Positions 1 to 64,000 of a stretch of 64,000 nucleotides of DNA are shown one piece after another (the stretch's first letter is position 1; the number at the start of each line of letters is the position of its first letter). The DNA is from Eledone cirrhosa (taxonomy: Eukaryota), in assembly GCA_964016885.1 (NCBI GenBank), contig OZ024740.1, forward strand, positions 369,830,001-369,894,000. Reading direction: 5' to 3'. Made by a program: the position numbers and the translations under genes. The notes below the pieces were generated by a model, which had not been told where the DNA came from, made no database searches, and saw nothing but the letters and a program-made list of their open reading frames with translations.

Positions 1-1080
1 AAAAATTAAGAAAAATGAGAGAATGAAAAATATAAAGGGATAAATAAATAAATAAGTGAGAGCTTGTAAGTACATAGTAGTAGTTTTTAAGTAAGTGTTC
101 TTATAAGGATTCCCTGGTGGGAAACTAGATTCGAGATGTACATAGATACGTGTAGAGGGTCCGATAAAAGAGATAATAAATTAGAGATTAATTGCTGGAT
201 GTATGTATGATATTTATGGGCTAGGGATGATGGGACATTTGATAAACGCTTGTTGTAAATGTTTTGCTGATTGTTCTATTTTAATGGGGTTGATGTTGTT
301 TCAGTGAGAGAGGGTGAAAGAAATGTTCAGAGATTTATGATCCAGTGCCTAGTTGGGCGTTTGATAGCTAATAGCAGTGCGATGGTGTGTATTATGTATG
401 TAAAATCTCTCTACACGTATCTATGTACATCTCGAATCTAGTTTCCCACCAACGAATCCTTATAAGAACACTTATTGAAAAACTACTACTATGTACTTAC
501 AAGCTCTCATTTATTTATTGTTCTCTTTATATTATCTATTCTCTCATTTTCTTACTTTTTTATATAACCTATCTTATATTCTACTTTTACTTTTTACATC
601 TATAACTTCTCTACCTATTTACCATACATGTATTATTATTGATGTTATTGTTTAGATTATACGCTATTTTATTATTGATGTTATTGTTTTAATTATACGA
701 TATTTTTCTATATAAGTCTTGCCTCAAGTGATTTACCTTCACATCTACATACTCTGATGTGTTGACCATAGGTGAATAATGTATTGGAGATCGAATAACG
801 CAACACCAAGCGATTAGCGAACTCTAGACCCACATGATCAACGAAACAATTGTTAGTACTTTAAATATAGCCATTATTGTGCAGCCAACCATGTTACTCT
901 TCATTCTTTCACTATTATTCCTCCAAGTATAACCTGCATATCAATTACCGCGAACTCGCTGCATAACTATGGAAGCATCTTGTTGAGTCGAAAAAAAGCC
1001 GGACGTTAAAACTATCCACGACGGAGAGTACTCAAAAACTCTAACTGGATTACCTATAAAGATAACTTGTTATCCCATAT
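1..1080 (+). mobile_element. Decayed Penelope-like element terminus: inverted repeat, T-rich UTR, hammerhead-like motif and ORF-start remnant
   Basis: 1-157 is the reverse complement of 409-560. HHR-like motif at 750-858. 880-1080 is homologous to the reverse complement of 31651-31850, which also follows an HHR-like motif. Confidence 0.6.
750..858 (+). ncRNA. Type I hammerhead-like motif with long stem II (core CTGATGT, A9 changed)
   Basis: TACT-CTGATGT-GTTGA...TCAAC-GAAA-CAATTG-TT-AGTA. Stem I TACT/AGTA, palindromic stem III ACAATTGT. Confidence 0.55.
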
Positions 1081-1986
1081 TTATATATATGTGTGTGTGT
1101 GTATGTATGTTTATATATATATATGTTTATATATATATATGTGTGTTATATATATATATATGTATGTTTATATATATATATGTGTATGCGTGTGTATGCT
1201 TGTATATATGTGTGTATGGGTATGTATGTGTACGTGTGTGTGTATATATATATATATATTTGTGTGTTTATGCGTATATACACGTGCGCGTATGTATAGA
1301 GCTTTTTCTTTTTTTGTGTTTTTGTGTTTGTATGTATGTTTATATGTGTGCGTACACACCCTTTTCATATGTGTGCGTGTGTATTCGTGTGTAGATTTTT
1401 GAGTGCATATATATATGTGTGTATATGTATGCGTATGTATTTATGTCCCTGTTCGTATTTCTATGTAGACGCATATACGCTTATGTGAGAGAGTATACGT
1501 CTACGTATTATTACGTATATGCGCGTAGTTGAGTGTATGTATGTTTATGTTCTGGATATTTATTTTTTTATATATATATATTTTTTATATTTTTTCCCCT
1601 ATTTCCTTTTCGCCCGTTTATCAGCCTCACTTTCATATTTCCTAAATGTTGTTTTCAAATCTATATTTAATAAAAAGACCATGTTATTTATTCATTCTGC
1701 CGACTGACGACAGACGCAACATCTGCCTTCAAGAAACGACTGGTAAATTAAATACTTATCTGATGTTGTTTATTATATAACTATATATATATATATACAT
1801 TTTCAATGGTAGTTGAGTTGCCACATTTTACTTGTTAAATGTAAACAGATTTATAAAAATTCAGGCTTATATACACCTGGTGAACCAACACTAGCTATTA
1901 TAATTATTTCATTTGTATGCTTCATTTTTCTTTATATATAGAAACAATTATTCTTTATATATATATATATATATATATATATTTGG

Positions 1987-2697
1987 TTTACGCGACTCAC
2001 TTGTCCCAATAGCATTTTTTAGTTATTGCTCGCACCAACCTGAGGTATATGATTTTTAATGCGATGAAATACCAATGATGGTTGGCAAATCACTGACGTG
2101 GGACTAATTTCCTATTATGTAACCCATGTGCAACCACGCAGTATTCCTCTTTCTTCTCGTGTTTTTTATACATATTTACCTAGGGTGCGTTTGTCTGTTT
2201 CTCTCTTTCTCTCTTACTGCTACCCCGTTCTCTCTGTTTCTCTCACCTTCTTTCGCTCCCTCTGTCAGTTACACTTTCTCTCGTTTGACCTCTTCCTCGC
2301 ACTTCCACTCACTCACTCTCTGTTTCTCCCCTTCTCACTTCCTCCCATTTGGTTAATAGTGGGGTCCTTTCTTGCTCACATCTCACTCACGCCGGACGGT
2401 CTGTATTCTGATCGCTCATGAAATTCACCTAGCTTATGCTGACCGGATAACCATGTTGCTTGTTTTTTTTCCTATCTTCGGTTTGCTTTTATCCTTCTAT
2501 GTTGTTTACTTGTCTCACTCGCTTTACGCGACTCACTTGTCCCAATAGTTTTTTCTAGTTATTGCTCGTACCAACCTGAGGTATATGATTTTTAATGCGA
2601 TGAAATACCAATGATGGTTGGCAAATCACTGACGAGGGACTAATTTTATAATATGTAACCCATGTGCAACCACGCAGTATTCCTCTTTCTTCTCATG

Positions 2698-2705
<8 letters not shown>
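1987..2705. repeat. ~180-bp direct repeats 536 bp apart, between (TA)n tracts (pseudo-LTR-like)
   Basis: 1987-2170 recurs at 2523-2705 with few differences. Confidence 0.75.
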
Positions 2706-2788
<83 letters not shown>

Positions 2789-3743
2789 TTATTTATATAC
2801 ATATATATATATATATTATATATATATTTATATATGTACAAGAGTAATTAGTGGAGAGAAGATTAGAAACCTGCGAATAAGAAAAACAGATTCATCCAAG
2901 ATGTAATCCATCGGGTAAACTAATCCAATATTTTGTACGAGAGAATTAATAGTAAAATGTACGAAAACAATTTTTCGAACGAATTCACAACACATTTGTT
3001 TGTGTTATGCCCGTTTCTACAGATGAATTTATAGTAAAGATATTGTTAGTTAACAATTCATATGTGATAAGTTTCTCCTAAATCTATGTACTATTTATAA
3101 TTATTTCGCCAAAAGAAAGTTTTGCTGCCTTTATTAATTGTTCTTCATTGTTTCATTAGAGACTTTAACGATAGATAATAATATACATCATATTCAGGAG
3201 AGGCTAACTTCATAAGGAGTAAAGATCCGGATTTATTTATGTCATATTGATAATAGAAGAGTATACCCGTGATAAACTGTCCATTAAAATAGGTGGAACT
3301 TTGGATATAAGATTAAAAGTATAATATTGTAAAAGTAATTATTTTAGAAAAATGAAAATTAAAGAAAAGAAAGAAAAAGGCAGTAACTCTTAGCTTGTGG
3401 GTATAATATAGTGAAGAAGAAAGAAAGAAGATGGTGAGGGTGATAGGGTAAAAATGATATTTTCATAAAAGGTCGTACAGGAGGATAGATAGATCAACAT
3501 TAATAATGTAAGTACCAAGAGTGAAGAAAAGTGAATTTTTTTATAAGCAATAAACAGAGAAAAAAAAAATGAAACTTAATATTAAAGTAATGTTTAATTG
3601 TAGTTTACATTAATAAAAGAACGTCTAGCAAAATAAATAAATGTAGCATAAAAGACATTAGTCAAGAAATATTGGGAATTGATATAATTGAAACTAATAC
3701 AGAAATATATAAAGAAACAAAATATGCATACATCCATCCAAAA

Positions 3744-3943
3744 NNNNNNNNNNNNNNNNNNNNNNNNNNNNNNNNNNNNNNNNNNNNNNNNNNNNNNNNN
3801 NNNNNNNNNNNNNNNNNNNNNNNNNNNNNNNNNNNNNNNNNNNNNNNNNNNNNNNNNNNNNNNNNNNNNNNNNNNNNNNNNNNNNNNNNNNNNNNNNNNN
3901 NNNNNNNNNNNNNNNNNNNNNNNNNNNNNNNNNNNNNNNNNNN
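3744..3943. other. Assembly gap (200 N)
   Basis: Run of N. Confidence 1.
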
Positions 3944-4064
3944 AAATATAATGTATTTCGCAATACACTTCATGCTTAATTAAAAGCATTTTGAAGACCG
4001 TAAGCTATTGTTTTAAAGTAGTGACAAATTCACTCACTTCGATCTCAGCAAACAGGAGGAGATA

Positions 4065-4108
4065 AGCCGACATGACATGTTTCGCTTTTGTTGAAGCTTA
4101 TCAAGGCC
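4065..4108 (-). ncRNA. Type I hammerhead ribozyme, U3-A8 variant (minus-strand copy)
   Basis: Exact reverse complement of 4914-4957. Confidence 0.75.
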
Positions 4109-4913
4109 AACTACCCCGCCCGTCTGCTGAGATCAATGATGTTATATTCTTATAGAAATCTAGTAAATAATCAGGAGCTGATTATGCAGAGCGGTTGTTG
4201 GTCAGGCAGAAATTAAAAATTAGAATTGTAGCTCTGAAATAGCAATATATATATGGATGTAAATATAATGTATTTTGCAATACACTTTATGCTTAATTAA
4301 AAGCATTTTGAAGACCGTAAGCTATTGTTTTAAAGTAGTGACAAATTCACTCACTTCGATCTCAGCAAACAGGAGGAGATAAGCCGACATGACATGTTTC
4401 GCTTTTGTTGAAGCTTATCAAGCTTATCAAGCTTATCAAACAATAGCTTACGGTCTTCAAAATGCTTTTAATTAAGCAACTCTAAATTTTAATTTCTGCC
4501 TGACCAACAACCGCTCTGCATAATCAGCTCCTGATTATTTACTAGATTTCTATAAGAATATAACATCATTGATCTCAGCAGACGGGCGGGCTAGTTGGCC
4601 TTGATAAGCTTCAACAAAAGCGAAACATGTCATGTGGGCTTATCTCCTCCTGTTTGCTGAGATCGAAGTGAGTGAATTTGTCACTACTTTAAAACAATAG
4701 CTTACGGTCTTCAAAATGCTTTTAATTAAGCATAAAGTGTATTGCAAAATACATTATATTTACATCCATATATATATTGCTATTTCAGAGCTACAATTCT
4801 AATTTTTAATTTCTGCCTGACCAACAACCGCTCTGCATAATCAGCTCCTGATTATTTACTAGATTTCTATAAGAATATAACATCATTGATCTCAGCAGAC
4901 GGGCGGGGTAGTT

Positions 4914-4957
4914 GGCCTTGATAAGCTTCAACAAAAGCGAAACATGTCATGTCGGCT
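4914..4957 (+). ncRNA. Type I hammerhead ribozyme, U3-A8 core variant, GUC cleavage site
   Basis: GGCC-TTGATAA-GCTT caacaa AAGC-GAAA-CATGTCATG-TC-GGCT. Stem I extends ~25 bp further (GATCTCAGCA.../...TGCTGAGATC). Confidence 0.75.
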
Positions 4958-5139
4958 TATCTCCTCCTGTTTGCTGAGATCGAAGTGAGTGAATTTGTCA
5001 CTACTTTAAAACAATAGCTTACGGTCTTCAAAATGCTTTTAATTAAGCATAAAGTGTATTGCAAAATACATTATATTTACATCCATATATATATTGCTAT
5101 TTCAGAGCTACAATTCTAATTTTTATATATATATATATT

Positions 5140-5820
5140 AGTATTGGTGCTCTGAAATACCGATATATATATGAATGTATATATAGTGTATTTTGCAATA
5201 CACTGTATACTTAATTAAAAGCATTTCGAAGACCTTACGCTATTGTTTTAGAGTAGTGACAGTCTCACTTACTTTAAATTTTCAGCAAACAGGGGAGATA
5301 AAGTTGACAGAGCTCTGTTTTGTAATTTTTGGTACTTATCAAAGCTAACTACTCCACCTGTTTGTTGAAAATCAAATGTTTGATTCTTATAGAATTCTAG
5401 TAATAATCAGGAACTGATTATACAGAGCGGTTGCCGGTCAAGCAGAAATTGAAAATTAGAATTGATGCTCTGAAATAGCGATATATATATGAATGTATAT
5501 ATAGTGTTTGCTGAAAATGTAAAGTAAGTGAGACTGTCACTGCTCTAAAACAAAAGCGTAAGGTCTTCGAAGTGCTTTTAATTAAGTATACATTGTATTG
5601 CAAAATACACTATATATACATTCATATATATATCGCTATTTCAGAGCACCAATGCTAATTTTCAAACAGAGCTCTGTCAGCTTTATCTCCTCTGTTTGCT
5701 GAAAATTTAAAGTAAGTGAGACTGTCACTACTCTAAAACAATAGCGTAAGGTCTTCGAAATGCTTTAAATTAAGCATTCAGTGTATTGCAAAATACACTA
5801 TAGATACATTCATATATATA
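5140..5820. repeat. Diverged sister family of the 317-bp repeat, also inverted and rearranged
   Basis: Clear similarity to 3944-5124. Minus-strand HHR remnant at 5302-5346 (TTGATAA core, GAAA changed to AAAA, stem III ACAGAGCTCTGT). Confidence 0.75.
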
Positions 5821-6028
5821 TATACAAGAATGATACAGTTGCGAAAAAACCGGTTCAAGATTACACACCAGTTAATATTACATAGACGAACGTGTTCAAT
5901 ACCATTTGTAGTAATGTAGATGTAAAGAAGCAAGAAAAGTGGGATGACAAGTAATGAACTTACAGGAAGATGGTAAATACCGACTCTTAAGGCATATATA
6001 AATCGGTTTCGGGCCAACAAGAAATATA

Positions 6029-6394
6029 CATGATGGCTGCCCCCTCATTATCAAGTATGGCCAATTCCACGATATAACATTATTAATAATTATCAATTAA
6101 TGCTGTCATGCAATGCCTGTGCGTGAAGATTTTTTTAAAGGAAGGACTGCGCACTGAGCCAATCCCACTCTCTGAGCAACTGTAGCTATAACCCGAAAAG
6201 CAGAAAGGGTCAACATCATCGATAGCTATTGAGCCGCAGGTTTTATATCGGAGTTATTCCAGTTTACTGAGTTGCCTCCTCCTAGAAAAATGCCCTGACA
6301 AAGGCTAGGGGTCCTTCACTCCCAGTGGTTTAACCGCGCGATCTGGTTCCAGCCCGATTACTTCTATGTCCCCGGGCATATACATACACATGCA

Positions 6395-6478
<84 letters not shown>

Positions 6479-7662
6479 TATATGATGGCTGCCCCCTCGT
6501 TATAGAGTATGGCCATTGCCACGATATGCCAATATCAATACTTATTAATTAATTCTATCGTGGAATGTCTGTGTGTGAAGATTTTTATTTAAGTGAGAAA
6601 AGACTGTGCACTGAGCCAATTCCACTCTCTGAGCGACGGTCGATATAACCCGAACAGAAGAAAAGATCAACATCATCGGTAACTACTAAGCCGCAGGTAT
6701 TATATCGGAGTTATCCCAGTTTCGTGAGTTGCCTTCTAGAAGAATGCCCTGGCAAGGGCTAGGGGTCTTTCACTCCCAGTGGTTTAACCGCGCGATCGGG
6801 TGTCCAGCCCAACTATTTCTATGTCCCCGCGCATACACATACACATGCACCCATGCATACACACATATATATACATATGTACATGAGTATATACATATTT
6901 ACGCACTTTTGGATGGCCGTTGTCTTTTATGAGTTCTTCCTCCCTTCGTCGGGTTTTGTTTTTTGTCCCGCAGGGTGTCCCAAATCACACTCCTCACCAA
7001 GTAAACTTGGTGGGGTTGCCGGTTTACTCTCGGACGACCCGACCACCCGACCATGCGACAGGTTTTTACTGGGTTACATGTTACCAGTAGCACTCAAGAG
7101 TTACGCCTATACGTACATACATACTTACATACATGATGGCTGCGCCCTCGTTATCGAGTATGGTCATTGCACGATATACCATTATTAATAATTATTCATT
7201 CTATCGTGCAATGCCTGTGCGTGAATATGTTTTTAAAGTGAGGAAAGACCGTGTACTTAGCCAATCCCACTCTCTGAGCGACAGTAGCTATAACCCGAAA
7301 AGAAGAAAAGATCAACATCACCGGTAACTACTGAGCCGCAGGTTTTATATCGGAGTTATCCCAGTTTCCTCAGTTGCCTTCTCCTAGAAGAATGCCCTGA
7401 CAAAGGCTAGGGGTCCTTCATTCCCAGTGGTTTAGCCGCGCGGTGCATATGTATATACATATTTACACACTTTCGGATGGCCGTTGACTCATATGAATTC
7501 TTCCGCCCTTTGTCATGTTTTCTTTTTTGTCCTACTAGGTGTCCAATATCATCCCCGTCCGCAAGTAAACTTGGTGGGGTTGACGGTTTAATCACCGACA
7601 ACCCAACCATGCGACACGTTGTACTGGGTTACATGTTACCAGTAGCAGTCAAGAGTGACCCG
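6029..7662 (-). mobile_element. Cluster of two interleaved non-coding repeats (3 x ~350 bp, 2 x ~200 bp) separated by (TA)n/(CATA)n
   Basis: Copies at 6029-6380, 6483-6832, 7133-7443 and at 6903-7108, 7467-7662. The minus-strand CTAGCC...CTAGGAGAAGGCAACT motif is reminiscent of RTE-type LINE UTRs (tentative). Confidence 0.6.
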
Positions 7663-7689
7663 ACATACATACATACATGCACTTTCATT

Positions 7690-8216
7690 GGTTATTTTGT
7701 CAGAAATCTGGATTCAAAATGGAGGAGAAACGGTATCAACATGAACCGGAGAATCTAATTGAGAATGACAAAGCAAAAATATTGTGGGAACTGACTGTGC
7801 AAACCAACAAAGCTATTGGACACTGGAGACCTGACATTGTCGCGATTGAAAAAGAGGCGAAAGGGTACTAGATAATTGACGGCGCAAACGCTATGGATCA
7901 GAGAATTGAATAGAAAGTGTCGGCAAAGATAAGGAACTATTCAAAGTTGGGTGTAGAAACAGCTAGGTTGTGGAATCTATCAGGAAAGGTGATTCCTATT
8001 CTTATTGGTGCACATTTATCGATACCAAAGAAATTAGAAGAACCTGGAATACAACTTAACATTTCCTGTTTGAAAATACCAGCTTTTCTTGGCTCAGCCC
8101 ATATCCTATGGAAGGTCCTGGCTATCTGAGGCCGTCAGACTTGATGGTCGGTTTGTTTACATCTCTATGGTAAAAACCATTATAGATAAACGAAATAATA
8201 ATAATTATAATAATAA
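7690..8216 (+). mobile_element. R4/Dong-type non-LTR retrotransposon 3' end (restriction-like endonuclease remnant)
   Basis: YQHEPENLIENDKAKILW...RPDIV...IID...KIRNY...VIPILIGA...LGSAHILWKVL with internal stops. Ends at a (TAA)n tract, the known Dong target. Confidence 0.85.
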
Positions 8217-8322
8217 TGACAAAGCCCCTATAAATGCCAACATAGGCAAGAAGCTTTTACATTCATGTTCAGGCCTACAATTACATAGAAATACACAGCA
8301 ATACAAAAAATTGTCATTGAAA

Positions 8323-8438
8323 GTGGACGGCCATATCACGCTGAAAACATCGGTTCTTGCCTAATCCGTGTATAACAACGTCGAGCCAAGGTAATACTTA
8401 GATGGGTGATCGCTTATGAAACCTAATTGCCATAAGCA
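8323..8438 (+). pseudogene. 5S rRNA pseudogene
   Basis: ACGGCCATATCACGCTGAAAACATCGGTTCT...CAACGTCGAGCC...TACTTAGATGGGTGATCGC matches metazoan 5S, with many substitutions and no oligo-T terminator. Confidence 0.85.
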
Positions 8439-8659
8439 TCCTCTTTAGTCACATATAATTAAATATGAATTTTAGTGGAAAATTACATGCAAATATTAAG
8501 TATCAAATTACTATGTAAATAAAATATAGATTAAAATAAAAAATATAAAATGAAATTTAAAATATAAAATACAAATGAATAATAAGTGTAAAATTATAAG
8601 ATATGGATTAATAAAGCAAACCAAGGCATCAAATACATTCCGTTTTAAAGACTCAGGCT

Positions 8660-9620
8660 TAGAATAGACAAGACCTTTGCAGAATTACGTTATACGAATT
8701 GTACTGAAAACGATAATTAGTATGAAGAAGATAATAAATTTAATACATTGTTTTGCAATTCTCTCAAAATATACAATGGAACTGGTCTATTTAAGTATAT
8801 ATATCTTATTAAAGAAATATTAGCATGCCTTTTGGAGACAAGTTAAAATAAATTCTTATTAAATGATTTAGATACAGATATTTAAATCATCAACGGTCTA
8901 GTTAAACATAATCTGCATTCAACTCTACCATCTTTATAAGGTTTTAATTTGTTACTGATAGGCCATTGTAGATTGTCTCTAGATTTCGATTTACGTAATT
9001 CGAGATGCACTAAAGAAGTCAAATCCTTCGTAATTTTATTCTTAAATGCACATAAACGTGAATTATTAAAACGTTAGTTGCCGCATCAATGTAGGAATTA
9101 ATTATATTAATATTGTGCTTGTATATATGATATTTTCCCAAATAAATTTACCATTAAGTGGGCATTTATTTGGTACTCTAGAATTGCATTCAGAATTAAC
9201 CTTAATGATATTGTTATATATAATAGGTTCATTATCTGTTGGGTATAATTATGGAGATTAGAATTAGATTCAGCATTAGCATTTCACAGGATATTCAGAT
9301 TATTGATTTCATTAACTAAATCATTTGTTGGGCTAATTGAGATATGTATGTTTCTCTTTATATTAAGTTCATCCATGTGCATATCAATTTTCCTATGGTT
9401 ATTGAAGTTAAATAATCAGCTGTGTATTGTGTATTAGAGAAAGAAAGTTTCAAGTTATTTTGTATTTATTACCCTGTTATGTTTATAGTTTGAAGGGGAA
9501 TCTTTATCTATAATATAAAGAATAGCTTTGGTATATTAGGTGCTATGTAGACTTCATAAAGAATGTTATACCAGGTAATTGTTGTTGTTTTATAAATCTA
9601 GCGTTTCACTAATTTTAACA
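8660..9620 (-). mobile_element. Highly decayed Naiad-type Penelope-like element (linker + GIY-YIG)
   Basis: Minus-strand remnants ITWYN...NIPKLF, ECNSRVPNKCPLNG and YIDAATN match the motifs of the copy at 29714-30538. Confidence 0.6.
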
Positions 9621-11649
9621 GTTCATAGAAAATCAGGATATTCTACACTTATTTATATGACCTTGTGAGAACCAAGTTGATGCTCAGTAGATCATATATT
9701 GTCTCTGATTCTGACACGTGTTTCGATACATTACATAATATCAATCAAAGGCCTATGAAATATATATATTTCATCATTTTCATTAAATAGACATCAGATA
9801 CTGTTGGCATTGTTGAATATATAACTGCATCGAACTACCGAAGCTTGTTTTAAAATGTTAATAATATGATGCTGAATATACAAGGAAGAATGTAACTGTA
9901 AATGTTGTAGTGTTAGATCCCGAAAGCATAAAACAGTGGTTCCTCTCGCTTCTACAAAGATGCATATATCGTAGGTCAGAATTGTTGCTGTAGACGAAAT
10001 GCAAAGTGGTTTAATGTATTTCCTTATGTTATATTTAGTCATTGACGTATGTACATAAATGTAAGAGAAACCACATATAGGTATACTTTATCATAATGTT
10101 TTCTCTGGGAAACATGTGAAAATTCTTATCAGATTATTTATGAGCCTTATTCAAGAACGCGCATTACGGATTTATTGATCACCAATACTACGCTATTGAT
10201 TCGTAGTAATCGTAATATTTTCACAATTTCTAGAGAGATTATTGTTGCAAATATTGAAACTGGATATAGATAGCTATAAAATTGTTATGCTTTTCGTTTC
10301 TTTGAGAGTATAATGTCTACTTTTCCTACATACGTAGTAAATAATTCAAGTACTAGATATTTAATGGAATGTTCACGTACTCTAAACATACTGAACTTGA
10401 GTCTAAATTAAAAACCATTAATATATCCAAGGCGTGCATTGTCAGAATCATGAGAGCTACAAATGACGTAACTTAAGATACTTGACGCTGACCATTACAC
10501 CCTATGCTAAAATTCGGAAGGTATCGCCTTTTCACGTATCGGGGTTGATTTAATTGATTATTTCCAAACATTTGTGGTCTTTAGCCTATATTATAAACAA
10601 TTATTATAAGTAGTGTATCTGATATAAACGAATGAAAAAAATACATCAAGAAATCTGGGACGCCACATGCTGCAAAGTATTCTCTGCTTCCAAACTTTTG
10701 CAACGAATCCGAACAACGCTGTCCATAATGTAGAAGCGAAGAAGAAAGCTAAATAGCGAAACCAAACCGATCGTTTTCTTTTCAGCTGGATACCGTTTTC
10801 ATCAATCTTGGAACTGCCGTTTTTTTCGTAATCGGTAGTAGTGCATCAAGCCTGAGGAAGGAGCCCTGTGGGGTAGAATGGCTGATGCAGTGAGTTTCGT
10901 TGACTCTTCTTTGTGACCACGCCTTCGCCATATTGTATGGTGACATAAGGCCTAAACTAGGTTGTAGGATTTGCGGCTCTCTACGGTTTCGTTAATTTTG
11001 TTGTATATTTTCTTTCTATATTTTATCGTTTTTTTTATGTATTATCATTTCCATGAATACATTTTCTGTTACACATTCATTTATTGTATGTATTGACAGC
11101 AAAAAAATTCTAAAATAGCACGTACACATCCATTCATTGTGTATTTTACTCTTGTTTATGTCTATCGAAGCGTATAAATGTGAATTCACAATTTCATGAT
11201 ATAAGCCATGATGCCACGAAAGATATTTCAAATTGAATGTGAGACTATGAACGTTTAGACTTGCGCCTATTAAGACAAAAACATAAAGCTACCCTTTTGC
11301 TACAACATTACTATTTAGCTATGTTTTGAAGTCTTTGAAGGAGGCAGAAAGATAATTCTTTATTTGGGAATGTTAATGTCGAGTAAACAAAATATTAATT
11401 ATCTGTCTTTATGTTATTGACATTTGTTCACGGATCAAAGAGCAATTCAGCTCCTGATAGATTTAAATCTAGCGGCAGAAAAATTAAATTCTACGTTGAA
11501 TTTTTTCTGTCCTGTCTATTTCTAATACATTTATCTTGCATAGCCCTGGGCATGTAATTTCATTACAGAGACATCGTTAGAAGATAACGTAAAGATGCGG
11601 AGTCATCAAAAGAACACACACACCCATATATATATATATATAAAACACA

Positions 11650-12423
11650 GCCCAAACGGCGCATAATGGGAAAATACTTTGAATGGGAGTTGCGCCTGAA
11701 ATGGGAATAAAAATGGAATTAAGCAAGTTTCGGGTAAATCGGAGCACGGCTTCCCGAGGTACGAGTTTGTTCCAGGTACCTTCAGAAATAGAGAGAGAAA
11801 GAGATAGTGATTGTGATATGGAAGACTAAAAGAGAGACATATTTATAGAGAGAAAGAGACGGAGAAGTAAAATGGAAGAGAGAAAAAGAGAGAGCTAGTA
11901 CGCACACATATATATATATATATATATGGGCCTTCCAATTTTATTTTACATTATATAAATATCTGTGTACATTTTAATTATTCAAAAATTAATTTTAAGT
12001 GAACATGATGAACGTGATTTTTTAAAAGTATTTTTAAGTGAACGTGACCCAACGGGTTACGGGTGGTCTTCTATACTATTAAAGCTCTGTGATTGTGACC
12101 TTTCTATAATTTAATAGACAAAACGGCGCATATTGGGAAAATACTTTGAAAGGAAGTTGCCCCTGAAATGGGAATACAAATGGAATAAACAAGATTCGCG
12201 TGAATCGGAGCACAGAATCCCGAGATACAGGGTTTTCTCCGGGTACCTTCATAAATATAGAGAGATAAAGATAGAGAGAAAGAGATAGTGGTTGTGAGAG
12301 AGGAGATTAAAAGAGAGACACGTCTGTGTATATCTTAATTATTAAAAAATTATTTTTAAGTGAACATTAATTATTTTTTATATTTTTAAGTGAACGTGAC
12401 CCAACGGGTTGCAGGTGGTCTAG
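11650..12423 (+). mobile_element. Non-autonomous Helitron-like element, two tandem units
   Basis: Units start at 11654 and 12121. The 3' hairpin GTGACCC-AAC-GGGTTGC is followed by CTAG (12420-12423) and then T. Confidence 0.65.
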
Positions 12424-12429
12424 TGTACA

Positions 12430-13320
12430 CTATTACTAGTTTGAAATCAAAGGCAACATAGAGGAGTTCCCGCTAGATCTTGTCATCAAATCTTCATACA
12501 GTTTAAATCCGCAAGTCTCAGATATCCAAAAGACTAAATGTCAGCAGATGGGCACCGAGGAGTTAAAACATGGTCGTAACTTGGCCCCCTTACAGTGTAA
12601 AATGTTAATGGCCGAAACACATGCTTCCGGTGGATCTTCCGCGCTCTTGAGAGATTCTTACCACTGGGATTAAAGAGTAGGAGTGTGTCATTATCTCATT
12701 ACGATGATTTATAAAGAGCTCAGTTTCTCCTCTTAGAGTTCCCTAGATTATAAGGAATTATTGTGAGTTTTCAACTCATACTTTGTTAATAATAGGGGAT
12801 AATATACCAGCCCGGTAAAGAAAATATAAACTACGGAGGGAGCGGTAAATACAAATAATTTTTTTTTTTTAATCAATGGGGATTATTGTACGTTTTAAAC
12901 TCTACATGTTCATTTGATATATTTGGCACCTAATTTGTTAATTAATATTAGTAGAGCCTTTGTCTACGTGATTGGATCTAGACTGCTATTTTTAGCAACT
13001 TAATAGCATATTCCAGCCACCTCGGACTAATTGATTTACACTGGTCTTTCGTAGACACCATGTGCGTCTCGGAAATTAGTTTTCTGTACTCTCTCTCAAG
13101 TTCATAAGTTGCAGGTACACCCCTGAAAGGTATTGTATGTATTATGATTTCTTTGTGTATCCTAGCGAACCATAATATATATTTATTATGTCCGGGTGTA
13201 TATTGATGTAATGGAAGGTTTGTACACTTTTATTTATTCTTTTAATTAATTTGTATATACCACTCCATCGATAGTTTTTATGTTCTTTAGTAGGGTGGTA
13301 TTGTATCCCCCGTTATCAGT
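12430..13320 (-). mobile_element. Possible decayed PLE reverse transcriptase/thumb fragment
   Basis: Weak minus-strand peptide remnants (FKTY..P, LYRAGILSP). Confidence 0.35.
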
Positions 13321-13352
13321 CATAGTTTATTTGTCTTTCTCTCGTTAATATA

Positions 13353-13445
<93 letters not shown>

Positions 13446-16400
13446 CATATACTTATAAAATATATACATATATATATATGTATGTATGCATGTATGGTAC
13501 CATGGGCCCAGCACTATGTCTCAATAATTGTCACAAGTGTAGTGTTTGTACCAGAGTTTTCAAGTCACTGGCTAGAATAAAAAGTCACATTCGTTCAGCG
13601 CATCGGTAGGGGTTCTCCTACATGGATATAAAGTAGTGGCCGTACTCGAAAACGAGTTGGCAGCCACCATGATTGTATGTATGCATGTATGTACATATAT
13701 ATCAACGAATGTTTATATTTTTTGGTGTGGATACAAGAAACATGCCAAATTATTTGAAGAAAATTCATGGTCAGAATAATAAATATTTGCATGAAGTTCA
13801 TTTGTTAATTCATGGTCACAATAATAAATATTTGCATGAAGTTCAACTACTCTTATTCTTTATAGATTCATGCCGTGTCTGTAGCCGTATTTTCGTACTA
13901 CTTTTTTTTAATATTTGGTCGTTTGTATGAAATGCTGTTCTGTCGTCGCTTAGTTCTCATAGGTATTGGATCATCTATTACACAGCTGCAGCTGTCAAAC
14001 CTCATTTGAATGAAAATTTACCATTTCAGTTCTGTCTTGTCTTGCCGATCGATTTGTAACGACCATCTGTAAGCAAATATTTACAACACAATGCTTTTGA
14101 TATCCAAAATCTGGGAACTCTGATTTGTGGTAAGTGTTCTTCAGCAACTTCATTGATCACAGATAACATTAGGTTTGTATGATTGCTATTGATTCGTTTC
14201 ATAATTGTATTCCTTTTGCGTTTAATCTATTTAAAATGCAGAACTTTAAAGTTTTATATTTAATCTTCGCCATTTTATATGTCACCGGTTGACTGCCAAC
14301 CCACCGCTCTTTGGTGGCGATCCTCTCTCATTGTTATTGCTTTCAGATTTTGGTACAGTCATGGCTTGGATTGGTGATTATGATGGGAAGAACAGCATGT
14401 TTCATTTCAATAAAACTTGTTTGCGGTGTTGCTTTGTTTTGAGAAGATTAATAATGTTTCCAATCAGTACTTTTTCATTCTTTTCTTATCGTGTATCGAG
14501 AGACTTTAATATAAATGTAGTATCGCTATAATGCTGGTTTCAATTCAGAATTTGATTGAAATTCTCGCTGTCGTCCCCCACCCAAAAAACACTGATAGCA
14601 GGTTCCTGCCTTGTTCAGCGTAATAGCAATTCACGTGTTATCTATGGATTCGCTTACACTATTTGACGTGTTACATTCCTTTTTAGAAAAGCGTATTTTT
14701 TTTTATTTTTACATAAAATCAAAATAAGACAACAAGTTATATTTTTCATATGTGTATTAAAACCAAACATTCTACGGGGTAATATACCTTATATGATTAA
14801 TTGGAAAGTCACTTATGTCTCGTTCCTTGCATTCGACTCCAAATTTATATATATATATGTGCGTATGTGTGTACGTATGTAAGTATGTACGCGTGTATGT
14901 ATGTATGCATCTATGTGTGTGTGTGTATGTGTGTGCGTGCGTGCGTGTGTGTGTGTATGTGTGTGAGTGTATATTTTTCTGGTTTTAAGATTTTATACAT
15001 TTTTGCCAATAGAGAGAGAGTCAGTTTATAACATAGATACAAGACTCTCTTATTGGAATTTACATATCAACTAGTTATTGTATGTGTATGTTTTCAGTTA
15101 TATGTGTGCATGTGATTTGTATCTGTACATGTGTACATGCAGTTATTAGATGCAGAATTGTTGGAATTATTATTATTTACATATTTTTACTGTTCCATTA
15201 ATGGATTGTACTTGTAATTTCCTAACTAGCCGTGTTCTTTCTGTTTCTGTAAATCAAAGCTTCTCACGATATGTACTGAGGCAGTTACTAACATATATCA
15301 GTTTCCCAATAATCACAGGTATATATATGTATGTATGTTTGTATGTATGTATGTATATATGTATGAATGTATATATATGTATATTCTTCCGGTTTTATTA
15401 TTTCATACATTTTCAAAGATGGAGAATGAGCCGGTTTCTTAGTAAGAGTGATGAAAAATGTGTCCTGCATGCGCGATCCAACTGAACTAGAAAGACACGT
15501 AAAATACGACACCCATCGCATGCAGTTTTCTGGCTACAGCAAAAGAGACAGGATCAGGATGTACATAGGGGCATATGGCGAAATACAAGACCCTCATAGA
15601 GAAGTGTAATTAGAGAGGCTATAGAAATGGAATTATGAAAACCTTGGCTGAACAGAAAACAGGAATGGAGTAGAAAAAAATCATACACAAACACACACTA
15701 TTGGTGAAAGATATAATATAAATATACACAGATGCAATAACAACACCCACACACAAACACCCACCAGTAACCAAAGATAGAATATAAACAATTAAATGCA
15801 CGCAGATTCAGACACAAACACACGAGCACACGCCAAACAGAATACAGACACATAAACGCATGCGCAAAGAGAGGCAACCAAAACATAAAAAATGTTGTAG
15901 AAACATAACGGGAGGAAATCACTGAAAATGTCACAAAAATATGAGTGGTGAAACAACTTTGAGAAACTTTGAGAAATTGTATTTATATTTGTATTTTTAA
16001 TTGTTGTTCAATCAATGATAATCATTTATTGAATCATTTATTGCCAGGTAAATTATTTACAATTGTATAAAGCTATACTGAAATGAGGCGAAAACCAAAC
16101 CATGCAGCGAGTGTTTTATTATTATTTTTGACAGTATTACGACAGCATAACCCTCCCCAAATATAATGAATAAATGATTAAATCATAATACGGTATACGA
16201 GAATCATAAAGGATCGAATTGGTTTGAATTGAAAAATACATCGATGAAAATCTACTTATTTGTTAAGTAGGATAATATTGTTTTCATAAAATATTTTAAT
16301 AGACCCATTTATTCAAAGGTCATTAGCTCCTAGATTGAGTAGTATGGGCGACTTTATGGGGATAGAAAACAAGCGAAACTAATCCCTTTTTCAGGTTTCT

Positions 16401-17349
16401 TCCTATTTCTTCTACAAAAAGATAGAGAGTGAGATTGGAAAGCAGAGAGTGAGATCGGGAAACAGGGAGAAAGGAAAATAAAGAAATAATCGTCTTTATT
16501 GTTTCAGTTAACGATCTAGAATTGATGAAATACAGGGTTAAACTCGGTGGGATTTTAACCGAGAGCACAAAAAGACCAAAAGAATATCGCAAAACATTCT
16601 CTCTGATGTTCTAACGGCTGTGGTAATTCAGCGAATTAATATGTTTAAAGCTGTTTACTGAATGATTTTACAGCTAAACATTAATATGTGTCGTTCATGA
16701 AAATGGAAAGAGGACAACCATCAAATCAAATTCATTGCTATTATAAAATCAAACCGCAATCAAACACAAAAATAGATTTAGGAGTTATTATCAGACGTTT
16801 CAAGAATAGTTCAGGTTGAGTAAGAGGAAAGGAATATTCTGAAGCCAATGCAAATGACAGTCTTTGTATCATAATTTTCCAGCCAAATCAGCTGGACCTT
16901 TAATCGTGTATATGATGCTTACTGTTCATACACCTTATCTTTATATAATTCCTGTGTTATTTTCCGTTTGCTTAGTTCCACTGTTCGATGGATGATAATA
17001 ATTTAAATAATTATATACGCTTATGGCAATTGCAGTATGTGCTTGTTACGAGCAGGCTTCACTCGTGGCTATTATCCAAATAGTGATTGCGTTGTATTGT
17101 GTTTCGTAAGACTTTGTAAACCTGATTGACCAAATCATTGAGCGTATAGTGTACACGATCCTGTAAATTTTAATGTATCTGCCATTGTTACTAGCTAACA
17201 TGTTTGTATCACATCTCTTACCATTGGAGTGCGATATAAAAAGATTCGTTATTTCTCACTACCAGCAATTTAGTAATACAAATACACGCATTTATATAGA
17301 AAGATATACTACAGAGTCCTTTAAAATGTTAAACAAAAGGAAGACTTAC

Positions 17350-17411
17350 CTCTCCCTCAATCTTTGCAGGATTAATCACGAAGTTGTGATCTCTATCCAT
17401 TGATTCTCGAA
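17350..17411 (-). CDS. Candidate 62-nt coding exon of an unknown host gene
   Basis: Acceptor TATTATCTCTTAG, donor GAG|GTAAGT. Open frame (V)RESMDRDHNFVINPAKIEGE, in phase with the candidate exon at 34949-34991. Confidence 0.35.
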
Positions 17412-17625
17412 CTAAGAGATAATATATACAGATATATATGCCGACTATATCTTAATATAAATCCGATGATTATAAAGGTAACAAATGTATATCGAAATGT
17501 CACAAAGAAAAATGCATGCCCACTATGGGGATATGAACGAACTACATTAAATAATGTTTATATATGCATTATATGTATATCTTATATTTGCCGTTAGAAA
17601 ATTTGAAAGTTCCCTAATATATATA

Positions 17626-18415
17626 TACGAGGTACATTTGAGACCTTTTGATACTTTCTTTTCGGACTCCTTTAATTGACGTACGTAGCTGTCACTTTAA
17701 TAAATTCTTGACATGGTTATAATAAGCCAACATACCAAATCTTTCTTTTTTTTCAGCCTGAATGTTCTGGCCTCTAGAGTACTTTAAACACTAACCATCA
17801 TATACGTGTTGTGACAGGTGCCTGGTTCCACAATGCAGTCGGGACGTTAGGACAACTTGGAAACTTAATATGCAATAACGTTTTGTGTCAAGCTCGGCAA
17901 TAAGGCTGCAGAAACCTATGAAATAGTCAAAACTGGTTACGGACTATCTTTCATCAGCCGGATTACTGTTTTCCGCTGGCACAATATAAGTGCCAGGAGG
18001 GCAGGAAGCAGGTGCAGGTCTATGAGAGGTGTGGGGGACATCGGGACAGCAACGCCGGTCGATTTAATTCCCATATTTCTGCACGAAAAACCTCGTACAT
18101 CTATCCTGACGATTGCTAAACAATTTGAAATGGCGGAAGGCACTGTGCACAGAATAATTCATGATGATCTGAATATGCACAAAGTTTTTGCAAAATTTGT
18201 TCCCAGGGTAATCAATGAACATCAAAGGCAGAGCCACGTTGATAGCAGCAGCGAGATGTTCGAGTGGATCGCTTCAAATCCAGAGGTTCTTGAATAGCTG
18301 AAAACCTGTGACGGGAGTTTGGTCTACTATTATGATCCAGAGACGAAGAGAGAGAGGGAGTGCTATGTGGTAATATTCTGGCTCTCCAAAACCCAAGAAG
18401 ACCAGGCAAAGCAGA
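17626..18415 (+). mobile_element. Mariner (Tc1/mariner) transposon, 5' half, pseudogenised
   Basis: TA-CGAGG terminus. FCVKLG..AAETYE, HTH (TIAKQFEMAEGTVHRIIHDDL), KFVPR (WVPHEL-like) and TCD...YYYDPETK motifs, with stops and frameshifts. Confidence 0.9.
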
Positions 18416-18419
18416 TGCA

Positions 18420-19410
18420 CTGTAGTATTTCTATCACTCTCAACCACTAAGTTCTGTCTCTTCTTTTGGTACCCCCTCTTCCTCTCTCTCTCACACATTA
18501 CTCTGCCATCATTACCCTCTTCAACCGCTCCGCCCACTCTATCGACATGACAATTTCCTGTTGCGCACGCCACCCTAACATTTCACTTCCTCATCGCCAT
18601 TCTCTCCTACTTGAACTTGGAATTTACTTCACGTTCAATCCACCTGGTAAACCTTCGTATCTTTAGCATCCACACACAGGCACCAACATCCATTAAGAAA
18701 CTAAGACACACACAGACACTTTCACATCTACACATCCACCAACACTTCACCCCACACCGCCTCCAGATTTGACACGATCTCATCTCTTCCCATCCATCCC
18801 CCTCCATTCACACAAACACAAATACACACCTATACCCATACAGGGACTATACACAAACAGACATACCCTCCACCCCAATACACACAACGGTTTTTCAAAA
18901 CCCACATTCACATATACACACTTCCCTCCAGACTCTCATACTTACAACCATACATACACACACACTTACATCTACACAAACACACACACCTTAGCTTCCA
19001 CCATCCCCGCTCGTACTGTAATTCTCTTGCTTTCCCACCTACTCTCTCCCCCTTTATACACCCATTACACAGTACTACACCCTTGCCATCAAGGATCCGT
19101 ACACTCCACCCACCCCTTCATTTTCACATTTTTTTTAGATTCTGGTTTTTATATATTTTTATATATATTTTTCAATTCTGTTTTTATTTATTTTGATTTT
19201 CCCGTTTATTTTTATTTCTATTTTCCCGTCCTTTCATGTTCTTCCTGTTAACTTCCCTCCTGACTCGTTCTCGGTGTTCCTCCCTACTTTCCTGAAGAAG
19301 CACTTATGTTCGAAACGTCGTAACCTCCCCCATTCTCATCAATAGTGAACCTAATAACACTGTATACCATTGACTCCTGCGTTTGCTTGTTTGTCCTTTT
19401 GAACTATATA
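18420..19410 (+). mobile_element. Penelope-like element 3' end (GIY-YIG C-terminus, CA-rich UTR, HHR-like motif)
   Basis: FNRSAHSID...TFNPPG remnant. CTGAAGA...GAAAC-GTC-GTA at 19292-19322. Confidence 0.6.
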
Positions 19411-19761
19411 TATATATACAGATGGAAGTTTAGTAAAATCGAAGTGTTGTCTGTGGACAAGCTAATGATATACAATTAGTAATGTGCAGCAAAGCACTCG
19501 ATAAGGCTGTGTCACCTTAGAGTAATAACATGCGTTAGGTAGCTTGACAAATTGAAATCTGCGGCACGCGAGCCTAGCCACGTGATACCAAAGCAACGAA
19601 AAAACCAATTAGGTCAGATAACAACCTGGACCATCTCGAACGATATTATGTAATACCTCCGATAGGTTTCTATGAATTTAAAATCAACAATCCTACTTGC
19701 GCAATATGCAAGTTTGTGGTATTCGACGACCGAACTGTGAACTCACATTATTACCAGGTCA

Positions 19762-19955
19762 GGGCGGTGGATTGGCAGTATCGGTAAAGGGTCGGACGCC
19801 ATGCTTTGACGCAAAGACTTACGGCCCTTTCCATTCTGAGGTCAAATCTCGCCGAGGTTAACTTTGCCTTTCATCCTTATGGGGTCGATAAAATAAAGTA
19901 CCAGTAATACACTTGGTAATTGCTGGCCTTGTGCCAAAAGTAGAAACAATTATTA
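19762..19955 (+). mobile_element. tRNA-derived SINE (octopus-type) with target-site duplication
   Basis: A-box TGGCAGTATCGG, B-box-like GGTCAAATC, body CTTTGCCTTTCATCC. TSD ATTATTA(C/A)CAGGTC at 19747 and 19949. Confidence 0.85.
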
Positions 19956-20290
19956 ACAGGTCTCCGTTCTGAGCCTCGAACCGGTGTGAAGTGTAGCAGT
20001 AAGCTACTACTGATGGTAGCCGTCAATGTTTCACTATCACGTGCTTTTTCCCCAACAAGGGAAGTAACCCCGGTCTTTGGCGGACAAATTCAAAGTGTGA
20101 ACAAAGGAATAGATTCCATTCCACAAACCTAATAAGAAGCTCTCGACTAGATGTTATTAAACAGACATAAATAATTAACTAATCAATAGAATTGTCTAAT
20201 TAAATTAATTAATTATTAGGTCTAGGAGATAATAATACAAATGGAAGTTTAGTAAAATCGAAGCTTTGGCTGTGGTCAAGCTAACGATAT

Positions 20291-20382
<92 letters not shown>

Positions 20383-21208
20383 GAGGGTGAAGTGAAGAGA
20401 AGAGAAGAGAGACAGAGACAGACAGACAGCATGTAGCTTGGGAGAAGGAATGAATGAAAACTGTCAAGAACTTCAATATGTGATGCTAAAATGGAACATG
20501 GTATCACACTAGAGAACATAGATATAAAGATCATATGCACACACAGAAAAGACGCAAGGCTACGACAGATTACAGAAGCAACAAGCATAAAGAAAATTAA
20601 ACAGAATATATGAGTAGAATAGCAACATCACAACTAGTAACTAAGGACATGATAAAGACATACAGAGACACATGAGAACCAAACTAATAAAACAAAATCA
20701 GACGCAAATAGAATACAAAACCAAGTAGTGACAAGTAAGTAAATTAGAAGCTTTCGCTGTATTTTTTTACTATAAACATTTTAGCCTGATAGTGAGGTTT
20801 AGAACACTCTAAGAAATGGAAAAAGATGAGTATTGACGTATATAAACACAACACACGTGGATATAACGCCTGAACAACCCAAGTACACAGCAAATAAAAC
20901 AAGCTGGTGTAGGACAGAAACAAGGACAGACACAAAATAAGACATTAGTCACTGCCAAGATCACAAAATCTGTAAAGAAAGAGCTTTGACAGCAAATAAA
21001 CTAGAATCCGGTTATTAATGCATCAAACTGGAAATTTGTAATAAGTTGAAGTGAAAAACAGCAGGTGCGTCAGCTTTGTTGGTAGCATGACTCTCCTAAT
21101 GTATAGCTATGTGCTAAAGCTACAGACCGATTCTGCATTCGTTAGCTTGGCCGTGTTCTAAAGCTTCGTTAATGCTGTACTAACATTTTTATATATATAT
21201 ATATATAT

Positions 21209-21825
21209 TATAGCAGCAGTACCCAGCGTTGCCTGGAGGGTAAAATAATATTTGCTTTGATGAAAAGGTGTTGATCTTAGCGACTTTTTCTCGATGACTC
21301 ATCTATGGCCACGCACAGGCTATGCGGGGGAGGGTGGTGATGACCTCTATCACTGGGAAACGCGGGTGACTTACGAAGGGGCATTCTGGGGGAGAGAGTT
21401 TCGAATTTGAACGAAATCGGTTGAAAAATGTGGGAGCTAGAGCCGAACAGGTGGAAATTTGAGCGAAAAGGTGGTATTTTCGAATATTTAAGCGGCTGTC
21501 ACGCGGTTCCTGAACAACAAATGCAAAATATAAAGCCATTACAGGATGTTCAATGATAAATTCTATTTTGCTTTAGGGTTTGAACGAAATCGGTGGCAAA
21601 TTGTGGGAGCTAGAGCCAAAAATCTTATTTTTCGATACCTAAAAAAGGTGACCCTCCCTATCGATTTTTATCTGCAGAATGACCCCGGAATAAAAACGAA
21701 CGATACGCTGATATATGAAAAACACTCCCCGATGACTAATCTATGAGCTGGTAAAGTTTCATGAAAATCGGTCGTAAGATCTAGGCCCTTATAGGTAATA
21801 CACACATACTTAATTTTATATATAT
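21209..21825 (-). mobile_element. Non-autonomous Helitron/Helentron-type element
   Basis: Minus-strand 3' hairpin CCAGGCAACGCTGGG followed by a CTAG-like end. Internal TTTGAACGAAATCGG repeats and AAGTTTCATGAAAATCGG. Confidence 0.65.
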
Positions 21826-21856
<31 letters not shown>

Positions 21857-21902
21857 ACGAAGGAAATGTGGTAAGGAACCAGCCGTCGGGGTCCTACTCC
21901 TT

Positions 21903-21953
<51 letters not shown>

Positions 21954-22361
21954 ATCTGTATAAAATTAAGTATGTGTGTGTGTGTGTCTGTGCATTACCT
22001 ATAGGGGCCTACATCTTACGCCCCCCCCCCCCTGGCAGCCCATTTGTTGAAGTATCCATTTATATATATTTATAGTAGAAACACGAGGAACTTTTATTTA
22101 CATAAGAACATATTTATTGCGTATCGACCTATATATATATATAGGGAGGAGAAGAATGATAGAAAGAAAGAGAGATTGAAAACCCACTTTCATATGTACC
22201 TTAATATCAGATACATATACAGAAATTCTGCAAATTGTTATCTGTGAAATAACAAGCATGAATTTGAAAAAACACATACAGAGTAGAAAGTTAAATTGGG
22301 TAGTCTTGAATAACTTTTATTTCCAATACTTTTGACGAAAGGGAATAATCTATTGAATTGA

Positions 22362-22469
<108 letters not shown>

Positions 22470-23586
22470 TCTCTCTCTCTGTTGCCTGTGCGTGTTTATA
22501 ATCAGAATATTTTCCTCCATGTACACATGTCTATATAATGAATTAATTAATGGCACTAATAAGAGTGTTTGAAAAATACCCTATTATTACTAGTCATGAA
22601 ATCTCAGACTGCGTTTTGTATTCGTAGTTTCTAATGAACAATAGTATATATTATATATTTAATAATGTAAATATTTTGTCAGATTCGATGTTTATAACGT
22701 GTTTATCTGTCATGATAAAGGGAATCTCCAAAACTGATCGATAAATGTTTATAATTTGGTAATCGTAATGCAGTTAATCTCAGTCTTTAAGGTTTTCCTG
22801 TTACCGATTGCAGTTAGGAGTTATAATCCCTGGCACATGACTGAGTTTCTGAGTTGATGTAATGTGTGTGTTTAAATATAGCGTCTTCTAATATAGGCGC
22901 AAGACAAGCTACTATCTGTTATTACAGGTGAAACATTTCAGTGAAACGTAAATTGTCATTCTTAGAAAAATGAAAACAAAGTCAACATATAAATGCTTTG
23001 GAATCGGAGTGTAAAGAATATGATTACATACATAACTGAGATATTGAATTAATAGAAATGAATTGACGAATTGATTCTATTTTGATTGGTTACATAGATC
23101 ATTTTGATCAGGTCAAACATATATATTGAATATTATAAAATTGTATCGATATGACTAACAAAAACAGTTATTCAATAATAGTAAAATATTTGTTTCTGAA
23201 ATGTTCGCTAAACAGTTAGATGAATGTTACGTTTGTTGACAATTTTCTTATTATAAATAGTACATTATTCCATTGCAATGCAGTATTAAATTACCGCAAG
23301 CGTGATTTGGGGATTTCTGTTAGATAGCGATGGCTGAAATCTAAAACAAAATATGATTTCAAATAAAGGTGACACAAAGTATTTCAGTAGATGCATACAA
23401 AGAAAAGATTCTATAAATGTATATATCATTCTAATTATTCTGATTTACAATATAGTAAGACCAAAATACATCGAAGAGGGTGGAAGCAAGAATGCGTATT
23501 GGTAACTGCTTCATGTGTTATTGGACAAGCACATAATTATGCTGCAAACGAAAAATTACAAAAAAATAATGAAATGAAAACATGAA

Positions 23587-23659
<73 letters not shown>

Positions 23660-24734
23660 CTGAGAGAGATAGGAGGGGGAGCGGTAGATAGATATAGTAT
23701 GTTAGTTTGTATAGCCTCCACCACACTTTACTACTGCAAACTCTTCCACTCCCTTTCATTCATTGTCTTAATATTTTGTTTTTGTTACTTCTATATGTTG
23801 ATACAAAACCCATTATCAGCTAATTTGGTGACAGTCATAATCGATCACTCGATTTAATAGCATCACCTGGACTTTCGTCTATTATAAAAGTACCAACTTT
23901 GCTAATTGTTTTTTTTTTCTTCTCAAATTATCCTTAAAAATTACGTTTCTAATGTACAGAATTGAAGACAGTATAGCCAAATATCAGCTGCATTGAGTTG
24001 CAAGCAAATCCTCTACTAATAGGATAAGTACAATAGCCAATACTGGAGCCAAAATAAAGGCTACAGAGACGATCTCCGAATGAAAGAATGTCAAATGCAG
24101 TTCGAAAATTGAACAACTACATCTGATGTACGTGATTTTCTGGCGAGAGATTTTCCACCAAGAAATAGGTAAGATACAAGTACTCACATCAGACGGGTCA
24201 CATCAGCACCAAATGCGGCTCATAAGCGCAGAGTAGCGCTTCAAATTCAACGGATGATAGTCACTATATACGGATATTTCATCTGTGGCTAGGAATGCAG
24301 ATCTAAGAACCGTTTGAGCGCATGGATGTATAGGCCTGAGGAAATCCAGAGAGGGCTCGATAAGGATAAATATATATCAAATATATAAGAACCCTAGAGC
24401 AAATATTTATTAAAATAACAGAGTGAGGTTTAAGCAAAAATCACTGCTTTCACCCTTAACGGGATCGTCTGAAATTAAAATAATTAATCTGTGAACGCAG
24501 AAGTAAATATTTCGAAAAAAGTTGCAACCGAAGGAAAACAGGAAGACGATACTTTGGTTCGTGAAGACGTTCCCTGGCAATCAACGGAAAAAAGCGAGGA
24601 TAATACGTCGTTATGTGGAGCGCTGAGAACAAATACACGCAAATACAAAACCACGTTTATGGTATAAATGAAGTTGTAGACTATTATTCTATTCAGGAAA
24701 CCGAATGCTTCTCAGCTTCAGAGTTAAGAATAAT

Positions 24735-24825
24735 TGTTTCTACATTTGGCACAAGGGCAGCAATTATCCGAGTGTATTACTGGTACTTTATTTTATCGAC
24801 CATGTAAGGATGAAACGCAAAGTTA
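24735..24825 (-). mobile_element. 5'-truncated SINE inserted in the left PLE arm
   Basis: Reverse complement of the 3' half of the 19762 SINE. TSD AAGAATAAT at 24726 and 24826. Absent from the right arm. Confidence 0.8.
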
Positions 24826-25611
24826 AAGAATAATATAAAAAAATTAGTAGAACAAAAATGACAGAGCTTATTAAAATCAATAATAATTAAATATATACAT
24901 ACACGCATCTATATACGTACATACACGTGCATACGCGAAAGCACCCGCCATGCATGCAGCTACATGCACCTACACATATACGCGCACACATACATAAACC
25001 CGCACGACACACGTACCCGCACACATACGTACGTATACACTAAATACACATAAAAAATATATATATGTGTGTGTGTATACATATAATTATATACACGTAT
25101 ATAAATATACACGCATAAATACGTATATAGCGCACGCACACACATACCAACAGATTTGTTGTTTAAGATGTGGTCATTGGTGTAGTGTTTCTTTCAGGGC
25201 TTCAGCGGCGCAAAGATCGCATCGTCTTTTATTTCCGTTATACGATCTAGCCTTAGCTAGGATCTCCCAGTGGAACCTATATTGGGTGTGGTTGTTTATT
25301 AGACTCCAGATATAAGCTGAAAGTGACGTCATATTCCTTCTTAAATGGTTAAGAAAAGAATGGGTGTACATGTAAAGACGCTGCTTTAATCTATTGGTGG
25401 TTAACCCTATGTAGGCTCTACGGGATCTATTTTCCTTGATCTATGATCATACGTAGTATATACTACCTTATCGACGAATCCATTCCAAGCAAGAGCTTCA
25501 TTGTAATATGGTCGGTGAAAATATGCTCGTCTGTAGATAGACGGGAAAGCACCAAGGAAACGTTTCTTACAGGGTTCTTGGTTATACTGGCAGGATGGTT
25601 AGAAGGCTTAC

Positions 25612-26487
25612 TTATGTAATTAAGCTTATCATTTGGTTTTCTATACGGGTAGTGCAAGCCATTCGACAAATTGTGGGTGACGTTGAGGTAATTAACGACC
25701 ACGAGGTTGGCCTCAACCTGTATGGAGAGGTTGAAGCATTTAAAAAAGCTGTGAGTTCTATTCTGAACCTGTCGCAGGCGTGTGGACGGCACTTTGTCAA
25801 AAGACCGTCATCGTGGTACAAACCACCGCCCACACTGGGGAATTCTTCCTTGATAGAGAAAAGAAGGAAAAAGCCGATAAGATATGTAACCTCCGCCGAA
25901 ACGCTGGCGCCCATACTCATGTCGAATGGGGTACTATCAGATTTTTTTATCGAAATCGAGTCGTCAAAATTAATCACCGACTTACAGGCATTGAGGATGA
26001 CATCAACTTCGAAATCCTTAACCACCGTGAGCGTTTTAGCGAAATTGATAGCTCTAAGAACAAGTGGTAAAGTGATGGAGGAGTAGTAGTTATTGATGTC
26101 GAATTGAATAAAACGGCAATGTTCCTTGTTGCATATGCGATTGAACCAATCAATCACCACGAAAGAATTATTCTGCAGTGCAATATTGGCCAAGCTTCTA
26201 ATTTCAGGTATAATTCTATGTAAAATCCTTTTACTAAGTTCACCTAAATCAGATTTCGTAGGGTTAATTAGCCGAATAGAAGGGTTGTTGGCGTAATTGA
26301 GTTTGTGCTCCTTCATGGTAAAGAGAAGAGAAATTGGGTCCAGAGGTTCAGTCCGGCCCTGGATGTTGAGTTCAGAAGTGATTTTAAACCCAGCATCGTT
26401 GATGTCATTAATGACACTCCGATTGGTTTTCCAGTAATCCTTAGTTCCACCATTATGTAGCAGTTGATGGTAAGTACTGCACCCCAC
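25612..26487 (-). pseudogene. PLE reverse transcriptase core, frameshifted
   Basis: 291-aa ORF with RT motifs FD..YYSSI, MG and YHDD. Confidence 0.9.
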
Positions 26488-27643
26488 TTGATATAGATTG
26501 CCAGTTTTTCGGAGTGTACATGCACGGCATTAGAATCGTTAATAGAACGAATTCTATTCCTCAGGTCCTGCTGGAAGGAATTGTTCCTATTTCGAAATTT
26601 GATACTCCGTATGAGTTCCAAGACATGGTTTTCGAAGGGTAGCAATGTGGGAGGGTTATTATAAATTTTAAACCCACATTGATTCTTTTTATTGTCCGCT
26701 TTTTCCTGGTTATCGAAATAAAAGGCACGCCACACGCAACCTTTTTAAGGAACGAATCCGTTTTCTGTATCAGACCTTTGAGGTACGTCTTCCTGTTAGG
26801 TACGGTTATGATTTTTGTTAAAATATTCAGATGTTGTTTCTGCATGATGAATATAAGTCAATAGAGTGCTCAGTGTATATATTATATTATAGATACTGGT
26901 ATATGTGTATATTGTGTGGGTGTGTGTATGCGTGTATGCGTGTTTGCAAGTATGTAAGGCATGTATATATGTACATCGTGTTTCGCTTGACGCACCTTTG
27001 GTGAACATATGTGTATTTACCTGTAGGTATGTGTGTGCGTGCGCTATATACGTATTTATGCGTGTATACTTCTATAGGTTTATATAATTATATATATATT
27101 TTTTGTATTTGGTGTATACGTTCGTATGTGTGCGGGTACGTGTGTCGCGCGGGTTTATGTATGTGCGCACATTTTTATGTGTAAGTGCATGTATATGCAT
27201 GCATGGCGGGTGTTTTCGCGTATGCACGTGTATGTACGTATATAGATGCGTGTATGTATATATTTAATTATTATTGATTTTAATAACCTCTGTCATTTTT
27301 ATTCTACTAATTTATTTACATTATTCTTAACTCTAAAGCCGAGAATCATTCAGTTTCCTGAATAGAATAATAGTCTACGACTTCATTTATACCATAAACG
27401 TGGTCTTGTCTTCGTGTATTTGTTCTCATGGACCAACACTACGACGTATTATCTTCGCTTTTTTCCGTTGATTGCCAGGGAACGTCTTCACGAACCAAAG
27501 TATCGTCTTCCTGTTTTCCTTCGGTTGCAACGTTTTTCGAAATATTTACTTCTGCGTTCACAGATTGATTTTTTATAGTTTCAAAAGATCCCGTTAAGAG
27601 TGAAAGCATCGATTCTCTGCTTAAACATTAATCTGTTATTTTA

Positions 27644-27713
<70 letters not shown>

Positions 27714-28105
27714 AGCTGACACTTACAGGTTATAAGCAAATACGTTCTCATCAAGCGATATGCACATCCATCCAGTTTTACGTATATTGTTACCTAGAGA
27801 GCTGGTTAATTATATAAATCCCTAGATTACAGCTGCTTTCAACTGAGATAGGCAGATATACTCCCATGCCGAATTAATTAGAGCCAAGAACGAAACATAC
27901 AAAACAAACAATAAGACTGATTGCGTCAAAAGATTTAGAAATAAAAGCAATAATGTTGCAACCGAAGAAACATTTGATATAAAACAGAGCGAATATAAAG
28001 TAAAAGAATATGAACAACAAACGGCACGAAACTTTGAAAAGAATAATGAAAGACATATATCAAGCCATTAATATATATATATATGTGCGCGTGTGTTTGT
28101 GTGTT

Positions 28106-28215
<110 letters not shown>

Positions 28216-28814
28216 TCAGCATGCTTGGGGATGTGTGTGTATGACATACATAAATGCATTGCTATTAAGAGATTAACCTTGCAAGTATTGTCGGAAAAAA
28301 TACATTTAAGCTATTTATGAGGTATAACGTATCAGCACTTACTTTTTAGTATGGCTGTTTTATTAGTGGTATTGTAATTGTCGTTATTTATGTTAAAATG
28401 ATATTCTGTTTTTGGTCTTTTAATTGTATTCACATATCTATTTTTGAAACCGAGCCAAGATTTTTATATGAGACATTCTTGTTGATTCATAAATCTACAA
28501 AAGAATAATTTGAAGAGTTATCTTCATATGAATTCATGATATACTCAACCAAATATTGATTCATTTACTCACATGAATCAATATACGAAACAGATTTCAC
28601 TAATAAATAATAAATGAGTTTATTCTCTGCGTTATTAATTTAGAAAGGACAGAAACTCTTTTCATAATCGGCATCCTCTCACACGCACACACACACAAAC
28701 ACACACATACACAGCCCCCCCCCCCCCCCACACACACACACACATCTCAAATATAGAAATATAATACAAAGATTTAAAAAATTAATTATCATTTTATATA
28801 TACATATATGTATT

Positions 28815-28859
<45 letters not shown>

Positions 28860-28865
<6 letters not shown>

Positions 28866-31442
28866 GGAAGCAGAAAATTGCTTATTGTGATCCAGTTCTT
28901 GGTTAAGAAAGCCAGTTTCATGGATTTTTTCAACGTACTGTTAGGTGGTAACTCCACAAGTTTGTAAGAATTCCGTTCAATCTTGGAGTATAAAGTATAA
29001 AAGAGAAAACACAGGTAACCATTAAGAGAAGGATTTTATCCAGGTATTTACGACCGTTTCATTGGTAAGTGCAACCTTATATTGCTATACTGCAAATAGC
29101 AGCCACTCAATTATAATTGTTGTTCATAGTCCAAATTTTCAAAATAGTGAGTAGGTTACTCTGGAAATAATTCTTAATATATAGAGAAAAACATTTATTT
29201 GGAATTGTATTTACTAGTATAGAGAGAGAGAAACCAGAAGGTGAGGGGACAAACGGAATAGTATAGAGAGAGAGAGGAAGGGGGGAAAGTTATGAAGTAG
29301 AGTGACAAACTGAGATAGAGGGAGGGGTAGAGGTGGAAGGATCCCTTGATCAGTTTTGATAGCAGACTTCATGTCGTGGAATGTAGTGAATTAAAGAGAA
29401 TTAAATTGATCATAGTGGGAGAGATGGATAAAGAGAGAGAGAGAGGGGGGAGATATAAAGAGATAAATATATATATAAAACATAAAATTAAAGATAATAA
29501 TGACAAACATAAAAGCAAAGAAGAGGGGAAAAGAAGTAAAGAAAAGATACCCAAGAAGGGGAGGGAAGGAAGGAAGAAAACGAAGAAATAGAAGAGGAAT
29601 GAAGGAGAAGGGGGGATATAGGTATTGGTTTTTGTGGGTAATTAAAAGGGTTTAGATACAACAAGAGGGTATAAAGCCTAAGAATATACAGTTTGTCAGT
29701 TGGTAGTAAGAGGTTAAGGGTTCGATTTGCACTTGTAGTGCGAACACTTCTCTTTGAGTCTATGGTTACAATAAATTGATCTTTCGGTTTTATTGTTGAG
29801 TAACTTTTCCTTCGAACTCAAGATGTGGAACAGATCAAGGTCGCATAATCGACAGCTTCTCATACAACTCCGATATGGGGGCGCGTTCGATAATGTTTTC
29901 CACTTCAGGGTGTATTGATGGTTACTTTCCCTCAGTTGCCAGGTCTTGTTTGCAAGGGTAGTTACATAACGATGCTGGGAATGTTTCATTGCGTAACGGT
30001 GTGTATACCAACGGGCTTTAAATGTATTCCCAGTCGCTCCGATGTAATACCATTTCTGGTTGTCTGATTCCACTGTGCATTGGTAAACCAGGTTAGGCTG
30101 CATACATTCATTATGTAATGGACAGGTTTCAGGTAGGTGACAGTTACAATTCTTGTCATGGGCAACTTTGGCATTATTGGTGGGCTGCGATGCCTGTACA
30201 AGTGTGTTACGTTTTGTTTACCTAATAGCGGGTGGTTGTGTATTAGATATTCTGTTGTGTTCGATGGTGATTGTATTGTTATTGTTGTAAATTTGTGTTT
30301 TGGTGTTGTTATGTATCTTTTTAGCGTTAAGAATCTTAATGTGTGCCTCTATATTTGGTGCCGTGGAGTAAGATAGTCTAATAGATTTAGTGTTAAGGAT
30401 TTTGCTGTATCTATGTGAATCTGGAAAGTGCTTATTTATTATTCTAAAGAAGGTAGAGGGTAGGTTAGTACTAATAGAGGTGTTAAATATGGGGTTATAC
30501 CAAATATATTTTCTACTGCGTGATTTGTTTGATTTCACGTTGTATTTCTATTTACCGTATACTTTGTAGTTCTATGCGTAAGTGCGTGTGTGCGTGTGTT
30601 TCCGGAGTTTGTGTTATGCGTGTTCGTGTGCGCTTTACGGAGGCTTTCATCTATATATTCTACTCTATCTAAGTGGCCTGCCTTGTCTAATGCGGTATTG
30701 TAGTATTCTGCATGTTCTTCGAAAATTTGTCGGTTAGACGAGAGGCGGGAGATCCTAAGGGATATGCTGCGTGGAATGAATTTAATTATTGATAGTTGGT
30801 GGTTTGAGTTACAGTTGATTTATGCTAAGTTTTCATTAATCTTGTGAAAAGGTCTTATAAGTCCCATATTTAGGTTAATCGTCGCGTCTAGAAAGTTAAC
30901 TGTTTTAGTGCTATACTCATACGTTATGCTAAGGCCTAGTTTCCCGAGAGTCTTTCTAATATTCTTACGGAGTCTTTCTATGCTCTGGTTATTTAGGTTC
31001 TTAACTAGGAGAAGGGCGTCGTCTCTGTAGATTCCACCATGAAGGTCGCTAAACTCACTTTGTAAACTATAGGCTATGTAAATACCTATCAAAACTGATC
31101 AAGGAATCCTTCCACCTCTACCCCTCTCTCCATCTCAGTTTGTCACTCTACTTCCTAACTCTTCCCCCTTCCTCTCTCTCTATACTATTCAGTTTGTACC
31201 CTCACCTTCTGATTCCTCTCTCTCTATACTAGTAAATACAATTCCAAATAAATGTTTTTCTCTATATATTAAGAATTATTTCAAGAGTAACCTACTCACT
31301 ATTTTGAAAATTTGGACTGTGAATATCAATTATAATTGAGTGGCTGCTATTTTCAGTATAACAATATAAGGTTTCACTTACCAATGAAACGGTTGTAAAT
31401 ATCTGGATAAAATCCTTCTCTTAATGCTTACATGTGGTTTCT

Positions 31443-31447
<5 letters not shown>
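28860..31447 (-). mobile_element. 5'-truncated Naiad-type Penelope-like element with inverted pseudo-LTR
   Basis: GGIYRDD, VNFLDAT, RKYIWYNP, CNC...CPL...C, YQC...YYIGATGNTFKARW...H, CRLC...LLN...CNH. Arms ~29001-29362 and 31086-31447 are inverted. Confidence 0.93.
29714..30103 (-). pseudogene. GIY-YIG endonuclease domain of the PLE
   Basis: LVYQC...YYIGAT...KARW..H. Confidence 0.88.
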
Positions 31448-31485
<38 letters not shown>

Positions 31486-31650
31486 GGACGTACGAAATAT
31501 TGAAAACATAATCTATTTTGTACTTAACACAGTTTTTTTTTCATAACTTAATGAAATGCGATAGTAATAAAAATTGTCTTTCTCTCACTATCTCCCTCAT
31601 TACTAAGATATCTACCTCTATATGGTGTGTGCATGCCAAAGTATATATAT

Positions 31651-32022
31651 ATGGGATACCAAATTATCGTTATAGGTAATCAAGTTAGAGGCTGTGAGTA
31701 CTCCGTATTGTGGACAGTTTTAACGTACGGCGTTGTTTGACTCAACAAGAGGTTTCATTACTTAGGTGGCGAGTTCTCGACAATTCCTATGCATGTTAAT
31801 CTTGGAGTAACAATAGTGAAAGAGTGTAGAGTAGCATGGTCAACAGTGCAAAAATTATTTTAAAGGCTTCTATAGGACTAGTACTGTTTCATTCGGGAGA
31901 AATCATCAGGAAGCTTCCTGATGATTTCTCCCGAATGAAAGAGTTCTCGTCCTGTAGAAGCCGCTCCTATATTAAATATTTATACTTAGTGTTTACCCCC
32001 GATTGAACCCGGGATAAGCTTA
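31651..32022. mobile_element. PLE pseudo-LTR fold-back with two divergently oriented hammerhead cores
   Basis: Perfect 54-bp palindrome at 31887-31940 with CTGATGA...GAAA on each strand. The same family occurs at 47900-48040. Confidence 0.7.
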
Positions 32023-32476
32023 TATATATAGATACATATACAAAACACACACATATATGAATATATGCATACATATAATATGTATCTTTGTTAGTGAAGT
32101 TATGCATTTCATACTTTTTTGTATTTATCGGTTGCTGTCATTAGAAATCAGCTATAGGGGGCCACCACCTGGGAGAGTCATATTCAATAATATCAACCGA
32201 AATTCCAATATTTATGACTGGTAATTATTTTATCAAGCACAAGCCGTCGAACCGCTCAGTCAGTGACAATAAAAAAACATAAATATATTACAACAGACCC
32301 GCTCAAACAAGCGCAGGCATATACATGCACTCAAGTGTATTCACACATATATACACACATAAGTACACACACATGTAAATCTCAAAATTGGCTGACTGAC
32401 TACGCACATGTGTATTTCTTATTTTTCTGTTTCTTCCTTTTTTACTCTTTATCTTTCTATTTTATCTTTTATTCTA

Positions 32477-32512
32477 TCTTCCGACGAAGGACTAGTGTCC
32501 GAAACGTTAAGA
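32477..32512 (+). ncRNA. Minimal hammerhead remnant (U4C)
   Basis: TCTT-CCGACGA-A-GGAC tagt GTCC-GAAA-CG-TT-AAGA. Confidence 0.6.
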
Positions 32513-34177
32513 CTCATTTCCTGTCATTTCAAGCGTTAAAGTAATATATTTCTTCAAACTACTGTATCGTTTACTTTGTTATATCTGTTTACTGTTTTTT
32601 AGGGGTTGGTTTGTATGTGTGTGGTTGTGTGCGTGTGTGCGGGTGTGTATGTGTGTGTGTGTCTTTGTGTATGTATGTGTCTATGTCTGTCTATCTGTCT
32701 TTCTGTCTGTCTGTAAGTGTGTGTGTGTGCATGCCAGTATGGAATCTGTATTTATGTATGGATTATCAAGTCCTGTCACTTTGCATATAAATAATCTAAT
32801 GACATGAAAAATTGGGGGATGAATAAAGGACTAAAATACAAAAATATGATTGATATTGCAAAGTTACAATGTATGCATAATGCGAGTTAGCAATTTAAAA
32901 TATATAAAATTATACATAATGATATGTTATAATAAAATATTAAATATTAAGTTGAATCCGGATTTCTCACAAAACCGTGGGTAATTTCAATATAATATGA
33001 GTGAAATATTTAGATCTTATTCAAAGTCAAAATACATTGAATTCATTTTCCATCAGAAATTAAGACAAATGTTCTAATTCAAATACATAGCGTATATATT
33101 TACAGAGAAAATAATGTCTTCATATTGAGTAATATGTGTGAGAATGGACGTAAAGAACTAACATACATTAACGTATTATGTTTTCCTTTAATCTATTTAG
33201 CCTTTTAATAAATGCATTGTTTATATTTACATATAGTTGAACTTTCTGCATTGAAACAAGAATAACATATTTATTTATGAATTTCTTTTACTGCTTGGCT
33301 AATATTTATATTTTCCACAATTTGAAAACAATATATCTCTGCTTATTGCATTAATTTAAACAAAATTTCATAAGCAAGAAAATATTATTACTTCTTAATC
33401 TCGGTATAATTGTGTCAAATGCTGTCATAAAGGATATAGGTGAAAGTTGAATCACATTATTCTGGTCTTCTGCATGAATCTGGTGTAGGAGGGCTCTTGG
33501 GAATGTTATAATTAGTGCACAGGAAAAACCTAATTAGCAGAAAAGCCAAGAGCTACACCACACCTCTTTACTCATATAGAAGACTAGATACATATCTCCT
33601 TGATCAAGGATGCAACACATCCGCCAGAGTATATGACACACAAGTCAGCTCGATTCAACCGAACCAACAGCGGGATGCCGAGACCTATGTGAACATGTCG
33701 CAGCGTCTTTGCTTAAATATGAAACGATTTTTAGGTACCCAAACAGCTTCTGCCACGAAAGTTACAAGTCTCGTGGGAACGTTAAGAAAAGCAGTCCGCA
33801 GTTCTTTATTGCATGCGGAAGATTAATCTTGTAGAAATGAGAAAAACTAGTTACTCATACTGACATTATGTTGCTCTTCGTTACAAACCATTGATTTTGG
33901 GCGTTTGGTATATAATCGTTACAAACAGGGAAGAGGACTAATATTGGAAATACTCAATAAATGAATTTCAAGGCGCAAGTCATTTCAAATATGAGGACGT
34001 TAGACCCAGGCCTGGATCGTATCTTTTGCCACCAGAAGTGATTTCCATTTGAACGGTTCCAATATATCAGATGTCGTCGTCTGCAATCGACCATATTAAA
34101 TTTTAATTTTTTTAAACATATTATATGACACTTCTTTAAAATCTGGTTTTCTTAATTTTATATATATATATATATTA

Positions 34178-34726
34178 GTATGTATACGTACATACATATA
34201 TGTATACAGACGTAAAGTAGTATGTATATATATATATCTATATATATATATACATGCACACATATATATATGTACGTATGGATTCACCAAACATTTATTA
34301 TAATGCTCGGTGTGTTTGTAAAGAAACATCCCGAATTAAGCCGTACAGTGTCTAGCAACCGTCGTTGCTCATTTGTTCAACACTGACAAAGGAACGCTGT
34401 ACTAGTTTCAAGCTTATTAGCTATCGTCAGCAACGTATACCTTCCTGCCAGATGGTTGAACGTCTGAAAGTATATACTTTCCTTATGCATATTAACGGCT
34501 GAGCAGCTTAATTTGCATATCGACTGAGTTAATCGGCCAGGGTACCGAAAATGATAAACGGAAAAAATGTGTACATATACGTACGTATATATATATGTGT
34601 GCATGTATGTATATATATATACATACTACTGTGCGTCCGTATACATATATGTATGTACGTATAAATACTTATATTTAAGTAACGGCCGTACTAACAGTGG
34701 GAAATGAAATTTCGTTTCATTTTTTC
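34178..34726. mobile_element. Dispersed inverted copy of the 420-bp HHR repeat
   Basis: Minus arm ~34178-34565 with an intact HHR at 34394-34436. Plus arm ~34590-34726. Confidence 0.85.
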
Positions 34727-34948
34727 TATATATATATTAAGAAATATTATCATTGTACGATTTACTGATTAACTGATATTTCTTCTTACAATGACGGAAC
34801 AATACATTTTTTCTCAAACTTTTAAAAACATTTCGGAAAAGCACCATTTGTTTCAATTTAATTTGATTTGATTATATACTTGTCAGGATATTTGATTCAG
34901 GTATATTCATGTTTGTAAAAAATGCAAAATCTAAAAAAAAATACTTAC

Positions 34949-34991
34949 CCAAAGCATTTGCTTTTTCTCCTTCACAATAAACATTACACAT
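34949..34991 (-). CDS. Candidate first coding exon part (MCNVYCEGEKANAL)
   Basis: Strong donor TGG|GTAAGT at 34949/34948. Possible acceptor CCCTGCAG with exon start 35032. ATG at 34991. Confidence 0.3.
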
Positions 34992-35273
34992 TTCCTGTAG
35001 TTATTTCATTGTTGCGATTTGAATTATTCCCACTGCAGGGATACATAATTCATATGGGGTGTGTATGACTGTATGTTTTGTATTCCTTTTGATTTTGATA
35101 CCGCTGAATATGTTTAAAGTAACATTAATACTTGAAAGAAGACTTAACATCTACATTCCTGATGATAATTTTTATTGGTTCTCTTTCTCTTACGCCCATC
35201 TATCTTACTCCCTCTCACCTTCTCTATCTCTCTCTCTCTCTCTGTCATCTTCTCTCTTTGTCTCTCTCTCTCT

Positions 35274-35307
<34 letters not shown>

Positions 35308-35310
<3 letters not shown>

Positions 35311-35512
35311 AACTAGTAGGACCCCGACGGCTCAGCTCAAGCCGTTTCGACTGCTAATTCTGGACTCTGGACTCTGAGTCCAGGATTAGCCGTCGAAACG
35401 GCTTGAGCTCAGCCGTCGGGGTCCTACTCGTTCCTATTACCCACTCTACTACCCTAAGTATTGAGTACTTTGGTGCGTTATGGTCCACCTGGTTCCTTAC
35501 CACTTTTCCTTC

Positions 35513-35515
<3 letters not shown>
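35308..35515. mobile_element. Fold-back element in (TA)n carrying the 3' half of a hammerhead on both strands
   Basis: Imperfect palindrome at 35308-35435. GAAA-CGGCT tgagctc AGCCG-TC. Relatives at 21856-21905 and 48090-48340. Confidence 0.7.
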
Positions 35516-35598
<83 letters not shown>

Positions 35599-35774
35599 CA
35601 GACAGACACACAGAGGGAAAGAGTGAGATGAGAAAGAGAGAGACTAAATATAGACATACTCGCGTACCCCCAACCCTCTTCCACACACTTCCCGCACCCT
35701 AACACCCACCCACATCTGATCAGACCACACTTCTCCCATGGATTTACACACTTGCCCCACTCCTCAGTCAACGC

Positions 35775-36105
35775 TTTAAAGTACCCCAGTTGGTATCACG
35801 ACCAAAAGAAATAAAACAGCCCACACTTTAAAGTGGTCGTGTAGGCAACACGACAAACAGGACCTAGCTCACACAGTAAAGTGGTTGTGTAGGTGTAACA
35901 ACAGAAAGCTCCCAGCACAGACTGTAAATGTGGTTGTCATTAGGAAGGGTACCCACGCGTAGAAACCAAGCCAGGAAGAGTTCTATATGAGCAAGAGATT
36001 GTCATCTGACCGGTCTTGCTTCAAACGGAACAACCCGTCTAATCTATGCTAGCGTGGAAAATTAGACATTATGTTTATGATGATGATGATGATGATGATG
36101 ATGAT
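35775..36105 (+). mobile_element. SINE/LINE 3' end with (GAT)n tail
   Basis: AACCCGTCTAATCTATGCTAGCGTGGAAA...(GAT)n. A related minus-strand end lies near 37973. Confidence 0.55.
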
Positions 36106-36140
36106 TATGATATACGTGTGTTGATGTATGTATATAAATA

Positions 36141-36474
36141 TCTTAGGAAAATGGGAAAACTCGGCCTATGGAAGCTGTCATAACAGCAAAATACCGTCGA
36201 GGCGGCGTTGGGTAAAATATTACCTCGAAGGACTGAGATCAGCGGCTGAATGTGAATTGAATCGAGGTTAAGAGATTTGAAGAGCATATTTCAATGTTTG
36301 TGACCTATTCTCTTTCATCCATTCTATTTCCTCCTTACCATATTCTCTTCTTTACTTCGAGTCAACTAGTCGCTTATCTCTGTCCTTCGAGGTAATATTT
36401 CATCCAACGCCGCTTCGACCGTATTTTGCTGTTCTAACAGCTTCCATGGGACGAGTTCTCCCATTTTCCTGAGA
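36141..36474. repeat. Inverted repeat, ~108-bp arms with ~120-bp spacer
   Basis: 36141-36248 versus 36366-36474. Confidence 0.85.
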
Positions 36475-38399
36475 ATCCTAATGCACTCGCGTCTCAAAGT
36501 TAATTTGTGTATATATTCATTTGTGTATATATAAATATATTCACATGTATCAAGTAGTTAGGAAACTCAGGAGTTATATAAGTGCACTTTTACATAGCAA
36601 ATAAATAGTATAAGCTGCTATAGCTGGATGTGGTAGCGGAGAATGTACTTACGAAGGTATTATCCATTTATCGTAGTTACGTTGAGTTGCATTTGTTCCC
36701 AACAGTATATGTAATATGCTTAACTATAGCAATGAAATTGAATGCTGAACATGACGTCCAATTCAGTTCGTCTACAATTATTTCGATACTATATTTTGCT
36801 TTTCAATTGAACCTACGCAATTTAAACATATATTACTTAAATATTTCCGCAGCAGATTCGACAAATAATTGTAATAAAAGGTACCTAAAAAGTCCATTTA
36901 TATACTATTATTCACTAATAAAATATTCGAGATAAAACAAAAAGGAATTGATATGAATTCGTCAGATTACCTTAGAAAATTACAATATGTAAATATATAA
37001 ACAAATAAATAGAGGTATATATGAAGGCATATCTAATATGTTTTGGTAGGATAAATACAGAAGTGAGTCGCTATGAATCGTTAATTTTGCAATCATGTTA
37101 CATCTATCTCAGTAGTCTTGTCAGAGCGTCAGATACGTATTTTATTCGTCCTCCTTGATGTTTTCTGACCCGATTCTGAAACAAGATTATACTATAGCCT
37201 TTACAGATTTTTACGTATGAAACATCAACTGAAGTTATTCATTTGTCTATAGTGCGACCTTGGCGCGCAGAGATTAGTTAGCTGTAAAACTAATATAGTG
37301 TATTTAATAACAGATATGTATATGATGACATATACGATATGCTTATGAATAATAAATCGCAAGTTTCACGCTATTAAGTTTTTAAACCAAAACAAATATG
37401 TTATAAATGTCTAGTTATATATATATATACATAGATCGATGAGCTCAGGGATATCACACCATCGGAACTAGTCTATTTTTCAAAATTGATTACACCAATC
37501 TCCATATTTCAATGTATATTCACAGTACGTCTGTTACAAATTCATATTAAATGATCTCTCTCACTTTCTCTCTCTTTCCCTCTCATTCTCTCACACACAG
37601 AAACACATACAGTCTCTCGGCTGCTGTACGTGTTTCTCTTCCTTTGATATTCTCTCCGCTATATAAGTATATATACATTTATCTGATACATTATATTTCA
37701 AGTTTCAGTGTCAGAATTATGTATTTATGCAAGGAAATGATGCTGCTCCAACTTTATATCTATAAATTACCTTTGTGATGTTATATAGTTTTAAATAGAT
37801 GGATGTGTTTGAATATGAATAAGTATTACAACTGCTGTCTAGTTAGCAAATGTGTGTCTAGTTACACATGTGTTTCTTAAATATGAAATATAATTTAAAA
37901 TAGAAAGACACAAATGTCGGTTTCGCATTACTCTAGAGACGTCAACTGTAGTATACACAACAACATTGTACGCTATCATCATCATTATTTAACGCTCACT
38001 TCCACTGTTATCATGGGTTTGGCGGGTTTTCAAAGACCGATTCTGTATAGAAGAGGGGCCATGCCCTCCCAGCCAGGCTGGGGTTCGCATCACGTTTACA
38101 TACATATCTACATTCAACCCAGTGCCTTTTATGGTGACAGCAGCCTTAAAGAGGTTGTTATGTTCTTTGTAAAACTGTAGGGTCATACAAACATGTTGTT
38201 TGGTAGCCCTTCTACGGTTGGTTGTCCTTCCCTTGGGCCAACCACTTTACCGCCTCTATTGGGTGATTTTATTGTGTAGACCACCAGCACTAGGGACGTT
38301 GTCATGGACTTGACACAATTAAAGTGCCCTCAAATCCCATTATTTGGCGATATTTCTACAGCCCGATACTTTTCCTATTACCAACTACCTTAATGTGTG

Positions 38400-38600
38400 G
38401 TAGCAGGTGGCCTAGTGGTAAGGGTGTTAGCGTCATGGCCATAATGTCGTGGGTTCGATTCCTGGGCTGGAATGCATATTGTGTTCCTGAGCAAAACATT
38501 TCATTTCAGGTTGTTCAAGTATAATTAATTGTAAATGAGTACAAGCAATATCTGCGATGGACAGGTGGGAGTCTTGTACTCCCAGTGTGTACTGAATGCT
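38400..38600 (+). mobile_element. tRNA-derived SINE with V-domain-like core
   Basis: A-box TGGCCTAGTGG, B-box GGTTCGATTCC, then TGTGTTCCTGAGCAAAACA and CTGCGATGGAC. Confidence 0.7.
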
Positions 38601-40257
38601 TTTACCGTAAAGATCATCAACACTAGAATATTTGTTTGAGGGTCCACCCATCCTTTGATTGACAAGCTTCCTATGCCAGAATGCCCTTTCTAGTCACTTT
38701 ACCGACTGTACTGGGTGCGTTTATTCTGTAGACCACCAAAATAGAGTGTGTGGGGAGTTATAGAGAAAAGAATTAAGGAGTGGTAGTAGGAGGTGCACAG
38801 AGAGTAGATAGAGTAACTACTAGGGTGCGATTATGAGGGTACTACATGGCTTTAGAAGGGTCATAGCTAAGGTGTGATAATTGAGGGACATGGATTTTGG
38901 GTGTAATGTTGGTGTCGAGAGCTTCTGAGGCATGTGTTGTTGGAGGAGGGGGACATCTCATTGGGTTCCATATTAGTGTATGCTTGTGGCCAGGTTTCCA
39001 TCATCACAGAATCGAGCCAGAGCTGTAGATCCTTTTGCATCTTAGTTGTGAAGCTTAGTTTCTTAAGGTCGGTATTCCCTACATCGTTCCAAGTATTCAT
39101 GGATCTGTGTCTACCATAGGTTCCAGTTATGAGATCATTCTGCATTTCTTTTTGTAGCTTCTATAACAGCTGATATCAACAGATTTTAAGTCCCGTTATT
39201 CTGGGCTTTTAATTGCATATATTGTATATATATATATACAATATATATACAATATATACAATTGAAAGCCCAGAATATATATATATATAAGTGTATAGGG
39301 CGAGACAAATTTAATTTGTGCTAGTACACCGATATTTTCCACTCGCTCGATGATTACACTGGACTTGCATTTCCCAAGTGCCTGTCAGTGATTCACAGCG
39401 CACACTATTAGTACATTAGTAGTACAGAATAAACTTTAATCTCTACTCTGTGTGTGTGTGTGTATGTGCGAATAAGTAATATATATGTGTATGCAGAAAG
39501 GAGGTGAATGGAACTGTATGGAATTTGACACATTTTAGCATAGAGACATGTAATCATGCAAATCATTTCTAATTTGAAAACGTGATAAATATTTCGAATC
39601 TATTTTAGAACCTAGCTGTGTTTCCTGCCTAACAATACACAAAGAAATATGTAGTCGAGGGCCTTATAATATAGCCTATTGCTTATAATAGTGTACGGAG
39701 ATAGACATAGGTCTTTGCATCTCATTTAATGCGCTACGCAGCCGAGATATGAAGTTTCGTATGAACCTTTCCTGAATTGAGGTTACACATTTTCAGTATA
39801 TAGACATCAAATAATCGCAGAGTAAAGACTTCTCTAAAATAAGTTGAAATAGTTGATCTAGATACCTCAACAGTTATGCAGAAATATGCTTTCAAATATA
39901 TAATGAGAATATACTTTCTATATTTGAGAATAATCATTTACAAGGTCTTAATTGGATGTAATACACTTATATAAGTACCGATAAAAAATCGGAAAATACC
40001 GAGAATTTATACATAATGATGATGGTACCATATATTGTAAGATGTATTATTTAGTGTGTTCAAGTTCATGGGTGTTAATTTTTATGATATCATAAAAGAT
40101 ATGGCGATACCTGTGTTCCTACAGACCAACACACTTTGAAATATACTATATTGATCTTTATTATGGTAGGCCATTGATCTGTGTGCATTGGAATTGCAAT
40201 GCGTCTGTCATATTCCATCAACTGACGTTTTTCTGAGAACGGAATATTTTTGCTATT

Positions 40258-40648
40258 CGGTGAATTGGCCGTATCGGTAGAGGGTTGGACGCCATGCATT
40301 CTAGCATAGTTACGTCCGTTTACAGTCTGAGTTCAAATCCCGCCGAGGTTAACTTTGCCTTTCATCCTTACGGCGTCGATAGAATAAAGTACCAGTAATG
40401 TACTGGGTAATTTCTGGCCTTGTGCCTAAAGTAGAAACAATTATTACTTACTCACCAAGGGCGGTGGATTAGCAGTATCGGTAGAGCGTCGGACGTTTGG
40501 CGTATAGAGTTACGGCCCTTGCTATTCTGAGTTCAAATCCCGCCGAGTTTAACTTTGCCTTTCATCCTTACGGGGTCGATACAATAAAGTACCAGTAATG
40601 CACTGGGTAATTGCTGGCCTTGTGCCAAACGTAGAAGCAATTATTATT
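40258..40648 (+). mobile_element. Two adjacent tRNA-derived SINEs (40258-40446 and 40459-40648)
   Basis: Both match the 19762 SINE. The second is flanked by ACTCACC-containing direct repeats. Confidence 0.88.
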
Positions 40649-41292
40649 CACTCACCTGTAATTATTTTTCAAACGAACCCTTATCTATTCATTCCCTGAA
40701 AGTGCATCATCAAAAAAATGTTTTTCAGCAATCCTTAAAGAAGAAATATTTCAAGTACAGCAAATCGTCACATTGTTGTTTGCTAATACTTTCGTATGAC
40801 ACATTCTAAATCTTATCGAATAACTTACTCTGCTGCAGTTTAGTGTTATGTTTTCGTTGTTGCATTGCATTGTTGAAATCTCGGTGTAAGGAATTCAAAC
40901 CACGTTAAACCTATATTTCATTGAGGAAGAGTTTATTAAAGCTTAAGGTATGTACAATTTCATTCACTTTCTAGGAATGTTAGATATTATCAAAATTATA
41001 TTATATTACATTGCACAAGTGACATCAATTCGCCCACATTGTTGAGAGTATATTTGAGATTTGTAGAAAAAAATTTAGATTAGCATTTACGTCATATTTT
41101 AAATAATTAACACTACATTAACGCCAGTGCAACGTAGATATTTAATAAATACGCAAAAGCAATTAACGATGAAGCTGTTTCTTGTGTTTTCGTACTCGTG
41201 CTCACTAGTTATATATCTTTTACATTAATAGTGTGTCTTTTGATTAGGAGCTAATCTTGGTGTAGCATCTCTGGTAGGATCACAGACACTAG

Positions 41293-41324
<32 letters not shown>

Positions 41325-41329
<5 letters not shown>

Positions 41330-42240
41330 AAAAAAGATGAAATCGAAAATGAGTTTTTTTTTACCTAAAAAAAAGTGGCTCAAAATGTTTTTTATAAATG
41401 TAATTTGATTGGTTATAAATGAAATTATGACTGTCACGCGAACAAATCAATTAAATTTCGCATCCAAATTTGGGAATATTTTTGTAATCATTTTAAAGAA
41501 TTTTGTGCCACACACACACACACACAGCACACCAGTCATACTCACTGAACCAGAACACTTCTCGTCATTCCTTTTTTCTTGACCATTATCTTTTGTTTGG
41601 TACAAAATTCACTAATTGGTTACAAAAAAATTCCCAAATACGAGCGCGAAATTTAATGTACTTGTTTACGTGACAGTCATAATTTCATTTATAACCAAGC
41701 AAATTATATTTATAAAAAAACATTTTGAGCCACTTTTTTAAGTAAAAAGAAACTCAAACACAAACTGGCGCGAATGTTGATGTGCTTATGCATGTGACTG
41801 CATTAACCAACCAAATTTCACTCATATATTAAAAAAAACAATCTGAGCCCCCGCCTCTTTTTTTAAGGCAAATAATAAGAACTTTTAATGCGAACTGGCG
41901 CGAAATTTATTATATTTATTCACATATCCACATGACAGTCATCAACCAACCAAATTACGTTTCTAAAAACCTAGCATTTCGAGCCACTTTTTTCTATATA
42001 AAAAAGAAGTAATATTGGAACACCACCAGATGCGAGAAAAACCACAAACCCTCTCAATTCTACTTTTGAAAAGCACAAGAACTGCGAAACCGGTAAAGGA
42101 ACCAAATACATATTCTTAAAAAGACTTTAGTTGCAATTTCGATTTCATCTTTTTTCCTCATACTTTCAGTCGTGTAGGACACCTCGTTTTTTTTTTCATT
42201 TTGTAAAAAAAACCTCATTTTCTAATATATATATATATAT
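41325..42240 (+). mobile_element. Non-coding PLE-type element with 5' inversion, ~125-bp subrepeats and a hammerhead
   Basis: 41345-41490 is inverted relative to 41615-41757. Subrepeats near 41640, 41765 and 41890. (TA)n on both flanks. Confidence 0.7.
42058..42101 (+). ncRNA. Minimal type I hammerhead, U3-A8 variant
   Basis: TTC-ta-CTT-TTGAAAA-GCA caagaac TGC-GAAA-CCGG-TA-AAG-GAA. Palindromic stem III ACCGGT. Confidence 0.65.
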
Positions 42241-42339
42241 ATTAGGAAATGAGGTTTTATATATATATGGGTTATCCATACACAAACGCATACACAATTT
42301 CAGTTCAAAGATGAGAAATATAGATACATACTATAATTA

Positions 42340-43070
42340 ACTTGATCCGCCTGTTCGTTGCCTCGTCCGAGTTTCTATCCCCGTAGAGGTCCTAACCGAA
42401 CCTGACACAGAGCAAAATTAGCTGTGTCCGTCTAGAGCCCGACAGCGCAGTTTAACGGTATGGATTTCCCTCACAGGCGTCGAGATGTAATCCCACCAAC
42501 ATATCCGGGTTGATTTTTACTCCTGCCAACTTCTCATATTCCATTAATCAGTTTTCGTCCAACTCGTTTTCCGTAGTGTTCGATTCCATCAGAGTGACGT
42601 CGTACTCATAAACTGACACAGCCTTTCTACATCTCAATTTGAGCGGGATATACTGCAACCGCCTCAGCTTCCACAGTAATGGCTCAACAATCAACACGCA
42701 TAGACGAGTGGAAAGAGAGCATAATATTCGCACCTAGCATTACATTTAAAAAGATTCCGACAGGTGACCATTTGCATTGACCACCAAGAAGATTCCTCCA
42801 TGTATTGTTGCTATCCAGCCTCCGAAGACGGAACCGAAACCGACTGCTTTGAGGACAACATCAAGGTATCGATGGTAGACACTTCAAATGCTTTCGATTG
42901 GTCTAAATTGATCAAAGCCTCACTGAATCATGGATTACTTTCTACCCTCACCATGACTTATCGCATATAGTGCAGGTATTTCTGTATAGATCTGGTCAGG
43001 ATTAGGTATGATTGCACCTCACTACCGTACGCCTGTTTAGAAGCGCCAACGTTGTTGCTAGCGCCCTAGC
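42340..43070. mobile_element. Decayed LINE reverse transcriptase fragment
   Basis: VDTSNAFD resembles LD..KAFD. GC content is above background. Confidence 0.35.
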
Positions 43071-43183
43071 CAATTTTAAAATCATACAAAATGACACTCA
43101 AAAGATGCACGTTTCAGTCCGTCAAACATAGATTCGTGGCTGTGTTTACATTCTGTGTCTCTGTCTCTCGTACGCTATGTATC

Positions 43184-43274
<91 letters not shown>
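43184..43274. repeat. (GATA)n microsatellite
   Basis: Perfect tetranucleotide run. Confidence 0.98.
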
Positions 43275-43648
43275 TAATATATACTTCTATACATACATAT
43301 AAATATCTTCGTTTACAAAAATCTCATTACTGGATTCTACCTCGTACTGAATAGTTGAATTCCGCTACTATGGGCATTCTGATGAAGTGTAATAAATAAT
43401 TAAGTATTGCATATGATTGAACAATATATATTGTAATGAGCATATGTAGACAATTTACAATAGACACAGAAAAATATGTCACAGCAAATAAATTCATAAT
43501 CTCTTCACGCCAATATTTTATTTTCCTTGGTGGATTCAAACGATACCGTTTCTGGTGCGCAGCTTTCTGGTGAGCAGCTTTCTTTAAGCATTCATTCAGG
43601 ATATACATAAACAAAACCTATGTACGTTAACACACACACACATATATA

Positions 43649-43770
<122 letters not shown>

Positions 43771-43778
43771 TATATATA

Positions 43779-44263
<485 letters not shown>

Positions 44264-44459
44264 CTTACACTCTAACAGTGATCATTATTAATTTATTTGC
44301 CTATTTAACTGCCTCAGACGAGCCCCATTGAGAAAACATATATAAGAGATTTCTATAAATGTGTTTTAACGGCTTTCTTCTCTTTCATCTTTCATTAATT
44401 GTTTCGATTATATATATATATATATAATGGCTGCCCACTCCTTATCGAGTATGGCCCCC

Positions 44460-44504
<45 letters not shown>

Positions 44505-44629
44505 TATTAAAAATATATATATATATATTTATTTTATTATCATCATTGTTATTATTATGTTTGTTTTTTTTTTCTTCGTGAAATGGCCATACTCGATAAC
44601 GAGGAGGCAGCCATCATACATATATATAT

Positions 44630-47533
44630 ATGATAACAATTAACAGTGCTTTGATGGAATGTGGCTCTTTAGCCCAGCCAATGATCTTAAATATCTTGCA
44701 CAGAGTTGGCAACCAACTGCAGCCTGGTAGTCAACCACTGATCTCACTTTATGACTGCACAGATGTTGCATGTCAGCGTCATGGAAGATCTTCGCTGTCT
44801 GGAAACGAAACAGCAATGCCCTTCTTTACACTTCTCTTTACTTTCTCGTCTGCGATTCGTGATGCCTCAAAGGCAACTGTCACCTCATATACAGTCTTTC
44901 TCTATTTATTATAATCAGCAGCAACATTTTTCCATGTATCAGCAGAGTAGTTAGCGTCTTTCAAAGAGGCTTTCAATGAATCCTTATACCTCTTTTTTGG
45001 TTTATGTGGAGGTCGTTTTCTTTAACTAACTATCCATAAAACAGTTGTTTTGGTATTCTAGAATCCTTCATCCTGGCGAGGTGAGCACTCCAACGGAGTC
45101 TTTGCTTAAGTACAAGAGCTTCTATACTGTCACACAGAGAGCTTTCCAAAATCTCGACATCACTGATGTGCTCCCTACAGTGAACGCCATAGATCAGTCT
45201 GAGACACATCTGATGGAAACGCTCCAATTGTTTAAGGTGGTGTCGATATGTGACCCAGGTCTCGCAGGCATAAAGAAGAGAATACAGCACACCTGCCTTG
45301 TACACATTTACCTTTGTCTTCTTGCATTTGTCTCGCCGACCCCAGAGGCGCCTTTCTAGCTTTCCAAAATCATCAGTTGCTTTCCTAATCCTGAGTGGAA
45401 TTTCATTATCAAGGTTGCTGTATCGATTGACTTTGCTTGGTAGACAAACGGATTAACCACTACAAGTCGTTTACCATACACATAGATATTTGGCTCACTG
45501 TACTTCTTACCAGGGGCAGGTTGGTACATGACGACGGTTTTCTTGAGACTGACAGTCAATCCTAAGGCAGTGCAAGCATCAGAAAATGTATTCACAATCT
45601 GTTGCATATCACTCTCTGTGTGACCTACAAGATCGCAATAACCTGCATACAAGAGGTTTTGTTTTTGCAGCAAAACGCCTGATGTTAAATATGCTGTCTG
45701 AGGTTCTATATTGGATGTAAAACCATGCTCGCAATTCCTGAATGCAATATAGAAAACCATTGCAAATTATATGACAAACAGGGTTGGTGGTGTTACACTC
45801 CATTGTTTACTGAGATAGGCTCCAACATGTTACTGCTGACATTAACCCAAGCCTTCATGTAGTCATGGAAAAACCTAACCAAAACGGGGAACTTATCAGG
45901 ACAACCAAGGTTCTGGAGAACACTCCATAATGCATTTCTGTTAACAGTATTGAAAGCTTTTGTCAGATCTACAAAAACCTTATACAGATCCAAACCTTGT
46001 TCCATGCACTTCTGGAGTGTCTAGCTGAGAAGATCATATCAGTAGTGCCGCGTCCAGCACAAAAACGAGATTGATTTTCAGGAAGAACACAATCAGCAAC
46101 GTGCGTCAGCAGGCGGTCCATAATCTCCCCACATAAAATGTTTTCCTATGACAGAAAGCAATGATATACCTCTGTAGTTTCCACAGTCATTCCTGTTCCC
46201 ATTCCTGTTCCCCATGTACAAGACCACCATTACTGCATCTCCCAGGTCCTCAGGTACGGATTCATTAGCCCATATCCTGCCAAACAAAGAGTGAAGATGT
46301 TGCAGAAGTCTCTCACCACCATATTGTAAGAGGTCTGCATGTATGCCATCCATACCTGGAGACCTTCCACTGTTAAGCTTCGAGATAGCTACTGCAACCT
46401 CCACAAGCGTGGGTGGGTCTGTGAGAGCTACTTTCACAGCTTTTTCACAAATGAGATTGAGGAAATCTTCATTGATGACAGAAAGCTGATTCAAACGTTC
46501 ATCAAAGTACCACCTTCACAGAATTCCTTTTGAGTCACGAAGAAGTTCCCTGCCATCCTTACTGCGAAGCGGTGTTACTAGAGAAGAAGACGTTCCATAA
46601 ACTTCACACAAGAGACTGTACAACTGCTTTGTGTTATTGGAATTTGATGCAGCCTTCTTACTCCATCACTTATCCTTCATCTGAGAAAGACTCCGCCTCA
46701 TACGTGATTTCCCATCCTTGAATTCCTTCAGCAACATATTCTTCTCCTGTGGTTTTGCTGCCAAGTAGCGTGACAGAGCACGCCTCTTATCAGCCAACAA
46801 GTCTTCTATATGCTCATCATTTTCATTAAACCTGTCTTGATGTTTTCTCTGCACCAATCCCAGAACACGCCTGCCTATATCATAAGCCGACTTTTAAGTG
46901 CCGGTCAATCCTCACCAAGATCTGCAACATGCATCTCTTCTCGCAATGTCCTCCTCACATTTTTTTCTCTAAGACGAGCAGCATTAAATCTCCTAGGCAG
47001 AGTAACACCAGAAGCCCGGATTTTACGTTTAGTGATTAGTTTCACTTTTGCGCGAACCAGGCGGTGGTCCGTCCAGCACTCAGCTCCATGAAGAGCACGA
47101 ATACACTGAACATCCCGTCACACATCCTGACAAGGACATATTCCAAAATATGCCATTCATTAGATGCAGGATGCTGGATGCATCCATGTGGTGTTAAATT
47201 TGTTGGAACATGGTCTTGGTAACATACAGATCCAGGTCCTCACACATCTGCAGCAGGAGCATACCGTTGTTGTTACAGTTTCCCACCCCATGCCTTCCGA
47301 TTATATTACATGTGTTAAAACCCCTACCCACTCTAGTATTAAAGTCACTAAGCACGATGACCTTGTATGCCTGAGGGATATTTCTTAAAACACCTTTCAA
47401 GGTATGGTGGAAAGACACTTTTTCTTCCTCGACAGAATTCATAGTTGGGGCATACACACTCACCACGGTCGCATATCTTCCTTTGTCCAGCTGAATTCTC
47501 ATAGACATAAGACGTTCACTAATCCCCACTTGG
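44630..47533 (-). mobile_element. RTE-clade LINE, 5'-truncated pseudogene (APE endonuclease + RT)
   Basis: ERLMSMR..VSVYAPT..DFNTRVG, TDHRLV, SPGMDGI, NYRGISLLS, FVDLTKAF, YACETW, RLRWSAHLARM..RIPKQLFYG. Many frameshifts. Confidence 0.95.
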
Positions 47534-47538
47534 AATTA

Positions 47539-47716
47539 TACATACATACATACATACATACATACATACATACATACATACATACACACATACACACACA
47601 CACACACACATACACACATACATACATACATACATACATACATACATACATACATACATACATACATACATACATACATACATACATACATACATACATG
47701 CATACATACATACATA
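47539..47716. repeat. (CATA)n/(CA)n microsatellite
   Basis: Direct observation. Confidence 0.95.
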
Positions 47717-47879
47717 TACCAATGAATAGCCCAACCATTGTGAACCTGTCTATAGAATTTTCTTCTGTTTTTGTTACCCTAAATATAGTTTTTAAAGAAT
47801 TCACTTTTTTTAAATCCATCAACAAATGACCTCCACCCATCCCAATCTCACCGTCTTCTACCACCAGAAAAAAGTATGA

Positions 47880-48036
47880 ATACCACGACATTACTAGGGC
47901 AGTAACACCCTGATGAATTCTCCCAGATGAAACGGTTCTAGTCCTATAGAAACTATTTCTATTTTAAATATTTATACTCTGCTATGTATTGAGCACCTTA
48001 CTTACTGTGGTTACCCCCGACTGAACCCGGGATAAA

Positions 48037-48040
<4 letters not shown>
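47880..48040 (+). mobile_element. PLE pseudo-LTR fragment with HHR-like core
   Basis: CTGATGA-ATTC tccc AGAT-GAAA...GTC at 47910-47943. Homologous to 31918-32022. Confidence 0.6.
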
Positions 48041-48087
<47 letters not shown>

Positions 48088-48091
<4 letters not shown>

Positions 48092-48337
48092 CGAAGGAAA
48101 TGTGGTAAGGAACCAGGTGGACCATAACGCACCAAAGTACTCAATACTTAGGGTAGTAGAGTGGGTAATAGCTCCTGCAATACTTAGGGTAGTAGAGTGG
48201 GTAATAGCTATGCTGCAGATGTGTGAGGACCAGGATCTGTATGTTACCAACACCATGTTCCAACAAATTTAACACCACATGGATGCATCCTGCATTCTGC
48301 ATCTAATGAATGGCATCTTTTGGAGGTCCTACTCGTT

Positions 48338-48340
<3 letters not shown>
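48088..48340. mobile_element. Rearranged copy of the 35308 element with a captured local LINE fragment
   Basis: 48090-48170 is the reverse complement of ~35433-35515. 48211-48324 is the reverse complement of 47142-47255. Confidence 0.85.
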
Positions 48341-48396
<56 letters not shown>

Positions 48397-49539
48397 AACT
48401 ATTTGTGTTTATATATATCAACTCGTGTGTTACTTTTCGTGTGATTTTTCAAATTTTTTTAAAAATACTAATATTCCGATATCGTGAATACATCGATACG
48501 ACATGAAAAAGGAAACACTGAGAGAATAGGCTAGAGGTAATGGCTTAGAAATATGATTCTGCATTACATAATGTACCTCAAAGATAAAGTATATAATTGA
48601 TTTATTTTTCATTTAAATACCAGGATTGATTCCGTGTTTTTATTTCACTAACATATATAAAGATATCTGTAAAAATTTCATTAATTTTCTAAACCAAGCA
48701 AGACTAATACATTCAACTTTTCTTAGGCGGTGTTTCTTTGTTACCGGTACATAATTCCCACTACACTCGTAATGTCATTAGTCCTTTTTTCTAAGTGCCG
48801 ATATGTTTTAAATGGGAAACTATAAATTAAGACGATACGACATAAACGATAAAATTAACCATTATTAACTATTTCTTCATGCTGACACGGTTATCTCTTT
48901 CCATATACTGTTTGTTTCTTTCTCAATTCATATCCTATATATGTTTCATTTAACTTATTTCGGAATAAAATAACTACATGATATCTTGTAGGTCTACAAA
49001 GGATACCTTTCCACTTACATTGGGTGAGGATGTGTAAGACATTTCCCTCATGGGATGTGCAAAAAAGAATTAAGAGTTTTGCATGCGAGAACAATTATCC
49101 AGGTGGCAAGGATGATTCTGTGGCATTGTGTTGTGCGCAAAACTGTAAACGATGTTCACAATGCATTTATTTATATGGGGGGCATTTGCAGTGCACATAT
49201 AATGTATAATTCAGTAGTGTATATTGTACGAACCGACACCGAGTTGCAGGCGAAAGATGAGGAGAGTTGTAATTGGATGTCGTGAGAATTCCAAGCAGCA
49301 GAGTAGAGTCAAATATTCTAGAAAACACTAGTCGTATCATGTTTTTATTTCATTGCTTTCTGTTAGTCTACCGTTCCAAAGAAGAGCTTAAGCCCGAACA
49401 ACCAAATACATTTCTATTTCAATTTCCTGAGAGTCAATCTAATAACTACAATTATTTACCTTGTCTATCATATTGTGCGTTCTCTGAGATAAATGTTGTA
49501 TCTAAACAACACTAAAAAACAAACAAACAGACACACATC

Positions 49540-49578
<39 letters not shown>

Positions 49579-50039
49579 AGAGAAACATAGGTAAAGCAAG
49601 TGAGAGAGATAAACACAAAGAGTCAGAGAGAAAATTATCATACACTCGTAATTCTACAAAGTAATATCATTCTATAATCATGTTACGACCGACAATTTCT
49701 CATTTTTTTTTAATTTCTTACTCCTTTTCACCTCCGGGAGAAGCGAATGCATCGTGAATCTAATCAATAGTTTAGAAACCTTTTAATTTATTTCTAAGGA
49801 AAAAAACCCTGACTTTTCTGCAATATACTTACTAATGTTTCAATCCATATATCGAGGTACAGCCTTTGGTTATATAAAATAAAAATAAAATCACCATAAA
49901 TGAAAACCATTGTGATGACACTACTTGAAAGAAATACACAATTGCCATGGAATTCTATTTAGTCATGTTTATATGTTTATAAAGCAAAAAGAAAACTAAA
50001 TACACTTACTTACAATAAACCAAGTGGCGATTTTCTCAA

Positions 50040-50083
<44 letters not shown>

Positions 50084-50158
50084 AGGTGAGTTTTATTATA
50101 TGTTTATTTAACACTTCACTGCGAGCAAGTGTTTTTTAAGCTTCATATCATGTCACCC

Positions 50159-50229
50159 TATTTTATCTGATGAGGACGCAAATATCATCCCATGATGATA
50201 TTTGTTTTTGAAATACTCATAATAAAATA
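50159..50229 (+). ncRNA. Type I hammerhead ribozyme with canonical core
   Basis: TATTTTAT-CTGATGA-ggac GCAAATATCATC ccat GATGATATTTGT tttt-GAAA-TACTCA-TA-ATAAAATA. 8-bp stem I, 12-bp stem II, inside a ~180-bp island between (TA)n tracts. Confidence 0.75.
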
Positions 50230-50256
50230 CATGGAACTCTGTTAACCATCTTTTGA

Positions 50257-50342
<86 letters not shown>

Positions 50343-52985
50343 AGAGAGTGAGAAAGCGAGTGAGAGAGAGAAGAGAGAAAGATAGGTGAACACTGCTTTA
50401 TAGAGATGCATGTTTCTAGAAGAATGATTATAGGACGAAATCAATCTTGAAATATTCTCTTGGCTATATCAGAGTACATTTATTATACAAATAATGATAA
50501 CACTTCATTAAATATTGAATATGACTTATATGTGCCTTTTGGCAAGTATCTTTGTCGGTTGATTAAAATACATTTACTTACTTCTATATCTACATAAATC
50601 AAAAAAATATTACAGTAGTTATGAAATATATTACATTTTTGGCATTAGACTCTTGAATTATTCGCCATTTTGCTAAAAAAGTGTATCTTTCATTCAATAA
50701 ATTATGACATTGTTATTTACAGTCTAACGTTAATGTCTGATTTCATGTAATACCGCATCGTTAGCAAACGTATATTTTTTCTTAATGGTTCGTTTCTCAA
50801 GGAAACGTTTGTGAACATGGCTTTCGCAGATTTTCCCTAAAACGTTAGGTGGATGGGGATGACATTCTTCGGGAGCAATCGCAATTCGTTGACTGCAGGA
50901 AAACATCGTTAGAGTTGGGCTCATCGCGAAGAGGATGATAATATACCGTGCTAGCGAGAAATGATTACGTATCGTGACTAGTTCAATACTACGAAGGGAA
51001 AGTCATTACTGAGGAGTGATCAATAAGTTGGTTGCTCTGTGACTAACCAAACCCAAGTTACATTGTAGATGTTTATAAAAGCAGAGATACTAATATATTC
51101 CTGGCTATAACAATGATATCGTGTGCAGGAAAAGGTACTGTTCAGAACTATACTCTATGTGACCGTCGTTACGTAGTCGTCCTAACTCTAAAAGGTAGCA
51201 GGTAATTTCCCTAAACTCCTTAGTTGTGTCATTTCACAGGAGAGGTCACTTGTACAATGTAGGTTCCGTTAGACAAAATAAGAGTAAGAATATTTTTTAT
51301 CATAACAATTTTGAGCAACATGGATTTAGTAGTAATCTAAATCAACACCAACAACATTCGCCTAATAAAACTAGGCATTTTTATTTCGTTTAAATTGCTG
51401 AATTAAACTTTCCTAGTAAGCTAGAGTAAAATAGTAGTTCTGTCTTAGAAAAAATAAGCTGAGGAAAATGCAAGTTAAAAAGTAAAAGAAACAGAAAAAC
51501 GACCTCTCAGAAAGAAACAGAAAGCGAATGTATCGCCTAATGAAATTGACATGTAGAAATTATTTCTGAAACTATTTATTATACCTTCACAAGGAGAAAT
51601 ATGAATATTTCCAATACAGCAATTAGAAATACCGAATGCAACGATCTTTCATGAATATGCGTACTCCTACAGACAGACACACAAAGCATACACACGACCC
51701 CACATATGCACCTATAAACGGACCCGTTTAATAGAATTGACAAGCGTGGGAGCGCGGCAATATATGTTAACTCTAGTAGGATACTACACAACACTCATTT
51801 TCGTAATCCATGTTCAGCATTTCACCCTCGTAATTGGAAAGATCTTGTGCGACTGCTTGTGATTTATGCAGCACTGAAGCGCATAGAAATTATAGAAGAT
51901 GAACCCAATTTAATCAATAAGCGCTCAACGAATGCAGACGTAAAATATGTTTTTAAATGTTCTCTGATTAATTTCTAGCTTTTAAATCACCCCCTCCACA
52001 TCAACATACACATCAACCACATATTGCACCCCTTCTTATCCTAGTACGTTGATATCTATGTGGAGTAGCGTACGTAATCTATCCAGTAGAGTGATGGGTT
52101 CTTCTATCTCCGTCAGCTAGTTCCTTTATAATCTGCTTACACGAAGTTACTATATTTGACAGCTACTATCCTTCAACCTTACATCTTAGGGCTCTGAATA
52201 TCCGACGCCCTTGCACCTAAAGTTCCATCTTCAACTTCACTTATTTTTCTCTCTTTTTTCTACCCTCGTATGTGGAAGTCCATATATAGTTGAATATGTG
52301 TGGTCGGGTGCGTATAGGTCGTGTGCCTGTCTGTGTATGTGCGCATATGTGTGATCGTTCGTTCATAAGTACCTGCATGTATGTGGATATAGTATTACCA
52401 GATGATCATGTATCACGTTTGCATGTATCACGTTTGCAACATGAGCTCTTTATATTAAGATTTAGCTCCCGCACAAACTAACAGCCATATATGCGCCTTT
52501 TAATTTAAGCGCACATCTTCGCTAAGGATAAACTGATCTAGGGATAAACTGATCTTCGCCAACCGCCGAGGGTTAACTGAAGAAAGCAAACTGATTTTTA
52601 AAATAAATAAATAAATTTGTAAGAATTAATTGAATTATAACCAGTTTAAGAGCCAGGTGAATGACCAAATATTAAACAACTTGACTCCTTTAGTGCACTG
52701 ACATAGTTTCACCTCCTACCACCACCGAAGCAGCTCCCATTCATCTACCTCTGCCTTGCCAGCGCCAACGTTCACATACGTTATGTCTGCCCGAACACGA
52801 AATGGCAATATCATTTCGCCGACAGGCAAATCATAAACCAAAAATAATAACATAACTATCCACATCGAATTGGGTAAATATCTTATAATGACAATTTGAT
52901 GCATTTGAAACGTACATACCAGGTGTAATGTAATAATGCTGAAATTGAATATGCAAAACACTTTTTCTTCTTTTTCTTTATATAT

Positions 52986-55900
52986 GTTTCATTTTTTCCA
53001 TTTATCGTTTTCGGTGCACCCGGCCGATCAACCCACTCGATAGGCAAATTGGGCTACTCATCCATTAATATGCATAAGGAAGTATATACGTTCAACAATC
53101 TGGCAGGAAGGTATACGTTGCTGACGATAGCTAACAAGCTTGAAACTAGTACAGCGTTCCTTTGTCAGTGTTGAACAAACGAGCAACCGTGGTTGCTAGA
53201 CACTACGGCTTAATACGGGATGTTTGTTTACAAACACACCGAGCATTATAATAAATGTTCGGTGAATCCATACGTGCCGTATATATATATGCGTGCATGT
53301 ATATGTATATATACATACTACTGTACGTCTGTATACATATATGTATGTACGTCTACATACTTATATTTAAATAACAGCCGTACTAAGAGTGGGAAATGAA
53401 GTATCGTTTCATTTTTTCCGTTTAGCGCTTTCGGTGCACCCGGCCGATCAACCCACTCGATATGCAAATTGGGCTACTCAGCCGTTAATATGCATAAGGT
53501 AAGTATATACGTTCAACAATCTGGCAGGAAGGTATACGTTGCTGACGATATCTAACAAGCTTGAAACTAGTACAGCGTTCCTTTGTCAGTGTTGAACAAA
53601 CGAGCAACGGTGGTTGCTAGACGCTACGGCTTAATACGGAATGTTTGTTTACAAAAACACCGAGCATTAAAATAAATGTTCGGTGAATCCATACGTGCAT
53701 TTATATATGTGTGCATGTATGTATATATACATACTACTGTACGTCTGTATACATATATGTATGTACGTCTACATACTTATGTTTAAGTAACAGCTGTACT
53801 AAGAGTGGGAAATGAAATATCGTTTCATTTTTTCCGTTTAGCGCATTCGGTGCACCCGACCGATCAACCCACTCGATATGCAAATTGGGCTAATCAGCCG
53901 TTAATATGCATAAGGTAAGTATATACGTTCAACAATCTGGCAGGAAGGTATACGTTGCTGACGATAGCTAATAAGCTTGAAACTAGTACAGCGTTGCTTT
54001 GTCAGTGTTGAACAAACGAGCAACGGTGGTTGTTAGAAGACTACGGCTTAATAAGGGAATTTTGTTTACAAAGACACCGAGCTTTATAAGAAATGTTCGT
54101 TGAATCCATACGTGCATTTATATATGTGTGCATGTATGTATATATATATACATACCACTGTAGTCTGTATACATATATGTATGTTACGTGTACATACTTA
54201 TATTTAAGTAACAGCCGTACTAAGAGTGGGAAATGAAATACTGTTTCATTTTTTCCGTTTATCGTTTTCGGTGCACCCGGCCGATCAACCCACTTGATAT
54301 GCAAATTGGGCTACTCAGCCGTTAATATGCATAGGGTCAGTATATACGTTCAACAATCTGGCAGGAAGGTATACGTTGCTGACGATAGCTAACAAGCTTG
54401 AAACTAGTGCAGCGTTCCTTTGTCAGTGTTGAACAAACGAGCAACGGTGGTTGCTAGACACTACGGCTTAATACAGGATGTTTGTTTACAAACACACCGA
54501 GCATTATAATAAATGCTCTGTGAATCCTTACGTGCATATACATATGCGTGCATGTATATATATATATATATACTACTGTACGTCTGTATACATATATGTA
54601 TGTACGTGTACATACTTATATTTAAGTAACAGCTGTACTAAGAGTGGGAAACGAATTAGTGTTTCATTTTTTCCGTTTATCGTTTTCGGTGCACTCGGCC
54701 GATCAACCCACTCGATATGCAAATTGGGCTACTCAGACGTTAATATGCATAAGGTAAGTATATACGTTCAACAATCTGGCAGCAAGGTATACGTTGCTGA
54801 CGATAGCTAATAAGCTTGAAACTAGTACAGCGTTGCTTTGTCAGTGTGGAACAAACGAGCAACGGTGGTTGCTAGAAGACTACGGCTTAATAAGGGATGC
54901 TTGTTTACAAACACACCGAGCATTATAATAAATGTTCGGTGAATCCATAAGTGCATATATGTATATATGTGTGCATGTATGTATATATATATACATACTA
55001 CTGTACCTTTGTATACATATATGTATGTACGTGTACATACTTATATTTAAGTAACAGCCGTACTAAGAGTGGGAAATAAAATATCGTTTCATTTTTTCCG
55101 TTTATCGTTTTCGGTGCACCCGGCCAATCAACCCACTCGATAAGCAAATTGGGCTACTCAGCCGTTAATATGCATAGGGTCAGTATATACGTTCAACAAT
55201 CTGGCAGGAAGGTATACGTTGCTGACGATAGCTAACAAGCTTGAAACTAGTACAGCGTTCCTTTGTCAGTGTTGAACAAACGAGCAACCATGGTTGCTAG
55301 ACACTACGGCTTAATACGGGATGTTTGTTTACAAACACACCGAGCATTATAATAAATGTTCGGTGAATCCATACGTGCGGTATATATATATGCGTGCATG
55401 TATATATATATATACATACTATTGTGCGTCTGTATACATATATGTATGTACGTGTACATACTTATATTTAAATAACAGCCGTACTAAGAGTGGGAAATGA
55501 ACTATCGTTTCATTTTTTCCGTTTATCGTTTTCGGTGCACCCAGCCGATACACCCACTCGATATGCAAATTGGGCTACTCAGCCGTTAATATACATGAGG
55601 TAAGTATATACGTTCAACAATCTGGCAGGAAGGTATACGTTGCTGACGATAGCTAACAAGCTTGAAACTAGTACGGCGTTGCTTTGTCAGTGTTGAACAA
55701 ACGAGCAACGGTGGTTGCTAGACACTACGGCTTAATACGGGATGTTTGTTTACAAACACACCGAGCATTATAATAAATGTTTGGTGAATCCATACGTGCA
55801 TATATATATGCGTGCATGTATGTATATATATATATATATATACATACTACTGTACGTTTGTATACATATATGTATGTACGAGTACATACTTATATTTAAG

Positions 55901-58900
55901 TAACAGCTGTACTAAGAGTGGGAAATGAATTAGTGTTTCATTTTTTCCGTTTATCGTTTTCGGTGCACCCGGCCGATCAACCCACTCGATATGCAAATTG
56001 GGCTACTCAGCCGTTAATATGAATAAGGTAAGTATATACGTTCAACAATCTGGCAGCGAGGTATACGTTGCTGACGATAGCTAATAAGCTTGAAACTAGT
56101 ACAACGCTGCTTTGTCAGTGTTGAACAAACGAGCAACGGTGGTTGCTAGAAGACTACGGCTTAATAAGGGATGCTTGTTTACAAACACACCGAGCATTAT
56201 AATAAATGTTCGGTGAATCCATAAGTGCATATATGTATATATGTGTGCATGTATGTATATATATATACATACTACTGTACGTTTTTATACATATATGTAT
56301 GTACGTGTACATACTTATATTTAAATAACAGCGGTACTAAGAGTGGGAAATGAAATATCGTTTCATTTTTTCCGTTTATCGTTTTCGGTGCACCCGGCCG
56401 ATCAACCTACTCGATGTGCAAATTGGGCTACTCAGCCGTTAATATGCATAAGGTAAGTATATACGTTCAACAATCTGGCAGGAAGGTATACGTTGCTAAC
56501 GATAGCTAACAAGCTTGAAACTAGTACAGCGTTCCTTTGTCAGTGTTGAACAAACGAGCAACGGTGGTTGATAGACACTACGGCTTAATACAGGATGTTT
56601 GTTTACAAACACACCGAGCATTATAATAAATGCTCGGTGAATCCTTACGTGCATATACATATGCGTGCATGTATATATATATATATATATATACTACTGT
56701 ACGTCTGTATACATATATGTATGTACGTGTACATACTTATATTTAAGTACCAGCTGTACTAAGAGTGGGAAATGAATTAGTGTTTCATTTTTTCCGTTTA
56801 TCGTTTTCGGTGCACTCGGCCGATCAACCCACTCGATATGCAAATTGGGCTACTCAGACGTTAATATGCATAAGGTAAGTATATACGTTCAACAATCTGG
56901 CAGGAAGGTATACGTTGCTGACGATAGCTAACAAGCTTGAAACTAGTACGGCGTTGCTTTGTCAGTGTTGAACAAACGAGCAACGGTGGTTGCTAGACAC
57001 TACGGCTTAATACGGGATGTTTGTTTACAAACACACCGAGCATTATAATAAATGTTCGGTGAATCCATACGTGCGTTTATATATGTGTGATGTATGTATA
57101 TATACATACTACTGTACGTCTGTATACATATATGTATGTACGTGTACATACTTATATTTAAGTAACAGCCGTACTAAGAGTGGGTAATTAAATATCGTTT
57201 CATTTTTTCCGTTTATCGTTTTCGGTCCACCCGGCCGATCAACCCACTCGGTATGCAAATTGGGCTACTCAGCCGTTAATATGCATAAGGTAAATATATA
57301 CGTTCAACAATCTGGCAGGAAGGTATACGTTGCTGACGATAGCTAACCAGCTTGAAACTAGTACAGCGTTCCTTTGTCAGTGTTGAACAAACGAGCAACG
57401 GTGGTTGTTAGAAGACTACGGCTTAATAAGGGATGCTTGTTTACAAACACACCGAGCATTATAATAAATGTTCGGTGAATCCATACGTGCATATATGTAT
57501 ATATGTGTGCATGTATGTATATATATATACATACTACTGTACGTTTGTATTCATATATGTATATACGTGTACATACTTATATTTAAATAACAGCCGTACT
57601 AAGAGTGGGAAATGAAATATCGTGTCATTTTTTCCGTTTAACGTTTTCGGTGCACCCGGCCGATACAACCACTCGATATGCAAATTGGGCTACTCAGCCG
57701 TTAATATGCATGATGTAAGTATATACGTTCAACAATCTGGCAGGAAGGTATACTTAGCTGACGATAGCTAACAAGCTTGAAACTAGTACAGCGTTCCTTT
57801 GTCAGTGTTGAACAAACGAGCAACGGTGGTTGATAGACACTACGGCTTAATACAGGATGTTTGTTTACAAACACACGGAGCATTATAATAAATGCTCGGT
57901 GAATCCTTACGTGCATATACATATGCGTGCATGTATATATATATATATATACTACTGTACGTCTGTATACATATATGTATGTACGTGTACATACTTATAT
58001 TTAAGTAACAGCTGTACTAAGAGTGGGAAATGAATTAGTGTTTCATTTTTTCCGTTTATCATTTTCGGTGCACTCGGCCGATCAACCCACTCGATATGCA
58101 AATTGGGCTACTCAGCCGTTAATATGCATAAGGTAAGTATATACGTTCAACAATCTGGCAGGAAGGTATACGTTGCTGACGATAGCTAATAAGCTTGAAA
58201 CTAGTACAGCGTTGCTTTGTCAGTGTTGAACAAACGAGCAACGGTGGTTGCTAGAAGACTACGGCTTAATAAGGGATGCTTGTTTACAAACACACCGAGC
58301 ATTATAATAAATGTTCGGTGAATCCATACGTGCATATATGTATATATGTGTGCATGTATGTATATATATATACATACTACTGTACGTTTGTATTCATATA
58401 TGTATGTACGTGTACATACTTATATTTAAATAACAGCCGTACTAAGAGTGGGAAATGAAATATCGTGTCATTTTTTCCGTTTATCGTTTTCGGTGCACCC
58501 GGCCGATACAACCACTCGATATGCAAATTGGGCTACTCAGCCGTTAATATGCATGAGGTAAGTATATACGTTCAACAATCTGGCAGGAAGGTATACGTTG
58601 CTGACGATAGCTAACAAGCTTGAAACTAGTACGGCGTTGCTTTGTCAGTGTTGAACAAACGAGCAACGGTGGTTGCTAGACACTACGGCTTAATACGGGA
58701 TGTTTGTTTACAAACACACCGAGCATTATAATAAATGTTCGGTGAATCCATACGTGCGTTTATATATGTGTGATGTATGTATATATACATACTACTGTAC
58801 GTCTGTATACATATATGTATGTACGTGTACATACTTATATTTAAGTAACAGCCGTACTAAGAGTGGGTAATTAAATATCGTTTCATTTTTTCCGTTTATC

Positions 58901-60316
58901 GTTTTCGGTCCACCCGGCCGATCAACCCACTCGGTATGCAAATTGGGCTACTCAGCCGTTAATATGCATAAGGTAAATATATACGTTCAACAATCTGGCA
59001 GGAAGGTATACGTTGCTGACGATAGCTAACCAGCTTGAAACTAGTACAGCGTTCCTTTGTCAGTGTTGAACAAACGAGCAACGGTGGTTGCTAGACACTA
59101 CGGCTTAATAAGCGATGTTTGTTTACAAACACACCGAGCATTATAATAAATGTTCGGTGAATCCATAAGTGCATATATGTATATATGTGTGCATGTATGT
59201 ATATATATATATATATATACATAAGTGCATGTATGTATATATATATATATATACATACATGTTCGGTGAATCCATAAGTGCATATATGTATATATGTGTG
59301 CATGTATGTATATATATATATATATAGATAAGTGCATGTATATATATATATATATATACATACTACTGTACGTCTGTATACATATATGTATGTTACATGT
59401 ACATACTTATATTTAAGTAACAGCCGTACTAAGAGTGCGAAATGAAATACTGTTTCATTTTTTCCGTTTATCGTTTTCGGTGCACCCAGCCGATCAACCC
59501 ACTCGATATGCAAATTGGGTTACTCAGCCGTTAATATGCATAAGGTAAGTATATACGTTCAACAATCTGGCAGCAAGGTATACGTTGCTGACGATAGCTA
59601 ATAAGCTTGAAACTAGTACAGCGTTCGTTTGTCAGTGTTGAACAAACGAGCAACGGTGGTTGCTAGAAGACTACGGCTTAATACGGGATGTTTGTTCACG
59701 AACACACCGAGCTTTATAAGAAATGTTCGGTGAATCTATACGTGCATTTATATATGTGTGCATGTATGTATATATATATACATATTACTGTACGTCTGTA
59801 TACATATATGTATGTTACGTGTACATACTTATATTTAAGTAACAGCCGTACTAAGAGTGGGAAATGAAATATCGTTTCATTTTTTCCGTTTATCGTTTTC
59901 GGTGCACCCGGCCGATCAAACCACTCGATAAGCAAATTGGGCTACTCAGCCGTTAATATGCATAAGGTAAGTATATACGTTCAACAATCTGGCAGCAAGG
60001 TATACGTTGCTGACGATAGCTAATAAGCTTGAAACTAGTACAGCGTTGCTTTGTCAGTGTTGAACAAACGAGCAACGGTGGTTGCTAGAAGACTACGGCT
60101 TAATAAGGGATGCTTGTTTATAAACACACCGAGCATTATAATAAACGTTCGGTGAATCCATAAGTGCATATATGTATATATGTGTGCATGTATGTATATA
60201 TATATACATACTACTGTACGTTTGTATACATATATGTATGTACGTGTACATACTTATATTTAAGTAACGGCCGTACTAAGAGTGGGAAATGAAATATCGT
60301 TTCATTTTTACCGTTT
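52986..60316 (+). repeat. Tandem array of 17 ~420-bp hammerhead-containing units (retrozyme / ribozyme satellite)
   Basis: Cores at 53121, 53542, 53958, 54379, 54797, 55222, 55643, 56071, 56496, 56918, 57333, 57758, 58176, 58601, 59016, 59588 and 60010. Confidence 0.95.
53115..53157 (+). ncRNA. Minimal type I hammerhead ribozyme (first of 17 in the array)
   Basis: ACGTTG-CTGACGA-t AGCT aaca AGCT t-GAAA-CTAG-TA-CAGCGT. Predicted cleavage after GUA at 53151. Confidence 0.85.
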
Positions 60317-61129
60317 ATATATATATATATATATATATATTTGTGTGTGTGTGTACGTATGTATGTGCGTGCGCTTTTATATGCACGCATGTATCTTGTG
60401 CGCATGTGTGGTGTGTTATGTTTGTGCAATGTTTGCATACTTATAACATTAAAGTCTTTTTTGTATTTCAAATTTTAGGTCTACTTTAGGCTAAACTCTT
60501 GAAAAATAACAAATAAATTAAACATAATATACAATTACAACTGAAATAAATAAGATATTATTTGCATTGTATCTTATCGTATACTAGAAGACACATTGAA
60601 TAAATTGAATGATGTACAGACATGCGTAACATTTTTTCAAATAATGAGAAATTCAAACCAGCGCAAAGAAATTGCAGAAAGTTTATCAATGCCAAGTCAA
60701 ATAATTAACGTTACAAAGATTTTCAATCAATATGAAATTGAATCCAGTTGGAATTGAAATGTTTGAGACAATACACTGCAGCAACTTCACAGATTAGCCA
60801 AACCATCAATTTTCTTCACATCCAAATCTTTTGACAATTTAGATTCATATTTCAATAGATTAAAAGAAAATAAGAAGTATTATATATTAAATGAAACATG
60901 AAATTCATATATCCAAGTGACTGTATGTAATAAATATATGTATGTGCCTATGTATCTACATATATGAATTGTACGAAAAAAAAGAAAAAATTACACAAAA
61001 TCTAGTCGGTACATGAATATTTATTTCGTATTAGAGTAAACGTTGATATATTGATAATGTCATTTTATGTAAGTCTAATAGTTATAATGTTCTTGTTGCA
61101 TATGATAAAGAGGTTACATAGATATAGCC

Positions 61130-61720
61130 GCTATCTCAGAGACAGGACTTAATGGTGATTGTCAGTGTGATATTTGATGAGGTAATTGCAAGTTTTTTGT
61201 GTTTTCTTTTTTTTCTAGAAGAATTCTAAAGATGAGCGCACTCATGACAGTGTTAAGTGTTCAGACTGTTGGGAAATGCTTCAGAAATTGGAAAATATTT
61301 CTATCCCTACAAGCGACAGATTGGTGGCTATGTGCCTGCTCCTGAAATGTGGGCACACTCCGTTATTGCTAATTAATTCTGATGAAGGCAAAATGTTACT
61401 TTATGTACAGGTTGAAGCTGTAATGAGGAAAATGTCCACCTCAGACAATGTCAATTTACTGAAGGACTTTACTGCCAAGGCTGGAATTGATAATCACGCA
61501 CGGACCTGTCTTAGGCATTTCATTGTAGGGAAGTTGAATAGCAACCGTCTCTTCGAAATTTGATAATTTACTGTTTATATTGCCAGCTCAATTTACTGTC
61601 GAAAAGGTTTATACAACAGCATGAATACATCCGAGTTCTAACACTTTGCACTTATTGGATTATGTAACTGTTCGCAAGTATGATGTTTGTAATATCTTGA
61701 ATGTCAAATATTTTCATCAT
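61130..61720 (+). mobile_element. Decayed RTE LINE endonuclease fragment
   Basis: SDRLVAM...LLKDFTAKAG...VGKLNSN...HLLDYV. An RT remnant lies near 62460-62570. Confidence 0.65.
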
Positions 61721-61967
61721 TCATATTTTGTAGTGAAATGATAATAATTAAAATGAAAGGAAAGTGGGGATTAGTTATAGTTACTCAGCAATTGAAACTA
61801 CTTAAGCTATACCATAATGCAAAGATAACGTATCTTGAGAATTCTGTATTCAGCATGGATGTGACAACATTGAAATTATTTCACGACAATGTACTACTCT
61901 AATATTGTGACATACTATGGTGGCATTCACATCGTACACAAGATTCCTGCGCTTATTACCTTAGTGA

Positions 61968-62190
61968 TGGCCGAGGATTGGCAAAATATTTAGAGAGTTG
62001 GATGAAATGAACTGCAGTCTCTTGTTATGGTTCTCAATATAAATGTTTCAAATCCCGCCAAGGACAACCTTTCCTTCATTCTTCCTGGCTCCATTAAATA
62101 ATGTATCGTTCAACTTCTGTGGGTGATTTCATCAACCCTCCCTTCTCCCAAATTATTGGCCGTGTTCCTAAATTAAAAACCAATATTATC
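61968..62190 (+). mobile_element. Old tRNA-derived SINE copy
   Basis: TGGCAAAAT...TTCAAATCCCGCC...CCTTTCCTTCATTC...GGCCGTGTTCCTAAATTAAAAACCAATATTA. Confidence 0.6.
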
Positions 62191-62929
62191 TATGTATGGA
62201 GGGATGGTACTGTTCTTAAGACTGGAGAGTAGCAATTATGCCGTCTCTTCATAAAAGAAAGAGTATCAGAATAAAGTTCAACTATTATCGTTCATTCTTC
62301 TATGATTTTTTTGGCAGAGTTCTAGCAAGTACACTTATCTCTTGCCTGTTATAAATGCATTTCCTAAATCTTAATGTGATTTCCATTTTGGTCGATACCG
62401 ATCGTTTTCACAACAATATAGATGCATAATAAGTGCAATGAGCCTAACGTAAGTCTTATCTAAGTCTTCATTGATGTAATAGCCTTCCACGAGTCAACAA
62501 TACACTTTATAATGGATTTCTGGGAAAGTATTCGACAAACTTGATTGTCCAAATGAATTTATTCAAAGATTGCTATTGTAATATATTGTCAGGGATCTAC
62601 TAACCATAATAAGATACATGGACGTGCCGAAGGTATACTTTTAAGAACTTTAGTGGTTATTACTTTTATTCTTATGTATGCTTCTTTTCCCCTCATGCTT
62701 TCCTTAACTTTACTTTCTTTTGTATCTCCCTTACCCCTGTATTTCTTTCATTCTCTCTACACCCAGCTACTCTTTTTCCGTAGATATTTAAATATTTCTA
62801 AGGTTTCCAAAAGTATCTGATTTCTTCAAACTCATGCCTTGATTCTCATCCCTGGCCTCAGCAGGATATCACGATTTTAACAACTGCTGGAATGCATTGG
62901 GCTTATCGGGACATTGTGTATTTATATAT

Positions 62930-63990
62930 TTACTCTTGGAGAAACAGATATGAACTTTCCCGATATAATGTATGACTCTCTTTGTTTATTTTCTATATGA
63001 ATATTGATTGTTAGTTCTTTTATCTCATTCTGTTATTTTGCCCGATAAAATATCTATATGTGTCATTTAGCGGTGCGCACATATGAATATTTTTTCATAT
63101 CCAATTGGGTTCTTAGCACGTGGCTTGAATTCTTGTCAGAGTTCAACGACCTGCGCATGTATTGTTTTTAGCGGTAGGCTCCTTCCTCGCATTTTCGGGA
63201 CAGTGTGAGATCTTCTTTAGAACTGCTGGACTAACAACCTAGCAGCTCCCTCAAACAATGATGGTGATTATCGCTAAATATTGATGATGATTTGGTTATC
63301 AATATTAATATTATTGGCTTACCCACTGAAGATTTATAAAAGCCCACTTGAATAATTATCTGTTGATCTTATACAAGCTTCAACCTAACTTGGTATATTT
63401 TCACCAAATTTTTTGAAATCTTATAATGAAACGAGTCGTCTGGGAAATAATCGATTTGATATATCTCATCTGAAATAATACAGCCAATTATCCACACAAT
63501 TCAATACAGTTAGCACCCAAACGTTTAATTGGGAATATACTCACGTATTTCCTAATGTTTGTTGAGTGAGTTGTAATTTTCCCGGAGTATCGCTATTAGC
63601 TTTCTCCGATTATGTATTTATATAATTACTCTTGGAGCAACAGATATGAACTTTCCCCATATAAGGTATGACTCTCTTTGTTTATTTTTTATATGAATAT
63701 TGATTGTTTTTTCTGGTTTCACATTCTGTTATTTTGCCCGATGAAATATCTATATGTGTCATTTAGCGGTGCGCACATATGAATATTTTTTCATATCCAA
63801 TTGAGTTCTTAGCACGTGACTTGAATTCTTGTCAGAGTTCAACGACCTGCGCATGTATTGTTTTTGGCGGTAGCCTCCTTCCTCCCATTTTCGGGACAGT
63901 GTGAGATTTTCTTTAGAACTGCTGGACTAACAGCCTACCAGCTCCCTCAAACACTGATGGTGATTATCTCAAACACTGATGGTGATTATC
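62930..63990 (-). mobile_element. Decayed PLE (thumb/GIY-YIG remnant) with a ~695-bp-period direct duplication
   Basis: 62932-63290 recurs at 63627-63990. Minus-strand YFIGQN..MR remnant. Confidence 0.55.
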
Positions 63991-64000
63991 GATTTGGTTA

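Follow-up and report, generated by a model that had tools for sequence, protein, structure and literature searches.

A 317-bp tandem repeat in the genome of Eledone cirrhosa is, with a probability that we put at roughly 0.7, a non-LTR retrozyme mobilised by a Penelope-like enzyme, in which the pair U3-A8 has replaced C3-G8 in the hammerhead core and for which RNA circles are the likely template. The hammerhead motif, the covariation of its stems, a ladder of subfamilies, the paired switch in the core, the geometry of the inserted arms, their 3' and 5' ends and their (TA)n targets were observed directly and carry the argument.

The window, that is the whole 64,000-nt stretch of DNA analysed (contig OZ024740.1, positions 369,830,001 to 369,894,000, forward strand), contains the core TTGATAA at 4601 and 4918 on the plus strand and at 4104 and 4421 on the minus strand. 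An earlier reading made from the letters alone (the sequence-only reading) had described four hammerhead copies in a 317-bp repeat, at 4065(-) intact, 4382(-) truncated, 4597(+) with GUG in place of GUC and 4914(+) intact. All four were recovered, these coordinates being the edges of the motifs, and repeat analysis of the window returned the same period of 317. It had overlooked that the four copies are the two inverted arms of a single insertion; the minus and plus copies form an inverted repeat of 479 nt (99%). No ORF of at least 120 aa lies inside the unit. The features of the locus are as follows.

3744-3943: assembly gap of 200 N, which interrupts the left arm 16 nt ahead of its usual short 3' end
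3944-4228, minus strand: left arm covering unit positions 1-285; its hammerhead is intact (core 4104-4098, C17 at 4069)
4229-4422, minus strand: left arm, 5'-truncated unit (positions 124-317), with hammerhead core 4421-4415 and the 5' strand of stem I absent
4420-4478: arm junction, with two extra copies of a core-spanning 9-mer (4420-4439) and a 41-nt plus-strand fragment of the unit (4438-4478)
4477-4793, plus strand: right arm, full unit; besides G17 at 4636 and, in stem I, G>C at 4591 it has two more differences
4794-5110, plus strand: right arm, full 317-bp unit, 35% GC, with many 100%-identical copies on other contigs
4886-4982, plus strand: type I hammerhead, with stem I 4886-4917 and 4954-4982, core U3-A9 4918-4924, stem II 4925-4938, GAAA 4939-4942, stem III 4942-4952 and C17 4953
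5085-5094, plus strand: internal (AT)5 tract, where insertions across the genome have their short 3' end; putative first reverse-transcription start site
5095-5125, plus strand: tail, the 25-31 nt extension up to the long 3' end, putative second start site
5125-5138: (TA)n target remnant, common to the insertion and an older neighbouring insertion
5132-5826: older two-armed insertion of the same lineage, ~82% identical, with a U3-A8 core at 5342 on the minus strand and GAAA changed to AAAA

In the 4597 copy the change of GUC to GUG was confirmed as G17 at 4636, and the G>C at 4591 and two more differences had escaped the sequence-only reading; the truncated 4382 copy indeed lacks the 5' strand of stem I. 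The 9-mer across the core of the latter copy is triplicated (4411-4439), and the junction at 4420-4478 presumably consists of slippage and template-switch products. The older U3-A8 relative at 5132-5826, which adjoins the insertion and was absent from the earlier account, is likely inactive, judging from the change of GAAA to AAAA. That the repeat adjoins an assembly gap was also correct. The left arm being 16 nt short, the gap may hold only the usual arm end before (TA)n; arms of up to 13 units occur elsewhere in the family, and a longer array in the gap is conceivable. None of the contigs from six sequencing runs that contain the stretch ran across 3744-3943. Because the upstream ribozyme is damaged in each arm, by G17 in one and by the missing stem I strand in the other, the window locus is probably a dead-end copy, unless the gap holds more units.

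Around the TTGATAA core the other parts of a hammerhead were in place as first described: stem II GCTT/AAGC, GAAA, a 4-bp stem III and GUC. A stem I of ~30 bp had been proposed; the long extended stem stands, but in a constrained fold it amounts to 26 bp in three segments (18+4+4). The core has a Watson-Crick 3-8 pair, U4 G5 A6, A9, GAAA and an NUH site, and N17 was C in 95/96 family copies. Where a loop 1-loop 2 tertiary contact would be expected, loop 2 was CAANNA-like in the aligned copies and an internal loop in stem I was conserved, an arrangement that may resemble the Schistosoma motif. G17 variants of tertiary-stabilised hammerheads stay active, 8- to 100-fold slower (PMC3884650), and by analogy the GUG copy need not be dead. 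The Rfam model Hammerhead_HH9 matched both intact copies with E 2.4e-5 (31.1 bits, under the model cut-off of 52), and Rfam in gathering mode gave no match in the whole 64,000-nt window. The supposed invisibility of the family to standard searches therefore has to be divided: a CUGANGA pattern overlooks a UUGAUAA core by definition, but the Rfam miss is not specific to U3-A8, since C3-G8 loci searched at E<=0.05 gave a hammerhead match in 0/2. Rfam miRNA matches at the locus were rejected as inverted-repeat artefacts.

A genome-wide search for the U3-A8 core, which the sequence-only reading had proposed, gave 3,376 exact matches in family context in the 3.0-Gb genome and 0 with the reversed pattern. 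Given these counts and the Hammerhead_HH9 E-value the motif is not a chance occurrence. The same pattern with another base at position 3 gave 26 matches, and at position 8 it gave 24. With the unit as query there were 789 first-look candidates, and 40 scored regions yielded 202 matches, nearly all of them 98-100% identical and spread over many contigs; the older neighbouring copy (5132-5826) yielded 3,194 first-look candidates. The family is dispersed and recently amplified.

For comparison among copies we took 60 regions of the 61 clusters among the first 100 matches listed, the remaining cluster being already in the set (L042), and obtained 96 parsable hammerheads in 56 loci. Covariation was assessed with one copy per locus, from 53 loci and the window copy (52 distinct copies); three loci in which a junction broke the 5' stem were left out, and pairs fixed by the search pattern carry no covariation information. 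In the 52 distinct copies 96.6% of stem cells were paired, as against 90.5 +/- 0.4% when shuffled and 34-49% in slid controls, and 117 cells carried double changes as against 39 in shuffles, relatedness of the copies inflating both cell measures. Seven pairs had double changes, a number that 157/500 shuffles also reached, which counts against a covariation signal. The double changes sit in stem I (2.1-1.1 and distal pairs), in 3/4 stem II pairs and in the outer stem III pair, and the most recent subfamily step altered both sides of one stem III pair. GAAA, GUC and G10.1-C11.1 were kept over ~22% divergence. Judged from these alignments, the three helices are supported by covariation.

A scan of the sampled loci revealed a sister subfamily with the core CTGAGGA, i.e. 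C3-G8, ~76% identical and with the same stems. A relaxed pattern found 85 matches to it genome-wide, so that the U3-A8 branch outnumbers it ~40 to 1. Mismatched cores were few (12 U3-G8 and 17 C3-A8, 4 of the latter derived from the C3-G8 subfamily); they occurred as singles scattered over the subfamilies, which fits decay after insertion, and were never amplified. In a tree of 64 near-full units (47 U3-A8, 17 C3-G8; overlapping or duplicated loci left out) the subfamilies were arranged as a ladder whose youngest tip was the window copy, and there was a single 3-8 change with support 100/100. The rooting depends on a long branch, and the trees were built from alignments that included the three core columns. 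Mean divergence within subfamilies was 6.9% for C3-G8, the most internally diverged, and then 5.6, 5.4, 5.7, 3.5, 3.3, 2.8 and down to 1.8-1.9%, falling as identity to the window copy rose. Two further, more distant C3-G8 relatives root outside the U3-A8 clade. The main U3-A8 branch was most likely derived from C3-G8, as far as the tree can tell, with module exchange between families a further possibility.

The same core arose outside this branch as well. Family D (~72% identical to the unit) has TTGATAA in 21/23 copies and, in a tree with 20 family D rows, one of which is a main-family copy from a flank, branches outside the C3-G8 rows, so that 2 changes are needed; a single origin of U3-A8 was rejected on this ground. 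Its copies (L213:579-1024; L215-L244), for which there were 2,125 first-look candidates, have different stems, with a C/A mismatch or an insertion at the base of stem II. Since 3,376 U3-A8 and 85 C3-G8 cores face only scattered mismatched singles, we infer that positions 3 and 8 changed jointly, and did so on at least two occasions in the wider lineage. Independent variation of positions 3 and 8 was one of two outcomes that the sequence-only reading had set against its proposal; at the subfamily level the two change together. Constancy from copy to copy is uninformative here, because among the first 100 U3-A8 matches listed the free position N7 was as uniform as 3 and 8 (99/100). A remote relative at L179:2083-2934 (~62%) has a canonical CTGATGA core, a minimal palindromic helix III and inverted as well as tandem copies.

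That U3-A8 is a rare substitute, as had been stated, does not hold in this genome, where 3,376 and 12,512 pattern matches were found. The pair has also been published for natural hammerheads. It was described in 2011 as a natural covariation of C3-G8, such cores being already active in vitro (PMC3088659), and ~1,300 Schistosoma motifs in Penelope-like elements (PLEs) were reported with it in 2014 (PMC4209133). The 12,512 matches belong to an unrelated element of ~200 bp, found in the window at 42039-42225 on the plus strand, with a TTGAAAA hammerhead-like motif (core at 42065), a palindromic ACCGGT helix III and ends of TTCTAAT and (TA)n like those of the 317-bp family; its matches often lie in inverted pairs, and U3-A8 was present in 100/100 of those listed.

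In 48/64 clusters from the 60 regions two inverted arms were found with their 3' ends outward, and TA repeats lay within 45 nt of 90/112 3' ends as against 3/16 5' ends. We mapped the ends of 288 arms in 149 loci with subfamily-matched references. The 3' ends of 251/288 arms fell into two peaks ~25-30 nt apart: counted downstream from the cleavage site, 130 arms end at 135-149 nt and 121 arms at 165-179 nt. The 5' ends were spread, with 2/288 within 4 nt of the cleavage site where 8.2 were expected; an initial pile-up of 5' ends near that site was an alignment-start artefact that disappeared with the subfamily-matched references. In 20 young arrays and the window, 14/19 two-armed insertions had one short and one tailed end, the other five being cut or aberrant (3), tail/tail (1) or short/short (1). 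Arms comprised 1-13 units.

This geometry matches, by analogy, the signature of PLE insertions and the two-start-site mechanism of their enzyme. PLE insertions are described as 5'-truncated, with partial tandems and an inverted copy that is likewise truncated at its 5' end; one end bears a tail of 30-40 bp, and the targets are (TA)n (PMC8557442). A PLE protein was shown to cleave the two strands of AT-rich DNA and to initiate reverse transcription at two internal positions, the distance between which is the tail (PMC11167929). The 317-bp repeat has the inverted 5'-truncated copy, the tail at one end and the (TA)n or AT-rich target of a non-autonomous PLE; its tail of 25-31 nt is slightly under the published length, and its short end coincides with an internal (AT)5 tract, which might base-pair with the target; in the anole element, by contrast, the start site has no such homology (PMC11167929). 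An RT and GIY-YIG ORF, as in an autonomous PLE, is lacking in the unit.

The insertion signature of RTE-related short retroposons reportedly involves TA repeats, and the window contains RT fragments at 45030-46515 on the minus strand that we take to be LINE-like. These fragments, the signature of their own that such retroposons have (PMC6007223) and the failure to find a PLE partner in the loci examined would suit a retrozyme mobilised by a LINE, e.g. of the RTE clade, instead of a PLE. We regard this as highly improbable, since two fixed 3' ends, one per inverted arm, are a PLE feature unseen in non-LTR target-primed insertion as treated in PMC8557442, and since inverted arms and (TA)n ends are likewise found in PLE-like insertions of this genome.

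The arms might also be a satellite that spread at the DNA level, or palindromes that arose in assembly or from reads folding back; the hammerhead would then be a vestige. The locus does adjoin a gap, duplication patterns occur in some arrays, and one tail/tail array has mirror-image flanks (L252; L147-L148, G000:C4 ~358.176-358.179 Mb), with a 1,215-nt inverted match inside PLE-like RT sequence; this array is either an inverted duplication or an assembly artefact. Against such an origin speak the fixed 3' and random 5' ends, the asymmetry of the arms, the differences between the two arms of old insertions, the dispersal over many contigs and the strand-asymmetric folding together with the stem covariation, and we consider it very unlikely.

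PLE-like elements are present in this genome, and two such insertions lie in the window.

24403-27651: PLE-like insertion with an RT fragment, inverted arms and (TA)n ends
28996-31450: PLE-like insertion with a C-terminal GIY-YIG and Cys-rich linker, inverted arms and (TA)n ends

RT-like and GIY-YIG-like ORFs lie between the inverted arms of these insertions, the RT assignment being a putative one based on motifs. At E<0.02 none of six window ORFs had a Pfam match; a flank ORF 62% identical to that of 28996-31450 had GIY-YIG at E 4e-4, just under the cut-off, as was the case in 2/3 flank ORFs. By PMC8557442 the GIY-YIG and Cys-rich linker of 28996-31450 would be Neptune/Nematis-like. The family of 24403-27651 has two end classes ~90 nt apart, as against 25-30 in the 317-bp repeat, and we found no sequence common to it and the 317-bp unit; it was ruled out as the autonomous partner on both counts. 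No autonomous PLE with the sequence or the 3' end of the unit was found in the loci examined, ends being mapped for one PLE family. Retrozyme arms directly joined to PLE-like coding DNA were seen at L046 ~1949 (L149 ~4123) and L003/L004 ~815, the L046 junction being head-to-head, so that it looks like an insertion with one retrozyme arm and one PLE arm. As evidence on the partner the L046 and L003 junctions are anecdotes, because such elements are abundant and have targets in common with the repeat.

Further repeats were present in the window. A tandem array of ~424 bp units at 52982-60318 on the plus strand, with relatives at 34165-34747 and 43682-44259, has the canonical core CTGACGA, a stem II of AGCT/AGCT and, as a minimal helix III, ACTAGT; it is probably the "first" retrozyme family implied when the 317-bp repeat was called a second one, and the latter is indeed retrozyme-like and distinct from it. 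At least six more C3-G8 hammerhead families were noted in the flanks (L035, L042, L044, L056, L089, L091 and others; 25 distinct motifs), and the genome is very rich in hammerhead repeats. A degraded mariner-like transposase N-terminus with weak HTH matches lies at 17869-18297 on the plus strand, and three to four diverged repeats of ~450-650 bp ending in TA/CA tracts (D8, D13, D16-D20) at 6024-7688.

What the enzyme copied can be approached from the variants within arrays. Among 138 unit pieces there were 99 distinct variants, 82 of them singletons. A248G was present in 9/9 spanning units in both arms of its locus, T247G in 4/4, and G95A was all-or-none in 8/21 loci. Locus-private variants that fill all spanning units are expected from repeated copying of one monomer circle, and a homogeneous linear multimer would give the same pattern. 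In L246 the variant pattern recurs every three units, and in L248 and L249 variants occupy some of the units or one arm; these patterns count against a pure circle, because a single monomer circle does not explain them. The avoidance of the cleavage site by the 5' ends fits a circular or an uncleaved template. Folded as a circle, the sense monomer reached -78.1 kcal/mol as against -53.6 +/- 4.6 in 100 shuffles (z -5.3), and the antisense monomer had z -1.6. None of the data sets containing the stretch was listed as RNA. A 347-nt contig (317+30) from one run and a 383-nt contig from another, going back 317, were dismissed as evidence for circles, as a tandem DNA array fits them alike and the depth was <3.

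According to the preferred reading, tandem copies would be transcribed, the transcripts would cleave themselves after C17, and the monomers would be ligated into 317-nt circles. A Penelope-like reverse transcriptase-endonuclease would then cut both strands of a (TA)n target and, for each strand, begin reverse transcription at a separate internal site, the two sites lying ~25-30 nt from each other; copying would run round the template and give arms of 1-13 units joined at truncated 5' ends.

The predicted folds complicate this cycle. In the predicted minimum-energy fold, in a model that leaves tertiary contacts outside, the core pairs with the stem III strand and C17 is sequestered, 5.3 kcal/mol below the hammerhead fold. 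The predicted gap between hammerhead and inactive fold was 0.5 kcal/mol in 12/17 C3-G8 copies versus 1.1-10.6 in 47/47 U3-A8 copies, and among the latter it was ~3 in old and 5-7 kcal/mol in young subfamilies. Pairing of helix III between copies was predicted at -10.5 kcal/mol, which would allow a dimeric ribozyme. In Xenopus 8/9 predicted retrozymes failed to cleave (bioRxiv 10.64898/2026.07.22.740005), and the anole PLE ribozyme needed protein for cleavage and was dispensable for insertion in vitro (PMC11167929). The modelled inactive fold and these two comparisons would count against a cycle driven by self-cleavage.

A PLE could instead have mobilised an uncleaved linear tandem transcript with a weak or protein-dependent U3-A8 ribozyme, the arrays growing further by local duplication and no circle being needed. 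The greater predicted stability of the inactive fold in 47/47 U3-A8 copies, the three-unit periodicity in L246, the 5' ends that suit uncleaved RNA equally well and the normal insertion of anole PLE ribozyme mutants, whose cleavage needs protein (PMC11167929), would all agree with this. We nevertheless consider it unlikely: compensatory changes in stems I, II and III go on into the youngest subfamilies, GAAA, GUC and G10.1-C11.1 were kept, mismatched 3-8 cores never amplified, and locus-private variants occupy all units of both arms. Returning to copying from circles, a more speculative extension, which we hold only tentatively, is that the core swap is a switch and not neutral. As modelled, the change from CUGAGGA to UUGAUAA would pair the core with the cleavage-site strand, so that the circle would fold its ribozyme off and survive for repeated copying by the PLE enzyme from the two start sites.

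Several parts of this picture have precedents. Animal retrozymes, their circles and PLEs as candidate mobiliser were described in 2020 (PMC7229834), and a mobilising enzyme with circles as template has been proposed there and in bioRxiv 10.64898/2026.07.22.740005. The 317-bp repeat shares with metazoan non-LTR retrozymes (coral, mussel, axolotl; PMC7229834) one type I hammerhead in each tandem non-coding unit of 150-450 bp, GC <50%, dispersed recent insertions with thousands of copies, a proposed circular RNA and a PLE as strong candidate. It differs in its U3-A8 core and in a predicted monomer fold that would block the ribozyme, which is said to be accessible in most metazoan circles; insertions with two inverted arms and a tail are absent from the description of metazoan retrozymes in the available parts of PMC7229834. 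Compared with the Cercyon PLEs of Schistosoma mansoni (PMC4209133), the core covariation, the animal genome, the PLE link and the fact that the first descriptor missed the motif are the same. The Cercyon motifs are minimal, heterogeneous and mostly single, whereas the 317-bp repeat has a 4-bp covarying helix III, where PLE hammerheads have it absent or minimal, a 26-bp helix I and tandem non-coding units; unlike them it is young, with copies 99-100% identical, and a sister subfamily with C3-G8 persists beside it.

Perreault et al. 2011 (PMC3088659) give several isolated U3-A8 examples, and here a whole amplifying lineage appears to carry a datable switch. With PLEs and their non-autonomous partners (PMC8557442; PMC11167929; bioRxiv 10.64898/2026.07.22.740005) the repeat has in common the 5' truncation, partial tandems, inverted copy, one-end tail, (TA)n or AT-rich target and hammerhead; it differs from PLEs in having no ORF, in its tail of 25-31 nt and in that no homology to an autonomous pLTR was found. 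Li 2026 argues from co-occurrence and pLTR homology, and the word "tail" is absent from its main text (bioRxiv 10.64898/2026.07.22.740005). A literature search found no retrozyme lineage in which U3-A8 stands beside a C3-G8 sister, and no case in which the PLE tail served as evidence for retrozymes, within a scope in which hammerhead catalogues in supplements or subscription papers could hold the family. We concluded that the core variant alone is ordinary, and that what is new is the dated natural compensatory switch and the insertion-level evidence on retrozyme mobilisation.

In this family the natural ribozymes from before and after a compensatory change in the catalytic core of the hammerhead are available as a matched set, and its two mapped start sites, target preference and near-identical young copies make it a substrate for an in vitro test. 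With at least 15,888 U3-A8 pattern matches in one genome (3,376 and 12,512), CUGANGA surveys undercount hammerheads. If the core acts as a switch, this would account for the ~40 to 1 excess of U3-A8 over its C3-G8 sister, and the insertions would be a footprint that testifies to the mobilisation of animal retrozyme circles by PLE enzymes.
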